A stretch of 40,591 nucleotides of DNA. Source: Pseudomonadota bacterium. Its GTDB lineage: Bacteria; Verrucomicrobiota; Verrucomicrobiia; Chthoniobacterales; UBA6821. The stretch spans positions 1-40,591 of the forward strand of contig RFPR01000001.1 in assembly GCA_009928265.1 (NCBI GenBank). Reading direction: 5' to 3'. Below the pieces are notes generated by a model. It saw nothing but the letters and a program-made list of their open reading frames with translations. It was not told where the DNA came from and made no database searches. Numbering within the stretch: the first letter of the stretch is position 1; every line of letters begins with the position of its first letter. This document shows, in pieces, positions 1 through 40,591 of this stretch. Made by a program: the position numbers and the translations under genes.

Positions 1-17
1 CGTCTTATCCCGGGGCC

Positions 18-536
18 ATGAACGATTCCCTGGTCAAGTCGCTCTCGGATACGCAGGTGGTCCATGACTCGGAACTTATTGCGGGATTTTTTTCCCCGAT
101 GGGATTCGCCGGGGTGATCTTGCTGCTGGTGATGGCCAATCATACCCTCTTCGCAGAGGGGGTCCTCTGGATTCACCGGCGTTTCATGGATCCTTTTCTC
201 CACAGGGGAAAAGCCTTTCACGCTCGCTTGGTGGGGTTTTCTTGCATCCTAGTGCTGATGGCAGGTCACCTGACCGAGATTGTCATCTGGGCCACTTCAT
301 TGGTCATGACAGGGTTGATTCCCTCGATGAATACGGCCCTTTACTATTGTGGTAGCACCTACACCACCCTCGGCTATGGAAGTGACCCTATGGCGAACGG
401 ACGCAATGCCATCACCGTGGTGATCGCCCTTTCGGGGATGCTAACCATCGCAATGACCACCTCGATCCTCATGTCCCAATTTTCCAGATATCACGAGATT
501 AGAAAAATCGCCCGGGCCAAGGCATCCGCACCGTGA
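18..536 (+). CDS. small two-TM potassium-channel-like pore protein
   Basis: 172-aa ORF. Hydrophobic helices flank TTLGYGS, which matches the K+ channel selectivity filter T-x-G-Y-G. The stop overlaps the GTG start of the next ORF. Confidence 0.55.
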   Translation: MNDSLVKSLSDTQVVHDSELIAGFFSPMGFAGVILLLVMANHTLFAEGVLWIHRRFMDPFLHRGKAFHARLVGFSCILVLMAGHLTEIVIWATSLVMTGLIPSMNTALYYCGSTYTTLGYGSDPMANGRNAITVVIALSGMLTIAMTTSILMSQFSRYHEIRKIARAKASAP

Positions 537-1189
537 AACTGAACTTCCGTTCCCCGCTGGGTCCAGATTGGATCCACTGCCCGCGTTGCGAGGCGGCCTG
601 CCGGAGGCAACGCCTTTCCGCGGACACCGAACTTCACTGCGCTCGTTGCGGTACGACCGTCATGTCCCCGATCGGGAGGAAGACCTTTCAGCCGGCCCTG
701 GCGCTTTCACTGGCGGGACTCTTTGCCCTGTTGCTCGCCACAACCAGTCCTGTGCTGACCTTCGACGTGGCGGGCAGGGAACAGCACGGATATATTGTCA
801 CAGGAATTTGGGAACTCTTCCGCCAGGGGTACTGGCCCATCGCGTTACTGGTCTCCGTTGCCTCGCTGCTGGCTCCGGCGCTCTATCTATCCTCGGTGGC
901 CTATGTCTCGGCGGCCTGTTCCATGAAGCTCCGGCTTCCCCGTATTCATCAGGCCATGCGTCTCTCGGAGTGGACCGAGCCATGGAACCTTATTCCGGTC
1001 TACTCCATCGCCACGGTCGTTTCGGTGGTGAAGTTGCGCATGATCGGCGCGGTGAGCTGGAATGACGGGGCTCGATGGGTGCTGGCCGTGGCTCTGCTGA
1101 CCCTCTTTGCCCAGCAGATGTTTGAGCGCCGCTTGGTGGAGCACCGTCTGGAGGCCCTGGGACTCGTGGACGATGCTGAGAACGACTGA
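533..1189 (+). CDS. PqiA-family membrane protein, first half (N-terminal Cys4 zinc ribbon plus TM helices)
   Basis: CPRC...CARCG zinc-ribbon followed by multiple TM segments. It sits directly upstream of a second PqiA-like half and a multi-MCE protein. GTG start overlaps the previous stop. Confidence 0.55.
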   Translation: MKLNFRSPLGPDWIHCPRCEAACRRQRLSADTELHCARCGTTVMSPIGRKTFQPALALSLAGLFALLLATTSPVLTFDVAGREQHGYIVTGIWELFRQGYWPIALLVSVASLLAPALYLSSVAYVSAACSMKLRLPRIHQAMRLSEWTEPWNLIPVYSIATVVSVVKLRMIGAVSWNDGARWVLAVALLTLFAQQMFERRLVEHRLEALGLVDDAEND

Positions 1190-1692
1190 TGATGACAAAT
1201 GCCTTCCGCGTTTCGGCTGCCAAGGCTCTGGTGACCACCGGGGCCCTGCTGTACATCCCTTCCAATGTCCTTCCCGTCATGACCATGACCGTGGCGGGAA
1301 AGACCCAACCCCTCACCGTGTTGGGAGGGGCGAAGGAGCTCTGGGATTCTAATCTTCCCGCCATTGCTGGAGTCGTTTTCCTGGCTAGTTTCGTGGTTCC
1401 GTTGCTGAAAGTAGCCTCCCTCGGCTGGATCCTCTGGCTTCACGGGACGGACCGCCATCAGGGCGCCCGCAATACCATTCACCGCATCGTTCACCGGATC
1501 GGAAGCTGGTCGATGATCGACATCTTCCTGCTTTCGGTGTTGGCCGCGGTAGGACAACTCGGCGCACTCGGGAGTGTCACGGCGGAACCGGGGGCCATTT
1601 ATTTCTGCGCCGTGATGATCTGCTGTCTGCTTGCCGCGGAAATTTACAAACCCCGCCTGATCTGGGAGAGTCAATCTGCTACCGCCCCATGA
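1189..1692 (+). CDS. PqiA-family membrane protein, second half
   Basis: 167-aa polytopic membrane ORF. Its start overlaps the upstream stop (TGATG) and its stop overlaps the pqiB-like start (ATGA). Position is typical of a pqiAB operon. Confidence 0.55.
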   Translation: MMTNAFRVSAAKALVTTGALLYIPSNVLPVMTMTVAGKTQPLTVLGGAKELWDSNLPAIAGVVFLASFVVPLLKVASLGWILWLHGTDRHQGARNTIHRIVHRIGSWSMIDIFLLSVLAAVGQLGALGSVTAEPGAIYFCAVMICCLLAAEIYKPRLIWESQSATAP

Positions 1693-3272
1693 ACACCCCG
1701 AACCACGATCACCCCGACCACGGCATGGTCGTACCCAGGAAGAGGTTCCGGATTTCTTGGGTATGGCTCTTCCCTGTCCTGGCGGCGATTGCGGCAGGCA
1801 CCATGTTCTACCGGAACTGGGTCAAGGAGGGGCCCATGATTTACGTGCAGTTTGCCTCCGCGCCCGGCATCAAGCCCGAGAAGACCCAGCTTTACTACCG
1901 CGGGGTCGAGGCCGGAACCGTCACTGGGATCCAGCTTGGCAAAAATCTGGACACGGTCTTGGTGAAAGTGCGCCTGCTCAGGCATGCGGAGGAACTGGCG
2001 CGCGAGGGGACGCTCTTCTGGATCGATCAACCGGTCTTCAATCTCGCCAAACCCTCCGGGATCGAGTCCCTGATTGAGGGGAATTCCCTCCAGGCACGCA
2101 AGGGATCGGGTTCCCCCGCTTATTTCTTTGTCGGCAGTGACGAGGTGCCATTAGCCCCGCTTGAGGCGGATCCTCTCTTGATTAAGCTCACTGCACCCGT
2201 GATTCCAGCCGTGGAGACCGGTGCGGAAGTCACCTATCGGGGACTTCCTGTCGGATTGGTTCGCAAAAAGGGTCTCGATGACAACGGCATGCCCTATCTT
2301 GAGGTTGGTTTAAGCACCCGGTACGCAAACCTTGTCAAAAACACCTCTCGTTTCTGGGTTGTGCCACCTCTCTCTGCAAAATTGGGCGCCGGCATTCTCC
2401 AGCTCGATATCTCCTCCTTGAAGTCGTTAATTCTTGGCGGGATTGCGTTCGATAACTTCGGTGATACCGGAATCATGGCCCTCAATCATGACAGGATCCC
2501 TCTGTATACAGATGAGACCATGGCGCGTTGCAGTTCCGATCCAATCACGCTCGACTTCAAGAACGGCCAAGGGCTCGTGGCGGGACTGACTCAGTTGCGT
2601 TATCTCGGATTGCCCGTCGGCATCGTGGAAAAAGTCGATCCCTCCCAGGGAAAGGTCCGTGTCACAGCTAGACTCTTGCCAGGTTATGATATGTTGCGCC
2701 GCAAGGGATCGATTTTCTCCATCATGCGACCGGTCATTGAACTGCAGAAAGTCAGCGGTTTGGAAACCCTGGTGAGCGGGATCTACATCGATTGCATTCC
2801 AGGGGAAAAGGGGCCCATGGTCTCACGGTTTCACGGTAGCAGTCAGGACGAAGCCGAATTGATCGACTATCAGGACGACAGCTTCGATGTGATTCTGGCG
2901 GCGTCCGCATCAAAGATTGGAGTCGGCACCCCGGTGATCTACCGCGGGGTTCCCATTGGCAAGATCACCCGCAAGGACCTTGCTCCCGGGGGTTCCGGAG
3001 TACGCCTAACCGCATCTGTCAAGCATCGCCACGCTTCGCTTCTTCATGAAAACAGCCACTTCTGGAATGCCGGAGGAGTTAGAATTTCCGGGGGGCTTAT
3101 CCAATTGAATGTCCAGTCCTCGGTGCTTGAGTCCAAGGGACTCGGTGGCGTGGAATTCTCAACCCCGGCGGGTGATGCCGCGGGTGCCGAGGTCAAGGAG
3201 GGGCATGTTTACGATCTTTATGACTCACCCAAAAAGGAGTGGCTCCAATGGCCAATCCCGCCGTTCAAGTAA
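1689..3272 (+). CDS. pqiB: PqiB-like multi-MCE (MlaD-domain) envelope lipid-transport protein
   Basis: 527 aa with an N-terminal TM anchor, then repeated MCE-like segments (YYRGVEAGTVTGI, TYRGLPVGLV, LRYLGLPVGIVEKV, VIYRGVPIGKI). Follows the PqiA-like genes. Confidence 0.7.
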   Translation: MNTPNHDHPDHGMVVPRKRFRISWVWLFPVLAAIAAGTMFYRNWVKEGPMIYVQFASAPGIKPEKTQLYYRGVEAGTVTGIQLGKNLDTVLVKVRLLRHAEELAREGTLFWIDQPVFNLAKPSGIESLIEGNSLQARKGSGSPAYFFVGSDEVPLAPLEADPLLIKLTAPVIPAVETGAEVTYRGLPVGLVRKKGLDDNGMPYLEVGLSTRYANLVKNTSRFWVVPPLSAKLGAGILQLDISSLKSLILGGIAFDNFGDTGIMALNHDRIPLYTDETMARCSSDPITLDFKNGQGLVAGLTQLRYLGLPVGIVEKVDPSQGKVRVTARLLPGYDMLRRKGSIFSIMRPVIELQKVSGLETLVSGIYIDCIPGEKGPMVSRFHGSSQDEAELIDYQDDSFDVILAASASKIGVGTPVIYRGVPIGKITRKDLAPGGSGVRLTASVKHRHASLLHENSHFWNAGGVRISGGLIQLNVQSSVLESKGLGGVEFSTPAGDAAGAEVKEGHVYDLYDSPKKEWLQWPIPPFK

Positions 3273-3291
3273 TCAAAGGGTCCTAGTCGGA

Positions 3292-3311
3292 GATGAGGGG
3301 TGCTCCTCATC
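3292..3311. terminator. hairpin between convergent pqiB-like and manA genes
   Basis: GATGAGG-ggtgct-CCTCATC 7-bp stem between two convergent stops. No strong T tract. Confidence 0.3.
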
Positions 3312-3327
3312 GGTTTCACCTCAACTC

Positions 3328-4299
3328 TTAGCTGGCTGAAACAGGCAATCTTGTCACAAGGATCGAGGTGTTTTCCCGCACAGGGTTGAGTAGGGCGCTT
3401 TCCATGGAGGAAGGAATAAGGAGGAATTCGCCGGGCAGAAGGCGGGCTCCTTCACACTCTGCCTCGCCGGAGAGGCCGGTAACGATGCAGAAGTCGCCTG
3501 GAGATGCCATGTCTAGGGGCGCCGAGATCGATTTCTTCTCCACATGGAAAAGGGGGCAGTTCGCCACGACGGGATTGGAGGAAGGTGTCACCGTTGGCTC
3601 GAAATCCTCGAAATCAATCGAAGCCATGGACTGTGGGATGTGAAGATCACGCGGTTTCCCGTCGAGGCCGGTCCGATTCCAATCAAAGACACGGTAGGTG
3701 GTATCGCTGTTCTGCTGGATCTCCACAATTACCAACCCGGCCCCGATGGCATGCAACCGACCGCTTGGGATAAAGATGCTCTCGCCGGCGGAAACAGGGG
3801 TGCTGTGCAGGTTCTCCTCCACGGTGCCCTCGGAGAGAGACTTTTCAAAATCGGCCCGTGTGACCCCTTTCTTGAGGCCGGCATAAATCGAGGCATCCCG
3901 ATCGGCGTCCAGGAAGTACCAGCATTCCGTCTTGGGTTCTCCTTGTAATTCCTCGACCCGGTGAGCGGGTGGATGTACCTGAACCGAAAGCCTGTCGCGA
4001 GCATCCAGCAGCTTCACCAGTAGGGGAAAACGTGGTGATGGATTAGCCAGATGGAGGGAACCGAAGACCGCTTGGCGTGATTCCGTCCAGAGGTCATGCA
4101 GGGTTTTGCCCTGAAGGGTCCCGCCGGACACGACGCTCTGGGCCTCAGGGCGGTCGACGATTTCCCAGAGTTCCCCGATCACGGCATCCTTGGGAAGATC
4201 CTTGCCAAGTAGAGTCTCGAAGTGCCGTCCGCCCCAGACACGTTCCATGGCGAGGGGGGTGAAGCGGATTGGGGCCGAAAAAGGTAGTTTTGAGGACAT
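3328..4299 (-). CDS. manA: type I phosphomannose isomerase (mannose-6-phosphate isomerase)
   Basis: 323 aa. Cupin-type PMI motifs are present: ELWEI, LSVQVHP, GESIFIPSGRLHAIGAGLVIVEIQQNSDTTYRVFDW. Confidence 0.7.
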   Translation of the reverse strand: MSSKLPFSAPIRFTPLAMERVWGGRHFETLLGKDLPKDAVIGELWEIVDRPEAQSVVSGGTLQGKTLHDLWTESRQAVFGSLHLANPSPRFPLLVKLLDARDRLSVQVHPPAHRVEELQGEPKTECWYFLDADRDASIYAGLKKGVTRADFEKSLSEGTVEENLHSTPVSAGESIFIPSGRLHAIGAGLVIVEIQQNSDTTYRVFDWNRTGLDGKPRDLHIPQSMASIDFEDFEPTVTPSSNPVVANCPLFHVEKKSISAPLDMASPGDFCIVTGLSGEAECEGARLLPGEFLLIPSSMESALLNPVRENTSILVTRLPVSAS

Positions 4300-4389
4300 A
4301 AACCGGAATTATCCAAAAAGCGCCCACGGTTGCCAAGAGCCGTGCGGTTCCTGCAAGATACACCGATGCTTCCATCCAGACGACGCGCC

Positions 4390-6816
4390 ATGGACGAGGT
4401 GACTGGGGTTCTCCTCTTTTTCTGGGGAGTCCTTCTGTTACTGGCACTTGGTTCGTTTGATCCAAGAGACGTCCCCTCCTGGGCTTTCGGGACCCATGTT
4501 CCAATCAACACCCCCCCTTTGAATTTCGTGGGGCGCGTCGGGGCTGTGATTGCAAACATTTCCTACTTTCTCTTCGGTGCCGCTTCCTATTTTGGAGCCG
4601 TGGCCTTGGTGGGTCTCGGGATTTCCCAGTTTCTCCATCAGCTGAATCTGGGGATCAGATCCGGGTGGGCATTTGTCTTCGTGCTGAGTTGGTCCACCCT
4701 TCTGGATCTGCAGCATCTGATCCTGACTGACTGGAAGCAGAAATTCGGGATTGAGGGTCCCGGCGGATGGTGCGGTCATCATCTTAACATCGTGCTTGGC
4801 CGGAACGTTCTCGGCGCGCTTGGCTCTTTCCTGATCTTTGCCGCCCTGATGCTTGTCAGTCTGATCCTGGCCACCGGATTCCATCCAATTGCTGCCATCA
4901 AGCGTCTGGCGGTTGCCTTCTGGGTGCTGTTCTCCGGTCTGTTGGGACTGATCGGCAAGAGGTTCGGTGGAGTGAGCGCTGGAAGTGGGGAGGAGGGTGA
5001 TGAAGGGGTTCCCAGCGTTGTGCCTTCAAGCCGCAACCGCAACCGTCGCCGTCCCCAGCGTGATGAACCGCCCGTTGATGAGGCCGGGGATTCCCCAGCT
5101 CCCGCCTCCGACCTTCCTGCACCCAAGATTATCGATGCCAGTGTCCCGACCCCGGCTCGCAAGCCAACCCTTGCCGAGGTGATGAAGGCCAAGCAAAAAC
5201 CTGCTTCTGGCGCTGCTGTCCCCACGCTGGCGGATGTGGAAGGGGAATATTCCCTGCCTTCGCTCGATCTTCTCGAGAGCTACGACGACGAGTCTCATCA
5301 ACCGGCCGATCCGGCGGCGCTCCAGGCGGTCCAGAAAATCATCCTCGATACGCTGGCTCAGTTTGACATTGAGGCATCGCCCGGTGACATCACCAAGGGG
5401 CCAACCATCACGCGGTACGAGGTGTATCCTGCCATCGGAGTCCGGGTGGAGCGCATCTCCGCTCTGGAAAAAAACCTCGCCCGGGCTACTCGCGCCGAAC
5501 GCATCAACATCTTGGCGCCGATTCCCGGCAAGGACACCGTCGGTATCGAGATCGCCAACTCCAGTAAAGTGAAAGTCAGTATCCGGGAGCTCTTCCAGAG
5601 CGAGACCTGGGAATCTTCCAAGGCTTCCCTGCCACTGGCTCTCGGTAAGGATGTCTACGGTCACGCAATCATTGCCGATCTGGCCGCGATGCCCCACCTG
5701 CTCGTGGCCGGGGCTACCGGCAGCGGGAAGAGCGTCTGCATCAACTCAATCATCACGAGCCTGCTCTTCAAGCACACACCGGAGACGCTCCGATTCATCA
5801 TGATCGACCCGAAGGTCGTCGAGATGCAGGTTTACAACGATCTGCCGCACCTTGTCACCCCGGTCGTCACCGATTCCAAGAAGGTCTTGCTCGCCCTACG
5901 TTGGGTGGTGGATGAGATGGAGAAGCGCTATGCGATTTTCGCCAAGGTCGGGGTGAAGAACATCTCGGGCTTCAACGCCCGGCCAAAAGCAGATAAACCA
6001 TTCTGCTCAGCCCAGGAAACTCCCGGTGAGGAGTATCCCGTTAACGAAGTGACGACGGAGGAATCACCCGAGGTGGAGTCCCTCGAAAATGCCGCTGAGG
6101 AGCAGACTCAACCGGACCTACCCCAGCCTCCCCCGGACGACATGATCATTCCTGATCGGATGCCCTTCATTGTCGTGATCGTGGATGAGTTGGCCGATCT
6201 CATGCAGACGGCCCCCGCGGACGTTGAAGGTGCGATTGCCCGAATAACCCAGAAGGCCCGCGCGGCCGGCATCCACATGATCGTGGCCACCCAGACGCCG
6301 CGTTCCAGCGTGGTCACGGGGGTTATCAAGGCGAACATCCCCTCGCGCATCGCCTTCCAGGTGGCCTCGGGACTCGATAGTCGCGTCATCCTCGACGCAA
6401 ACGGTGCCGAGAGGCTCATCGGTAAGGGAGACATGCTGTATCTGCCGCCTGGTAGTGCCAAGCTCACGCGTGCTCAGGGCGTGCTTGTCACCGATGAGGA
6501 GATCCACCGTGTCGTGGAGGCCCTTGCGGCTCAGGGCAAGCCTGTGTTCGAGCCGAGCATCTCCGCGAAGCTTTCCGGGAATATTATGCCCGAGGATGAG
6601 GTGACCGACGAGGAGGAGGATCTGGTCGGCAAGTGCCTTGAGATCATCCGCCAGGAGAAAAAGGCTTCCACGTCCATGCTCCAGCGCCGCCTGCGGTTGG
6701 GCTATACTCGCGCCGCGCGCGTCGTCGATATCCTGGAGCAGCGCGGGATCCTGGGTCCCAAAGACGGGGCCAAGGACCGAGAGATTTTGGTTGATCTCGA
6801 CGGTCTGGAAGACTGA
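4390..6816 (+). CDS. ftsK: DNA translocase FtsK
   Basis: N-terminal TM helices, Pro/Ala-rich linker, Walker A GATGSGKS, Walker B VVIVDELADLM, and a C-terminal gamma winged helix (MLQRRLRLGYTRAARVVDILEQRGILGP). The ORF opens at a TTG at 4330. ATG 4366 or 4390 is more plausible, so the start is uncertain. Confidence 0.9.
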   Translation: MDEVTGVLLFFWGVLLLLALGSFDPRDVPSWAFGTHVPINTPPLNFVGRVGAVIANISYFLFGAASYFGAVALVGLGISQFLHQLNLGIRSGWAFVFVLSWSTLLDLQHLILTDWKQKFGIEGPGGWCGHHLNIVLGRNVLGALGSFLIFAALMLVSLILATGFHPIAAIKRLAVAFWVLFSGLLGLIGKRFGGVSAGSGEEGDEGVPSVVPSSRNRNRRRPQRDEPPVDEAGDSPAPASDLPAPKIIDASVPTPARKPTLAEVMKAKQKPASGAAVPTLADVEGEYSLPSLDLLESYDDESHQPADPAALQAVQKIILDTLAQFDIEASPGDITKGPTITRYEVYPAIGVRVERISALEKNLARATRAERINILAPIPGKDTVGIEIANSSKVKVSIRELFQSETWESSKASLPLALGKDVYGHAIIADLAAMPHLLVAGATGSGKSVCINSIITSLLFKHTPETLRFIMIDPKVVEMQVYNDLPHLVTPVVTDSKKVLLALRWVVDEMEKRYAIFAKVGVKNISGFNARPKADKPFCSAQETPGEEYPVNEVTTEESPEVESLENAAEEQTQPDLPQPPPDDMIIPDRMPFIVVIVDELADLMQTAPADVEGAIARITQKARAAGIHMIVATQTPRSSVVTGVIKANIPSRIAFQVASGLDSRVILDANGAERLIGKGDMLYLPPGSAKLTRAQGVLVTDEEIHRVVEALAAQGKPVFEPSISAKLSGNIMPEDEVTDEEEDLVGKCLEIIRQEKKASTSMLQRRLRLGYTRAARVVDILEQRGILGPKDGAKDREILVDLDGLED

Positions 6817-6835
6817 ATAAGCACGAGGTTTCCTC

Positions 6836-7321
6836 ATGAGGTTTTTCCAACAGACACTCCTTCCCGATCCGCTCGGACTGACCCTAGCCCAGACTAGAAA
6901 ATCACGGCGACTCTCGCTCGGGCAAGCTGCCCAAGGTGCCGGGATTTCCGAGGCCGAGGCCCTTGCTCTGGAGGAGGATCGCATCCATGAACCAGGAATG
7001 GCCCGCATTCACGCGCTCTCGTACGCCCGATCACTCGGGATTGAACCCGAGGAAATCCGCGACTCGCTTCCGCCTCAACCCGATTTGATACGCAAAAAGT
7101 CGGGTTATCTTTCCAATCTGGCCAGTTCCGGGCAGACAAAAACCATCTTCAATCCTGTCCTGATAGGCAGAGTCCTTGCTCCGCTGGGCAAGGCGCTTGT
7201 GATCCTGCTTTTGCTGGCGACTTTTTTCACCACTTGGGGAATGATGCGTCAGCTCTCTAGGGTCCGCTCCATCCCTTGGATCACATCCAGCACCCGCCCC
7301 GTCTCTTTCGGCGACCGATGA
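6836..7321 (+). CDS. RodZ-like HTH membrane protein (short)
   Basis: N-terminal XRE-type HTH (LTLAQTRKSRRLSLGQAAQGAGISEAEALALEED) followed by one TM helix. Stop overlaps the rimO start. Confidence 0.4.
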   Translation: MRFFQQTLLPDPLGLTLAQTRKSRRLSLGQAAQGAGISEAEALALEEDRIHEPGMARIHALSYARSLGIEPEEIRDSLPPQPDLIRKKSGYLSNLASSGQTKTIFNPVLIGRVLAPLGKALVILLLLATFFTTWGMMRQLSRVRSIPWITSSTRPVSFGDR

Positions 7322-8703
7322 CAACAGAAACCACCCACCGCAAAATCGGACTGATCAGCCTCGGTTGCGCCAAGAACCTCGTTGACGCCGAGATTGTTCT
7401 CGGTGATGCAAAACTGCACGGTTACGAACTAACTACGGAGACCGACGAAGCAGACGTGGTCCTGGTCAATACCTGCGGATTCATCGATCCGGCCAAGGAG
7501 GAGAGCATCGGGGCGATCCTCGAAGCACATCGTCGCCGCCTTCACGGGGCCAAAGCCGGACAAAAACTCGTCGTCGGGGGTTGTCTTTCACAGCGGTATG
7601 CAGCCGATCTTGCCGTACAGCTTCCTGAGGTTGATGCCTTCATGGGTCTCGACGAGATCAAGGGGGCTGGAGCTTTTTTTGACCGTCTTCTCGATGATTC
7701 GCGGGAGGAACCTCTCGTCGAGGTCTCCCGCCGAGCAGCTTACATCCCGGATTATGATACGCCGCGGGTGCGTCTCACGGCCTCCCATACGGCCTATGTA
7801 AAAATCGCCGAGGGGTGCAATCACCCCTGTTCCTTCTGCGTCATTCCGAGAATGAGAGGGCGTCACCGGAGCCGCACGATCGACTCGGTTGTGAAGGAAG
7901 TCGAGGGGCTCATTGCCTCCGGCGTGAAAGAGATCAACCTCATTAGCCAGGACACCACCTACTACGGGATGGATCTCTGGGAGGAGAAAGCCGGACCGCG
8001 CCAGCCTGTCGACGAGGCGAGGGGACCGGGGCTTCCTGCCCTGCTCGATGCCCTCTCTGCTATTCCCGGTGAGTTCTGGATTCGCCTGCTCTACACCCAT
8101 CCCGCCCACTGGAGCGACGACATGATCGCAGCCATTGCCCGGAATCCGAAGGTGGTCCGCTACGTGGATATGCCGCTCCAGCACATCCACGACACGATGC
8201 TGGACTCGATGAAGCGTGAGACCGACAGCGGTCACATCGAGCGTCTCATCGGCCGTATGCGTGCAGGAATTCCAGGGCTTACCATCAGGACCACGTTCAT
8301 TGTCGGATTTCCCGGCGAGACAGAGGAACACTTCTCAACGCTCCTAGATTTCATTACCCGGACACGGTTCGAGCGACTCGGCGTCTTTGCCTACTCCCGT
8401 GAGGAGGAATCCCGTGCAGCCAAACTGTCGGGACAGATCCATGGCGGAACCAAGAAGCGACGCCAGCGAGAAGCGATGCTGGCCCAGCAGTTTATTGCCG
8501 CGGAGCATGCCGGATCGCAGGTCGGGAGTGAACTGACCGTGCTGGCCGACACCGCCTCACTGGGCCGTACCCAGGGGGACGCCCCCGATGTCGACTGCCG
8601 TGTTCATTTCACCGCACCTGTGAAGGCTGGGGAATTTCACCGGGTGAGGATCACCGGCACCCGCGGGTACGATCTGGAGGCCGCGCCCCTGCAGCCCGCA
8701 TGA
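7318..8703 (+). CDS. rimO: ribosomal protein S12 methylthiotransferase RimO
   Basis: N-terminal KIGLISLGCAKNLVDAE, radical-SAM CNHPCSFC, and a C-terminal TRAM-like segment. ATG at 7318 overlaps the upstream stop; the ORF track opens earlier, at 7276. Confidence 0.85.
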   Translation: MTTETTHRKIGLISLGCAKNLVDAEIVLGDAKLHGYELTTETDEADVVLVNTCGFIDPAKEESIGAILEAHRRRLHGAKAGQKLVVGGCLSQRYAADLAVQLPEVDAFMGLDEIKGAGAFFDRLLDDSREEPLVEVSRRAAYIPDYDTPRVRLTASHTAYVKIAEGCNHPCSFCVIPRMRGRHRSRTIDSVVKEVEGLIASGVKEINLISQDTTYYGMDLWEEKAGPRQPVDEARGPGLPALLDALSAIPGEFWIRLLYTHPAHWSDDMIAAIARNPKVVRYVDMPLQHIHDTMLDSMKRETDSGHIERLIGRMRAGIPGLTIRTTFIVGFPGETEEHFSTLLDFITRTRFERLGVFAYSREEESRAAKLSGQIHGGTKKRRQREAMLAQQFIAAEHAGSQVGSELTVLADTASLGRTQGDAPDVDCRVHFTAPVKAGEFHRVRITGTRGYDLEAAPLQPA

Positions 8704-9494
8704 AGTTTCCCTATTCCTTCCCGCTGACCCGCGCCTTCAGCCTCTACATGGGGCAGGCTTCGCTGTTGGCATGGGAGGCATTCACCTCGATCTTGGCTGG
8801 ACGCATCCGATGGAGGCTCGTCCTGAGACAGGTTGTCGAGATCGGGTTCGGTTCCCAGGCAGTCGTTATTGTGACCGGCATTTTCACTGGAGCGGTATTC
8901 ACGGCGCAGATTTTCTTCCAGTTTAATGCGCTCAATATGAGTACTGCCGTCGGCCCGGTGGTTTCCGTTGCGCTCTTTCGTGAACTCGGACCAGTCCTTA
9001 CAGGGTTGATGGTCGCGGGTAGGGTGGGGGCCGCCATGAGTGCGGAAATCGGCACCATGAAAGTGACCGAGCAGATCGACGCCCTTCGTGCCTTGGCGGT
9101 GAATCCCATCGATTATCTCGTTGTTCCGAGGGCCGTCGCGATGATGATCTCGATGCCTTTGCTCGTGGGGGAGTGCATTTTCTTCGCCCTCTCCGCCAGC
9201 TACTTTGTGGCCACTCGGATCTTAAACGTTAACAGCGTCTTCTTTCTTCATCACATGGAGAGCTACACGCATGGCAAAGATATGGTGATGGCCCTGACCA
9301 AGGGATTCGTCTTTGCGGTTATCGTAGCCATCGTGGGATGTCAACAGGGGCTCTCCACCCGCAATGGGGCGGTCGGCGTGGGGCGCTCTACCACGGACGC
9401 CGTGGTGATCAGTTCCCTCACGATACTGATGGTCAATTTTTTCCTCACGATGGCCCTGAACATCGTCTTCCCCGCCGGACAGGCCCGCTACTGA
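8700..9494 (+). CDS. mlaE: MlaE-type ABC transporter permease
   Basis: 264-aa polytopic protein with the MlaE-like core (REL-GPVLTGLMVAGRVGAAMSAEIGTMKVTEQIDAL). Translationally coupled to the ATPase. Confidence 0.8.
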   Translation: MKFPYSFPLTRAFSLYMGQASLLAWEAFTSILAGRIRWRLVLRQVVEIGFGSQAVVIVTGIFTGAVFTAQIFFQFNALNMSTAVGPVVSVALFRELGPVLTGLMVAGRVGAAMSAEIGTMKVTEQIDALRALAVNPIDYLVVPRAVAMMISMPLLVGECIFFALSASYFVATRILNVNSVFFLHHMESYTHGKDMVMALTKGFVFAVIVAIVGCQQGLSTRNGAVGVGRSTTDAVVISSLTILMVNFFLTMALNIVFPAGQARY

Positions 9495-10252
9495 TGAACC
9501 CGAGCGAAGGTAACCTGATCGAGGTTCGGGGGCTCCGCCAGACATTTGGCGGTCAGGAAATCCTCCGTGGCGTCGACCTGGATATTCCGCGGGGAAAAAC
9601 CTTGGTCCTTTTGGGACAGAGTGGCGGGGGAAAAAGCGTCTTCCTGAGGCATCTGATCGGTCTTCTCAAGCCGATTGCCGGCTCCATCCGAGTGGAGGGG
9701 GAAGAGATCGCGGGCCTCGACGAGAGGGAACTCGAGCCGGTCCGCCGGAAAATCGGGATGCTTTTTCAGGATGGAGCGCTCTTCGATTCCATGACTGTCT
9801 TTGAGAATGTTTCCTTCCCCCTCCGTGAGCGGGGTCTACGCGATGAGAAGGAGATCTGTCGCAAGGTCCGGGAAGCTCTGGAACTGGTCGCCCTTTCGGG
9901 ACAAGAATCCAAGATGCCGGCAAACCTCAGTGGTGGGATGCGCAAGAGGGCCGCGCTGGCCCGAGTCATCATTTCCGAGCCCTCCTGCATCCTCTACGAC
10001 GAGCCGACGGCGGGTCTTGATCCGATTGTCTCCGACACCATCAACCGTCTGATTCGGCGCTTGCAATCACACCTTCACGTCACTTCGATCGTTGTCACTC
10101 ACGACATGATCAGCACTAACCACATCGCCGATCGCGTCGCCCTGCTCCGCTCCGGAAGGATCCACTTTGAGGGTTCCCTCGGAGAACTCCACGGATCGCC
10201 GGACCCTGTCATCAGGGACTTCATTGAGGGCCGTTCTCACGAAATTGATTAA
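9494..10252 (+). CDS. mlaF: MlaF-type ABC transporter ATP-binding protein
   Basis: Walker A GQSGGGKS, signature LSGGMRKR, Walker B ILYDEPTAGLD. ATG 9494 overlaps the mlaE stop; the ORF track extends upstream to 9338. Confidence 0.85.
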   Translation: MNPSEGNLIEVRGLRQTFGGQEILRGVDLDIPRGKTLVLLGQSGGGKSVFLRHLIGLLKPIAGSIRVEGEEIAGLDERELEPVRRKIGMLFQDGALFDSMTVFENVSFPLRERGLRDEKEICRKVREALELVALSGQESKMPANLSGGMRKRAALARVIISEPSCILYDEPTAGLDPIVSDTINRLIRRLQSHLHVTSIVVTHDMISTNHIADRVALLRSGRIHFEGSLGELHGSPDPVIRDFIEGRSHEID

Positions 10253-10269
10253 GCCACCACAGCCTCCAC

Positions 10270-11031
10270 ATGGACACCACCAATACATCTACCCAGTTCC
10301 GCGCCGGATTCTTTGTGATTCTCGGCCTCCTTTGCATCGGATCGCTTGTCATTTATTTCGGGCGCTTCGGTGAGAGCATGAAGAAATTCTACACTCTGAC
10401 CGTCGAATATCGGAATGCCAGCGGCCTTCTGAAGGGAGGAGACGTCACGCTCTCGGGAGCCAGAATCGGTGAGGTTGCCGAGCCGCCGAAGGTGCTTCCC
10501 AACATGCGCGGCGTTTCCGTCCTCCTGAAAATTAACGAGAATGTCCAGATCCCTCAGGGAAGCGTCTTCTCCATCGGCAGCTCAGGATTGCTCGGTGATC
10601 GCTTTGTTACTGTGACCATGAAGGACAATGACGAGCACCCCGTGCCGATCGCGCCTGGATCGGTCATCACCAACGGGCAGAGCGAGTCGAGCATTGCGGA
10701 ACTTCAGCGCCAGATCCACGACGAGATTTTTCCGAAACTGGATTCGGCCCTTAGCAACATCGACGCTGTGACGGTATCTCTACGAAACAGTGTCTTCAAC
10801 GAGCAGGGGGTTCGCAATCTTCAGATGACACTCTCTAACTTTGCCACCGCTTCTGCCGACTTTAAGGGAGTGGCTACCCAGGCCGATCAGTTCCTTAAGA
10901 ACGGTAACGATGCCATGGGATCGGTAAAGGGGGCCGCGGGTGACCTCAAGGCCTTCATCGCGAACCTTCGCCAGCATGGCATCCTGTTCTACCGGGACTC
11001 GGCCCCGCCCTCATCGACGAAAAAGCCATGA
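10270..11031 (+). CDS. MlaD/MCE-domain substrate-binding protein
   Basis: N-terminal TM anchor and MCE-like core (GLLKGGDVTLSGARIGEV). Follows mlaEF. Confidence 0.7.
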   Translation: MDTTNTSTQFRAGFFVILGLLCIGSLVIYFGRFGESMKKFYTLTVEYRNASGLLKGGDVTLSGARIGEVAEPPKVLPNMRGVSVLLKINENVQIPQGSVFSIGSSGLLGDRFVTVTMKDNDEHPVPIAPGSVITNGQSESSIAELQRQIHDEIFPKLDSALSNIDAVTVSLRNSVFNEQGVRNLQMTLSNFATASADFKGVATQADQFLKNGNDAMGSVKGAAGDLKAFIANLRQHGILFYRDSAPPSSTKKP

Positions 11032-11903
11032 GCCCTGATCCCGTGGCACCGACACTCGTCGTCCTCGCCGCTGGGATGGGAAGCCGCTACGGCGGGCTCA
11101 AGCAACTCGATCCTGTCGGTCCCCGGGGCGAAATCATTCTCGATTATAGCGTGCGTGACGCGCTTGCCGCTGGTTTCGGCAAAGTGGTCTTCGTGATCCG
11201 CCGTGAGATGGCGGAGCTTTTTCGGGAGTCGGTGGGTGCCCGCTACGAGGGAACCGTCGAGGTGGCCTATGCCTTTCAGGAACTGGAACCATTGCCGGGT
11301 GGTCGGGTATCCCCTCCTGGTCGCACCAAGCCTTGGGGCACTGGGCAAGCTGTCTTATCGGCAGCCTCCGTTGTCAGAGAGGCCTTTGCCGTGATTAATG
11401 CCGACGATTACTACGGACCATCCGGCTTCCAGGAGCTTTCGGGTTTCCTTTCCGGTAAGAGGGAGGGGCACTATGCCATGGTCGGGTACCGACTCGATCG
11501 CACGCTTTCGGAGAACGGCACGGTCTCCAGAGGAATCTGCTCCGTCGACGGAGAGGGGAGGCTTCTTGAGATCACGGAGCGAACATCGATTGCCCGGAGA
11601 GCAGATCGAGTGATCCAGGCCGAGGGAAATCCTCCTCTTGCGTTGACGGGAGAGGAACCCGTCTCGATGAATTTCTGGGGCTTCACTCCCGATCTCTTTG
11701 CAAAGTTGGAGCGCCTTTTCGAGGAATTCCTAGAGGAGAGGGGAGAAGATCCGAAAGCCGAATTCTATCTTCCCGCAGCCGTCAGTTCTCTGATCGCCGC
11801 AGGGGAGGTGATGGTAACCATGCTTAAGACACCCGATGTCTGGTATGGCCTCACTTATCCCGAGGATAAGCCAGCAGTGGTTGAGGCACTTGCCTCGCTT
11901 TGA
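11028..11903 (+). CDS. sugar-phosphate nucleotidyltransferase family protein
   Basis: N-terminal LAAGMGSRYGG-LKQL nucleotide-binding loop and KPWGTGQAV...INADDYYG motifs typical of NTP-transferase folds. Confidence 0.55.
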   Translation: MSPDPVAPTLVVLAAGMGSRYGGLKQLDPVGPRGEIILDYSVRDALAAGFGKVVFVIRREMAELFRESVGARYEGTVEVAYAFQELEPLPGGRVSPPGRTKPWGTGQAVLSAASVVREAFAVINADDYYGPSGFQELSGFLSGKREGHYAMVGYRLDRTLSENGTVSRGICSVDGEGRLLEITERTSIARRADRVIQAEGNPPLALTGEEPVSMNFWGFTPDLFAKLERLFEEFLEERGEDPKAEFYLPAAVSSLIAAGEVMVTMLKTPDVWYGLTYPEDKPAVVEALASL

Positions 11904-11910
11904 TTGGAAC

Positions 11911-12291
11911 CTACTTTTCGGTCGGTTCCCCAGCGGCTTTCCATCCGGCAATGCCTAGCTTGAAGTGTTGGACATTCGTGTAGCCTAGCTTTGAAGCAGC
12001 TTCCGCGCCACGGGCGTAGGCACCACAGTGCTCATTACCGCAGTAGGCCACGATGAGTGAGGATTTGTCATCAGGTAGCACGGTGGCGAGATTAGCAGCG
12101 TGGGCCGTGAAGTCGATAGCGCCGGGAATATGACCGTTCGCGTAAGAGATGGGACCGTTTACATCCAGCAGGGTAACTTTCTTCGCGGCGATGGCGGCCT
12201 TTAGATCAGGAAGGGTAATGTCGGGGAAGGAACCGGCAAAGGCGCCAATAGCTAGGAGCGGAAGGATCAGGAGAGGGAGGAACTTCTTCAT
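11911..12291 (-). CDS. secreted rhodanese-domain sulfurtransferase
   Basis: Signal peptide MKKFLPLLILPLLAIGAFA. Rhodanese core with active-site loop YCGNEHCGAYAR. ATG at 12291 chosen over the upstream ATG at 12312. Confidence 0.65.
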   Translation of the reverse strand: MKKFLPLLILPLLAIGAFAGSFPDITLPDLKAAIAAKKVTLLDVNGPISYANGHIPGAIDFTAHAANLATVLPDDKSSLIVAYCGNEHCGAYARGAEAASKLGYTNVQHFKLGIAGWKAAGEPTEK

Positions 12292-12409
12292 GATTGGTAA
12301 AATAGCGCACAATGGGCTGATGCGCCACTATCAGTAAAAAGTTTTTTGGGTGATCAAGAACGCCTTGGCAGGATGTCCTGATCAGGGCATAGTCATTGGC
12401 TAAGCGCAC

Positions 12410-12494
12410 GCCGGCGTGGCGGAATTGGCAGACGCGCCGGACTCAAAATCCGGTGAGGCAACTCGTGTCGGTTCGAACCCGACCGCCGGTACCA
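12410..12494 (+). tRNA. tRNA-Leu (anticodon CAA), long variable arm, encoded CCA
   Basis: Cloverleaf read by eye. Acceptor GCCGGCG/CGCCGGT, anticodon stem CCGGA/TCCGG with loop CTCAAAA, variable arm GAG-gcaa-CTC, T arm GTCGG-TTCGAAC-CCGAC, 3' ACCA. Confidence 0.9.
12439..12492 (+). repeat. attL: tRNA 3' portion repeated at the far island end (16-nt plus 28-nt identical blocks)
   Basis: GGACTCAAAATCCGGT (12439-12454) and GTGTCGGTTCGAACCCGACCGCCGGTAC (12465-12492) recur exactly at 31055-31070 and 31084-31111. Confidence 0.85.
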
Positions 12495-12523
12495 CCCCTT
12501 AAATACAGGGTGTAGAAGCAATC

Positions 12524-12560
12524 AGCCCCTCTCAGAAATGGGAGGGGCTTTTTCGTTTTT
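12524..12560 (+). terminator. rho-independent terminator after tRNA-Leu
   Basis: AGCCCCTC-tcagaaatgg-GAGGGGCT followed by TTTTTCGTTTTT. Confidence 0.65.
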
Positions 12561-12654
12561 AACCGAAAAAAAGTTACGCAAATTTACGCACCCTCCCCGC
12601 AGGCATTGATGGAGGGGAGCTTGGATGGAGGGTAGAGACCCACTCAAACCGTAA

Positions 12655-12729
12655 GGGCAATCCGGGCAAGGCAGAGAGTTCCTATTACTTTCCCGTTAAA
12701 GGCGTCGGCTTTCGCCTAGCCCCTCACGG
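12655..12729 (+). promoter_or_regulatory. conserved ~70-nt upstream element, copy 1 (upstream of 12747 gene)
   Basis: GGGCAATCCGGGCAA...CCCGTTAAAGGCGTCGGCTTTCGCCTAGCCCCTCACGG aligns with 13647-13715. Confidence 0.6.
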
Positions 12730-12746
12730 ACAGGATTTAGTCGTGT

Positions 12747-13127
12747 ATGCCTACCTACAACAAAGCAAAACGAACCAAAGCTAACACCAGCAAGTGGATC
12801 TTCGATCCCTTCCATGCCCAGATCCCATCGGCTCTCACAGAGGATGAGGCTTCTCCTTGCTCTGGATACCTCGAATTCGACACCAAGGAAGAAATCGACG
12901 CCTTCCTAGCCACTCTCCTCCCCGAGTGGACACACCCAGAGACCGGAGAAGAGTACAGCAATGCTTACTGTGCTCCTCTCATGGGATTTGGTCCCCGCCT
13001 GAAGCCAACTCCTGCAGAAGAAAGAGCACTCGCCCGAGCCATCAAGGATTTCAATCTCGAGGATTCCTTCCTTCTCAAACCAGGTGAAAATCTCATCGGC
13101 AAATACCTCAAAATGGCTTCTGCCTAA
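12747..13127 (+). CDS. hypothetical protein (126 aa, mildly acidic)
   Basis: Clean ATG ORF with no larger competing ORF. No motif recognised. Confidence 0.6.
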   Translation: MPTYNKAKRTKANTSKWIFDPFHAQIPSALTEDEASPCSGYLEFDTKEEIDAFLATLLPEWTHPETGEEYSNAYCAPLMGFGPRLKPTPAEERALARAIKDFNLEDSFLLKPGENLIGKYLKMASA

Positions 13128-13138
13128 CCCCTACGGAA

Positions 13139-13252
13139 ATGAGTAACGACAGGAAGAACCCTAACTATCTGGCAGAACAAGCAGCCCTAACGATTGGAAT
13201 TATCGCAGGGCTTGGAACTAGCTGGGCAGTCTTAACATACATCTTTGGATGA
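13139..13252 (+). CDS. possible 37-aa single-TM peptide (below the ORF-track cutoff)
   Basis: Hand translation gives MSNDRKNPNYLAEQAALTIGIIAGLGTSWAVLTYIFG-stop: a polar N-terminus then about 20 hydrophobic residues. Fills the gap between two genes. Confidence 0.3.
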   Translation: MSNDRKNPNYLAEQAALTIGIIAGLGTSWAVLTYIFG

Positions 13253-13265
13253 TCCTTACCCTACC

Positions 13266-13586
13266 ATGAACAACGAAATCACCGACAAATGCCCCCACTG
13301 CGGTGCTGAAAAGAAATTCAGTGCAACCTTTGACCACTACGGCGTGGATTATGAGTTTTATTGCGAAACACAGGTATATGACGACGGCACTATAGCACCA
13401 TCTAGTTGGTGCGAAGAGCGGGGGGAACACAACAAAACCAAAACAGAGAATGCCAAGCTCAGAAAGCTGCTAGAGGTTGCGATTGAGGTGGCTGAGGACG
13501 CTTTAGAAGAGCGTGACCTTAAACGCCGCATAGCAGATGAAATCGGTTCGCTTAAAGCAGAACTAAATCGGCTCCCAAAAAGCTAA
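13266..13586 (+). CDS. hypothetical zinc-ribbon plus coiled-coil protein
   Basis: CPHCG ... C ... C cysteine pattern, then a helical Lys/Glu-rich tail. The ORF track opens at a TTG at 13245; ATG 13266 is preferred. Confidence 0.6.
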   Translation: MNNEITDKCPHCGAEKKFSATFDHYGVDYEFYCETQVYDDGTIAPSSWCEERGEHNKTKTENAKLRKLLEVAIEVAEDALEERDLKRRIADEIGSLKAELNRLPKS

Positions 13587-13614
13587 AAAGATACAAACCT
13601 AGCAACCTTAGAAG

Positions 13615-13640
13615 CCCTCCCTTAACCGGGAGGGTTTCTT
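13615..13640 (+). terminator. candidate terminator
   Basis: CCCTCCC-ttaacc-GGGAGGG followed by TTTCTT. Confidence 0.45.
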
Positions 13641-13646
13641 GCTGCA

Positions 13647-13715
13647 GGGGCAACCGGGCAACAAACTCAGTTCTTACCCGTTAAAGGCTTTTGGCTTTCG
13701 CCAAGCCCCCCACGG
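13647..13715 (+). promoter_or_regulatory. conserved ~70-nt upstream element, copy 2 (upstream of 13782 gene)
   Basis: GGGGCAACCGGGCAAC...CCCGTTAAAGGCTTTTGGCTTTCGCCAAGCCCCCCACGG aligns with 12655-12729. Confidence 0.6.
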
Positions 13716-13781
13716 CTCAGGTGGGTGGATTTGAACTTTCCGAGGTAAACCCGAGGAAACAACCAACAAATACACACCACC

Positions 13782-14168
13782 ATGCCTACTACCTCCTCCT
13801 CCGGTCTCAACTACAAGCTCACCGTCGTCTCCGTTAAGGAGGGCAAGAGCGAGAATGGTCCTTTCCTCAACATCCGTGCCACCACCCCTCTGAAGAAGAA
13901 GGACACCGAGATCACGGCGATGCTCTTCCTCAACCGGGGAAAGAAGGACGCTGAGAAGGCTCCCACCGCAGCCAGCCAGAAGGCTTTCGACGCCTTCTCA
14001 GGTGCCAAGGTAGGCGATGTCATCCAAGCCTACGGCGAGATTCGCCCAGTCTTGAACGAGACCACAGGCAAGGAGAGTGCCTACTTCGTCGTCCGCTCCC
14101 TCACCACTCCCCTCCCAAAGAGGGCTCCCAAGGCTAAGGCGGAACCTGCAGAGATGGCAGCCGCTTAA
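13782..14168 (+). CDS. hypothetical protein (128 aa); beta-rich core with a basic Lys/Ala/Pro tail, possibly an OB-like nucleic-acid binder
   Basis: Alternating beta-strand-like segments (KLTVVSVKEG, FLNIRATT, ITAMLFL, VIQAYGEIRP, YFVVRSL) and tail PKRAPKAKAEPAEMAAA. The fold assignment is a guess. Confidence 0.55.
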   Translation: MPTTSSSGLNYKLTVVSVKEGKSENGPFLNIRATTPLKKKDTEITAMLFLNRGKKDAEKAPTAASQKAFDAFSGAKVGDVIQAYGEIRPVLNETTGKESAYFVVRSLTTPLPKRAPKAKAEPAEMAAA

Positions 14169-14190
14169 ATTTCAGTAGGCAAACAGAGAA

Positions 14191-14228
14191 CCCCCACCCC
14201 CTAAAAAGGGTGGGGGTTTTTCTCTTTT
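14191..14228 (+). terminator. rho-independent terminator
   Basis: CCCCCACCC-cctaaaaa-GGGTGGGGG followed by TTTTTCTCTTTT. Confidence 0.75.
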
Positions 14229-14263
14229 AATTCGGTCATCTCATACTGCAGAAACATCTAAAA

Positions 14264-14277
14264 TTATCTGCAGATAA
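14264..14277. repeat. perfect 14-bp palindrome TTATCTGCAGATAA (left of ankyrin cassette)
   Basis: Exact palindrome. An identical copy lies at 14680-14693, and both are preceded by A. Confidence 0.9.
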
Positions 14278-14319
14278 AGTCTACTTGAATTCGCTAACCA
14301 AATATCCCATATAATTAAG

Positions 14320-14676
14320 ATGAAAAGCTACTGGGATGAACGACTTATCAACGAGACTATAAAAGGAAAATTAGAAAGTGTTAAAGCATGCATTCAAAGG
14401 GGGGCTAATATTAACGCTCAAAATGATGCAGGAAACACTGCACTCCACTACACTGCACGATTCGGGCGTTTAAACATATGTAAGCTTCTCCTAGAAAAGG
14501 GGGCAGATGTTCATATTAAAAATATGAAAGGAGACACCCCATATGATATGGCAGAACAGGGATTAGTGGTGCCGATCCACATGGACATTCTGAAAATAGC
14601 TAATCTTCTCAAAGCTCACATTAAGAATAATATCTCAAAGAAGATTAGGGATAAACTTAACGATATCGAGATTTAA
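14320..14676 (+). CDS. ankyrin-repeat protein (118 aa, about 2-3 repeats)
   Basis: Canonical ANK signature NAGNTALHYTARFGRLNICKLLLEKGADVHIKNMKGDTPYDMA. Strongly AT-rich relative to neighbours. Confidence 0.8.
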   Translation: MKSYWDERLINETIKGKLESVKACIQRGANINAQNDAGNTALHYTARFGRLNICKLLLEKGADVHIKNMKGDTPYDMAEQGLVVPIHMDILKIANLLKAHIKNNISKKIRDKLNDIEI

Positions 14677-14679
14677 GGA

Positions 14680-14693
14680 TTATCTGCAGATAA
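14680..14693. repeat. perfect 14-bp palindrome TTATCTGCAGATAA (right of ankyrin cassette)
   Basis: Starts 4 nt after the ankyrin stop codon. Identical to 14264-14277. Confidence 0.9.
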
Positions 14694-14808
14694 GCCTCCA
14701 AAAAAAGGAGTGCCGGGGGACATGGATTCTGGGGCTAGCAAGCCAGCCACCGCGTCCTTCGACCCCGACACCCCAATAATTTTCGTGTGGAGCAATGAGA
14801 AAGTCAAG

Positions 14809-14891
14809 TTTTGCCTCCGTGCAGGCAAAACCCTGCCGGGCAACTTGGTGCCTCGGCAGACTCCCTCCGGCGGAATGAGGTGACAACCTCC
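14809..14891 (+). repeat. ~85-nt multi-hairpin element, copy C
   Basis: TTTTGCC-TCCGTGCA-GGCAAAA, then CTGCCG...CGGCAG, then CTCCGGCGGAATGAGG-tgacaa-CCTC. Aligns with 20628-20713 and 28679-28761. Confidence 0.7.
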
Positions 14892-14923
14892 TAAGCACCC
14901 CCATTGTCGATGGGGGTGCTCCC

Positions 14924-16480
14924 TTATATGTTCCCTGGTCGGGTCGGATCCTTCGACTTCGGTAGGGTCATCTCCACTTCCTTCGCTAGCTCTTTGGCTT
15001 TGGATTTCATCCCCGGCACAAGCTGCAGGGCATTTGCGAAATGATGACCCATCCCAGAAATGAGGCTCTTGAAGGAAGCCTTCAGATCCTTCAGGGCTTT
15101 CTCGGCTTTCTCCCTAAGGGTTTTCTCCTTTGCCAGCTCTGCCTCGGCAGATTCCTTCGCCTTCACGGCATCCTCGATCTTTGAAACGGCAGACTTGTTG
15201 ATCTGCTGCAGCTCCTCCTTGCTTTTGAGCAAATACTCTAGGTCGTCAGCTTGCTTATCAATTACAGCATCCTTCTCAGTAATCTGGACATCTTTTACCT
15301 CTATTTTCTCCTCCAAGGTCGCAACCAGGGTCTTCAACCCTTCCAGCTCGTTCGCTAGCTCTTTCTCTCGCTCGCTCTTCTCTCTGACCAGATCTTCGGC
15401 TTGCTCCAACTTCTCTGCTAGGGAAGATTTCGCATCCTCAACCACCTGCTCGGCACTCTTCTTCAGCCCCAGAAGCCTAGATTCGTACCCTCGCTTCAAC
15501 CAAGCCACATAGTCGGTCCGGGCTCGACTGGCATCGATAGGAGCTACCGCTGCCAGTTTGGAGTTCATAAAATCATCCAAGGCTCGATGTAACCGGACAT
15601 CTCGGAGCCCGTCCTTAGGGTGCCTCAGCTCCTCTTTCTCCTTGTTCCACTCCACCACCTTCACAACCTCGGCACACAACTCCTGAATTTTGCTCTTATC
15701 CCAGCCAGCGTCAGCCAAGGCCTCCATATGACGGATCCAGGCAATAGTGCCCGAGCCCACCCCATAGTTCCTAAAGGGTACCCTCTCCCGGGCATACCTC
15801 GGCTCCTTCTGCTTGGAAATGTTCTCGTCGGTAATCGTTATCCCGCAGTGCCAAAGGTCATCATGTGCTTGGCCTGCGTCATTATGCTCGCCAACAAACA
15901 GGACTTTTCGCCCATAAATTTCCTCGAATAACTCTATTTTCAGGGCTCGGGCTTCAGCCATAATCTGCTCAACCTCCCCCTTTCGCCCACTGGCGAGCAT
16001 ATACTGCAAAGCACGAGAATGATCGGGTCTTAGGTCAATCGTCTCTCGCTTGATGTCGCTCGCAGGGTACCTGCCTATCTCCTTGCCCTCGGCATCTAAT
16101 ACCCTCTCTCTCAACTTCTCCGTTTTCCAATACTTTCGCTTCTCATTCGGGGGGGAGTGGTAGTGGTCATAAAACTTCATCGACTCCGTCAACTCCCTCT
16201 CCCATCCCTGACCCTCAACCAGCTCAAGTGATCCACCCCCCAAGGTCGTCTGGACCCTCCGGTAATTCCTCCCAGCAGGTAATCCATTCTCCCCTAAACT
16301 CGACTGCAGAAACGAAGACTTAAACGGTGCATACTTCCCATCTGCTAACTCGTGATACACCCACCTACCCTTCTCTTTTTTATCCTGCAACAACTTAAAC
16401 ATCTTAACATCATCCCGATGTTTTTCGGAATTAGCGTTGCCGTGGGCTATCGATTGATAAGTGGCTCTGCCTCTCTTCAT
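14924..16480 (-). CDS. putative diverged Mob/Pre (MobV-like) relaxase with a long C-terminal coiled coil
   Basis: 518 aa. N-terminal ...SEKHRDD... and FVGEHNDAGQAHDDLWH loosely resemble MobV motifs HxxR and HxDE..PHxH. The C-terminal ~180 aa are Glu/Lys-rich heptad-like. The function call is weak; the ORF itself is solid. Confidence 0.4.
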   Translation of the reverse strand: MKRGRATYQSIAHGNANSEKHRDDVKMFKLLQDKKEKGRWVYHELADGKYAPFKSSFLQSSLGENGLPAGRNYRRVQTTLGGGSLELVEGQGWERELTESMKFYDHYHSPPNEKRKYWKTEKLRERVLDAEGKEIGRYPASDIKRETIDLRPDHSRALQYMLASGRKGEVEQIMAEARALKIELFEEIYGRKVLFVGEHNDAGQAHDDLWHCGITITDENISKQKEPRYARERVPFRNYGVGSGTIAWIRHMEALADAGWDKSKIQELCAEVVKVVEWNKEKEELRHPKDGLRDVRLHRALDDFMNSKLAAVAPIDASRARTDYVAWLKRGYESRLLGLKKSAEQVVEDAKSSLAEKLEQAEDLVREKSEREKELANELEGLKTLVATLEEKIEVKDVQITEKDAVIDKQADDLEYLLKSKEELQQINKSAVSKIEDAVKAKESAEAELAKEKTLREKAEKALKDLKASFKSLISGMGHHFANALQLVPGMKSKAKELAKEVEMTLPKSKDPTRPGNI

Positions 16481-16634
16481 ACTAATTTTGTGGTACCTTA
16501 TACCCCTAAAGTCAAGGGTTTTCGATCTTTAAAAGATCTCTTTTTCTACCAGTTTGTTTTAACTAACCTCTTTGTAGTAGTTTCAAGTGCAATGGCCGCC
16601 AAAATTCCTACGTCATTTTATCGGCCAATTGCAC

Positions 16635-16848
16635 GGGAAAGTTGCACTTTCCCCCGCCCGTCGGCGGTTCCCCCTGGGGGGAGTTCCTCCCCCGAATTCC
16701 AAAGCGAATTCCCCCCTGATTTTTAAGGGTGGGAAGCCCCTTAAAAAGTAGGCTTTTACAGAGTAAAAGCGGACATCTTGCCCCCAGTGCTGGGCAAGAA
16801 AGAAGCAGCCCGGGGGGCGTCTCCATGGGTCCCCAAATCCCCCATGGA
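16635..16848. other. cluster of seven perfect 6-9-bp stem-loops (candidate oriT / single-strand origin / structured RNA)
   Basis: Hairpins at 16635-16653, 16677-16693, 16694-16711, 16721-16746, 16752-16770, 16776-16799 and 16822-16848. Confidence 0.6.
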
Positions 16849-16890
16849 AGCCCTAAAAAGTCTCCCAGAAGCGACCTACTAGCTCCCTAG

Positions 16891-17159
16891 TGTCTCCTTT
16901 TAGCTACCTAAAGTGTCTCCTTCTGGATCCTTTCTACTCCCTCGAAAACACCCTACTTACTACCTAGTTAATACCTGTTGTATCTTACTTACTACCTACT
17001 TACTACCTATCTAATACCTACTGGATCCTAAAATCCGATATTGTATCTATCTTTCTACCTACTGTCTCCTTTTGTATCCTTTTTGATCTATTTTTCTCTC
17101 ATGGCTCCTATTGTCTCTAATTTTCTCTAATCTTCCTATAATAGATACGAATTGTATCT
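16891..17159. repeat. G-poor iteron-like array of short direct repeats
   Basis: TGTCTCCTT x3 (16891, 16914, 17063). CTTACTACCTA x3 (16956, 16988, 16999) plus variants. TTGTATCT x3 plus a variant (16978, 17041, 17152; 17072). TAATACCT x2. CTGGATCCT x2. Confidence 0.7.
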
Positions 17160-17165
17160 TTTTAC

Positions 17166-17194
17166 TTGACATGAGTTATTCCACTAACCATAAT
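17166..17194 (+). promoter_or_regulatory. sigma70-like promoter, TTGACA-17 nt-CATAAT, 7 nt before the ATG
   Basis: TTGACA at 17166-17171 and CATAAT at 17189-17194. ATG at 17202 implies a leaderless or near-leaderless mRNA. Confidence 0.5.
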
Positions 17195-17201
17195 AAAACT
17201 T

Positions 17202-17870
17202 ATGGAAAGTTCAATGGAAAATCTTAATAATTCGCGTTCTGAGGCGGGTAGGGAACTTAGTGATGATGAGTTGATTTACCGATATTGCGAGACTTACGGA
17301 ATCAAATCCAGGGGTGCTCTCGTCCCTCATGCACCCGCCGTTTTTATCATCTCGAGACTCGAGGGGATCCGAGGTTGTGCTAAATACTTCTCGGAAACTC
17401 TCAATACTAAAGTCACTAAAAAACAAGTAGAAGGGATTCTTTTCAAGATCCGAAATAAACTTGTTAATGTCACCGAGGGGGACCTTCGCCTAGCTGCTCA
17501 GGCTCACCCTCGTGCGATGGCATACTTCCGGATGTACCCAGCCGCCCTAAGTCCTATGGTGAAAATGGAAGACGAGGGAGAGCTGGATGAAGGGGAGCTA
17601 ACTGGTGGAAATCTAGCTGGTGGAGGCGTGGCTGTGACTCCTAAAGAAATCAAGGAGGCAGGGAAGGAAACCGCCGGGCAGGATGCTCTGGATGGGCAAG
17701 ATGGGCAGGATGGTGGAGGGGAGGCTAGGAAGCCTCGATCTGCAGGAACCTCTGCAGGAACCTCTGCACCATCTAACCCTCCAAAAAGCACCTCTAAAGC
17801 TAGTGAACTAGCGAGGAACTTTGGGCAGCATTTTGCGGCAGCTAGTAGGAAGTTGCCAGTTAGACCTTGA
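17202..17870 (+). CDS. hypothetical protein, paralog 1 (shared ~60-aa domain plus Gly/Asp/Gln and Ser/Ala/Gly/Thr low-complexity tail)
   Basis: YCETYGIKSRGALVPHAPAVFIISRLEGIRGCAKYFSETL...KKQVEGILFKIRNK aligns with 18112 gene FFETYGVRGKGVLLPFAAQVYVIARYGGIRAATDYFSKKL...KRPIEDILNKIKRG. Confidence 0.65.
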   Translation: MESSMENLNNSRSEAGRELSDDELIYRYCETYGIKSRGALVPHAPAVFIISRLEGIRGCAKYFSETLNTKVTKKQVEGILFKIRNKLVNVTEGDLRLAAQAHPRAMAYFRMYPAALSPMVKMEDEGELDEGELTGGNLAGGGVAVTPKEIKEAGKETAGQDALDGQDGQDGGGEARKPRSAGTSAGTSAPSNPPKSTSKASELARNFGQHFAAASRKLPVRP

Positions 17871-17930
17871 TTTATTTATACCAAATAATACACCTATTTC
17901 TGTAGTTTCAATATACAGAATGATCTAAAA

Positions 17931-17963
17931 AGAGGGGCGAACACCCCTCTTTTTTCTTTTTTT
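17931..17963 (+). terminator. rho-independent terminator
   Basis: AGAGGGG-cgaaca-CCCCTCT followed by a 13-nt T-rich run. Confidence 0.75.
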
Positions 17964-18077
17964 GATTTAAGAAAAAGATGTCCACCTTCATGCAATAAGG
18001 GGTAAGAATCTGAACTCACATACTGGCATCTTTTAAAACATGAAGTGACATATTGGAACAATTTACAATGATTTGTC

Positions 18078-18107
18078 TTGACATGTAGGGAGAATTAGTG
18101 ATAAGCT
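18078..18107 (+). promoter_or_regulatory. sigma70-like promoter, TTGACA-18 nt-TAAGCT, 4 nt before the ATG
   Basis: Shares CTTGACATG with the 17166 promoter. ATG at 18112. Confidence 0.4.
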
Positions 18108-18111
18108 TAGT

Positions 18112-18534
18112 ATGCAAGAAAATTCAGGATCCTCCGATTTAACTCCCAATCTAACTACTGGGTCGCCTTCAGTCGACCTATCTGCAGTTAAGGGTACGAG
18201 GTACAATAAGGACATTCCCACAGGGGATATCTCCGTCGAGGAGTTCTTTGAAACCTACGGGGTGCGTGGAAAGGGTGTCCTTCTACCCTTCGCAGCCCAG
18301 GTCTATGTTATCGCTCGCTATGGCGGGATAAGGGCCGCAACCGACTACTTCTCCAAGAAGCTCGGTAGGAAACTTAGTAAGCGTCCCATCGAAGATATCC
18401 TCAACAAGATCAAGCGGGGGGAAATAGTCCTCACCGAAGCAGAGATTCGAGAAGAGGCAAGCAAACATCCCTTTGCAGCCAAATTCTTCGAATGTGAGTT
18501 AGCTAGGTCGACGAAATTTTATGAGCCACTCTAA
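18112..18534 (+). CDS. hypothetical protein, paralog 2
   Basis: 140 aa. Conserved domain shared with the 17202 gene. Confidence 0.65.
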   Translation: MQENSGSSDLTPNLTTGSPSVDLSAVKGTRYNKDIPTGDISVEEFFETYGVRGKGVLLPFAAQVYVIARYGGIRAATDYFSKKLGRKLSKRPIEDILNKIKRGEIVLTEAEIREEASKHPFAAKFFECELARSTKFYEPL

Positions 18535-18606
18535 GCCCAACCCTACACAGGCACTCTCCAACGAGATTAAGCACATCCTTTAACAGCTAAGAATAAAACC
18601 CAATTT

Positions 18607-18966
18607 ATGAATACCATGAAAATAAAAGAAAACTACAGCCCAGAGGTACTAATAGCAGTAATTACCGCAATAGCATTAGCCGTGATTGCCTGTCTATTCT
18701 ACCTAAGTAACAAAGAAGATGAGCGCCTTTTGAAACAAGTTCTCAGTGAAAACCCACCTGAATTCTCCATCTCTGGAACAACTTCAATGTTGGAAATACA
18801 TATCACCAAAGAAGAAGAAATTCTAGGCAGAAAAGTAGTACTTAACCAAAGGACAATTAGCATCGCACCGGACAGATTGGAAAAACTGTGTAAATCACAG
18901 AAAATTTCCAAGAACACAGAGCAAAAGCTAATAAAACAACTAGCAACACTTAACGCTAAAAACTGA
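18607..18966 (+). CDS. hypothetical N-terminally membrane-anchored protein (AT-rich gene)
   Basis: 119 aa. TM helix VLIAVITAIALAVIACLFYL, then a Lys/Glu-rich region. Confidence 0.55.
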   Translation: MNTMKIKENYSPEVLIAVITAIALAVIACLFYLSNKEDERLLKQVLSENPPEFSISGTTSMLEIHITKEEEILGRKVVLNQRTISIAPDRLEKLCKSQKISKNTEQKLIKQLATLNAKN

Positions 18967-18982
18967 CGGAAGGCTTAACTTT

Positions 18983-19870
18983 ATGAAAAAACCATCAGAA
19001 AACATCCCAGAAAACGAAAGCAAACCCTTTCATAATGTTCTCTTTAGTGGGAACGACCGAGGGGGCGTAGGAAAAACCTTCAACAACACGCAACTCGGAG
19101 ATGCTCTGGAGGCTCTAGGCTACTCTGTCAACTTCGTCGACGCCGACCCGGGTAGTTCCTCCATGATCGGAATCGTTCCTTCCGCTAGGGTTGTTGATCC
19201 CAGTAAGGAGGAAGAGCTCGATCAGCTCTTCAGCGACATCGCCGAAGGTGATGCCGACCTTACCATCGTTGATTTAGGCGCCGGGACTACAGGTAGTAAC
19301 CTTGCAAAATACTTCGCCAATGGGGGCGATATCAGAGAACGCCTTGGAATCCGGGTCATCATCGGTATCTCGATCAACAGTGACCCAGAGGCAATCAAAT
19401 GCTCCATACCATGGATTGAAGGCTTATCCGAGGTCGGAGAGTTTATGACATTAGTAAGTCATGAAAAAACAATCCCATTTGACTTTAATAAACTTCCTGC
19501 AGGCGAAATCCTACTCGATATCTCTGAGAACAGGGTCATCCACTTCGCAAGACTTCCCGACAGGTTGCTCGAACACTACACCGCCAGGAAGGGCAAAGCT
19601 GCAGAATTCATCGAAGGGGGTGCTCTCGTCGACTACCTAGGGCTAAACATCTTCGAATCTGCAGCCTGGAATGTCTACCGAAACGACACAATTAACGGAG
19701 TTTACCCCTACGCCGAGTTTCTCACCGGGCGTAAAGCACCTAACCCACCAAAAGAGTACCCTCGCAAAGTTAAAGACGCCTCTAAAGAGAAGGAGAACAA
19801 AGCCAAGCTGATGCGGGAAAAAATCGCCGAAGCTCGTCGTAACCCCCTACCAGGTAGGGGAAAACGATAA
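18983..19870 (+). CDS. ParA/MinD-superfamily P-loop ATPase with Arg in place of the signature Lys
   Basis: LFSGNDRGGVGKT (deviant Walker A, KGGxxGKT with K to R), VNFVDADPG (A'), DLTIVDLGAG (Walker B), and a basic C-terminal tail. Confidence 0.65.
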   Translation: MKKPSENIPENESKPFHNVLFSGNDRGGVGKTFNNTQLGDALEALGYSVNFVDADPGSSSMIGIVPSARVVDPSKEEELDQLFSDIAEGDADLTIVDLGAGTTGSNLAKYFANGGDIRERLGIRVIIGISINSDPEAIKCSIPWIEGLSEVGEFMTLVSHEKTIPFDFNKLPAGEILLDISENRVIHFARLPDRLLEHYTARKGKAAEFIEGGALVDYLGLNIFESAAWNVYRNDTINGVYPYAEFLTGRKAPNPPKEYPRKVKDASKEKENKAKLMREKIAEARRNPLPGRGKR

Positions 19871-19907
19871 AACAAGCACCGCTCTAACTATAAGGGGTAA
19901 ACGATCC

Positions 19908-20591
19908 ATGTCCTACCGAGAACGATTCCTAGCTCTGTGCTCCCGTGACGAACGGGACGAGGCTGATCGTATGTGCGGGGGGTTATCCAATAACGATAAC
20001 AGCCCGCTATTCTGGGCTCTCCTGCAGATAAAACAACTCCCCTCGGCAATCGCTAAAGTCCTCGGCGACAATGTCGAAGCAATGCGGGAAATCAACCAGG
20101 GCAAGAAGGTCGCCCTCCTGCAGATCATCGCCTCACGGCTCTTCGCCGCAGTCATCCACGCAATCCTCGTCCTTGCTCTAGCACTCGGGGCGTTCGTGAT
20201 CATCACCAAAAAGCAGGAAGCTAGGCTGGGCACACTCGTCGAAAATAGCCGATCTCTCCTGCAGACCCAGAAGCAGCTAGCTGCAGATATGGCTACCTAC
20301 AAGGATGACCAAAGCGAACTCGGGCAAGGCGTGAAAACCATGTCAACACAGGTAAACTCCGCAGCAAAAGCAGCTAAAGATGAAATTCTCGCAGCCCGAG
20401 ATGCCTCCCTGAAAGACATCGAAAAGGGAGCCCAAGACTACAGAACCATCGCCAACCTTCTCAAATACTCGGGAGCCGGCGTCACCATCAACAGTCAGGG
20501 CGAACTCGTGCTCAAAACCTATAAATGGGGATACGAAATCGTGGATGACCCCACCCAAAACGGTGCCGTCACCATAATCCTCCACAAATGA
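19908..20591 (+). CDS. hypothetical membrane / coiled-coil protein
   Basis: 227 aa. One TM helix (LFAAVIHAILVLALALGAFVII), then a helical Gln/Lys/Ala-rich segment. Confidence 0.6.
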   Translation: MSYRERFLALCSRDERDEADRMCGGLSNNDNSPLFWALLQIKQLPSAIAKVLGDNVEAMREINQGKKVALLQIIASRLFAAVIHAILVLALALGAFVIITKKQEARLGTLVENSRSLLQTQKQLAADMATYKDDQSELGQGVKTMSTQVNSAAKAAKDEILAARDASLKDIEKGAQDYRTIANLLKYSGAGVTINSQGELVLKTYKWGYEIVDDPTQNGAVTIILHK

Positions 20592-20627
20592 CCAACCATG
20601 CTTCCTGCAGCTAAAGCCCACCCCAAA

Positions 20628-20713
20628 ATTTCGCTCCGTGCAGCGAAATCAGCCGCCGGAGCCGCTCGAGGCAACGGCAGGCTTCCCTCCGGCGGATGGA
20701 AGCAACGCCTTCC
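20628..20713 (+). repeat. ~85-nt multi-hairpin element, copy D
   Basis: ATTTCGC-TCCGTGCA-GCGAAAT, GCCG...CGGC, CTTCC-CTCCGGCGGAT-GGAAG-caacgc-CTTCC. Confidence 0.7.
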
Positions 20714-20851
20714 TGCACCCCTTTTAATCTCATGAAAACACCCAAGAAATCTCCACGGGTAGGACACTCTGTGTCTCCCAAACCTGCTAAGAAGAAGCTG
20801 CCAAATAAGCTCCCCAACCCCCCCAAAACAGCACACTCTCGTCATACACCT

Positions 20852-22633
20852 ATGCCTGAAGATTCCGCTCCCACCAAGATCAACTATGTCTCCCTTGTCT
20901 GGAGTATCGCAGAAATTCTGCGAGGTGACTTCAAGGCTCACCAGTACGGAGCAATCATCCTACCTTTCCTCGTGCTTCGTCGCTTGGAGTGCGTTCTCGA
21001 ACCTTCGCGGGCAAAGGTTCTCGATGCGTTGGCTTCCGTGCCAAAAGGTGCCGATGAGACAATTCGGGAGAAGCTCCTAAACCGTGCCTCCGGACATAAG
21101 TTCTCCAACACCAGCAAGTGGACCTTGGAGAAGATCAAGGGTGACCAAGCCCATCTCCTTGCCAACCTGAATGCCTATGTGAACGGCTTCTCGGCAAATG
21201 TACGGGATGTCCTCATCGACAAGTTCAAGTTCCCAACCCTTCTCGAAGCTCTGGACAAGGCGGATCTCCTCTACTCCCTAGTCGACAAGTTCGCCCAGGT
21301 GGATCTCCACCCAGACAGGGTCTCCAATATGGAGATGGGTTCCATCTTCGAGGAGCTCATCCGACGATTCGCTGAAGTCAGCAATGAAACGGCTGGAGAG
21401 CACTTCACCCCGAGGGATGTCGTGGAGCTTCTGGTCGATGTTCTCTTCATCTTCGACTCGGAAGTCCTCACCAAGAAGGGAGTTGTCCGTTCGATCTACG
21501 ATCCCACCGCAGGCACCGGGGGAATTCTCTCCGTCGCCCAAGAGGCTCTTCGCAAGCTCAACCCGGACGCTCAGCTAGTCCTCTTCGGACAAGAACTCAA
21601 CCCTGAATCCTACGCCATCTGTAAGAGCGATCTCATGATCAAGGGGCAGGATCCCGACAACATCGGCTTCGGAAACACCCTCAACGACGACAAGCACGAA
21701 GACCTTCAAGTCGACTACATGGGGGCAAACCCTCCGTATGGCGTGGACTGGGGAAAGATCAAGGATGACATCGAGGACGAACACGAGAAGCTCGGAATGA
21801 CTGGACGATTCGGTCCAGGTCTTCCTCGCGTCTCCGACGGTTCCCTTCTCTTCGTCCTGCAGATGATTTCCAAAATGAAGGACCCTGCCAAGGGCGAGGG
21901 GTCAAGGATCGCAGTAGTCTTGAGCGGATCCCCGCTCTTCACGGGCGGTGCAGGATCAGGAGAGTCGGAAATCCGCAGATACATCCTCGAGAATGACCTG
22001 CTGGAGACCATCATCGCTCTCCCCAGCTCCCTCTTCTACAACACCGGAATTGGCACCTACATTTGGGTCCTCTCCAACAAGAAGACCAAGGAACGCAAGG
22101 GCAAGGTGCAGCTCATCAACGCTGCAGAGATGTTTATCCCTATGAGAAAGAGCCTCGGGGACAAACGCAGGGAGATGACACCAGAACACCGCAAGGAAAT
22201 CCTCCGACTCATGGGTGAGTTCGACGAGTCACCCATCTCGAAAATCTTCAACTCAACCGATTTCGGCTACCGCCGAATCACTGTTGAACGCCCCTTGCTC
22301 GATGAGAAAGGTAAACCAGTCATCGGCACCAAGGGGAAGATGAAGGGCAAGCCCCTTCCCAATGCCGACTTGCGAGACACCGAGAATGTCCCCCTCACGG
22401 AATCGGTCGAGGAGTACTTCAAGCGTGAGGTCCTCCCTCATGTCCCCGATGCCTACATCGACAGCGAGAAGCGTGATGAACGGGACGGCGAGGCCGGGGT
22501 GGTTGGCTACGAGATCAACTTCAACCGCTATTTCTACCAGTTCACTCCTCCTAGAAAACTCGAAGATGTCCGAAAGGATGTCCGGGCGAAGGAACAAGCC
22601 ATCCTCAAACTCTTGGAGGACATCGGAGCATGA
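20852..22633 (+). CDS. hsdM: type I restriction-modification DNA methyltransferase subunit M
   Basis: HsdM N-domain (LVWSIAEILRGDFKAHQYGAIILPFLVLRRLE), SAM motif DPTAGTGGIL, catalytic GANPPYG. ATG 20852 preferred. Upstream in-frame ATGs at 20696 and 20732 would add a Lys/Pro-rich tail and overlap repeat copy D. Confidence 0.9.
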   Translation: MPEDSAPTKINYVSLVWSIAEILRGDFKAHQYGAIILPFLVLRRLECVLEPSRAKVLDALASVPKGADETIREKLLNRASGHKFSNTSKWTLEKIKGDQAHLLANLNAYVNGFSANVRDVLIDKFKFPTLLEALDKADLLYSLVDKFAQVDLHPDRVSNMEMGSIFEELIRRFAEVSNETAGEHFTPRDVVELLVDVLFIFDSEVLTKKGVVRSIYDPTAGTGGILSVAQEALRKLNPDAQLVLFGQELNPESYAICKSDLMIKGQDPDNIGFGNTLNDDKHEDLQVDYMGANPPYGVDWGKIKDDIEDEHEKLGMTGRFGPGLPRVSDGSLLFVLQMISKMKDPAKGEGSRIAVVLSGSPLFTGGAGSGESEIRRYILENDLLETIIALPSSLFYNTGIGTYIWVLSNKKTKERKGKVQLINAAEMFIPMRKSLGDKRREMTPEHRKEILRLMGEFDESPISKIFNSTDFGYRRITVERPLLDEKGKPVIGTKGKMKGKPLPNADLRDTENVPLTESVEEYFKREVLPHVPDAYIDSEKRDERDGEAGVVGYEINFNRYFYQFTPPRKLEDVRKDVRAKEQAILKLLEDIGA

Positions 22634-23901
22634 GCAGGGAGTTCAAGCCATACCCCAAGTACAAGGACTCGGGGGTAGAGTGGCTCGGGCAGGTTCCGGA
22701 AGGATGGGAGGTAACACCTCTCAAAAGAGCTGTCAGGCAAAGTGCCGATAAGTCAACTGACGGGTCCCTTCAGTACCTAGGGCTGGAAAATATCCTGCCA
22801 TGGACAGGCGTTATCACTACCGACTCTGATGCCAAATATTCAGACGACAGCTTGGGAATCGAGTTCCTAGAGGGAGATGTGCTCTTTGGGAAACTTCGCC
22901 CATACCTTGCGAAGGTAGCTCTGCCCTCATTTAACGGGCGATGCACCTCTGAGCTTTTGGTGCTTCGCCCAGAAAAACTAGATGGGAAATACCTCCGCTA
23001 TTTCCTCTCAACTCCTGGATTCATCGACCGGGTCAACTCAACGACATTCGGGGCACAAATGCCCCGAGCAAATTGGGAATCCATCGGGGGGTTACACACT
23101 CTGATTCCGGAGGATAAAGGCAAAGCCATTGCATCCTTCCTCGATCAGCAAACTTCGCAGATCGACGAGGTGATCAAAGCTACGGAGGAATCCATCGCTC
23201 TCCTACAGGAAGAGCGGAAAAGCATCATCTCCCATGCAGTCACCAAGGGACTAGATCCCAAGGTCAAACTCAAGGACTCGGGTATCGAGTGGCTCGGACA
23301 GATTCCGGAGCACTGGGAGGCCAAGAAGACAAGTTGGTATTTTACTGCTAAGAAGGGGAAGAACGCGGCACAGCTTACCAAGGAATACTGTGCAACGATT
23401 AGTGGGGACTACCCCGTCTACAGCGGGCAGACTGAAAATAACGGAGTGATGAGCAGCATCACCGAATACGAATTTGATGCGGGAGAGGACGGATGCCTCT
23501 TCTCCACAACGGTAGGCAGCCAAAAGGTCATGACCGTGATGCACATTAAGGGCAGATTCAGCCTATCACAGAACTGCATGATTATGCTCCCTACACAACG
23601 GGCTATTAATGTCAGGTACGCATTCTATCACTTTCAGCCTTTGTTTGAGTACGAGAAGAGCTTCATCCCATCCCACATGCAGGCTTCATTCCGTATGGAA
23701 GACTTCTACCAATACAGGTTAGCCCTTCCTCCTCTCGCAGAGCAGGAAGCCATCTCCTCCTACCTAGACGAGAAGACTAAGCGGATCGACTCACTCATCG
23801 CTGAAAAGGGGTCGCTCATCGAATCCCTCAGGGAGTATCGCAGCAGTCTGATCTTCGAAGCGGTAACCGGAAAAATCGACCTTCGGGAGGAAGCTGCATG
23901 A
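22630..23901 (+). CDS. hsdS: type I R-M specificity subunit S (two target-recognition domains)
   Basis: Duplicated YKDSGVEWLGQVPEGWE / LKDSGIEWLGQIPEHWE half-starts. Conserved helical spacers LQEERKSIISHAVTKGLD and LREYRSSLIFEAVTGKIDL. ATGA overlap with hsdM. Confidence 0.9.
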   Translation: MSREFKPYPKYKDSGVEWLGQVPEGWEVTPLKRAVRQSADKSTDGSLQYLGLENILPWTGVITTDSDAKYSDDSLGIEFLEGDVLFGKLRPYLAKVALPSFNGRCTSELLVLRPEKLDGKYLRYFLSTPGFIDRVNSTTFGAQMPRANWESIGGLHTLIPEDKGKAIASFLDQQTSQIDEVIKATEESIALLQEERKSIISHAVTKGLDPKVKLKDSGIEWLGQIPEHWEAKKTSWYFTAKKGKNAAQLTKEYCATISGDYPVYSGQTENNGVMSSITEYEFDAGEDGCLFSTTVGSQKVMTVMHIKGRFSLSQNCMIMLPTQRAINVRYAFYHFQPLFEYEKSFIPSHMQASFRMEDFYQYRLALPPLAEQEAISSYLDEKTKRIDSLIAEKGSLIESLREYRSSLIFEAVTGKIDLREEAA

Positions 23902-23941
23902 TCGCACTTCTCTTCGCACTAAAAGCGGGGATAACCAACTT

Positions 23942-26900
23942 ATGAGCACGCCAATTCACAAAGAGAAAAAGTTCGAGGAGGAGATCGAAGCAGTCCTCCT
24001 CAGCCGCAAGGGTGGTTACCTGCAGGGAAATCCCAAGAACTTCGATCCACGGCTCGGCTTTGATTGCACCGAACTGTTCACCTTCCTGAAAGGGACGCAG
24101 CCGAAGGAGTGGGCGAAGCTTGAGAAGAGCTACGGCGGCGAAGTGGAAGCCAAGGTTTCCTCCTACCTCCGCAGTGAGATCAACCGCAAGGGAACCATCG
24201 AAGTACTTCGTCAGGGCATCGTCGACCGGGGAGCCAAGCTCACTCTTGCCTTCATGCCTCCTTCCTCAGGTCTCAATCCTGTAGTGATCGAACAGTACAA
24301 AAGCAACAGGCTCACAATCACTCGGCAGGTTCCTTGCACAGTCGGGTCGAAGGAAACCATCGACACCGTTCTCATGGTCAACGGCATCCCAGTCGTTACC
24401 GTTGAACTCAAGACTCCGCTCACCGGACAAACCGTCACCAACGCAGTCTTTCAGTACAAAGACAGGGACCCCAATTCCCCCATCTTCGGCTTCAAGTCGG
24501 GTGCACTTGTGCACATGGCTGTCGATCCGGATGAGGTGATGATGACCACCAAGCTCGACAAGAAAGGGACTCGCTTCCTCCCATTCAACAAAGGCGACAA
24601 GGGAGGGAAGGGGAATCCTGAAAACCCCAAGGGCTACAAAACAGCGTACCTCTGGGAAGAGGTTCTGCAAAGGGATAGCCTCATGGACATCCTTGCCAAG
24701 TTCGTTCAGTCACAGACTGAGACGAAGCGTCTGCCCAACGGCTCCAAGGTCAAAGTCGAGAAGCTACTCTTCCCTAGGTATCACCAACTCGATTGCGTCC
24801 GTAAGTGCGCATCGCACGCTGCAGAGCACGGAGCAGGTCAAACCTACCTCATCCAGCACTCGGCAGGTTCGGGGAAGACCAATTCCATTGCCTGGCTCGC
24901 CCATAGGCTCACCACTCTCCACAACGCGAAGGACGAAACAGTCTTCGACAGCGTCATCGTTGTTACCGATCGAATCGTCCTCGATGACCAGCTGCAGGAC
25001 GCCATCGCCCAATTCGAGCACAAGCACGGAGTGGTTGAAGCCATCAAGGGAAGCGAGGGCTCCAAGAGTGCGAAGCTCGCTGAAGCCCTTACTGGCGGGA
25101 AGAAGATCATCATCGTCACCATTCAGTCCTTCGGGTTTGTCCTTGAGCAGATCGGATCCATCCCTAACCGCAGGTATGCCGTTATCGTGGACGAAGCCCA
25201 CTCCTCGCAGACCGGAGAGTCGGCTACAAAGATGCGACAGGCACTTGGATCCTCGGATGAAGACCTAGCTGCTGCAGCTAAGGAGCAGGAGGAAGAGGAC
25301 AAGAAGGCTGAAGCCAAGGACGATGAAACGGACGCAGCCGTCCTCAAAGTTCTCAAGGCTCGCAAGCGTCAGCCCAACATGAGTTTCTTCGGCTTCACGG
25401 CTACGCCCAAAGCCAAAACCCTCGAATACTTCGGCACAGTTGGTAAGGACAGAAAGCCTCACCCGTTTCACCTGTACTCCATGCGACAGGCGATTGAGGA
25501 AGGATTCATCCTCGATGTCCTGAAGAACTACACCACCTACGAAACCTACTGGCGTCTCGCCTCTTCCAATTCAGTAGATCCGGAAGTCGAGAAGAAGAAA
25601 GCTTCACGAGCGGCTGTTCGCTATGTGCAGCTCCACCCCTACAACATCGCTCAGAAGGTCGAGATCATCCTAGAGCACTATGTGAACTTCACCTCCAAGC
25701 AGATCGGAGGGAAGGCGAAGGCGATGGTTGTTACCAGCAGTCGCAAAGCTGCAGTCAGGTACAAAGAGGCATTCGACAAGATCCTCGTCAAAAAGAAGAT
25801 CAAAGGTGTCAAAGCCATCGTTGCCTTCTCCGGGGAAGTCCAAGACGAGGGGAAGAGTCACACCGAGCAGAGCATGAACGGCTTCTCCGGTCGTCAGATC
25901 CCAGAGAAGTTCGAGTCGGATGAGTACCAAGTCCTCCTGGTTGCCGACAAATTCCAAACAGGCTTCGATCAGCCTTATCTGCACACTCTCTTTGTCGACA
26001 AGCGCCTCGACGGCGTTCAGGCGGTGCAGACCCTCTCCCGGGTCAATCGTACCTGCCCCCTTAAGGAAGACACCTTCGTTTTGGACTTCGTCAACAACGC
26101 CGACGACATCAAGAAAGCCTTCCTGCCGTACTACCAGGCAACGGAAGTCTCGGAAGTCACCGATCCCAATGTGCTCTATCGGCTCAAGGATCAGATCATG
26201 GATCGAGGTATCATCAACAAGGATGACATCGAGGGGGTTGCCAAGATCGCCTTCAAACCTGCAGGAGAAGCCGGGGCAAACGACCAAGGCAAGATTCATG
26301 CCCTCATCGACCCAGCAGTTACTCGTTACAAAGAGAAGCTGGATGAATCTGAGCAACGCGAGTTCGCCGGCGATCTCCAATCCTTCCTTCGCACCTACGC
26401 ATTCCTCGCTCAGCTCATCGACTTTGAAGATACGGACCTTGAAAAACTCTACGCCTACGGGAAGTTCCTCGCTCGAAAACTCCCAAGGACCCAAGGACGC
26501 AACCTCACCCTCGACGATGAAGTTCGGCTTACCTTCTACCGCACCCAGAAGGTGTTTGAAGGTAGCCTCTCCCTTGGAGCAACAGACGCCGGGACCGTAA
26601 AAGGTATCGGTGATGCTCCCAAGAAAGGCGGTGCTGGTGGAACGGTCGTTCGCCTCTCCACCATTATCGATGTCCTCAACCAACGATTCGGTGCTGACCT
26701 CTCCCAAGAAGACCAGCTCCTCTTCGATGCCATCGAGGGGGACATGGCGAGAGACCATGAACTCCGTACCCAAGCTCTCAACAACGATCTGAAAAACTTC
26801 GCCTTCCCAGCCAAGGAGAAGATCAGCGGTGCATTCCTAGAACGGACCGAGAAAAACCAAGGGCTATTCACTCGCTACCTCGCAGATGAGGCCTTCCGCA

Positions 26901-26980
26901 ATGTGATCGAGCAAGTAATGGCTCAATCCCTCTATGACCGCCTCCGCAGAGAAGCCGGGGAAGCTGAGAAGATCGCATGA
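23942..26980 (+). CDS. hsdR: type I restriction endonuclease subunit R
   Basis: 1012 aa. N-terminal nuclease-type region, helicase motif I QHSAGSGKT, motif II VIVDEAHSSQ, later SF2 motifs (FGFTATP, LLVADKFQTGFDQP, RVNR). Confidence 0.9.
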   Translation: MSTPIHKEKKFEEEIEAVLLSRKGGYLQGNPKNFDPRLGFDCTELFTFLKGTQPKEWAKLEKSYGGEVEAKVSSYLRSEINRKGTIEVLRQGIVDRGAKLTLAFMPPSSGLNPVVIEQYKSNRLTITRQVPCTVGSKETIDTVLMVNGIPVVTVELKTPLTGQTVTNAVFQYKDRDPNSPIFGFKSGALVHMAVDPDEVMMTTKLDKKGTRFLPFNKGDKGGKGNPENPKGYKTAYLWEEVLQRDSLMDILAKFVQSQTETKRLPNGSKVKVEKLLFPRYHQLDCVRKCASHAAEHGAGQTYLIQHSAGSGKTNSIAWLAHRLTTLHNAKDETVFDSVIVVTDRIVLDDQLQDAIAQFEHKHGVVEAIKGSEGSKSAKLAEALTGGKKIIIVTIQSFGFVLEQIGSIPNRRYAVIVDEAHSSQTGESATKMRQALGSSDEDLAAAAKEQEEEDKKAEAKDDETDAAVLKVLKARKRQPNMSFFGFTATPKAKTLEYFGTVGKDRKPHPFHLYSMRQAIEEGFILDVLKNYTTYETYWRLASSNSVDPEVEKKKASRAAVRYVQLHPYNIAQKVEIILEHYVNFTSKQIGGKAKAMVVTSSRKAAVRYKEAFDKILVKKKIKGVKAIVAFSGEVQDEGKSHTEQSMNGFSGRQIPEKFESDEYQVLLVADKFQTGFDQPYLHTLFVDKRLDGVQAVQTLSRVNRTCPLKEDTFVLDFVNNADDIKKAFLPYYQATEVSEVTDPNVLYRLKDQIMDRGIINKDDIEGVAKIAFKPAGEAGANDQGKIHALIDPAVTRYKEKLDESEQREFAGDLQSFLRTYAFLAQLIDFEDTDLEKLYAYGKFLARKLPRTQGRNLTLDDEVRLTFYRTQKVFEGSLSLGATDAGTVKGIGDAPKKGGAGGTVVRLSTIIDVLNQRFGADLSQEDQLLFDAIEGDMARDHELRTQALNNDLKNFAFPAKEKISGAFLERTEKNQGLFTRYLADEAFRNVIEQVMAQSLYDRLRREAGEAEKIA

Positions 26981-27717
26981 ACATTTCACTGCTATGCGAT
27001 GAGCTTTGGGATAATGCCCAGCCTCTGATGTCGGAGGCTTGGGGGAGCATGGATCCACAGCATCCAGGACATGACCCGGGAGAAGCTGCACGCCGAGAAT
27101 TTAGGGGTGCCCAGATCAACGAACGCTTACTGGTGCTACTCAAAGAGGAGGGGGACGATCTCCCAGAGGGAGTTCGCCTCATAACCAATATCTCCAACTC
27201 TGCAGAAGAGATCACAAAGGCACTACAAGCCGAAGAATACGAAGGTTGGAACAGAACTCTTAACTCGCCCACGCAGTTCCAAGATCAACAGCACAAGCTG
27301 CATCTATGGGCTGAAAACAACTACACACCTCTAGAGGGATCCGATGTTACTCCCAGAAATCTCGCGGGGATCCTCGGGTTGAACAAAGGAAGCCTCAACT
27401 ATCTGCAGGTAGATGGGGGAACTGCTTCGCTTTTCGCCATTGCTTCAAAAAGGACAGGTGTCACGACAGGTCAGTTTGTCCACGACACAAACCTAGAAGC
27501 CCTCCTGAAATCATTCAGAATCGAGGTTCTTCGGAGGGATGTCATATCGGCGAATACGGTCACCAATGCGGCAATAGATGCTCTCTGGGGTAATGTCGTC
27601 GAAACCAGATACACCGACCAGATTGATGCTATGGAGCGACAGATAAGAACCAAGGAGAGGGAGATCGCCGAAATCAAAGAGCGGATCTCCCTTGTGAAAG
27701 CCCTGAAAAAATCATGA
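26977..27717 (+). CDS. hypothetical protein translationally coupled to hsdR (246 aa, C-terminal coiled coil)
   Basis: ATGA overlap with the hsdR stop at 26977-26980. No recognisable motif. Confidence 0.65.
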   Translation: MNISLLCDELWDNAQPLMSEAWGSMDPQHPGHDPGEAARREFRGAQINERLLVLLKEEGDDLPEGVRLITNISNSAEEITKALQAEEYEGWNRTLNSPTQFQDQQHKLHLWAENNYTPLEGSDVTPRNLAGILGLNKGSLNYLQVDGGTASLFAIASKRTGVTTGQFVHDTNLEALLKSFRIEVLRRDVISANTVTNAAIDALWGNVVETRYTDQIDAMERQIRTKEREIAEIKERISLVKALKKS

Positions 27718-27917
27718 AGGAAGTCCTGAACTCTCGGTGGTTCCACTGCCTCTACCTCGGAATGCTCAGCTTGGGCACGATCACTCTGGTTTGTATGAAC
27801 ATCGTTCACGAAGCTTCTTTCCCTGTCTGGGTTGCATCCGCCGCAATATGGGTTGCACCATGCTACCTCGCTTATTGTGCAGTGCGATTCCTCCGCAGTA
27901 ATAAGGCAGAAGGGTAA
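27714..27917 (+). CDS. small two-TM membrane protein (67 aa) coupled to the preceding gene
   Basis: ATGA overlap at 27714-27717. Two hydrophobic helices (LYLGMLSLGTITLVCMNIV; VWVASAAIWVAPCYLAYCAV). Confidence 0.55.
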   Translation: MKEVLNSRWFHCLYLGMLSLGTITLVCMNIVHEASFPVWVASAAIWVAPCYLAYCAVRFLRSNKAEG

Positions 27918-27989
27918 GCAGCGTCAGCTCTTCTACCCCGCCTTCCAACTTTGCGAGGGGAGAGCTGCTAAACCTTACGCAGCTAGGAA

Positions 27990-28451
27990 TTAGACTGCAG
28001 GGACGGGCAGGTCGGAGTTGATGTATTTCTCGTAGCCGTATTTATCAACGCCCTCTGGACGGGGTAGAGCATACCTCCGCTTGTACTCATCGTTAGGTCC
28101 GAAAAAGTACATCGCTCCATCAATCTCTACAGATAAGCAAATCTGACCGAACTCGATTGCGAGGCTATTCGCCATGCGGTTGATGTTCCACTTGTGTTCA
28201 TCGAGTTTTTCCTCCGAACAAAAGGATTTGCAGATGGTCACCTTCTCGGCATGAACAATCCCTGCTTCGTGGAAGTAACCAGCTCCCTCCGTCATTGTCG
28301 CTCCGCCCAACTCCAGCAGAAGGAATTTCATCGTTGCGTCAATAAGCTTGGCACGATCGACATGCCCGAGGTCTTCCCCCTTACCTGTTTTCGAGGGAAG
28401 GTAGAAGGCAACGTAGTGATCCATCTCCTTTTTGGGTTTCCAATAAGCCAT
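27990..28451 (-). CDS. hypothetical protein (about 153 aa)
   Basis: The ORF opens at 28487. The internal ATG at 28451 (MAYWKPKKEM...) is preferred because the upstream part runs into repeat-rich DNA. No motif recognised. Confidence 0.55.
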   Translation of the reverse strand: MAYWKPKKEMDHYVAFYLPSKTGKGEDLGHVDRAKLIDATMKFLLLELGGATMTEGAGYFHEAGIVHAEKVTICKSFCSEEKLDEHKWNINRMANSLAIEFGQICLSVEIDGAMYFFGPNDEYKRRYALPRPEGVDKYGYEKYINSDLPVPAV

Positions 28452-28678
28452 GCCACGGAGCGTAGGACATGAAACTGCAGGGATCAATCCCGCAGGCGTC
28501 GGCTATTCCCTCCTTCCCAAACCCTGTCGGGAGCAGCCTCCACATCACCGCAGGGGGCACCAAGGACTCGCTAGGTTTCCTCACTTCCTCCTGCAGTCAC
28601 CGGCTCTCGCCTTCGTGCTGTCGTCCCTCCGACGAGCTATTTCCCCTTAACGGTGCCCATTCTCGGGACTATCTGCAG

Positions 28679-28761
28679 GTTTGCCTCCGTGCAGGCAAAC
28701 CTATTGCCGCCTTGCTTGCCAAGTGCGGCAAACATCCCCCCGGCGGGATGGAGGCAACTCC
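28679..28761 (+). repeat. ~85-nt multi-hairpin element, copy E
   Basis: GTTTGCC-TCCGTGCA-GGCAAAC, TTGCCGC-CTTG...CAAG-GCGGCAA, CATCC-CCCCGGCG-GGATG, GGAG-gcaa-CTCC. Confidence 0.7.
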
Positions 28762-28816
28762 GTTGATTCCTGAACTCTTCCTTCCCTAGGAAGGGTTCAC
28801 CCCTCCCTACCTGATC

Positions 28817-28924
28817 TTGCGAAAACGGGTACTTTCTCTCGACACCCCGCAGGAACACCTTCCTCCTCTAACAAAATTGCGAAAGTCATTTCGTAATTCC
28901 GATACCCTCAGCCCACTTTCGCAA
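28817..28924. promoter_or_regulatory. three TTGCGAAA half-sites upstream of the serine recombinase (two form an inverted repeat)
   Basis: TTGCGAAAAC at 28817, TTGCGAAAGT at 28877, inverted ACTTTCGCAA at 28915. Confidence 0.4.
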
Positions 28925-28967
28925 ATCTCACCTTGCCCTCGGCGGTCATCGACTGGAAAAGCTTGGG

Positions 28968-29540
28968 ATGAAGATAGGATACGCACGAGTTAGCACGAAG
29001 GATCAGGACACAACAGCTCAGGAAGAAGCCCTTAAAGCTGCAGGGTGTGAAAAGATATACCATGAGATCGCTTCAGGCGGGAAATGGGAGAGGAAGGAAC
29101 TACACCGAATGCTCGACATGCTCAGACCAGGGGATGTCGTCATTGTCTGGAAGTTGGACAGGCTCTCCAGATCGTTGCGGGACCTCCTCTCAATCATCGA
29201 CACCTTCGCCAAACTCGATGTCGGCTTCGTCAGCCTCACGGAATCGGTGGATACGACATCAGCAGCAGGTCGGATGCTCCTCCAAATCATCGGCTCCTTC
29301 GGGGAATTCGAGAGAAACCTCATCCGTGAGAGGACCTATGCAGGTATCGCTAGAGCCAAGGCTCTAGGCAAGCATCTCGGTAGACCTTCCAAGCTCTCAG
29401 CTGAACAACGGGCTGAGGTCCTCCGTAGCATCAAGGCAGGAGAGAAGTCTCAGGCAGAATGGGCTCGCCTGTTCAATGTCGCCCCCTCGGCAATTTCTCG
29501 GCTCGTCGCCAAGGAGGCACTCACAAAACTTCTGAAGTGA
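28968..29540 (+). CDS. small serine recombinase (resolvase/invertase family)
   Basis: MKIGYARVSTKDQ catalytic-Ser motif, DVVIVWKLDRLSRS, GEFERNLIRERT, C-terminal HTH (SQAEWARLFNVAPSAISRL). Confidence 0.9.
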   Translation: MKIGYARVSTKDQDTTAQEEALKAAGCEKIYHEIASGGKWERKELHRMLDMLRPGDVVIVWKLDRLSRSLRDLLSIIDTFAKLDVGFVSLTESVDTTSAAGRMLLQIIGSFGEFERNLIRERTYAGIARAKALGKHLGRPSKLSAEQRAEVLRSIKAGEKSQAEWARLFNVAPSAISRLVAKEALTKLLK

Positions 29541-29543
29541 TTC

Positions 29544-29738
29544 CTAGGTGCGTCTCTTACTAGGAATAAGGAGCAGAGGCAGGTTCACGACCGCCACAAC
29601 CGCAGTCCAAATCAGCACAGCAGCTACACCAATGATCCCAGCGGCTATCTGGATCAGCCCAATCAGGAAATTGACCACTCCCTTCAGGAGCCAAGTCACC
29701 AAGAACACGCCCAATAGAAGTTCAATGGCAAGGCTCAT
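29544..29738 (-). CDS. small two-TM hydrophobic protein (64 aa) coupled to the integrase gene
   Basis: Start overlaps the integrase stop (ATGA on the minus strand). Almost entirely hydrophobic, with a basic C-terminus SKRRT. Confidence 0.45.
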   Translation of the reverse strand: MSLAIELLLGVFLVTWLLKGVVNFLIGLIQIAAGIIGVAAVLIWTAVVAVVNLPLLLIPSKRRT

Positions 29739-30985
29739 AGGGTTCCTTCCGGTGCATCGTCGGGTAGGGGATCCTTATCACACAGGCTCTCCACATAGGC
29801 GGGAAGCAGTCTCCAGAACTCCGCACAATCCTCCTCGGTGACGGCGTCGACATAGTTGCTCCTCACTACGGAAGGGCTATTTCCCATCTCGTAGCTGGTC
29901 AGTCCTTCATCTTTCTTCCATGCCAGATGATACGACCCATAGAGGTGTCTCAGGGCATTTTGAGGCCAGGGGGTAATCCCTGCAGCATGGGCAATGGTCT
30001 TCATCTCAGCATACCAAGCAGCGGGGCGGTTGGCTCTCTCTGGTCTTGCTGAGAAGACCAGCTCGTCCTTCTTGCCTTTCTTGCAGAGCAGCAACCATCC
30101 CTTCAGCGGCGGAGTAATGGTGATACTTCGACGGCGTCCGGTTTTGGAAAATCCTGCCTGGACGATGATCGTCGAGCCAACATCGCCCCATGGGATCTTG
30201 AACAGTTCCTCGTTGCGAATGCCTGAGAAGGCCTTCATCGCCAAGCTCGCCAACATCTTCGGAGCAATCTGCTGGGTCGTCCAAAGCAACGAAGCCACCT
30301 GCTCAGGGGTGAAGATGACCTTTTGCGATGCAACCTTGCGGGGAGCCTTTATCCCATCGAGCGGGTTCTCCTTGATCCAACGCTGAGCAACTGCGTCGTT
30401 GAACAGGATGTTCAGATACCTCCTCCGCTTCGCCCGCTGGGAAGGGGATGGGTTGTTTCCCCTCCCATCCTTGGCAGAGAGGATCTGCAGGATCCGATCT
30501 CGGTCGAAGTCGCCAATGGACTCCTTCTCCATACCGTCGAAGTAGAAATCGTACTTCTCCGCCATGTCCTTGAGGTGCCTAGCTCCGCAGCCTTCCGTCT
30601 TTTTCAAATCCAAAAGCTTCTCCACGGCATCCTCTACGCTTGGAGCCTTGGATGATGGTCTACGCTCCAGCCAGAAATCCACAACCTCCCGGAGCGGGGT
30701 AGGGGAGATTCTCGCCAAAGCAACTCGGATCTCAGCCATGTCCAAGGTCGACACCCCCAGCTCCTTCGCCTTTTCGAGCTCGCCTGCAGTCTTTTTCTTG
30801 AGTTCGGCAATGTAGCTCAATGCCTTCTCGTGCGAGGAAAAAAACTTCCGGATGATTTCACGCCCGGTGAATTTCTTCCCCACACGAACGACCCAGCGGT
30901 TACGATCTTTGCGGAGGGATACCCCGTGCGGTAGCTTGGGCTCCTTGGGTTTTTGGGGGCGTTTCATGCCCCAATCCAAGGCCAT
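29735..30985 (-). CDS. int: tyrosine site-specific integrase
   Basis: SAM-like N-domain. Catalytic-domain landmarks FSGIRNEEL (Arg), ALRHLYGSY (His-x-x-Arg region), GNSPSVVRSNY (Tyr). Adjacent to attR. Alternative ATG at 30967. Confidence 0.85.
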   Translation of the reverse strand: MALDWGMKRPQKPKEPKLPHGVSLRKDRNRWVVRVGKKFTGREIIRKFFSSHEKALSYIAELKKKTAGELEKAKELGVSTLDMAEIRVALARISPTPLREVVDFWLERRPSSKAPSVEDAVEKLLDLKKTEGCGARHLKDMAEKYDFYFDGMEKESIGDFDRDRILQILSAKDGRGNNPSPSQRAKRRRYLNILFNDAVAQRWIKENPLDGIKAPRKVASQKVIFTPEQVASLLWTTQQIAPKMLASLAMKAFSGIRNEELFKIPWGDVGSTIIVQAGFSKTGRRRSITITPPLKGWLLLCKKGKKDELVFSARPERANRPAAWYAEMKTIAHAAGITPWPQNALRHLYGSYHLAWKKDEGLTSYEMGNSPSVVRSNYVDAVTEEDCAEFWRLLPAYVESLCDKDPLPDDAPEGTL

Positions 30986-31054
30986 CTACAGAGCAAATCC
31001 AAGAAAAAAAAGCAAAAATGTGCGCAAACCTACCATCAACAGTATTCATGTGAC

Positions 31055-31111
31055 GGACTCAAAATCCGGTATCCTCTAAAGATGTGTCGGTTCGAACCCG
31101 ACCGCCGGTAC
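31055..31111 (+). repeat. attR: partial tRNA-Leu copy (anticodon loop to acceptor 3' strand) with a different variable arm
   Basis: 16-nt and 28-nt blocks identical to the tRNA, separated by ATCCTCTAAAGAT instead of GAGGCAACTC. No 5' half, no CCA. Confidence 0.85.
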
Positions 31112-31297
31112 GTTTGGATTTTTCTTCGATCTCAAAAGTGAGGTTGGACTGAAGCACCTTCTGAAAAATCTTTACAGGGATAAAGGGGATCGATGGGATG
31201 AACGCCAGCAAAGATTGACCCTTGGGAGAGGAATCAAAGCTCTACTTATCTTTATATGATGGTGATTTGATAGGGTTCATCATTGAACCATCCAGGA

Positions 31298-31329
31298 TAA
31301 AAAAAGGCCGCACCCCTAAGGATGCGGCC
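31298..31329 (-). terminator. rho-independent terminator of the PEP-CTERM gene
   Basis: On the minus strand, GGCCGCA-tccttagggg-TGCGGCC followed by a T run (the plus strand shows AAAAAAAA at 31298-31305). Confidence 0.7.
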
Positions 31330-31354
31330 TTTAATTTAAGAGGTGATCTGTAAG

Positions 31355-32506
31355 TCAGGCTTTCTTGCGGCGGAGGGCCACAACCATGATCAGTCCGGAA
31401 ATTGCCATCAGGGCCCAAGTCTTGGGCTCGGGAACAGCGATCACAAGGCTGTGCATGATCATGTTGTTCTGAGCATAGTTATTGTAGGCGGAAACGATGG
31501 AACCGTCTGTATTAGTGTATAGTTCTTTCGAATCTTTGTCAGCTAGGGTCCAAGTGTTGGCCAAGTATCCCACTAGAGTCCCACCAGAAAGACTTGAGGC
31601 ATCGGCTCCACCGATGATTTGTGTTGTTCCAAGCACTTGAAAGTTGCCCTGAGCTGTAATGGAGGGAATATTTGTGCTGGTCGTGTTTTCGTACTGTAAA
31701 ACTTGGATGGATGCATTGGTCTGACCGATATTGATCACATTGAATCCAAGACGAGTGATGGAGTTTCCCTCTAGGGTGGTCCAACCAGCATTAGGAATAT
31801 TCAGTAGTTGCTTATTGGTGCTTCCCGCCGTTGTTATGGACAATTGCCACGCATCACCAAACTCATCAGTACTATCAAGATTGATGCTGAGGAGCGATTG
31901 GCGAGATGAGTTCAGGATACTCCATCCCAACGTATCCCACTGTCCATTGGTGTTGGCATTTTTGGCATAAAGTCTGAAGGTGGTGTCAAAGTGAATGGCA
32001 TTGTTGCCAGTTGCCGAATACAATCCTTGGGCTATGTAGGTAGTAGCACTTTGCGGGTAAGTGCCGGGGATGCCTTCAGCAGTAGAGTAATATGAATCGG
32101 CGCCAATGCTGAGACCTGCTGGGCGGAGTCTATTGGGGTTGTCCCCATTACGGTAAATGACACCAGGTCCATTGCCATCTGGCACATCGTTCCCATCAGA
32201 ACCGAACATGACCCATCCATCTTGTCCATTGGCATAGGTAGCCCAAGATCCTCTTCCCGAGTTGGTACCGTAACCATTTGAATTCACAATCCCGTCCGTT
32301 GCAACCGTGCCACCGTTGGCGCCTGGGGTGTAATTGTAAGTCGTGCCGTAGGAATTCGAACTTTGCTGGAAATCCGTGGCATAATTCTGTGAATTGGTGA
32401 TGTTCGCGAAAGTTACCGTGGATACCTGAGACCACGCAGCAGAGGTGGCCAGAAGCATGGCGATCGGCGTGATCAAGAAGTATGATGATTTTCTGTGAGA
32501 ATTCAT
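31355..32506 (-). CDS. PEP-CTERM-anchored secreted protein
   Basis: Signal peptide, Asn/Gly/Thr/Ser-rich body, and C-terminal VPEP-KTWALMAISGLIMVVALRRKKA (PEP motif, TM helix, basic tail). Confidence 0.8.
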   Translation of the reverse strand: MNSHRKSSYFLITPIAMLLATSAAWSQVSTVTFANITNSQNYATDFQQSSNSYGTTYNYTPGANGGTVATDGIVNSNGYGTNSGRGSWATYANGQDGWVMFGSDGNDVPDGNGPGVIYRNGDNPNRLRPAGLSIGADSYYSTAEGIPGTYPQSATTYIAQGLYSATGNNAIHFDTTFRLYAKNANTNGQWDTLGWSILNSSRQSLLSINLDSTDEFGDAWQLSITTAGSTNKQLLNIPNAGWTTLEGNSITRLGFNVINIGQTNASIQVLQYENTTSTNIPSITAQGNFQVLGTTQIIGGADASSLSGGTLVGYLANTWTLADKDSKELYTNTDGSIVSAYNNYAQNNMIMHSLVIAVPEPKTWALMAISGLIMVVALRRKKA

Positions 32507-32565
32507 GAGATTAGAGGGGGGATTCTAAGAGATTTGACAAGATACTCTTGCAATTGTTCAAACAA

Positions 32566-32757
32566 CTAGCCGCTGTAGGGAGTGATTACAGGTGGTGGTG
32601 GCGGAGTCTTACGCGTACGCTGAACCGGTGTCGGTTTGGGAGTGGGAGTCGGCGTGGCTGTCTGGGCGTAGGTCTCGGAAACAAGAGCAGTGGCCAGTCC
32701 GGCCATGATCAGCAGGGCTTTCAGACGAGGGAGAGGCTGGGGGAAGAGCTTCTTCAT
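32566..32757 (-). CDS. small secreted Thr/Pro-rich protein
   Basis: MKKLF...signal peptide...AQTATPTPTPKPTPVQRTRKTPPPPPV. ATG at 32757 preferred. Confidence 0.4.
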   Translation of the reverse strand: MKKLFPQPLPRLKALLIMAGLATALVSETYAQTATPTPTPKPTPVQRTRKTPPPPPVITPYSG

Positions 32758-33172
32758 TTCCTGTATGTTCGCGCGATATCCAGACCCCGTCAACTGGAAT
32801 TTTGAGAAAAAATATTCCCATAAGTCCCACTTATTGGGTGGGTTGTAGTGGATGGGCTTTGATTGGAGTGTTTCTTCTTAAGGGGGTGCTTAATCTCTTT
32901 TTTCAAACAGGGACGCTTTGGTATTAAAATATATGCATCTCATTGCTGTGAAGTACTTTGAGTCTTTTTCTATGCCGAAACGGTGCTTGAGCAGGCTTTT
33001 GATGACCGTGAACCACGGGCTAGCAGGTGCATGGATGGAGATCGCTTCATGCGGATGCGATGCCTTACAAGGTCGTAATACGGTGATAATTGTACGATGC
33101 TTAGTCGCGGATTAAGGCAATCTCTCGACTTTCCGCAATCCACCCCCGACTATTTCACGCCCGAACCCTGCC

Positions 33173-34849
33173 ATGTCCGCCTGTTCCAGGAATCCGAGCA
33201 TTCTTCATGTAGTCAGTGGGCTGCTTCGTTATGGAAGCGGTCTTTGGACTGCTTTGTTCGTTCTCCTGCTGACAGTTGCGAGCCTTTCTGCGCAGGGAGT
33301 TCCGACAATCCAGCAAAGTCAGTTCAGGTCGCAGTGGGTCGGGGAGCAGGTGGATCAGATTCCGCTGGGAGGCACCATCACGCCACTCAACAGCCTCGGG
33401 GCCGTTGTGGGGGCTCTCCAGACGCCTGACGAGGTGCAGCGTGAGGTGGAGGCCTCCATGGCCGGGGTGGAACAGAAATCCCCTTTTGTCTTCAAGCCCG
33501 CCCTCGGGGTTGGTTGGCAGATTTCCAATCAAGGTCTGACGAACGCTTCCACTGCTGGCAACAACTCCAACCCCTACCGCACCGGCAGCAGCCCATTCAT
33601 CGCCCCGTCGGCAGCTTTTCTCTATGACCGGTTGCATGGCCCCTGGTCCGTGTCAGCCGGTTATTCCGTGGGCTACAAATATTACTCGAATCAGAATTTC
33701 GTGGCGAACGGGACCGGATCCCAGCGTAATCCCTTCTCTCAGACAGGACTTTTTAAGGCGATTCTCGAGATGAGCCGTTATGTCTGGAGCACATTGGCCA
33801 CGGTGTCGCAGGGGAATGGCTTTGATTTGAGCACTGGGTCGAACAACCAGCAGTTTAACGGTAACGCCAATACGGAGTTCAAATACCTCCTTTCGGACCA
33901 GGCTGCCGTGGCTGCCAAAGGGGGGTACTCGATCCAGAACACATCGGGGGCCACCAATACCCCCAATAACAATGTCTCCAGCTACTACGCCCAAATCGCA
34001 CCGATCTATGAGGTGAGCACAAAGACTCACTTGAGCGCGATTGCCGGGGCAGGAGCTCAATATCAGTCTTTCCAAAACGCCCAGCTCTATAATTTGGCGG
34101 ACACCAACGGTGTGAACTCCGGTACCCTTTCTGTCAGTACCACGCCGAGTTCATCGGTCCAATATGTCCAATCCCTGGGCAAGGTGAAGTATGATGTGAC
34201 CGGCAAGCTCGTGGTGGAGGGGAGTTTCGGCGTTCGCCAACTCTGGCTCAATAACTCCACCAATGTGTCGGTTTCTGGCGGCGCATTGGGGCAGAATTTC
34301 TCAACTTCTGAAAAAGTTTCCTCCAACAAGAATCTGGGATTAAAACCCGCATGGACGCTCGGCTTTAATTACACTCCGACGGCCAAGACATCCATCGCTT
34401 TTTCCATTGGTGAACAGGCCACCGACATCGTTCCGGAATTCAATCTCCTACTCAACTGGGTTCCTAGGGAAAAGACCAAGGTGAGTCTCGGGGTCTCGCA
34501 GGCTGAGAGCTATTCCAGCATCGCCGCGAGCCAATACCTGATCACCCGAGGAATCGTCGGCACGGTGAATCAACAGCTCTTCTCCAACATCAGCGTGGTT
34601 CTTTCCGGCGGCTACACCAAGCAGTTCTATCAGAACATCAACGGTGGATCGACGCCCACCCAAGGTGCCGCCGCACAGATTCCTGGTAGCTATTATTTGG
34701 CTACTGCTTCCGTGATCTGGAAGATCCGAGACTGGGTGAATCTCAACAACACCGTCTATTACAACAGCGGACAGACCATACAGTCGGGGGGCAATAATTC
34801 CGCTCTCTCGCAGACCTGGTATGCAGTCAGCCTGAATTTCTCGCTGTAG
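33173..34849 (+). CDS. putative outer-membrane beta-barrel protein of the EPS locus
   Basis: Signal peptide. Gly/Ser/Asn/Tyr-rich alternating pattern throughout. C-terminal ...WYAVSLNFSL. The function is inferred from composition and context only. Confidence 0.45.
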   Translation: MSACSRNPSILHVVSGLLRYGSGLWTALFVLLLTVASLSAQGVPTIQQSQFRSQWVGEQVDQIPLGGTITPLNSLGAVVGALQTPDEVQREVEASMAGVEQKSPFVFKPALGVGWQISNQGLTNASTAGNNSNPYRTGSSPFIAPSAAFLYDRLHGPWSVSAGYSVGYKYYSNQNFVANGTGSQRNPFSQTGLFKAILEMSRYVWSTLATVSQGNGFDLSTGSNNQQFNGNANTEFKYLLSDQAAVAAKGGYSIQNTSGATNTPNNNVSSYYAQIAPIYEVSTKTHLSAIAGAGAQYQSFQNAQLYNLADTNGVNSGTLSVSTTPSSSVQYVQSLGKVKYDVTGKLVVEGSFGVRQLWLNNSTNVSVSGGALGQNFSTSEKVSSNKNLGLKPAWTLGFNYTPTAKTSIAFSIGEQATDIVPEFNLLLNWVPREKTKVSLGVSQAESYSSIAASQYLITRGIVGTVNQQLFSNISVVLSGGYTKQFYQNINGGSTPTQGAAAQIPGSYYLATASVIWKIRDWVNLNNTVYYNSGQTIQSGGNNSALSQTWYAVSLNFSL

Positions 34850-34877
34850 TTTTACCGCAAAGGAGTTATGTTACGGA

Positions 34878-35612
34878 ATGGTCTGCCTCACCCGACATTC
34901 ACTTCTTGCTCTAGGAGTGGGAGCGGGAATTGCATTTTTTTGGTGGGAAGGATCAGTGCTCGCTCAAAACGATCCGGCTGCCCCCGTTGACAACCCCCCG
35001 GCGCAGCCTGCTGTAACGGTGTCCAAGCCGGCGAGAGAAACTGTGCTGACGCAACCTCCCATGCCGGCGGGTCCTTCCGGCATTGCTTCACAGGCGAACT
35101 TCGGTGCTGCCAACGGGGATTATGTTCTCAGGCCTGGTGACACTATCGAGATGATCGTCTACCGGGAGCAGGATCTAAGCCTTCGTTCTAAGATCGGTAA
35201 GGATGGCATGGTGCAGTTACCCCTGTTGGGTGAAATCAAAATCGGGGGGCTTACCGTGCGTGCGGCAACCGCGCTTATCCGGCAGAAATACAACGCCGAT
35301 TATCTGGTCGAGCCGCAGATCTACCTGAATATCGCCGCCTACAATTCGCGGAAGTTCACCATCATCGGACAGGTCGGAAAGCCGGGTGCCTATGAGTTTG
35401 GCGGGGGTGAAGAGATCGGCCTTTTGGAGGCCATCGGCATGGCCGGTGGGTTCACCCGGATCGCCGACCGCGGTCACGTGGTGGTGAAGCGCCGTGAGGG
35501 GGATATTGTTCGCACGTACAAAGTCAACGCCAAGAGACTCTCCGATTCCGGCGTGGACAAGTTCCAGATCGAGAACGGCGACGTGATCAATATCGGCGAG
35601 AGTTGGTACTGA
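34878..35612 (+). CDS. polysaccharide export protein (Wza/Poly_export plus SLBB)
   Basis: YVLRPGDTIEMIVYREQDLS...GKDGMVQLPLLGEIKIGGLTVRAATALI and FTIIGQVGKPGAY motifs. Confidence 0.8.
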   Translation: MVCLTRHSLLALGVGAGIAFFWWEGSVLAQNDPAAPVDNPPAQPAVTVSKPARETVLTQPPMPAGPSGIASQANFGAANGDYVLRPGDTIEMIVYREQDLSLRSKIGKDGMVQLPLLGEIKIGGLTVRAATALIRQKYNADYLVEPQIYLNIAAYNSRKFTIIGQVGKPGAYEFGGGEEIGLLEAIGMAGGFTRIADRGHVVVKRREGDIVRTYKVNAKRLSDSGVDKFQIENGDVINIGESWY

Positions 35613-35626
35613 AAGCTTCCCCTCCT

Positions 35627-37960
35627 ATGCATAACAGCCTGCATCACTCGGCCTCTCACCCTTCGGAAGGAAATCCTCATTCCCACAAGAACGGCGGCTT
35701 TGACTGGCGCGAATACTATTACGCCGTCAGATCCCGTTCCTGGATTCTGGTTCTCTGCCTAGGACTTTCCCTCGTTTGGGGCATTCTCTCGGCCGTCACC
35801 CAGCAGAATCTCTATCGTGCGCGTTCGGTCCTCTTCATTGAGCAGGTCAAGAGCAAGGTGCTGAGTCTCAAAATGGAGGAGGTGCGCGACGATCAGATCA
35901 AGTCGATCGACATGATCAACACGCTGGTCGACCTCATCAGGAGCTATCCCTTTGCGCTAAGGGTGGTGAACCACCTCAAGCTTGCTCAGGACCGGGAATT
36001 TGTTTCCGCCACAGCCCTCTGGGGTGATCCCTCCCCGGAGCAGGCGGCCGGCAAGCTCATGGGAATGGCCAACGCTTCCTATCGCCTCAACACACGCCTG
36101 ATCGACATCTTCATTACCACGCGTAATCCCGGGTTGTCCGTCAAGCTGGCGAATGCGTATGCGGAAGAATATCTCAGGTATGTCCATGACCAGAGAGCCG
36201 AGGCCACCCGTTCGGCGAGTTCTTTTCTGATGGAAGAGTCGGACCGCCTGCGCAAGAGGATGAGGGCGTCCGAGGAAGGCATGCAGAACTTCCGTGAACG
36301 CGAGCGGGCGGCCTCCATGGAGTCGATGCTCCAGGAGACGCAGGCCCAGATCACGGAACTCTCGACCCGCCAGAATCTGATCCAGTCGAAGCTCACCCAG
36401 ATCAACAGCGATCTCTCGATCGCTCGAGCGAATGCCGGCAATTCCAAGGAGCTCTTGAGGTTGCCCAGCGTGGCTGGTGAACCGAAGGTGGCCGCACTGC
36501 TCACCCAGCAGTCTACGCTCGAAAAGGAATTTGTTCTGGTCAAGCAGCGTTACCGCCCGAAGCACCCCGTCTACATTTCCATCAAGACGCAGCTGGATCT
36601 TTCCTCCCAGGAACTGGACAAGGTGCTCGCAGACGTGGTGAGCCTGCTTGAATCAATCCGCACTAGCCTGCTTGCTCAGGAAGCCGCGACCAAGTTGGAG
36701 CGTGAGACTGCGGAGAAGAGGCTTCTTGAAGTGACCGGAAAGTCGATCGAATACAACGATCTGAAACGAGAACTTGAGAGCGACAGGGCCCTCTACGAGG
36801 CGGTTCTTGCCCGAATCAAGGAGGTGGACGTGACCAAGGAGTTGGCCGATTCGCCGGTGCAGTTGCAGGAAATGGCAACGGGAGCCTCTCCGGTCACGAA
36901 GCCACCTTTGAAAGTCCTTCTGCAAGCTTTGCTGACGGGGGTTGCCCTTGGTATCGGCATCATCATCGGCCTGCATAAACTCGACTCAAGCATGAAGACC
37001 GTCGATCAGGCGGAGCATCTGACGGGATTGGATGTCGTTGCCGCCATACCACAGATCGGCGGCGCCTCGGCAACAAAGTTCGGCCTGTTCTCCAAGGAAC
37101 AGTATGCAGAGATGAGTTCCGCCTGGAGAGATTCGGTCGCCATTCTGCGTGATAATTCGCGGAGCCTTTCCCGCCGACTGAACGATGTGCACGACGAATT
37201 GCGGCCCGTTCTGGCGATGCTCGGCCACCCGCACATGGCCTCCGCGTTACCAGCAGGGAGCGAAATCGTGGTGAAAAATGACCGAAGCGGCATTGTTGCC
37301 GAGGCTTTCCGCTCCCTGCGTGCGACCGTCGCCATGAATGCACGTGTCGAAAACCAGCGCACGTTCCTGTTCACAAGCGCCCTGCCTTCGGAGGGTAAGT
37401 CATTCTCCAGTTGCAACTTCGCGGCCACCCTGGCCCAGCAGGGCCTCCGGACACTCCTGATCGACGCCGATCTGCGCAAGCCGACGGTTTCCAAAACTTT
37501 CTTCGGAATGAACCGAAAGCCGGGCCTCTCTGAAGTCCTGCTGGGATCCGCTTCCCTCGAAACCGCTGCGATCGCCTCGGGAGTGGAGGGCTTGAGTGTT
37601 CTTACCGCGGGAGGACGCTCCCGCAATCCTTCAGAACTACTAGCTGGTCAACCCTTCCGCGATCTTCTCGCATCCGCCATCAAAAACTACGATCGTGTGG
37701 TTGTTGATTCCGCCCCCGTTCTGGCGGTGAGCGACACCTTCCTGATTGCACCGGGGGTGGATGTGGTGCTGTTGGTGGCCCGTTCTTTCATGACTCCGGC
37801 AAAGATCGTTGTGAGGGCCATCAAATCGCTCTCCGATATCAAGATCCGTCCCGCGGGCATCGTCTTCAATTGCCTGCCGACCGAGGCGAGTTCCTACTCC
37901 TACTACTATTCTGGAAAGTACTACGGGAGCTACGGAACCAAGGGCGTCTACGGCAGTTAA
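35627..37960 (+). CDS. Wzc/GumC-like chain-length determinant plus tyrosine autokinase
   Basis: N-terminal Wzz-type TM and long coiled-coil periplasmic region. C-terminal P-loop domain (TSALPSEGKSF, LLIDADLRKP, VVVDSAPV) and a Tyr-rich tail SSYSYYYSGKYYGSYGTKGVYGS. The ORF track opens at a TTG at 35603. Confidence 0.8.
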   Translation: MHNSLHHSASHPSEGNPHSHKNGGFDWREYYYAVRSRSWILVLCLGLSLVWGILSAVTQQNLYRARSVLFIEQVKSKVLSLKMEEVRDDQIKSIDMINTLVDLIRSYPFALRVVNHLKLAQDREFVSATALWGDPSPEQAAGKLMGMANASYRLNTRLIDIFITTRNPGLSVKLANAYAEEYLRYVHDQRAEATRSASSFLMEESDRLRKRMRASEEGMQNFRERERAASMESMLQETQAQITELSTRQNLIQSKLTQINSDLSIARANAGNSKELLRLPSVAGEPKVAALLTQQSTLEKEFVLVKQRYRPKHPVYISIKTQLDLSSQELDKVLADVVSLLESIRTSLLAQEAATKLERETAEKRLLEVTGKSIEYNDLKRELESDRALYEAVLARIKEVDVTKELADSPVQLQEMATGASPVTKPPLKVLLQALLTGVALGIGIIIGLHKLDSSMKTVDQAEHLTGLDVVAAIPQIGGASATKFGLFSKEQYAEMSSAWRDSVAILRDNSRSLSRRLNDVHDELRPVLAMLGHPHMASALPAGSEIVVKNDRSGIVAEAFRSLRATVAMNARVENQRTFLFTSALPSEGKSFSSCNFAATLAQQGLRTLLIDADLRKPTVSKTFFGMNRKPGLSEVLLGSASLETAAIASGVEGLSVLTAGGRSRNPSELLAGQPFRDLLASAIKNYDRVVVDSAPVLAVSDTFLIAPGVDVVLLVARSFMTPAKIVVRAIKSLSDIKIRPAGIVFNCLPTEASSYSYYYSGKYYGSYGTKGVYGS

Positions 37961-38055
37961 AACAATAGCCCGGATACCTCTTGTTTCTTCAAACCTGATG
38001 CCAAAGCGGGCAAACTCCTTTTTTCTTTAACAGCAACCAACAAACAGCAACTACC

Positions 38056-38988
38056 ATGCGTATCCTCGTTACCGGCGGTGCCGGATTTCTCGGCTCCCAC
38101 CTTTGCGATCGCCTCATAGGTCAGGGGCATGACGTCATCTGCCTCGATAACTTCTTCACCGGGCGGAAGGCCAACATCCAGCATCTCGTAGGTAACCCCC
38201 GCTTCGAGTTGGTGCGGCATGACATCATCGATGCCTTCAAGTTCGAGGTGGACCGTATCTACAATCTTGCCTGCCCGGCTTCCCCGCCCCATTACCAGTA
38301 CAATCCGATCAAGACGATGAAGACCTCGGTCATGGGATCGATCAACTGCCTCGGCCTTGCCAAGCGGGTCAAGGCGCGTGTTTTCCAGGCCTCCACCTCG
38401 GAGGTCTACGGTGACCCCGCCGTCCACCCCCAGCAGGAGTCCTACTGGGGCAATGTGAATCCGATCGGCCTACGCTCCTGCTACGACGAGGGGAAGCGCT
38501 GTGCTGAGACACTCTTCTTCGACTACCATCGGGAACATGGCGTCGATATCCGCGTGATCCGTATTTTCAACACCTACGGCCCGCGCATGCTGGCGGACGA
38601 CGGACGCGTCGTCTCCAACTTCATCGTGCAGGCTCTCCAAGGGAACGACCTGACCGTCTATGGCGATGGATCGCAGACGCGGTCCTTCTGTTTTGTGGAC
38701 GACCTTGTCGAAGGATTTCTCCGCTTCATGGAGCAGGAGAAGTGCGTCGGCCCGATGAATCTCGGCAACCCCGGCGAGTTCACCATGCTGCAACTGGCCG
38801 AACTCGTGCTCAAGAAGGTCGGGGGAAAGTCCCGGATCACGCACAAGCCGCTTCCCTCGGATGATCCCAAGCAGCGTCGTCCCGACATCACGCTAGCCAA
38901 GGAAACACTTGGCTGGGAGCCGCAGATCCCACTCGAGGCGGGTCTCGAGAAGACCATTTCCTACTTCCGCGAAGCCCTCGCGAAGTGA
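38056..38988 (+). CDS. UDP-glucuronate decarboxylase (UDP-xylose synthase, SDR family)
   Basis: [36 protein letters not shown] catalytic Y-x-x-x-K. The overall pattern is typical of UXS. Confidence 0.8.
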
Positions 38989-39044
38989 GAACCCCTCTTC
39001 CGATCACTCTTTCACCTTTCATTTTCTAACTTTTTTAACATCTC

Positions 39045-40385
39045 ATGAGTACCACCATCTGCTGCCTCGGCGCCGGTTATGTCGGCGGTCCCACCATGGC
39101 GATGATCGCGGCCAAGTGCCCCGACATCCGTGTCACCGTTTGTGACCCCAATGAAAAACGCATCGCCGCCTGGAACTCCGATACGCTGCCGGTCTATGAG
39201 CCGGGGCTTCAGGAAGTCGTGGAATCGGCGCGCGGTCGCAATCTCTTCTTCTCCACGGATGTCCGCAAGGCGATCCGTGAGTCGGACATCATTTTCGTGA
39301 GCGTCGGCACTCCGACCAAGACCTATGGCATCGGTGCAGGACGCGCAGCCGACCTCAAGTACATCGAGTCGGCTGCACGCATGATCGCCGAGGAAGCCCA
39401 AGGGCCGAAGATCATCGTGGAGAAGAGCACCATTCCTGTGAAGACGGCCGAAGCGATGATGACCATCCTCCGATCGAACTCGAAGAAGGGAACCTTCCAA
39501 GTGCTCTCCAATCCTGAGTTCTTGGCCGAAGGAACGGCGATCGAGGATCTGAATGACCCCGACCGCGTCCTGATTGGCGGAGAGCAGACTCCCGAGGGAC
39601 TCGCCGCGATTGAAAAGGTCGTCGCGATCTATGCCCGCTGGATCCCTCGTGAGAAGATCCTGACCACCAATCTCTGGTCCTCAGAGCTTTCCAAGCTTGT
39701 GGCCAATGCCTTCCTCGCCCAGCGCATCTCCTCGATCAACTCGATTTCAGCCCTCTGCGAGGCCACCGGCGCGGATGTGGACGAGGTGGCTCGTGCGATC
39801 GGCAAGGATTCTCGCATCGGTCCCAAGTTCCTGAAGGCTTCCGTCGGTTACGGAGGGTCTTGCTTTCAGAAGGATATCCTTAATCTCACCTACCTCTGCC
39901 AGCACTTCGGCCTCCCTGAAGTCGCCGCTTATTGGGAAAGTGTCGTGAAGATCAACGACTGGCAGAAGTCGCGCTTCAGCACCCGCATCGTGAAGGATCT
40001 TTTCAATACGGTGAACGGCAAGCACATCGGCATCCTTGGTTTCGCCTTCAAGAAGGATACCAATGACACGCGTGAGACTGCTGCCATCTCGGTCTGCCGC
40101 GATCTCCTTGCCGAGGGTGCCAAGGTGTGTGTGTACGATCCCCAAGTAGGAGAGGAGCAGATCCGATTCGATGTTTCGGGTGGACAACCCGATTCCAATC
40201 TCATCATCGCCCAGAGCGCTGAAGAAGCTTGTCAGGGAGCCCATGCCGTCGCAGTGCTCACCGAGTGGGACGAGTTCAAGGATCTCGACTTCCAGAAGAT
40301 CCATGACGGAATGCTCAAGCCAGCGTTCCTTTTCGATGGACGCAACATCCTGCCGCACGCGAAACTGAAGGAACTCGGCTTCCGG
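39045..40385 (+). CDS. ugd: UDP-glucose 6-dehydrogenase (3' end replaced, see findings)
   Basis: Hand translation gives [22 protein letters not shown]..., catalytic [12 protein letters not shown], and C-terminal [19 protein letters not shown]. There is no stop codon; the frame runs on into dnaE2-like sequence. Confidence 0.8.
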
Positions 40386-40591
40386 CTTGCCCGGAACTCC
40401 GAGCGGGTGCTGAAGAGTGGAGCCGAGATGGCCCGCTTGTTTTCCGATTTACCAGACGCACTGACCCGCACCATGGAGGTGCGCGAGCGTTGCGCGTTCT
40501 CACTCTCCGAGCTCCGTTACCGCTATCCGAACGAGTGGATCCCGAAACCCCACACGGCCGAGAGTTGGCTTCGGACCTTGTGTGAGGCCGG
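40386..40591 (+). pseudogene. dnaE2: internal fragment of an error-prone DNA polymerase III alpha (DnaE2/ImuC-like), in frame with ugd, running off the window
   Basis: Translation [66 protein letters not shown] matches the conserved DnaE/DnaE2 segment after the PHP domain (compare E. coli DnaE ...[23 protein letters not shown]...). No upstream PHP domain is present. Confidence 0.6.

Follow-up and report, generated by a model that had tools for sequence, protein, structure and literature searches.

A covarying multi-hairpin element recurs at module junctions in a small family of tRNA-integrated islands

PeSL (promoter-early stem-loop) cassettes are mobile regulatory cassettes of T4-like phages, in which short stem-loop regulatory units recur, all in one orientation, bordering on variable genes; indels or replacements start and stop at the units (PMC4122927; PMC2839356). 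These repeated promoter/terminator stem-loop cassettes mark exchange points of variable genes (PMC4122927). Single-strand origins, or ssi sites, such as ICEBs1 sso1 and pBAA1 sso, are orientation-specific stretches of about 100-200 nt with at least three stem-loops, which conserve structure over sequence and can be redundant within one element (PMC4595007). Integron attC sites are also repeated in one orientation at the borders of gene modules, conserve structure over sequence and may act as a folded single strand; their own features are one long imperfect hairpin, R''/L''-L'/R' boxes, a GTTRRRY core at the crossover point, and promoterless cassettes, mostly of a single gene, that form an array beside intI, which encodes the IntI integrase, and attI. 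A further class comprises the terminator/insulator and antitermination RNAs of ICEs and phages, with the Tn916 terminator/antiterminator and, for processive antitermination, HK022 put as examples. Terminators, insulators and antiterminators that work at the RNA level are described in integrative elements, as cis-acting structured RNAs that control read-through at the entry or exit of long mobile-element operons (PMC11658703).

The element described here is about 95 nt long, folds into four hairpins, usually followed by a strong fifth, and occurs in three copies (C, D and E) on a mobile island of 18.6 kb that is integrated at a tRNA-Leu gene (Table 1). Whereas a PeSL unit is a simple terminator stem-loop with a recognisable early promoter, present in tens of copies per phage, this element comprises four or five hairpins, keeps its loop and core invariant, and resides in one to three copies per island in an integrated island rather than a phage; indel or replacement end points do coincide with it at D, C and E, and no recognisable promoter turned up within the unit or next to it. 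It differs from single-strand origins in having no sequence similarity to them and in being tied to gene starts and terminator-like hairpins, and priming activity here is putative. With the ICE and phage terminator RNAs it shares no sequence or structural homology, it is not in Rfam, and one of its copies, C, has nothing downstream to express; a function of that kind is likewise putative. With attC sites it shares the repetition in one orientation at module borders, the conservation of structure over sequence and, perhaps, action as a folded single strand; the features peculiar to attC are all absent.

Table 1. Copies of the element and adjoining features. Positions refer to the window, or to the related islands L062 and L059 where these are named.
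Feature	Position	Strand	Details
Copy C, multi-hairpin element	14809-14891	+	Covariance-model extent 14805-14900; 106 bits
Fifth hairpin after copy C	14895-14919	+	GCACCCCCAT tgtcg ATGGGGGTGC, then UCCCUUAUAUGUU; 12-bp stem in minimum-free-energy fold
CTGCAG site	20605-20610		18 nt upstream of copy D
Copy D	20628-20713	+	Model extent 20624-20722; 97 bits
Short related motif upstream of E	28606-28636	+	GCCTTCGTGCTG ... CCCTCCGACGAG; conserved in L062 and L057
CTGCAG site	28673-28678		Within ACTATCTGCAGG; abuts copy E; left edge of ~150-nt indel relative to L057
Copy E	28679-28761	+	Model extent 28675-28770; 88 bits
Palindromic hairpin after copy E	28772-28798	+	GAACTCTTCCTTCCCTAGGAAGGGTTC; without U tract; kept in L062, L059, L102
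L062 copy C	L062:4654-4751		Syntenic with window copy C
L062 copy D	L062:10052-10149		Syntenic with window copy D; abuts hsdM ATG
L062 copy E	L062:17148-17243		Syntenic with window copy E
L059 copy D	L059:2118-2214		Syntenic with window copy D; in front of type III R-M gene

An earlier note on this DNA had proposed three copies in the same orientation. Sequence reading and alignment place them all on one strand, and covariance models score them at 81-106 bits; with filters off, the runner-up match in the window (the whole 40.6-kb stretch analysed) reaches 16 bits, and the window has no further copy. The first model, built from the three window copies, scores them at 88-106 bits, and a second one, built from seven copies, gave the same result. 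Taken by themselves, the three short motifs occur no more often than chance predicts (3 found, 2.5-3 expected, one mismatch allowed). The evidence for the element is the full-length match together with the pairing.

Copy C is located downstream of an ankyrin ORF and is convergent with a 518-aa ORF, copy D follows the ORF of a ParA partner, which stops at 20591, and precedes hsdM, whose ATG is at 20732, and copy E lies in a divergent intergenic region, 207 nt upstream of a serine recombinase ORF. A tyrosine recombinase is encoded at the far end of the island, beside the tRNA att repeat. The contents of the intervals are those listed previously: C to D has the 518-aa ORF, a block of iteron-like repeats and the gene for a ParA-like protein next to that of its partner, and D to E has hsdM/S/R with three unknown ORFs. 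The label "mob" is only putative for the 518-aa ORF, which had no Pfam, NCBIfam, PDB-sequence or Foldseek match.

Four further copies were found in two related islands, both from metagenomes, three of them in the diverged island L062 and one, the only copy in 10.9 kb of sequence, in L059. All seven copies are on the coding strand of the surrounding operons. As suggested earlier, the copies sit at module junctions, and L062 keeps the three-copy layout at the same three syntenic places, the proteins of the two islands being 50-84% identical; the positions of the copies are conserved. In three islands copy D falls within the 5' leader of the first cargo gene or at that leader; among these islands its left neighbours differ and the cargo on its right differs too (type I or type III restriction-modification). 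D is a true mosaic junction; the leader and the first ~16 codons after it are conserved in spite of the different cargo genes. In L062, C and D have almost the same hairpin-2 sequence, which is unlike those of their window orthologues. Element E is absent from an otherwise homologous region of L057, and no copies were found in the related islands L099, L061, L063 and L092-L096. The element is a modular structured nucleic-acid unit of one small family of tRNA-integrated islands.

The analysis of the stems indicates that the fold is under selection, because pairing is kept by compensating mutations. Hairpin 1, for which an invariant loop and stem changes on both sides had been claimed, is present in all copies with the loop CCGUGC, and its stem, previously given as 7 bp, has 9 bp when the invariant C-G and U-A closing pairs are counted; the GC-to-CG double swap in copy D is real. 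Hairpin 2 has the closing pairs assigned to it before, and its sequence is quite different between copies while its pairing is kept. Across the seven copies, which come from three related islands with orthologous copies not independent of each other, and in an alignment fitted to the model and hence favouring the structure, hairpins 1 and 2 pair in 94.4% of cells, compared with just 28-46% for slid controls, and show double compensatory changes in 12 of their 18 pairs, which none of 500 shuffles reaches. The four added copies therefore support the original argument from covariation to a selected structure. The hairpin-1 sequence CUCCGUGCAG and the C-rich/G-rich core CCNCCGGNGG are invariant across the seven copies. 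Of the core as first described, CCGGCGG stands in all three window copies, and the RATG tail that was said to follow it is one base out of register in D (GGCGGATGG). In the window copies the purine strand can indeed pair upstream or downstream, as proposed; the inferred switch between mutually exclusive pairings is not conserved, the upstream alternative being strong in some copies, weak in L062_E and essentially absent in L059_D (-2.9 kcal/mol). Pairing between loop and core is possible in all copies, in columns that are invariant and hence give no covariation signal.

Individual folds show three to five separate hairpins, and whole copies with the fifth hairpin fold far better than shuffled sequences (z -4.5 to -6.4). 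On the minus strand the folds equal or exceed those of the plus strand in stability, and wobble pairs are neutral as to the strand, with 2 G.U cells on the plus strand against about 3 A.C cells at helix ends that would be G.U on the minus strand.

Five of the seven copies end in a strong extra hairpin, which is lacking at D in the window and in L062. In both islands that have copy C, a GC-rich hairpin with a U-rich tail on the plus strand comes directly after it; that of L062 (GCACCCCCC..GGGGGTGC, then TTTCTTATATG) differs in stem sequence from that of the window, and L062 reads GGGGGUGCUUUCUUAUAUGUUU after C, its minus-strand tail not being U-rich. The hairpin after the C copies thus looks like a plus-strand terminator. 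A GC-rich hairpin with a U tract is clear after L062_C and borderline after C in the window; the combination was not seen after L059_D or the E copies. In L059_D the fifth hairpin (GCACCTAC..GTAGGTGC) has a covarying stem and is located between the element and the cargo gene, and this copy and the C copies of both islands are compact, each measuring 115-130 nt and closing with a terminator-like hairpin. L062_C has a strong terminator on its upstream side and its own hairpin on the other, with 75 nt in between; bracketed in this way, it would be poorly transcribed unless there is a weak promoter in the 75-nt gap.

As the earlier note supposed, the element matches no named RNA family. At the gathering threshold, Rfam 15 matched just tRNA-Leu, and an E-value scan of the island gave nothing on the plus strand over the copies; the sole overlap is a sub-threshold minus-strand match to Clostridiales-2 at 14860-14941 (19 bits against a cut-off of 58.6 bits, E = 1.8). 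The loop and core pattern had no real match in 185,579 GTDB species genomes, JGI metagenomes or IMG/VR, BLAST against plasmids and phages found nothing real, and covariance models found no copy in 22 kb of flanking chromosome; the further copies are the four in L062 and L059.

The reading that we favour, and hold only tentatively, is that the element belongs to the plus-strand RNA and works in cis where operons meet, as a conditional terminator, leader or insulator, while also being a point at which modules are exchanged. In its favour are the covariation, the location of all seven copies on the coding strand, the terminator-like hairpins after the C copies and L059_D, the place of D at the cargo leader in three islands, the folding of whole copies against shuffles, and the precedents in integrative elements and T4-like phages. 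It would be transcribed within the plus-strand operons of the island and act as RNA where transcription passes between modules: C closes the left operon, beyond which read-through would run antisense to the 518-aa gene, D separates the partition operon from the restriction-modification cargo, and E stands in front of the recombinase promoter/operator region. The folded platform and the fifth hairpin would together form the conditional terminator, leader or insulator, or possibly an RNA-stability element, read by RNA polymerase or by a further, putative trans-acting factor. Because the same ~95-nt unit recurs at the junctions, it may also offer homology for module exchange. Counting against an RNA role are the two D copies without a fifth hairpin, the E-type fifth hairpin without a U tract, the stability of the minus-strand folds and the neutral wobble pairs, as well as a scan of the copies and their flanks in which no shared upstream promoter was recognised.

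The main rival to this RNA reading, which we consider unlikely, is a single-stranded-DNA priming site of the sso or ssi kind, in which the plus strand would fold during rolling-circle replication or single-strand transfer and RNA polymerase or primase would start the complementary strand there, with several copies giving redundancy. The properties of known single-strand origins, the invariant loop with covarying stems, which fits recognition of a folded single strand, and the three copies on one strand, fairly evenly spaced on an 18.6-kb circle (5.8, 8.1 and ~4.7 kb), are all compatible with it, and an RNA role is less obvious for L062_C between its terminators. However, single-stranded intermediates are just assumed, because no rolling-circle Rep or relaxase was recognised and the 518-aa protein has no homology or fold match; a priming site would not need gene starts, leaders and terminator-like hairpins nearby, and L059 has its single copy in 10.9 kb. 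Origins of the ssoA type have a conserved RSB region and the CS-6 terminal-loop motif (TAGCGT), and convert single-stranded into double-stranded DNA in one orientation. TAGCGT occurs nowhere in the element, whose loops are CCGUGC and variable sequences.

Another explanation, less probable still, is that the element and an adjoining CTGCAG-centred site mark a junction for the insertion, excision or swapping of modules, through homologous recombination between copies or through a site-specific enzyme that the island encodes. Exactly the three islands that have the element show an island-wide enrichment of the hexamer CTGCAG, of about eight-fold, and it occurs at most 25 nt upstream of five of the seven copies, where ~0.06 are expected per copy, yet its distance from hairpin 1 is not fixed (0-18 nt). 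Copy E with its flank is a ~150-nt indel relative to L057 that begins exactly at ATCTGCAG; the filled site (window, L062) and the empty one (L057) differ by a 150-nt against a 14-nt replacement, and the right edge has no matching site and no target duplication. Perfect TTATCTGCAGATAA repeats flank the ankyrin gene, which is missing from L062, where one such site lies directly before copy C. Recombination at the element would also be in line with the variable genes on both sides of D, and the near-identical hairpin 2 of L062 C and D suggests copy-to-copy conversion. Against it, compensatory stem changes are not what a double-stranded-DNA protein-binding site would lead one to expect, the hairpin arms share no half-site, the C-D interval with its maintenance genes is implausible as a cassette, and no excision products are known.

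Known classes of repeat and recombination site do not accommodate the element. The attC-like or REP-like identity suggested earlier lacks the defining features. REP/BIME repeats are short palindromic units present in high numbers across a host chromosome together with a RAYT transposase, and here the 22 kb of flanking chromosome and the scanned genomes and metagenomes gave no real match. For attC, three to five separate hairpins replace the single long imperfect inverted repeat, GTTTGCC at the 5' end departs from GTTRRRY, neither border has such a core, and the intervals hold 6-7 genes, maintenance genes among them, rather than single-gene cassettes, with the tyrosine recombinase at the far end. 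Res and invertase sites have several dimer-binding subsites whose half-sites follow one consensus, beside the recombinase gene. As such a site, or the site of the island's own resolvase, the element fares no better; its hairpin arms have no shared consensus and change by compensation even within one island, and two of the three copies are far from the recombinase. Conserved palindromic TTGCGAAA/TTTCGCAA motifs lie downstream of E, between it and the recombinase start, in four loci, and are likely the better candidates for resolvase or operator sites.

About as improbable as the recombination junction with its CTGCAG site is a folded recognition platform belonging to an undescribed island-specific system. 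This would be either a tertiary RNA gating transcription between modules in response to a factor or ligand, or a folded single-strand site that acts with the CTGCAG-centred palindromes in a novel mode of cassette exchange; the CTGCAG enrichment would then be part of the same system.

We give a little less credence to a family of stand-alone small RNA genes, or a riboswitch- or ribozyme-like RNA, of which C with its terminator would be the intact form and D and E fused derivatives. The 115-130-nt units with a terminator-like end agree with this, and an unpaired invariant CCGUGC loop and core CCNCCGGNGG beside covarying stems, with possible loop-core pairing, are typical of tertiary-structured RNAs, but no promoter was recognised, the loop-core columns are invariant, no Rfam ribozyme or riboswitch is similar and the family is very rare.

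A selfish or neutral MITE- or REP-like repeat, of no use to the island and with hairpins kept for its own spread, would account for the several copies per island and for the presence/absence polymorphism (E in L057; L099, L061, L063 and L092-L096), but is very improbable: the flanks of the seven copies have no terminal inverted repeats or duplications, the L057 comparison shows no duplication, the flanking 22 kb and all scanned collections have no copy, the window encodes no HUH or RAYT transposase, and the same three positions in two islands with proteins 50-84% identical speak for retention rather than recent spread.

If the element gates transcription, as in the RNA reading that we favour, it would explain how maintenance, defence cargo and recombination genes are insulated from one another in a small island, and how one conserved junction lets different restriction-modification systems follow an identical leader and first 16 codons. 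As a single-strand origin or a recombination site, it would tell how an uncharacterised island family from uncultured bacteria, with no recognisable Rep or relaxase, replicates or swaps its cargo. Whichever applies, it is a new structured motif with good support, open to synthesis and direct testing, and its link to the unexplained CTGCAG enrichment offers another way into the biology of these islands.

Finally, the short motif upstream of E, a possible homologue of the element, has hairpin-1-like and core-like sequences with no hairpin 2, and provides the sole hint on the loop-core pairing.

The three multi-hairpin copies described in the earlier note could be read as it had described them, in an alignment of about 95 nt with a mean column identity of 74%, and folding returned the same series of hairpins in each of them. 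Hairpin 1 has the loop CCGUGC and a stem of 9 bp if its two invariant closing pairs, C-G and U-A, are counted; it is followed by hairpin 2, which is imperfect and longer, by the C-rich/G-rich core CCGGCGG and, at the 3' end, by a short hairpin (purine run and pyrimidine run). The short motifs of the element occur on their own at chance level and the whole unit above it. A covariance model built from the three copies gives them 88-106 bits and, on both strands of the rest of the window with filters off, no match above 16 bits; a second model, built from seven copies, had the same outcome in the window. Two weak matches of 16 bits were rejected, at 13610-13708, a member of another repeat family, and at 16773-16840, which is not conserved as such in the related metagenome contig L062.

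Relatives with the element were reached solely via neighbouring proteins. L062, an 18-kb contig found through the closest resolvase and ParA homologues, has the gene order of the window, with proteins 50-84% identical, and has a copy at each of the three syntenic positions: L062_C between the terminator of a 128-aa gene and the convergent 518-aa gene, L062_D abutting the hsdM start, and L062_E upstream of the recombinase. The L059/L060 island, whose cargo is a type III restriction-modification (R-M) system, has one copy, L059_D, ahead of that cargo. The resolvase, ParA and the 518-aa protein led, through their homologues, to more distant islands of the same general build; no copy was detected, even with filters off, in L057, L061, L063, L092-L099, L101 or L102, among them an island with MmeI-type cargo (L099). 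Scans with the exact pattern of the hairpin-1 sequence and core through IMG/VR, GTDB genomes (one per species) and JGI metagenome contigs gave only matches judged to be chance by inspection or covariance-model score, BLAST of the element against plasmid and phage collections gave none, and a literature search with the loop sequence returned unrelated primer sequences only. Nothing in Rfam matched at the gathering or a relaxed threshold, in agreement with the earlier note, which did not recognise the element as any named RNA family. Since copies outside the window are found only in L062 and L059/L060, and in none of the distant islands, the family is real but narrow, with 7 distinct copies in 3 islands. 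The element is a well-supported structured one that falls in no described family, but its kind is known: structured units that recur where the modules of a mobile element meet.

The argument that the structure has been selected was strengthened by the additional copies. In a model-guided alignment that was fitted to the structure and holds 7 sequences, orthologous copies with shared ancestry among them, standard pairing is present in 94.4% of the cells of the 18 pairs in hairpins 1 and 2, and 12 of these pairs have changed on both sides. When the 3' partners were slid by 1-3 columns as a control, only 28-46% of cells pair, and the main measures were reached by 0 of 500 shuffles. The sequence of hairpin 2 is almost unrecognisable among, for example, copy C of the window, L062_C and L059_D, and its pairing is retained. 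The 3' part of the element is less regular; the alternative pairings behind the proposed switch do exist in the window copies, but the upstream alternative is not conserved, ranging from -15.6 kcal/mol in copy D to -2.9 kcal/mol in L059_D. All copies allow pairing of loop 1 (CUCCG) with the core (CGGMG), both sets of columns being invariant, and a shorter motif upstream of copy E, with the loop UUCG and the core CCGACG, has a matching double change, the only hint that the loop-core pairing may form. Directly 3' of five of the seven copies there is a strong extra hairpin, which in both C copies and L059_D begins with GCACC, ends with GGUGC and covaries in the middle; in the C copies it is followed by a U-rich tail, on the + strand only, which L059_D lacks.

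Placement at module boundaries, also claimed earlier, is borne out at D, where the neighbours vary on one side and the cargo on the other. To the left lie, depending on the island, a 227-aa ParA partner, a second ParA paralogue or a 161-aa ORF, and to the right a type I or a type III R-M system. Constant here are the element itself, the leader and, apart from synonymous differences, the opening ~16 codons (MK[T/S/P]PKKSPRVGH[S/L]VSP) of the cargo gene, which is hsdM in two islands and a type III helicase/res gene in the remaining one. Some gene callers place the hsdM start 40 codons later. Copy E and its palindrome form a block of ~150 nt; its place is taken by 14 unrelated bases in L057 and by a different hairpin in L059 and L102. 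At C, the window has an ankyrin gene between the 128-aa gene and the element, flanked by two perfect TTATCTGCAGATAA copies, and L062, without this ORF, has only one site of this type there; versions of TTATCTGCAGATAA with 1-2 mismatches directly precede L062_C and L062_E. The ankyrin gene looks like a cassette inserted at the palindromic site. Hairpin 2 has almost the same sequence in L062_C and L062_D and a dissimilar one in the orthologous window copies, which suggests conversion between copies; the E copies of the window and L062 resemble each other.

Locations of the element copies and associated features (window coordinates unless a contig is named)
Feature	Location	Strand	Remarks
tRNA-Leu(CAA) 3' end, direct repeat	12465-12492; 31084-31111		28 nt; bounds the 18.6-kb island
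Second repeat family	12655-12729; 13650-13715		upstream of ORFs 12747 and 13782
TTATCTGCAGATAA, perfect copies	14264-14277; 14680-14693		14-bp palindrome
TTATCTGCAGATAA-type site before L062_C	L062:4637-4650
TTATCTGCAGATAA-type site before L062_E	L062:17137-17150
TTGAAT, 19-nt spacer, TATAAT	14296-14322		ends 4 nt before ATG
Ankyrin ORF	14320-14676
Copy C	14809-14891	+
518-aa ORF	14924-16480	-
Iteron-like block	16935-17076		between 518-aa ORF and ORF 17202
Near-consensus sigma-70 promoter	17166-17194
Copy D	20628-20713	+
Conserved leader/first codons	20732-20785; L062:10141-10190; L059:2256-2305
Copy E	28679-28761	+
TTGCGAAA/TTTCGCAA motifs	28817-28824; 28877-28896; 28917-28924		upstream of serine recombinase
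RRXRR + HNH gene	L062:126-1580; L061:5341-6810		~485 aa

The reading that we tentatively favour is that the element may work in cis, as a module of + strand RNA, at the points where transcription crosses from one module of the island into the next. It would be a conditional terminator, leader or insulator there, and the repeated unit could incidentally serve as a homology patch for swapping modules. It is put forward because all copies are oriented as the operons are, because the C copies bear terminator-like hairpins on the + strand, the L059_D counterpart of which covaries and is without the U-rich tail, because D sits within the cargo-gene leader, and because other mobile elements offer precedents (PMC4122927, PMC11658703). 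Against it, no promoter was recognised at the copies, L062_C lies between two terminators, and neither wobble pairs nor folding energy discriminate the acting strand. A single-strand priming site would accord with copies that lie on one strand, are evenly spaced and keep structure over sequence, a pattern comparable with that in PMC4595007, but no rolling-circle or transfer enzyme was identified in the island and we consider this rather unlikely. That the element is a recombination junction linked to CTGCAG sites seems quite unlikely, and a stand-alone small RNA, ribozyme or riboswitch is improbable. A selfish repeat is very improbable.

Several other identities were rejected. A coding role is incompatible with indels between copies that are not multiples of three and with the absence of the core ATG from L059_D and L062_E. 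The likeness to attC or REP elements raised in the earlier note was not upheld, the element lacking the defining features of attC and of REP/BIME, and it likewise lacks those of a MITE. As a recombinase binding (res) site it was discarded because no consensus half-site is shared by the hairpin arms, which vary in a compensatory manner even inside one island. Between copy E and the recombinase start there are three conserved TTGCGAAA/TTTCGCAA motifs, found too in element-free loci; they are conserved in L062, L057, L059 and L102, and elsewhere the first gene after them is a different one: GT87 in L057, a methyltransferase gene in L059 and a 78-aa ORF in L102. This stretch is likely an operator or res-like region.

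The island starts on the left with small ORFs of unknown function, the ankyrin ORF, copy C and the convergent 518-aa ORF, continues with the iteron-like block, two paralogous unknown ORFs, the ParA-like ATPase with its partner and copy D, and then with hsdM, hsdS, hsdR, three unknown ORFs and copy E, and ends with a 190-aa serine recombinase and a tyrosine recombinase. Several homologues of its proteins carry the label Verrucomicrobia. The 518-aa protein, previously taken for a mob product, had no match in Pfam, NCBIfam, PDB or BFVD; its AlphaFold model is confident (mean pLDDT 78.6), yet has no fold match in PDB or BFVD. Its 18 homologues have in common a long coiled coil at the C terminus and the invariant motif H199-x-D-x4-H206-x-D-x-W-H211.

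No other hexamer is as frequent in the island (12493-31111) as CTGCAG, which has 38 sites or 2.04 per kb, compared with 3 sites in the 22 kb of flanking chromosome and ~11 expected for the whole window. Its density is ~1.65 per kb, cargo genes included, in L062 and L059, the other two element-carrying islands, and 0-0.57 per kb in related element-free islands. Within genes the sites occur in frames 0 and 1 only, and no extended consensus was found around them.

L062 and L061 encode an RRXRR + HNH protein with an IscB-like domain set, a gene that the window's island lacks. The iteron-like repeats (CTTACTTACTACCTA and variants) are spaced at 11 nt. The second repeat family follows the pattern GGGCAA.CCGGGCAA ... 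CCCGTTAAAGGC ... GGCTTTCGCC.AGCCCC.CACGG, and its right-hand copy is kept in L062. The promoter-like hexamers read ahead of the ankyrin ORF suggest that this gene is transcribed from a promoter of its own into a leaderless mRNA.

Follow-up and report, generated by a model that had tools for sequence, protein, structure and literature searches.

A dense run of inverted repeats in non-coding DNA raises the question of what folds there, as which molecule and on which strand, and which process such a structure would serve. The run considered here lies between two divergent genes of an 18.6-kb integrative island, in an intergenic region of 720 bp, and belongs to a stretch of 40,591 nucleotides that was analysed as a whole (hereafter referred to as the window). 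The seven perfect hairpins described in an earlier note on this DNA are all present, hairpin 4 being one pair longer (16720-16747) than first described. Read on the minus strand, hairpin 1 (16635-16653) is formed by GGGAAAGT-gca-ACTTTCCC with a GNA triloop, hairpin 2 (16677-16693) by GGGGGAG-gaa-CTCCCCC, hairpin 3 (16694-16711) by GAATTC-n6-GAATTC, and hairpin 4 by the 10-bp stem TTTTTAAGGG-n8-CCCTTAAAAA, followed by hairpin 5 (GCTTTTAC-tct-GTAAAAGC; 16752-16770), hairpin 6 (TCTTGCCC-n8-GGGCAAGA; 16776-16799), and hairpin 7 (TCCATGGG-n11-CCCATGGA; 16822-16848). With two stems beyond the earlier list, at 16654-16667 and 16587-16634, the array amounts to a string of approximately 270 bases with about 10 stem-loops.

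The density of stems had been judged far beyond chance, and 2000 dinucleotide-preserving shuffles of the 214 nt bear this out. Six of the seven hairpins have stems of at least 7 bp, against a shuffle mean of 0.34, though the largest count in a single shuffle was also six. The same stretch is the hairpin-densest 214 nt of the 40.6-kb window, in which 47 such hairpins occur in total. When positions 16580-16852 were folded as single-stranded DNA, the minus strand reached -70.7 kcal/mol (z = -6.4) and the plus strand -68.2 kcal/mol (z = -7.3), energies that none of 200 shuffles matched on either strand. Hairpin 4 was rejected as a terminator because its stem is followed by an A-run, not a T-run; hairpin 5 was picked up by the scan, on the minus strand, as a weak site resembling a terminator. 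A REP-like family of repeated palindromes was also rejected, since the stems differ from one another and the covariance model described below gives one match per locus.

The island is flanked by a 28-bp exact direct repeat, GTGTCGGTTCGAACCCGACCGCCGGTAC. Its left copy (12465-12492, plus strand) lies within the 3′ end of a tRNA-Leu(CAA) gene (12410-12494), and its right copy (31084-31111, plus strand) just beyond a tyrosine integrase gene (29735-30985, minus strand; PHROG phrog_1, 2e-23, with a weak Phage_integrase match). The site-specific integration module and flanking att repeats looked for in an integrative mobilisable element (IME) are both present. No T4SS, coupling-protein, or conjugation domain was found by Pfam in the island ORFs scanned, and as no T4SS or coupling protein was seen in any of the islands, a helper element must be assumed. 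Related islands combine tyrosine or serine recombinases with varied defence cargo; the cargo comprises type I and type III restriction-modification, Dnd, SIR2-HerA, Mrr, and other defence systems.

The stems are conserved by compensatory change

The same element is found upstream of the relatives, in about 95 clusters, of the 518-aa orphan protein encoded beside the array (14924-16480, minus strand). In all loci with a full-length homologue and enough upstream sequence, the sense strand carries its core at a distance of 60 to 150 nt upstream of the start codon, and always in integrative islands. Covariance model R1, built from a hand-written structure and trained on "long-class" loci only, matches the core at 16582-16678 of the minus strand (33.8 bits; E = 2e-8 within the window). 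This is its sole match in the 40.6 kb on either strand, and the model also found short-class copies on which it had not been trained.

The core follows a fixed order, i.e., a GGGGGAACC box, three to five covarying stems, and then an invariant CTTG box. Hairpin 1 together with the stems at 16654-16667 and 16587-16634 forms the most widely conserved part; the coordinates of the earlier note miss this part (16582-16678) as well as an iteron-like array at 16852-17160. The GGGGGAACC box (16666-16674, minus strand) opens the core, its last two bases forming the first pairs of stem H1, and has a mean conservation of 1.56 bits, with the commonest base found in 90% of sequences. A core DNA box also appears mistranslated as "GEPPTGGG" in unrelated gene calls. 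Stem H1 (16654-16667) reads CCGCC-gacg-GGCGG on the minus strand. In 17 non-redundant relatives, all 86 of its 86 pairs are Watson-Crick, with three or four pair types at three positions, in a count for which the arms were hand-picked per sequence and anchored by the flanking boxes. Seven arm variants occur (CCGCC, CCGTC, CCAGC, CCAAC, CCACC, CCGGC, and CCCAC), and the model-made alignment gives compensatory changes at three of the five pairs. Hairpin 1, which is stem H2 of the core, covaries as GGGAGC/GCTCCC, GGGAGGC/GCCTCCC, GGGTGC/GCACCC, and GGGACG/CGTCCC, and its 3-nt loops, where present, are GCA, GTA, GAA, or GGA. Stem H4 (16587-16634, minus strand) is a long imperfect hairpin, GTGCAAT-T-GGCCGATAAAAT ... 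ATTTTGGCGGCCATTGCAC, with compensatory changes in 8 of 17 pairs and G·T wobbles on the minus strand. In relatives, its 3′ arm, GTGCGCGGATAT, is more conserved (1.66 bits) than its 5′ arm (1.34 bits), and locus L002 differs from the window in H4 only within the 5′ arm.

Directly 3′ of this last stem stands the CTTG box (16584-16587; minus-strand reading ...GCAC-TTG-AAAC), which is invariant in 20 of 20 aligned cores and present as CGCTTGAA after an inverted repeat at the distant homologue locus L034. It was rejected as a -35 box because no conserved -10 element follows 16 to 19 nt downstream across loci. H1, H2, and H4 leading to CTTG place inverted repeats beside a conserved nick-type sequence on one strand, the arrangement looked for in an oriT. 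Judging from the sequence, CTTG is a candidate nick or recognition site, and a constrained nick-proximal 3′ arm of H4 with CTTG, next to a drifting 5′ arm, would be typical of nickase sites.

Compensatory changes affect 21 of the 34 pairs over 17 sequences; none of 500 shuffles reached any of five measures. Paired cells account for 89.6% of the observed alignment, versus 77.1% in shuffles and 31 to 53% in slid controls, and the compensation spans elements whose proteins are 31 to 52% identical. The distal hairpins are also conserved with compensation in closer relatives. L001 lacks hairpins 2 and 3 owing to a deletion of some 40 nt; L029 has hairpin 2 in identical form, and the place of hairpin 3 is taken by GC-GAA-GC in L024, GCAC-taa-GTGC in L022, and GCC-gaga-GGC in L029. 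All five short-class loci retain hairpin 4, which has changed in a compensatory way in L001, L022, and L029 (TTGGGGG/CCCCCAA, TCTAGGG/CCCTAGA, and TTTAGGG/CCCTAAA, respectively) and is a bulged stem in L024. Hairpin 5 is identical in L001 and has the counterparts CTATTT/AAATAG in L022, CATATCTC/GAGATATG in L024, and CAGTTTAC/GTAAATTG in L029, the last with a G·T wobble on the minus strand. Hairpin 6 aligns with ATCTAGC/GCTAGAT in L029 and has weaker versions in L001 and L022, while only L002, which is 99% identical, preserves hairpin 7, different hairpins being found there in other loci. A blastn search with 16481-17201 against 72,556 PLSDB plasmids returned no match.

The earlier note had proposed conservation and covariation in related elements as a check on the stems, and the compensatory changes in homologous elements answer it in the affirmative; they therefore support a functional single-strand structure. 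Among the options raised at the time (an oriT, a single-strand origin or promoter, or a structured RNA), such a structure is upheld in general terms, with a leaning toward DNA.

The 518-aa protein and known nicking systems

The 518-aa protein consists of an N-terminal alpha/beta domain (residues 1-335) followed by a long coiled coil. Its family, with 32 members rising to 95 representative clusters, shares two invariant motifs, DLRPDHSRA and EH199xD201SGQxH206xD208LWH, the latter lying on a beta-hairpin; the AF2 model of the domain has a pLDDT of 89. Among the tyrosines, the candidates for a catalytic role are Y160, conserved to 90% or more, and two that are invariant in the close family, Y324 and Y332. 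The distant relatives fall into clusters without names.

The label "Mob-like" given to this gene in the earlier note finds no backing in database searches. Pfam, NCBIfam, PHROGs, and PADLOC give only coiled-coil noise, Pfam returns nothing for the 32 family members (E <= 1) or for 10 distant relatives (E <= 0.01), profile searches against PDB sequences yield coiled-coil matches only, and tblastn finds no relative of the domain among PLSDB plasmids or INPHARED phages. The family does not match Pfam Mob_Pre (PF01076), and hhalign against the N-termini of six MobV relaxases gave a probability of 0.04% (E = 0.9), with only the metal-motif stretch aligned; the six had been taken from PLSDB with a MobM N-terminus that is 100% identical to pMV158. 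What is left of the label, itself unproven, is a local resemblance in the HxDx4Hx(D/H) motif. Foldseek searches of the PDB with full-length and domain-only models placed TrwC first, below significance, the top three matches being the TrwC-oriT complexes 1qx0, 1zm5, and 1osb (E = 0.03 to 0.09; TM-score, 0.18 to 0.20), and a search of BFVD gave nothing. No Rep family was matched in Pfam, NCBIfam, or PHROGs. Analogies to retrons, bridge RNAs, and omega RNAs were rejected because the protein carries no reverse-transcriptase, DEDD, or TnpB domain. We consider it a putative nickase or initiator acting on the core.

Known oriTs measure from tens up to hundreds of base pairs and hold inverted repeats and a nick site (PMC11701681). 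In pMV158, the oriT is found just upstream of mobM, where it overlaps the promoters of that gene; it acts by way of hairpins, and MobM needs it as single-stranded or extruded DNA (PMC5863519). The present locus resembles this MOBV system in that the promoter region of the enzyme's gene contains, about 80 to 170 nt upstream of that gene, a stretch that forms hairpins, and both proteins place an N-terminal catalytic domain (putative in the 518-aa protein) ahead of a coiled-coil tail. The metal motif of MobV, VHxDExxPHxH, and the putative one here, EHxDSGQxHxD, have the same spacing, but H199-x-D201-x4-H206-x-D208 is without the Glu, Pro, and last His of MobV motif III (HxDExxPHxH), and its third putative ligand is Asp. 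Whereas H22xxR25 is invariant in MobV (motif I, HxxR, which carries the catalytic His near the N-terminus), the 518-aa family lacks HxxR and has invariant H13 and H21, in the context KH21RDD with no Arg at +3. Moreover, the inverted repeats of pMV158 are three in number and overlap within about 40 nt, compared to about ten separate stems over some 270 nt here, and the host phylum is Firmicutes for the former and Verrucomicrobiota for the latter.

With TrwC of R388 and TraI of F, the locus shares a hairpin placed immediately 5′ of conserved single-stranded sequence in the (putatively) nicked strand, a sequence-constrained nick-proximal arm, and a His cluster on a beta-hairpin of a large antiparallel sheet. 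Unlike those systems, it has no conserved N-terminal Tyr, no helicase domain, and no nearby T4SS or coupling-protein genes in the present island. Rolling-circle plasmid origins, which pair a double-strand origin with a single-strand origin of the ssoA or ssoU kind, likewise have iterons and a hairpin/nick region upstream of the initiator gene, and in pMV158-type plasmids a folded, strand-specific stretch lies 5′ of the nick and is exposed last. A strand-specific folded non-coding stretch that would be exposed last is also found here, the strand-biased array lying 5′ of CTTG as the putative nick region. Rolling-circle Reps, however, carry an HUH motif and then a downstream Tyr and are matched by Pfam families, neither of which applies to the 518-aa protein, and rolling-circle plasmids are small, whereas the element here is an 18.6-kb integrated island with a partition gene. 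The intergenic region of the filamentous phages Ff and the single-strand initiation signals of the G4/Frpo type consist of several independent hairpins on one strand with origin and priming functions. The locus is similar to them in its string of hairpins on one strand within a few hundred nucleotides of non-coding DNA; unlike them, it shows no sequence or Rfam similarity and the island has no inovirus genes, an inovirus being rejected because phage genes are absent.

A candidate origin and the competing explanations

Which strand folds, and as which molecule, can be approached through loops and mismatches. Triloops in the cores are GNA in 14 and TNC in 2 of 28 cases, versus 12 and 21 of 206 elsewhere in the window. 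Loops of 3 nt are numerous, and 3-nt GNA loops dominate over GNRA or UNCG tetraloops; d(GNA) triloops are exceptionally stable DNA mini-hairpins (PMC3201870, PMC13037366). In the model alignment, G·T outnumbers A·C by 17 to 7. This test is modest (p about 0.02), the G-richness of the strand partly confounds it, and the model it uses permits G-U pairing. When only Watson-Crick pairs are allowed in the folds, the 1x1 mismatches include 13 G·T and 3 A·C. The Rfam search suggested in the earlier note returned no family for the array: at gathering thresholds, only tRNA passes in the window, and a permissive search of 16400-17250 gave at best 17 bits against thresholds of 40 to 50 (E >= 1). Furthermore, a candidate promoter of the 518-aa gene, TTGACT-19-(T/C)A(C/A)AAT-4-ATG, was recognised by eye both in the window and in L024; the scan, whose range does not extend to a 19-nt spacer, leaves it unreported. 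It lies downstream of the core and would imply a leaderless mRNA. The folding strand indicated by the G·T and A·C counts and by the GNA excess is the gene-sense strand (minus in the window), and DNA appears to be favoured over RNA because of the strand-specific GNA triloops, the many 3-nt loops, the lack of an Rfam match, the candidate downstream promoter, and the location in an integrative island.

We give roughly even chances to the array being an oriT or a rolling-circle-type nick region with single-strand signals, serving a putative new HxDx4HxD nickase. After excision, the 518-aa protein would recognise the core (the GGGGGAACC box, H1, H2, H4, and CTTG) on the minus strand, with a divalent metal bound via His199, His206, and Asp208, and would place its nick beside the last stem, CTTG or its close vicinity being the most plausible position. 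Unwinding of the strand would then proceed 5′ to 3′ with the 518-aa gene first, serving either transfer via a helper conjugation system (the array being a mobilisable island's oriT) or the copying of the excised circle in the rolling-circle mode. Since the hairpins lie 5′ of the nick, they would be exposed last, and the core could then refold so that the enzyme reseals the strand. The distal hairpins 2 to 7 could signal complementary-strand priming or other single-strand functions.

The scale of the structure sits less easily with an origin, as 10 stem-loops and up to five covarying core helices exceed typical oriTs and look like a structured RNA. A structured non-coding RNA from the minus strand, either as a long leader that regulates the 518-aa gene in cis or as a separate RNA of about 100 to 300 nt working with the 518-aa protein, is in our view unlikely on balance but deserves serious weight. 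Several covarying helices with short conserved single-stranded linkers are the signature by which RNAs are discovered, yet no Rfam family was matched, and loops that are mostly 3-nt GNA are a hallmark of DNA mini-hairpins (PMC3201870). G·U pairs are tolerated (17 cells), but their share of all pairs is only about 3%. The strand that folds is the sense strand for the 518-aa gene downstream, and the scan reports a weak promoter-like site, GAGACA-17-TACAAT, upstream of the array on the minus strand (17068-17040). However, the candidate promoter of that gene, which was read by eye and is missing from the scan output, is situated downstream of the core; in L008, a terminator-like hairpin precedes the core by about 45 nt and no promoter-like site separates the two; and the scan found no promoter-like sites in L018 or L024. 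Finally, the element always stands beside the same protein, as in known RNA-protein systems, but no RNA-binding or reverse-transcriptase domain is recognisable in that protein.

The hairpins are adjoined at 16852-17160 by the iteron-like array of short direct repeats, which is G-poor on the plus strand (9.5% G). It comprises repeat families D1 to D5, and CTACCTA occurs five times, GTCTCC four times, and TGTATC four times, where 0.1 or fewer copies are expected from the window-wide rate. Other loci have their own repeat type at the same place (GGAGACCGNAGGTCG in L001, eight copies of the 12-nt GGAGGGTGGAAC in L028, TGTGGT in L024, and ACACCT in L034). A promoter-like site (17166-17194, plus strand; TTGACA-17-CATAAT, 11 of 12 matches) ends 8 nt before the ATG of a divergent, conserved partner gene (17202-17870, plus strand), which encodes an orphan protein of 222 aa. 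The N-terminal 110 aa or so of this protein are 67 to 72% identical in L001 and L029 and 38% in L024, and a paralogous domain is found in a 140-aa ORF (18112-18534). No family match was obtained for it, and only four relatives, all orphans, were found in 5.8 billion proteins. It is a candidate iteron-binding or accessory protein, which might bind the array as an accessory factor, regulator, or partition factor.

An origin of vegetative replication without nicking, in which an initiator (the 222-aa or the 518-aa protein) acts on the iterons and the hairpins prime once the duplex opens, seems improbable to us. Such a design is known from the IncQ oriV, which has iterons and the ssiA and ssiB hairpins. 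An element-specific iteron array does adjoin the hairpins in every relative, but all strong stems here favour one strand, whereas IncQ-type ssi sites lie on opposite strands, and it is the 518-aa gene, not the iterons, to which the most conserved part is linked. A gene for a ParA-like partition protein in the same operon points to an episomal phase, and no other candidate initiator was found in the island; yet no signature of a primase, a helicase, or a winged-helix Rep is seen in the 518-aa protein, and a conserved box beside a stem fits cleavage better than a priming site.

It is very unlikely that the stems are double-stranded operator palindromes, bound by dimeric regulators of the two divergent promoters without any single-strand folding. 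The region is indeed a divergent promoter region, palindromes are classic operators, and relaxosome proteins autoregulate at oriT in known systems (PMC5863519). Operators, however, are normally conserved in sequence, while here both arms change together, the sequence drifts, and the ten palindromes are all different; loop lengths and strand-biased GNA loops would be meaningless in duplex DNA, and G·T is favoured over A·C. Chance low complexity, or true coding by the ORFs at 16352-16726 (plus strand) and 16608-16826 (minus strand), which the earlier note had rightly taken for spurious readings of the stems, is next to impossible, since, although such ORFs exist mechanically in a region rich in G and C runs, shuffles hold about 0.3 hairpins versus 6, the stems are conserved through compensating substitutions, the reading frame is broken by loop indels of 3, 4, and 5 nt, not all multiples of three, and by the deletion of about 40 nt, and the translations are low-complexity Pro/Gly readings, as the earlier note had described them.

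Beyond the origin reading, we tentatively propose, as a possibility that may well prove wrong, that the 518-aa family is a new class of single-stranded nucleic acid-processing enzyme with a His-His-Asp site and an uncommonly elaborate folded substrate of three to five helices, unrelated or convergent to HUH relaxases, and the core mobility or replication module of previously undescribed defence-carrying islands of Verrucomicrobiota. With a DNA substrate, the pair would amount to a new MOB or Rep family that has an origin type of its own; with an RNA substrate, it would be a new protein-RNA partnership. The analysis defines a recognisable cis element, with a covariance model, two conserved boxes, and a strand, and ties it to an orphan family of about 95 clusters that is absent from public profile libraries. 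If the protein is a nickase, it would also open the way to a biochemical test, the putative substrate strand, its boundaries, and candidate catalytic residues being specified. The strand-specific excess of GNA triloops may be a general marker that separates single-stranded DNA signals from RNA structures in raw sequence. The mobile elements of Verrucomicrobiota are almost uncharacterised, and because standard tools classify by relaxase or Rep families, they would call such islands non-mobile. The cis element and its protein form a recurring backbone of defence-carrying islands, and should the protein be a nickase, they would represent a new initiator family and origin type, which would aid the annotation of these islands and the development of genetic tools for the phylum.

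Hairpin array and its genomic setting

The seven perfect stem-loops that an earlier note had placed between 16635 and 16848 were all found in the sequence, the fourth being one pair longer than listed (10 bp, 16720-16747). Six of them have stems of at least 7 bp, against a mean of 0.34 such hairpins in dinucleotide-preserving shuffles of the same 214 nt; the array is also the densest spot of the 40.6-kb window, which holds 47 hairpins of this stem length. When 16580-16852 was folded as single-stranded DNA, a string of ten hairpins was obtained (-70.7 kcal/mol, z = -6.4 for the minus strand; -68.2 kcal/mol, z = -7.3 for the plus strand). Two stems, CCGCC-n4-GGCGG (16654-16667) and a long imperfect one (16587-16634), add to those originally listed. 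The two overlapping ORFs called here (16352-16726, plus; 16608-16826, minus), already suspected of being mere readings of the stems, are artefacts, because a conserved DNA box, CAGGGGGAACCGCCGACGGGCGGGGG, is translated as 'QGEPPTGGG' both in the minus-strand ORF and in a spurious N-terminal extension of the homologue P0003 of the neighboring gene product, and because relatives show loop-length changes and a ~40-nt deletion that are incompatible with any reading frame across the array. More generally, gene callers that read this box as protein have left spurious ORFs and false N-terminal extensions in public sets, where the homologues P0002, P0003, and P0009 begin too early.

The hairpins lie within an 18.6-kb integrative island, since an exact 28-bp repeat from the 3' end of a tRNA-Leu(CAA) gene (12410-12494; repeat at 12465-12492), beyond which G+C content drops, recurs at 31084-31111, just past a tyrosine integrase gene (29735-30985, minus). 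The island carries a type I restriction-modification system (20696-26980), a resolvase (28968-29540), and four small ORFs, one encoding an ankyrin-repeat protein (14320-14676); neither conjugation genes nor genes for phage structural proteins were detected in it. The array occupies a 720-bp intergenic region between the gene for a 518-aa protein (14924-16480, minus) and a divergent operon composed of 222-aa, 140-aa, and 119-aa ORFs, a ParA-like 295-aa protein, and a 227-aa ORF. In plus-strand order, this region contains ~100 bp beside the 518-aa start codon, the hairpins (16584-16848), iteron-like short direct repeats (16852-17160; CTACCTA five times, GTCTCC four times, TGTATC four times), and a strong promoter-like site of the 222-aa gene (TTGACA-17-CATAAT, 17166-17194). 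The repeats show an extreme strand asymmetry (G = 9.5% on the plus strand), and the folding strand is nearly C-free here, so that no G-C stems are possible. In every related element the repeat unit here is a different one. The repeats adjoin the gene of a fast-evolving orphan protein and would most simply be its putative binding site. An orphan N-terminal domain of ~110 aa is common to the 222-aa (17202-17870) and 140-aa (18112-18534) proteins, and just four relatives turned up among 5.8 billion clustered proteins; the C terminus of the 222-aa protein is of low complexity and rich in G, D, S, and A.

A covarying core in related islands

We collected 34 loci (identified by L numbers) with relatives of the 518-aa protein, among which the named genomes are Verrucomicrobiota MAGs (Terrimicrobiaceae, Chthoniobacter, and Haloferula). 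These loci are islands too, with tyrosine or large serine recombinases and defense cargo (type I and type III R-M, SIR2-HerA, Mrr, AAA_15/DUF4276, and Dnd), and conjugation genes were found in none of them. The rhodanese gene found in the window also adjoins the L022 island. Part of the family shares a backbone made of the 222-aa N-terminal domain and the ParA-like, 227-aa, and 128-aa proteins. The 128-aa protein (13782-14168, plus), encoded downstream of the 518-aa gene and without any family match, is the best conserved of these (84% identity in L001, 70% in L029). The closest divergent relative, L001, has two ParA-like genes (L001:2200-4387; 285 and 289 aa, 51% and 48% identical to the 295-aa protein) and may be a complete excised or episomal copy, as its contig of 18,141 bp is near the island's size.

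Alignment of the gene-upstream sequences on the gene-sense strand (minus in the window) revealed a core common even to relatives whose proteins are 31-38% identical. Its order is a CAG-GGGGGAACC box, stem H1, GGGG, stem H2, the long stem H4, whose 3' arm reads GTGCGCGGATAT, and then an invariant (A/G)CTTG(A/C)A. Two further small stems, one with a GGA triloop, stand between H2 and H4 in a long class only; the short class comprises the window, L001, L016, L022, L024, and L029. In the window the core spans 16582-16678 (minus) and includes, of the seven original hairpins, hairpin 1 alone (H2). H1 arms vary widely (CCGCC, CCGTC, CCAGC, CCAAC, CCACC, CCGGC, CCCAC, and others), and with arms hand-chosen per sequence but anchored by the flanking conserved boxes, 86/86 pairs in 17 non-redundant sequences are Watson-Crick. 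A covariance model built from twelve long-class sequences and a hand-written five-helix structure found exactly one site per locus, on the sense strand, and no further site in the window; it also recovered the short class, on which it was not trained (45 bits for L022 and likewise for L016 and L024, 34 for the window, 32 for L001, and 27 for L029). When 17 sequences were aligned with the model, paired cells made up 89.6% of the total (77.1% in column shuffles), a percentage inflated by the fitting of the alignment to the structure but with which the compensatory changes (21 of 34 pairs, 65 cells) and the hand analysis agree. None of 500 shuffles came up to any of the five measures used, and pairing falls to 31-53% when partners are slid by 1-3 columns. 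The conservation and covariation of stems named as a check in the earlier note are thus found in the related islands.

The 5' arm of H4 drifts (1.34 bits), whereas sequence is conserved in its 3' arm (1.66 bits) and in the CTTG box. In a 99% identical metagenomic copy (L002:1188-1307, compared with 16556-16682), the few substitutions cluster in the H4 5' arm (CGATAAAAT to CGCCAAAAT; two pairs restored, one lost) and leave the 3' arm untouched. Upstream of a distant 829-aa homologue in an island with Dnd cargo (L034:3040-3170), a 9-bp inverted repeat, CCCCCCTGC...GCAGGGGGG, is followed by CGCTTGAA ~55 nt before the start codon; this locus gives a weak model match (13.5 bits, opposite orientation), and ACACCT repeats lie further upstream. 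Directly upstream of the L028 core (L028:7650-7750), there are at least eight head-to-tail copies of the 12-nt GGAGGGTGGAAC, over which a gene caller put a 156-aa ORF.

The distal hairpins of the array are kept in the short class (window, L001, L024 with L016 of the same type, L022, and L029), at protein identities of 36-52%. The arms of hairpin 4 change from TTAAGGG/CCCTTAA to TTGGGGG/CCCCCAA, TCTAGGG/CCCTAGA, and TTTAGGG/CCCTAAA; hairpin 5 is the same in L001 and has different complementary arms in other short-class loci; and hairpin 6 aligns to ATCTAGC/GCTAGAT. Hairpin 2 is unchanged in L029, hairpin 3 is replaced by other mini-hairpins (GCGAAGC among them), and both are lost together from L001; hairpin 7 is kept only in L002. 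Long-class loci have different hairpins upstream of their cores. Taken together, the whole array is under selection for structure.

Folded strand and nature of the folded molecule

Perfect palindromes fold on both strands, and strand information is therefore carried by imperfections and loops. In folds made without G-U pairs, 1x1 helix mismatches in the cores are G/T in 13 cases and A/C in 3 (27 and 6 with 300 nt of upstream sequence added). The model alignment gives 17 G/T against 7 A/C, for a 48% share predicted by base composition (p = 0.02), although this test is weakened by the G-richness of the strand and the model's G-U tolerance. Loops provide clearer evidence: among perfect triloop hairpins of the cores, 14/28 are G-N-A and 2/28 T-N-C on the sense strand, compared with 12/206 and 21/206 elsewhere in the window. 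Both biases point to the gene-sense strand as the one that folds.

As the folded molecule, we consider DNA roughly twice as likely as RNA. RNA is favored by the very fact that the element has several covarying helices, and by a weak promoter-like site lying upstream of the array (17068-17040, minus). However, d(GNA) triloops are exceptionally stable DNA mini-hairpins (PMC3201870, PMC13037366), triloops are unusually frequent in the element, and neither GNRA nor UNCG tetraloops were seen among its loops; the Rfam search proposed earlier returned no family match for the array. Moreover, a candidate promoter of the 518-aa gene read by eye (TTGACT-19-CAAAAT-4-ATG, 16481-16530) lies downstream of the core, and the same unusual geometry was read in L024 (TTGACT-19-TACAAT-4-ATG, L024:4355-4400); our sigma-70 scan, which allows spacers of 16-18 nt, did not report the 19-nt-spacer candidate. 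If it holds, it suggests that the 518-aa mRNA is leaderless. In L008, ~45 nt separate a terminator-like hairpin from the core that follows it, and this gap has no promoter-like site. A structured RNA is an unlikely explanation.

The 518-aa protein and a proposed single-strand origin

In the 518-aa protein, an alpha/beta domain made of the N-terminal ~335 residues is combined with a long coiled coil. Searches against Pfam, NCBIfam, PHROGs, and PADLOC gave coiled-coil noise only, profile searches against PDB sequences coiled-coil proteins only, and tblastn against 72,556 plasmids and 50,697 phages no match. A word-indexed search found 32 relatives, with a Verrucomicrobia MAG as the only organism name attached, and when 1.84 billion representatives were searched exhaustively by profile, 95 relatives were found; ten distant ones that were checked had no Pfam domain and at most the name 'hypothetical protein'. 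Invariant residues include DLRPDHSRA and EH199-x-D201-SGQ-x-H206-x-D208-LWH, the latter of which, in the domain model (pLDDT 89, pTM 0.88), folds into a beta-hairpin bordering a large antiparallel sheet, and R145, T147, P152, H199, H206, R231, R250, D294, and D302 are kept across the deep family. H13, H21, Y160, Y324, and Y332 are candidate catalytic nucleophiles. A structural search against BFVD gave nothing, and the first three Foldseek entries from the PDB are TrwC relaxase-oriT complexes, at non-significant scores (E = 0.03-0.09, TM-score 0.18-0.20). Against six real MobV relaxases from PLSDB, pMV158 MobM included, hhalign aligned a single stretch ('LFEEIYG..EHxDSGQxH' with 'YFAENYG..VHxDExTPH') at a probability of 0.04%. 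The His-to-His spacing of the MobV motif HxDExxPHxH is preserved, but its last His is replaced by Asp, and motif I is absent; the match is a resemblance and no evidence of membership. With no relaxase profile match either, the initial 'Mob-like' label is not upheld.

Of the readings considered for the hairpin element, a single-strand DNA-processing origin is the best supported. Its folded core would be recognized by the 518-aa protein, which would nick the sense strand next to the last stem. Nickase sites are read by sequence in the arm nearest the nick and in the single strand next to it, and three observations fit this: the conserved H4 3' arm and CTTG box, the confinement of the L002 changes to the 5' arm, and the retention of an inverted repeat followed by CGCTTGAA in L034. 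From a nick 3' of the stems, unwinding would run into the 518-aa gene, and the array would be the last part made single-stranded. This arrangement is found in relaxase termination at oriT and where single-strand origins lie upstream of rolling-circle nick sites. For the 128-aa and ankyrin-repeat ORFs, the strand proposed to be transferred would serve as template, as it does for leading-region genes. Integrase and att sites without mating-pore genes fit a mobilizable island, and, to judge from the ParA-like gene, the excised circle would also be maintained for some period. A vegetative origin that is independent of nicking, with the hairpins as single-strand priming signals, is rather improbable, duplex operators are very improbable, and chance or coding sequence is practically discounted.

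Functionally, the element would come closest to an oriT or a rolling-circle origin; features of oriT (PMC11701681) and pMV158 (PMC5863519) have been described. It cannot be assigned to any known family: its protein has no relaxase or Rep profile match, no MobV motif I, and a non-significant TrwC fold match, and its DNA matched no PLSDB plasmid. We rate it as an origin-type hairpin region, its function being inferred, that serves an undescribed initiator family in Verrucomicrobiota, a phylum in which mobile elements are barely known; that the 518-aa protein is a new enzyme class is a less likely but real possibility. The finding is solid, specific, and testable, and it gives a reusable covariance model.

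Follow-up and report, generated by a model that had tools for sequence, protein, structure and literature searches.

A phased direct-repeat lattice next to an uncharacterised gene family in an integrated Verrucomicrobiota island: a candidate protein-docking site of Stb-like design

In the type Ib and type II plasmid centromeres (namely, parH with ParG-ParF of TP228, and parC with ParR of R1, pB171 and pSK41), helically phased direct repeats of 10–11 bp lie beside the par promoter, and a small centromere-binding protein coats the repeats cooperatively and also autoregulates. Iteron origins of replication are built of three to seven repeats of 17–22 bp, at a spacing of about 22 bp. In the IncW plasmid R388, the interval between oriT and stbABC contains two sets of five 9-bp repeats, separated by 2-bp spacers, to which StbA binds. 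StbA represses its own promoter, plasmid stability requires it both in cis and in trans, and StbA and StbB jointly determine how much conjugation takes place (PMC3098194; bioRxiv 10.1101/2022.04.29.490116). Partition systems are also used by ICEs for the excised form (PMC4489591). Here, a repeat array of related geometry is described from an island of a Verrucomicrobiota genome, and compared with these systems.

The array lies in the window (the whole stretch of DNA that was analysed, 40.6 kb), whose contig is part of a 2.2-Mb Verrucomicrobiota assembly. Direct repeats at a tRNA-Leu gene, together with integrase-like and resolvase genes, give the bounds of an integrated island of 18.6 kb (Table 1). 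The array occupies a 720-bp gap between a minus-strand gene for a relaxase-like (Mob-like) protein and the plus-strand gene X222 (X), and the latter is followed, in order, by its paralogue X140, a small membrane protein, a ParA-like ATPase, gene Y and a type I restriction-modification operon. The module found in the window is composed of the relaxase-like gene, a hairpin cluster, the phased repeats, a promoter, X and then the ParA-like ATPase. GATC occurs 311 times on the plus strand of the window, about twice the 159 expected with equal base frequencies, and three of these sites are inside the array, within TGGATCC and TTGATCT units.

Table 1. Positions of the features of the island and of the array-bearing module (numbered from the first letter of the window)
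Feature	Position	Strand	Remarks
tRNA-Leu gene	12410–12494		last 28 bases recur at attR
attL	12465–12492	+	3' end of tRNA-Leu; 28-bp perfect direct repeat
Divergent relaxase-like (Mob-like) gene	14924–16480	−	518 aa; coiled-coil C-terminus
Hairpin cluster	16590–16858		candidate transfer/processing origin; directly 5' of the array
Repeat lattice (array)	16859–17162	+	about 28 direct repeat units; includes 16891–17159 of the earlier note
Promoter of X222	17166–17194	+	sigma-70-type, TTGACA-17-CATAAT; 11 of 12 consensus positions
X222	17202–17870	+	222 aa; candidate array binder; uncharacterised all-helical family
Intrinsic terminator 3' of X222	17927–17954	+	11-pair stem, then T run
X140	18112–18534	+	X paralogue with the domain, without the tail
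ParA/MinD-type P-loop ATPase gene	18983–19870	+	295 aa; divergent; deviant Walker A DRGGVGKT, residues 24–31
Y	19908–20591	+	227 aa; membrane-spanning coiled-coil protein after the ATPase
Resolvase gene	28968–29540		
Integrase-like gene	29735–30985		
attR	31084–31111		28-bp copy identical to attL

The earlier note on this DNA had described several families of interleaved repeats, and every repeat it listed was recovered: TGTCTCCTT at 16891, 16914 and 17063, CTTACTACCTA at 16956, 16988 and 16999, TTGTATCT at 16978, 17041 and 17152, TAATACCT at 16969 and 17012, CTGGATCCT at 16923 and 17021, and TTTTCTCT(C/A) at 17092 and 17121, with TTGACA at 17166. However, these are not separate families but copies of one degenerate 9-bp unit (at most two alternating box types), TRNNWCCTW, which is followed by a spacer of 1–2 bp, is repeated at a pitch of 10–11 bp and keeps a single orientation throughout. 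The lattice is nearly continuous; it starts about 30 bp before the stretch first described, and its last unit ends 4 bp 5' of the −35 box of X, in agreement with the claim that the array ends at this promoter. When the units were laid out by dynamic programming with steps of 9–12 bp, the lattice scored 190.8, as against 99.4 ± 10.9 in dinucleotide shuffles (about 8 s.d. above), and the same method, applied to R388 as a positive control, recovered its array as 2 × 5 units at 11 bp. Between 16891 and 17159 there are 33 repeated 8-mers, compared with 4.3 ± 2.7 in dinucleotide-preserving shuffles, none of 2000 of which equalled this number, and self-identity is maximal at lags of 10 (z = 3.2) and 11 (z = 3.8). 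The shuffles keep the skewed composition yet give far fewer repeats, and thus composition does not explain the repeats.

The composition itself is as the earlier note had it, with some 270 bp almost free of G on the top strand: the base counts for 16891–17159 are A60, C72, G23 and T114 (G = 8.6%), and the 269-bp stretch with the lowest G in the window starts within it, at 16927 (G = 7.4%). Because all units run in the same direction and a unit has G only at positions 2–3, the top strand is poor in G; the G-poverty is a by-product of unit orientation and no separate feature. In the 2.2-Mb assembly, the array is the biggest non-coding cluster of the unit, and the remaining clusters are collagen-like coding repeats on AT-rich contigs. 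These GXY coding repeats, and an 18-bp tandem repeat, were found in the short contigs C70 (1–300), C200 (1–300) and C176 (280–380), whose composition is unlike that of the window and which may represent bin contamination. No convincing secondary sites of the unit, of the kind represented by the stbDR copies at other R388 promoters, were found in the island, and no Rfam family matched the region.

Three further roles were considered and rejected. Folded as single-stranded DNA, the array reaches −13.8 kcal/mol over 307 nt (z = −2.2) and is almost without structure, so that a single-strand role for the array itself was discarded. Arm-type recombinase sites were dismissed since the array is 4.4 kb from attL. 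The CUCCUU-like units were also rejected as anti-Shine-Dalgarno mimics in RNA, because no promoter reads into the array and the unit of a related locus (L005, below) is unrelated.

Related loci came from two sources. Homologues of the Mob-like protein are rare (18 in 5.8 billion clusters), and their contigs supplied several loci; two more, L017 and L018, were found through homologues of X. Neither the Mob-like protein nor the X profile was found in 400 other Verrucomicrobiota genomes sampled. In L003, whose Mob-like protein is 92% identical, the same array is present and differs at 2 of 304 bases; its identity (99.3%) exceeds that of the Mob-like CDS (94.5%) and of the X CDS (97.6%), and, being more conserved than the flanking coding DNA, the array is, on this sequence comparison, under purifying selection. 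In L004 (Mob-like protein 50% identical), the array extends for 430 bp and comprises about 40 units; A boxes (GGTCTCYTT) take turns with B boxes (NCGACCTNN), forming a super-unit of 21 bp in about 20 copies, and the units nearest the promoter, TGTCTCCTA and ACTACCTAT, are almost identical to those of the window. The X of L004 shows 47% identity to that of the window over the full length (BLAST) and 67% in the conserved N-terminal domain. L017 and L018 have TATCCTT and TACCTA units that end at CTTGACATGAGTTA, and in L005, with an X of 38% identity, ten ACCACAKTW units follow each other at an exact pitch of 11 bp and end at the −35 box of that locus. In short, the geometry and the anchoring at the promoter are kept while the unit sequence changes as X diverges. 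The comparison among related islands that the earlier note had proposed thus finds the architecture conserved, with about 28 units in the window, about 40 in L004 and ten in L005.

A position weight matrix trained on the window alone, and applied elsewhere without refitting, gave z = 11.3 in L004, 6.9 in L017 and 1.9 in L018 (a truncated locus), and about 0 in L005, L007 and the three loci L009, L011 and L013, which lack X; the opposite strand was negative at every locus. Counting repeated 7-mers, which presupposes no motif, gave z = 4.9–10.5 in the five X-bearing loci, as against −0.9 to 3.7 in L009, L011, L013 and L021. These four are Mob-like loci that lack X; the G+C-rich hairpins are kept in them and there is no array. 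Since the array is present with X and missing from Mob-like loci that lack it, it is a property of the X module, although the co-variation of unit and X is drawn from about five semi-independent, mutually related loci; the contig of L020 has only 51 bp of upstream sequence. In a more distant island, a weaker array (L007:5540–5720, z = 3.7) with AATTAAGAT and ATTTGATG units precedes an unrelated gene for a 149-aa HTH-like protein, and in L008 this gene is followed by a ParA-like gene.

These comparisons bear on whether the stretch has any function at all. Degenerate units and a skewed composition are what neutral low-complexity DNA, left by replication slippage, might be expected to show. Such DNA would hardly be better conserved than the coding sequences around it, nor retain its motif in islands with proteins of only about 50% identity, with the phase and orientation kept and the end of the array anchored at the −35 box in every locus, and we regard a functionless origin as extremely improbable. 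The evidence from sequence supports the view that the stretch behaves like a direct-repeat protein-binding platform under constraint.

The array touches the hairpin cluster, which, as single-stranded DNA, folds at −62.3 kcal/mol (−40.2 ± 3.9 in shuffles, z = −5.7), and beyond it lies the Mob-like gene. The Mob-like family has the invariant residues H199, D201, H206, D208 and H211 (an H-x-D-x4-H-x-D-x2-H cluster). An AF2 model of residues 1–340 (pLDDT 87) found TrwC and TraI relaxases as its top four Foldseek matches in PDB, and these weak matches (E = 7e-3 to 0.23, TM about 0.2) suggest a relaxase-like role for the 518-aa protein. The repeats could be pictured as a relaxosome accessory site, on which the Mob-like protein itself, or some accessory factor, would bend the DNA at the transfer origin, as TraK does at the oriT of RP4. 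TraK of RP4, a homologue of StbA, binds between nic and traK (PMC3098194). The plan of the RP4 region is similar, in that the accessory protein coats a long stretch by nic and the ParA-like TraL (a StbB homologue) is encoded downstream; the TraK region, however, has no regular repeat lattice. Against this, where the X module is missing, the Mob-like homologues still have the hairpins and show no array, so the array follows X, not Mob, and an accessory site serving the relaxase-like protein is quite unlikely. If X were itself that accessory factor, this alternative would overlap with the explanation favoured below.

On its other side, the array faces a promoter from whose −10 box the ATG of X is only 7 nt away, a leaderless-type arrangement, and the layout CTTGACATGAGTTA...CATAAT...ATG is common to L003, L017 and L018. 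It is conceivable that the array acts in transcription only and takes no part in segregation or transfer, being either curved, UP-element-like DNA made of phased T-rich repeats or a set of operator or activator sites that serve the X promoter. Such a role would fit with the near-consensus promoter whose −35 box the array adjoins, with the helical phasing of the T-tracts at 17070, 17080 and 17091, and with the separate terminator of X222. But 300–430 bp and 28–40 units far exceed promoter usage, the conserved core is CCT and not the T-tracts, the ACCACA unit of L005 keeps the same geometry, and the array is always accompanied by the ParA-like module; a purely transcriptional role is thus unlikely. 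In view of the terminator, co-transcription of X222 with the ATPase is not clear, and because the array is wholly upstream of the −35 box, and not over the promoter, repression is not an obvious outcome. The promoter of X140 (TTGACA at about 18078) has no phased array upstream; two copies of ACATAYTGG, about 30 bp apart, are found there (18018–18060).

The earlier note had taken the array for a binding platform, and of the functions it offered, that of a partition site, centromere or autoregulator appears to fit best, given the ParA-like ATPase module and the abutting promoter, whereas that of replication iterons has no support. A vegetative replication origin of the excised island, served by an unrecognised initiator, would share with the iterons of pSC101, F, R6K and RK2 the direct repeats in one orientation and, in L004, a 21-bp paired unit at the classical iteron spacing, and an A+T-rich flank is also present. 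Yet no Rep-like protein was recognised among the island ORFs tested against Pfam, NCBIfam and PHROGs, and the same holds for ParB, as the note had said. The DnaA box TTWTNCACA has no match in the whole window, no flanking DUE signature is seen, and the 28–40 units at a pitch of one helical turn are five to ten times as many as in iteron origins. In addition, the island is integrated at tRNA-Leu with att repeats, and the relaxase-like gene and hairpins are better suited to processing of the rolling-circle type. We therefore consider an iteron-type origin very unlikely.

The earlier note also named the X family as the putative binder, and it is the best candidate on the present evidence, since the array tracks the X module among the islands. 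In X222, an acidic linker of low complexity joins a conserved N-terminal domain (about 100 aa) to a basic peptide at the C-terminus, and X140 is 39% identical to X222 over 88 aa (E = 3e-20). The family has 82 representatives at 50% identity (in 1.8 billion proteins). X222 has no match in Pfam, NCBIfam or PDB sequences, including searches with the X profile against Pfam and PDB, and no DNA-binding domain is recognised in it. An AF2 model of X residues 1–123, of moderate confidence (pLDDT 75), consists of helices only; its Foldseek search gave nothing significant, the best match being the small terminase of phage G20c (E about 1), and a DNA-binding fold is plausible on this model. The conserved C-terminal basic peptide (KAR..FG..F / RKLPVRP), behind the long acidic linker, is encoded at 17780–17870 of the window and occurs in the homologues P0022 and P0103, and X140 and the L005-type X lack it; it could contact the ATPase. 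A word-based search with X140 matched X140 alone, and the matches from pattern searches with the X alignment, in metagenome and genome collections, were rejected by tblastn.

A rival binder might be sought in a small HTH protein, 's'. Its HTH region is almost identical in L004 and L005, although the repeat units of these loci differ completely, and it is absent from the window; for these reasons X is the better candidate. A comparison of X with 's' gave an hhalign probability of 11% over a GIR..A..F segment, a hint only. The slot between X and the ATPase harbours a conserved HTH-like protein of 94–103 aa in L004 (4371–4655) and L005 (3058–3369), and in the window it is occupied by another paralogue of X together with an unrelated membrane protein of 119 aa (18607–18966), and these differing contents indicate that the module has been rearranged.

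The ATPase shows weak matches to Pfam CbiA/ParA and NCBIfam ParA_partition at its Walker A motif. Its family profile matches ParF (4dzz), ParA and MinD chains in PDB with E-values of 1e-4 to 1e-3, the ParF match spanning residues 21–99 (E = 2e-4), and these sequence matches support its membership in the ParA/MinD superfamily. It is a small Walker-type ParA without an N-terminal HTH, as in type Ib systems. The ATPase gene is conserved beside X in L004 and L005, and an orthologue in L008 is beside the unrelated 149-aa gene. A tblastn search of 72,556 plasmids with the ATPase gave one marginal match, and the L005 ATPase has a faint match to the TraL model PRK13886 (E = 0.019, below any threshold). 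For Y no family match was found, and weak homologues occupy the same position in L004 and L005. L004 also has, at 2200–4387, two ParA-like paralogues (285 and 289 aa, 49% identical) that flank a 154-aa gene resembling the N-terminal half of Y.

Our preferred explanation, to which we give a probability of roughly 0.55, is that the 300-bp stretch acts in cis as a lattice on which a sequence-specific DNA-binding protein docks (in all likelihood X, perhaps with X140), and that the complex serves autoregulation and the positioning or stabilisation of the island. Each unit of about 10.5 bp would set one WCCT recognition core on the same face of the helix, and X would coat the DNA cooperatively from the hairpin cluster to the −35 box. 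The resulting complex would control the X promoter, as autoregulation, and would offer the ParA-like ATPase and the membrane protein Y a handle for positioning or stabilising the island once it is excised; possibly, it also presents the island for transfer from the adjacent hairpin origin. By analogy, such a design would work like R388 stbS/StbA/StbB and the parC-type centromeres. We also put forward, as a tentative and rather doubtful extension, that X founds a new family of centromere-binding or transfer-control proteins. In that case X would polymerise on a lattice of 300–430 bp (28–40 units) and couple, through its basic C-terminal peptide, to the divergent ATPase and the membrane protein, forming a segregation or membrane-docking machine of excised, mobilisable Verrucomicrobiota islands that evolved independently of StbA/StbB and ParABS.

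If X does bind the lattice, a design of proteobacterial plasmids would have arisen in a poorly studied phylum, within integrated islands and from proteins of unrelated families, and phased repeats beside a transfer origin, with a small protein and a ParA-type ATPase, may represent a general solution for balancing inheritance and transfer. Three protein families that are uncharacterised, those of X, of the divergent ATPase and of the relaxase-like protein, would also become open to functional study for the first time, and metagenomes could be searched for such islands by the signature of an array that ends at the −35 box of X.

Among the systems described, type Ib and type II centromeres share with the window the phased direct repeats of 10–11 bp adjoining a promoter, and the ATPase profile matches ParF. 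In contrast to them, the candidate binder of the window is encoded first, the ATPase is highly divergent and the array is two to three times longer; unlike in type Ib, no RHH centromere-binding protein is encoded after the ATPase, where Y is the next gene. In R388, stbS (the stbDR array), like that of IncN and other MOB-Stb regions (Guynet et al. 2011; Quebre et al.), consists of direct repeats of 9 bp that short spacers set one helical turn apart, all in a single orientation. The R388 layout (trwABC, oriT, stbS, stbABC) similarly places the array between the origin, a candidate one in the window, and the promoter of an operon whose transcription leads away from the relaxase (or relaxase-like) gene. 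In both, a small helical protein is encoded first, and next comes an ATPase of ParA type whose Walker A is deviant; the R388 array serves at once as operator and as a centromere-like site. There are also differences: R388 has 2 × 5 units, as against about 28 in the window and 40 in L004; in the window the whole array is upstream of the −35 box, the module includes membrane proteins and a further paralogue of X, and the host is an integrated 18.6-kb island of Verrucomicrobiota with no type IV secretion system and an unclassified relaxase-like protein. As for the proteins, StbA, which has a PadR-like HTH at its N-terminus, gave an hhalign probability of 0.07% when compared with X (a 59-member profile), StbB compared with the window ATPase gave E = 0.041 and a probability of 1.3%, and neither StbA nor PadR structures were among the Foldseek PDB matches of X. 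With no detectable homology between X and StbA, or between the ATPase and StbB, membership in the Stb family fails on the proteins, and the likeness to Stb seems, as far as sequence comparison can detect, to be one of design and not of descent. What is new here is that the proteins belong to unrelated families, that the lattice is so long and that it is found in a Verrucomicrobiota island which is integrated and probably mobilisable.

What the first reader, a model, noticed from the sequence alone, without database searches (positions are those of the whole stretch)
26977..27917. Two unknown genes translationally coupled to hsdR: a candidate accessory module of the type I R-M operon
A 246-aa protein (no recognisable motif, C-terminal coiled coil) starts at the ATGA that ends hsdR. 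A 67-aa two-TM protein starts at the ATGA that ends the 246-aa gene. Such tight coupling implies co-expression and fixed stoichiometry with the restriction subunit. Type I R-M loci are known to host embedded defence or abortive-infection partners; the PrrC anticodon nuclease in the EcoprrI locus is the classic case. A soluble sensor-like protein plus a small membrane protein is a common effector layout in defence systems. The whole hsdMSR-plus-two block is also bracketed by repeat copies D and E.
Basis: partly seen in the sequence, partly recalled or inferred. Interest (0 to 1): 0.65.

Follow-up and report, generated by a model that had tools for sequence, protein, structure and literature searches.

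The report
Unknown gene family riding behind restriction genes
The 246-aa gene fused to the end of hsdR is real and belongs to a very rare, uncharacterised protein family that repeatedly sits just behind restriction-enzyme genes, so it is a credible new restriction-linked accessory; the 67-aa membrane ORF after it has no relatives and is not a conserved partner.

Summary
The coordinates and both ATGA overlaps are correct. hsdM/S/R are a bona fide type I R-M operon.

**orf246 (26977-27717)** is a real gene.
- It has about 20 relatives among ~15 billion proteins, all from metagenomes.
- dN/dS is 0.22 overall and 0.07 in the core.
- AlphaFold gives a confident model (pLDDT 89): two alpha/beta domains plus a ~50-residue C-terminal helix.
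- It has no significant match in Pfam, NCBIfam, PHROGs, PADLOC, PDB or BFVD. PARP WGR domains recur as weak fold hits only.

**Synteny.** Relatives at 26-30% identity also lie directly 3' of hsdR, as hsdR-YgjP-X or hsdR-TM protein-X. An 84%-identical copy lies behind a type IIG/PglX-like enzyme, and DNA homology to the window covers exactly the ORF. Three other lineages show no R-M gene in the short flanks available.

**Downstream gene.** It differs in every lineage, yet is ATGA-coupled in four of them.

**orf67** has no homologue anywhere. Its coding signal is intermediate, so it is only a plausible gene.

**Setting.** The block sits in an 18.6-kb island integrated at tRNA-Leu. It is flanked by two of three copies of a ~100-nt structured repeat.

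**Verdict.** The R-M accessory idea is supported for orf246. A fixed two-gene module is not. The mechanism is unknown.

The parts
20771..22633 (+). hsdM, type I methyltransferase. The longest ORF starts at 20696; gene callers start at 20771 or 20852.
   Evidence: Pfam N6_Mtase 1.6e-57 and HsdM_N 1.7e-25. PADLOC MTase_I 4.9e-252. Called genes in L002/L003.
22630..23901 (+). hsdS, specificity subunit. It overlaps the hsdM stop by 4 nt.
   Evidence: Pfam Methylase_S. PADLOC Specificity_I 4.7e-100. Internal 50-nt repeat 22662-22711 / 23271-23320.
23942..26980 (+). hsdR, restriction/translocase subunit, 1012 aa.
   Evidence: Pfam HSDR_N, ResIII, SWI2_SNF2 and T1R_D3-like. PADLOC REase_I 6.6e-41.
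26977..27717 (+). orf246 ('X'). Member of a rare uncharacterised family with two alpha/beta domains and a C-terminal coiled-coil helix (197-245). Its start overlaps the hsdR stop (ATGA).
   Evidence: Family. dN/dS 0.22. AF2 pLDDT 89.1. No known family. Synteny with R-M genes.
27714..27917 (+). orf67. An orphan 67-aa ORF with one clear and one probable TM segment. Its start overlaps the orf246 stop (ATGA). Gene status is plausible but unproven.
   Evidence: No homologue. Codon score +0.07: best of six frames, above every wrong-frame window, below 98% of true-gene windows. Hydropathy.
20619..20722 (+). Copy 2 of a ~100-nt two-hairpin repeat, in the hsdM leader. It bounds the block on the left.
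   Evidence: cmsearch 103.7 bits. Not in Rfam.
28670..28779 (+). Copy 3 of the same repeat, upstream of the resolvase gene. It bounds the block on the right.
   Evidence: 96.7 bits.
12410..12494 (+). tRNA-Leu(CAA). Its 3' end is the left attachment repeat of the island that carries the whole block.
   Evidence: ARAGORN. Rfam tRNA. Repeat 12465-12492.
31084..31111 (+). Exact 28-nt direct repeat of the tRNA-Leu 3' end: the right end of the 18.6-kb island.
   Evidence: D4. BLAST extends it to ~55 nt at 83%. GC drops to 0.42-0.55 inside against ~0.58 outside.
29735..30985 (-). Integrase-like gene next to the right island end.
   Evidence: Weak Pfam Phage_integrase hit, 2e-4, plus its position beside the att repeat.

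Best explanation
orf246 is a genuine gene for a new, very rare protein family. It has two alpha/beta domains and a C-terminal coiled coil, so it is probably an oligomer. It acts as an accessory of restriction systems.

It travels as a single-gene unit that lodges at the 3' end of restriction-subunit genes. These are type I hsdR in several lineages and a type IIG/PglX-like enzyme in one. It is usually translationally coupled to a variable, lineage-specific downstream gene.

My preferred mechanism is this. X is the conserved sensor or adaptor, made together with the restriction subunit. It monitors either the state of the restriction enzyme or the DNA damage that accompanies infection. It then passes the signal to the swappable downstream protein. 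In this window that protein would be the 67-aa putative membrane protein, which would arrest or kill the cell. This is an abortive-infection back-up in the logic of PrrC with EcoprrI.

Shown: the gene is real; the family exists; the fold is novel; linkage to R-M genes recurs; the downstream partner varies and is ATGA-coupled; the block lies on a tRNA-Leu island.

Inferred: any interaction with HsdR, the sensor role, the effector role of orf67, and any defence phenotype.
For: Real gene:
- 14 representatives at E<=1e-3 among 1.84 billion representative proteins (one of the 14 is spurious), plus further cluster members.
- Conserved motifs W..EP.YPGHDPG, YEGW, Y.PL.GSD.T and RTGVTTG.F.YD.
- dN/dS 0.22 overall and 0.07 for codons 100-200.
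- Confident AF2 model: pLDDT 89.1, pTM 0.77.

Linkage to R-M:
- Window: hsdR-X overlap.
- L005: hsdM, hsdM-S, hsdR, 185-aa TM protein, X.
- L007/L008 and L010-L012: hsdR, YgjP-like, X.
- L001/L030: 1390-aa N6_Mtase/Eco57I/PglX-like enzyme, then X.
- The hsdR proteins of these loci share only 22-28% identity. The link therefore spans deep divergence and two R-M types.

Single-gene mobility: window-L001 DNA similarity (84.5%) covers exactly ATG to TGA of X and nothing else.

Variable coupled partner: the X stop overlaps the next ATG in the window, L001, L005 and L023, with four unrelated downstream genes.

Precedent: genes nested in or attached to type I R-M loci are often defence genes. Examples are PrrC, TgvAB and the 145 'guilt-by-embedding' candidates (PMC12707154, PMC11411939, bioRxiv 10.1101/2024.01.29.577857).
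Against: - No catalytic, sensor or toxin domain is detectable in X or in any partner.
- X is appended after hsdR rather than nested between hsd genes, so 'guilt by embedding' applies only loosely.
- Three lineages (L024, L031, L009) show X without an R-M gene in the short upstream flanks available.
- orf67 is an orphan with an intermediate coding score.
- The informative lineages are few (about seven), and some may share ancestry of the linkage.
- All members come from uncultured organisms. There is no phenotype and no expression data.
Confidence: 0.4

Rival explanations
1. X belongs to an autonomous small defence or conflict system, X plus variable partners, seen elsewhere as X-Y(~250 aa)-Z(~200 aa). 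It lands near R-M genes only because defence genes cluster in islands and the 3' ends of R-M operons tolerate insertions. It has no functional link with HsdR.
For: - X occurs with conserved Y and Z partners and without nearby R-M genes in L024/L025. It sits beside ankyrin and small ORFs in L031.
- X moved as a single ORF between a type I and a type IIG context. That argues against dependence on one enzyme.
- The loci are rich in other conflict-type genes: cpYpsA, DnaJ, ankyrin, a Kinase-PolyVal fragment.
Against: - Direct, same-strand, first-or-second-gene position after the R subunit recurs in four lineages whose hsdR proteins are only 22-28% identical.
- General island clustering does not predict that precise position.
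- The overlap with the hsdR stop codon in the window makes X expression depend on hsdR translation.
Confidence: 0.28
2. X modulates restriction rather than defending. It would be a restriction-alleviation, assembly or anti-restriction-like factor. It would temper the R subunit while the mobile island establishes itself in a new, unmethylated host.
For: - X is acidic: pI about 5 in most members, and the N-terminal domain of the window protein is 4.4.
- It is encoded immediately after R subunits of two different R-M types.
- The block is on an integrative island that must survive entry into naive hosts.
- The coiled coil suggests a protein-binding scaffold.
Against: - No similarity to ArdA, Ocr, KlcA/ArdB or any PADLOC, Pfam or PHROGs family.
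- No relatives in phage, plasmid or IMG/VR collections, where anti-restriction genes abound.
- Net charge is modest compared with DNA mimics, and some members are basic, up to pI 9.1.
- This does not explain the variable coupled downstream genes.
Confidence: 0.14
3. Only orf246 is a gene. orf67 is a chance ORF in a ~270-nt spacer between convergent genes, so there is no two-gene module in this window.
For: - Zero homologues in 5.8 billion clusters. The same DNA is seen only in identical copies of this contig.
- Its codon score is lower than 98% of equal-length windows from true genes.
- ORFs of 60-70 codons are common in wrong frames here.
- Only one segment passes the usual hydropathy threshold.
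Against: - Its own frame scores best of six and above every wrong-frame window. Membrane proteins often score low against models trained on soluble genes.
- The ATGA overlap mirrors the coupled partners of X in L001, L005 and L023.
- Two uncharged hydrophobic stretches with positively charged ends fit a helical hairpin.
- There is no convincing terminator between X and orf67.
Confidence: 0.4
4. orf246 is ordinary mobile-element cargo with a non-defence role, for example in element maintenance. Its adjacency to R-M genes is coincidental.
For: - The block lies in a tRNA-Leu island with integrase-like, resolvase and ParA-like genes.
- The function is wholly unknown.
Against: - Recurrent placement right after restriction genes in at least three independent settings. 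The per-gene chance of this is of order 1e-3 (my estimate, not computed).
- No hit to any mobility family.
Confidence: 0.08

Closest known systems
PrrC anticodon nuclease in the EcoprrI type IC locus (and RloC)
   Same: An accessory gene co-transcribed with hsd genes. It is proposed, and for PrrC shown, to act as a back-up when restriction is blocked (PMC12707154). This is the logic I favour for X.
   Different: PrrC is nested between hsd genes. It has an ABC-ATPase-like N-domain and a C-terminal nuclease. X is appended after hsdR, has no P-loop, and matches no PADLOC or Pfam model. Its fold has no significant match.
'Guilt-by-embedding' candidates (HEC/PDC) and TgvAB in Vibrio cholerae VPI-2
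   Same: Uncharacterised genes physically attached to type I R-M, BREX or DISARM operons. Several have proved to be defence systems.
   Different: X matches none of the PADLOC v2.0.0 models. It is not GmrSD-like. It is appended rather than embedded. Its family is far rarer and absent from plasmid and phage records; one motif-pattern scan of representative genomes also found none.
YgjP-like / SprT-like metallopeptidase (PF01863), a frequent neighbour of hsdR (the linkage is from my own recollection of the defence-island literature; not verified here)
   Same: It occupies the slot immediately 3' of hsdR. In L007/L008 and L010-L012, X follows it directly.
   Different: X has no PF01863 hit and no HExxH motif. 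It is a separate gene that co-occurs with YgjP rather than replacing it.
WGR domain of PARP1/PARP2 (DNA-break-binding)
   Same: It is the only recurring structural resemblance. Foldseek aligns ~100 residues with TM-score 0.36-0.43 normalised to the WGR chain. A viral PARP-like protein also appears in the BFVD list.
   Different: E-values are 0.4-2 and probabilities about 0.3, which is not significant. No Pfam WGR hit appears in any of 19 members even at E<=10. X is acidic. This is a lead, not a classification.

Membership tests
R-M-linked accessory gene (operon-level association with restriction genes) | Same strand and immediately adjacent to, or overlapping, the restriction subunit gene | tested here: met
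   ATGA overlap at 26977-26980.
R-M-linked accessory gene (operon-level association with restriction genes) | Adjacency conserved in diverged homologues and other genomes | tested here: met
   Met in L005, L007/L008, L010-L012 (type I) and L001/L030 (type IIG-like). Not seen in the short flanks of L024, L031 and L009.
R-M-linked accessory gene (operon-level association with restriction genes) | Measurable effect on restriction, defence or viability | not testable with these tools
   Needs cloning and phage or plasmid challenge.
PrrC/RloC anticodon nucleases | ABC-ATPase-like N-domain (P-loop) plus C-terminal nuclease domain; match to PADLOC or Pfam models | tested here: not met
   No PADLOC or Pfam hit. 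No Walker A motif in the sequence.
WGR domain (PF05406) | Match to the Pfam profile | tested here: not met
   No WGR hit in any of 19 members at E<=10.
WGR domain (PF05406) | Fold-level match to solved WGR domains | tested here: inconclusive
   Foldseek E 0.4-2, probability 0.2-0.35, TM 0.36-0.43 on the WGR chain.
Anti-restriction DNA mimics (ArdA, Ocr) and ArdB/KlcA | Profile match; strongly acidic surface; carried by phages or plasmids | tested here: not met
   No Pfam or PHROGs hit. pI 5.1 here, but up to 9.1 in the family. No relatives in plasmid, phage or IMG/VR collections.
Small membrane effector or holin-like toxin (for orf67) | Two transmembrane helices | tested here: inconclusive
   Residues 13-31 are clear (KD 1.84). 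Residues 36-57 are uncharged but below the 1.6 threshold. Sub-threshold DUF202 hit, E 0.017.
Small membrane effector or holin-like toxin (for orf67) | Conserved partner of the upstream gene, or a homologous family | tested here: not met
   No homologue. The partners of X elsewhere are unrelated.
Type I R-M system (hsdMSR) | HsdM, HsdS and HsdR with their signature domains in one operon | tested here: met

The most novel reading that the evidence does not exclude
The X family defines a new class of restriction 'guardian'. It would be a novel-fold, coiled-coil oligomer that docks genetically, and perhaps physically, onto restriction subunits of different R-M types. It would couple them to interchangeable downstream effectors. 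In this window the effector would be a minimal 67-aa membrane protein. Failed or blocked restriction would then be converted into abortive infection.
Probability: 0.2. Interest if true: 0.72.

Novelty: new variant of a known kind. Interest (0 to 1): 0.5.

Why it matters
Accessory genes attached to R-M operons have repeatedly turned out to be second-line defences, as with PrrC and TgvAB and the embedded candidates. More than half of such genes remain unexplained.

Here a protein family with no known domain and no significant fold match keeps a precise position behind restriction subunits across deep divergence and across two R-M types. It also swaps its coupled downstream gene.

If it senses restriction failure or DNA damage, it would add a new sensor fold and a modular sensor-effector layout to the R-M guardian concept. 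If it modulates HsdR, it would bear on how mobile R-M islands establish in new hosts.

Its extreme rarity and its restriction to uncultured bacteria limit its immediate impact.

Tried and rejected
1. A first AF2 run with a 3-sequence alignment gave pLDDT 42 and was discarded. The 19-sequence alignment gave pLDDT 89.

2. Foldseek against PDB and BFVD found nothing at E<0.1.

3. P0013, a 3597-aa protein with 16 matched stretches, proved to be a NACHT-ankyrin repeat protein. It is a repeat-summed artefact, not a fusion of X.

4. An internal-duplication test of the two X domains by hhalign was negative.

   - A hand-made RTGVTTG...YD pattern found only chance hits in genome contigs.
   - In metagenome contigs it found only a second copy of the L001 element.
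   - The pattern covers only part of the family, so this is weak evidence of absence.

6. No relatives turned up in plasmid, phage or IMG/VR collections.

7. The Y, Z and other partner proteins were scanned against Pfam, PADLOC, NCBIfam, PHROGs and PDB. Nothing was significant apart from a sigma-70-like 206-aa protein in L005.

8. No homologue of any partner protein exists elsewhere in the window.

9. No intrinsic terminator after orf67 stands out.

10. The window's taxon could not be identified. The cluster look-up returned no organism names.

11. A literature check of the YgjP-hsdR linkage found nothing usable.
Full report
**1. Observation**

The ORF list and raw sequence confirm the layout.
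- hsdR runs 23942-26980.
- A 246-codon ORF runs 26977-27717. Its ATG overlaps the hsdR TGA as ATGA.
- A 67-codon ORF runs 27714-27917 and overlaps the 246-aa gene in the same way.

The upstream genes are an unambiguous type I system.
- HsdM: N6_Mtase 1.6e-57, PADLOC MTase_I 4.9e-252.
- HsdS: PADLOC Specificity_I 4.7e-100.
- HsdR: HSDR_N, ResIII, SWI2_SNF2 and T1R_D3-like, REase_I 6.6e-41.

**2. orf246 is a real gene of a very rare, unannotated family**

A word-indexed search of 5.8 billion clusters found only the protein itself and two relatives at ~84% identity.

An exhaustive HMMER search of 1.84 billion representatives found 14 proteins at E<=1e-3. One of them, P0013, is a NACHT-ankyrin repeat protein. 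It is an artefact of summing repeat matches.

A profile search added six more members.

The alignments show conserved motifs: W..EP.YPGHDPG, YEGW, Y.PL.GSD.T and RTGVTTG.F.YD. A heptad-patterned C-terminus follows.

Against the L001 copy, dN/dS is 0.22 overall and 0.07 for codons 100-200.

Structure prediction depended on alignment depth.
- With three sequences AlphaFold failed (pLDDT 42).
- With 19 sequences it gave pLDDT 89.1 and pTM 0.77.
- The model has an N-terminal sheet-plus-helix domain, a second alpha/beta domain, and a single helix over 197-245.

No library recognises the family. I searched Pfam (all 19 members at E<=10), PADLOC, NCBIfam, PHROGs and PDB sequence profiles.

Foldseek found nothing at E<0.1 in PDB or BFVD. 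The only recurring resemblance is to PARP1/2 WGR domains (probability ~0.3, TM 0.36-0.43 on the WGR chain). That is a lead, not a classification.

Most members are acidic, with pI about 5.

There are no relatives in plasmid, phage or IMG/VR collections. A motif-pattern scan of 185,579 representative genomes also found none. That pattern covers only part of the family.

**3. Where the family sits**

This is the key result.

| Locus (member) | Layout |
|---|---|
| L005/L006 (P0020) | hsdM, hsdM-S fusion, hsdR, 185-aa multi-TM protein, X, then 131 aa, a sigma-70-like 206 aa, and 258 aa |
| L007/L008 (P0015) and L010-L012 (P0018) | hsdR (the cut ORFs carry T1R_D3-like and T1RH-like_C), a YgjP-like/SprT-like metallopeptidase, X, then conserved ~250-aa and ~200-aa proteins |
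| L001/L030 (P0003, 84% nt identity to the window) | X lies 130 nt after a 1390-aa N6_Mtase/MmeI_Mtase/Eco57I/PglX-like enzyme |

The DNA similarity between the window and L001 spans exactly the ORF, from ATG to TGA, and nothing beyond it. So the gene has been relocated as a single unit between a type I and a type IIG-like context.

The hsdR proteins of the window, L005 and L007 share only 22-28% identity.

There are counter-examples.
- L024/L025 (P0007): unrelated divergent genes lie upstream, with a 252-aa and a 192-aa gene downstream.
- L031 (P0011): X follows an ankyrin gene and a 118-aa ORF.
- L009 (P0005): X follows a Kinase-PolyVal fragment.
- The flanks available in these cases are only 0.6-3.6 kb.

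Three further contigs (P0002, P0021, P0022) have long cut ORFs upstream that could not be identified, because no DNA could be fetched.

By my rough estimate, which I did not compute, a gene has about a 1e-3 chance of being the first or second gene after a restriction subunit. Seeing this in at least three independent settings out of about seven is therefore far from chance.

**4. The downstream partner is variable**

orf67 has no homologue at all.

The gene after X differs between lineages.
- L001: 84 aa, soluble.
- L005: 131 aa.
- L023: a cut ORF of 107+ aa.
- Elsewhere: ~250 aa followed by ~200 aa.

None of these resemble each other or orf67. The one exception is that the L001 84-aa protein matches the N-terminus of the 192-aa protein of L024 (phmmer 2e-5 in a small database).

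Even so, the X stop overlaps the next start codon as ATGA in the window, L001, L005 and L023. A conserved gene coupled to a swappable gene is the layout of many sensor-effector defence systems. That point comes from general knowledge.

orf67 itself remains uncertain.
- Its codon score is the best of six frames and above all wrong-frame windows. It is also below 98% of true-gene windows.
- One hydrophobic segment is clear and a second is probable.
- A sub-threshold DUF202 hit (E 0.017) is the only similarity found.

**5. Setting**

Positions 1-11.9 kb and beyond ~33 kb are chromosomal housekeeping genes of a diderm bacterium: PqiAB, FtsK, MiaB, MlaEFD and polysaccharide export. GC there is about 0.58.

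A tRNA-Leu(CAA) lies at 12410-12494. The last 28 nt of it are repeated exactly at 31084-31111. An integrase-like gene sits beside the right repeat, and GC inside is lower. The R-M block therefore lies in an 18.6-kb integrated island, which also carries ParA-like and resolvase genes.

A third copy is at 14800-14900.
- It folds into two hairpins with compensatory changes.
- It is not in Rfam.
- It was not found in the other X loci.

**6. Interpretation**

What is shown:
- a real gene with a novel fold;
- recurrent 3' linkage to restriction subunits;
- single-gene mobility;
- a variable coupled partner;
- location on an island.

What is inferred: the function.

I rank the readings as follows.
1. 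An R-M-linked accessory in which X is the conserved sensor or adaptor and the downstream gene is the effector (about 0.4).
2. An autonomous small conflict system that merely clusters with R-M genes (about 0.28).
3. A modulator of restriction that helps the island establish in a new host (about 0.14).
4. Unrelated cargo (about 0.08).

Independently of these, there is roughly a 0.4 chance that orf67 is not a functional gene.

**7. Comparison with known systems**

The logic is closest to PrrC with EcoprrI, and to the embedded candidates of Payne et al. and TgvAB. X fails every membership test for those families.

It is best described as a new protein family filling a known genomic niche.

**8. 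Verdict**

Interest is moderate at 0.5. The synteny is clean and the fold is confidently predicted and unmatched, which makes a testable candidate. Against that, there is no mechanistic handle, and the family is extremely rare and known only from metagenomes.

Noticed in passing
window 12410-12494 and 31084-31111 (island about 12.46-31.11 kb): tRNA-Leu(CAA) whose last 28 nt are repeated exactly 18.6 kb downstream, beside an integrase-like gene (29735-30985, minus strand). GC is lower inside. This is an integrated genomic island carrying ParA-like, hsdMSR, orf246/orf67 and resolvase genes.
   Followed up: partly
window 14800-14900, 20619-20722, 28670-28779 (+ strand): Three copies of a ~100-nt element with two hairpins that keep pairing through compensatory changes (for example TTTGCC/GGCAAA against TTTCGC/GCGAAA). 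It is not in Rfam. Copies 2 and 3 sit upstream of hsdM and the resolvase gene. It may be a shared regulatory leader or a recombination site.
   Followed up: partly
window 16952-17030: A cluster of short direct repeats (CCTACTTACTACCTA...) in an AT-rich stretch upstream of the 222-aa and ParA-like genes. It looks like iterons or a partition site.
   Followed up: no
window 27990-28487 (- strand): The 165-aa ORF convergent with orf67 matches phrog_3543 (unknown function, E 2.3e-8). It is the only phage-family hit near the finding.
   Followed up: no
L001 6159-6413 and L024 5245-5823: The 84-aa protein coupled to X in L001 is homologous to the N-terminal ~70 residues of the 192-aa third gene of the X-Y-Z array in L024. 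This is a second small domain that travels with the X family.
   Followed up: partly
L007 5865-10189: The X locus in L007 is followed by ankyrin, DnaJ-domain and cpYpsA (SLOG-type) genes, an apparent conflict or defence island.
   Followed up: no
orf246 residues 27-35 (window about 27055-27081): The most conserved N-terminal motif (EP.YPGHDPG) falls in the only low-confidence loop of the AF2 model (pLDDT <50 at 29-33). A conserved but unstructured His-Asp loop is unexplained. It could be a binding or catalytic site.
   Followed up: no
window 19908-20591: The 227-aa membrane ORF just upstream of hsdM has a weak ZorA/MotA-like PADLOC hit (E 0.0012).
   Followed up: no
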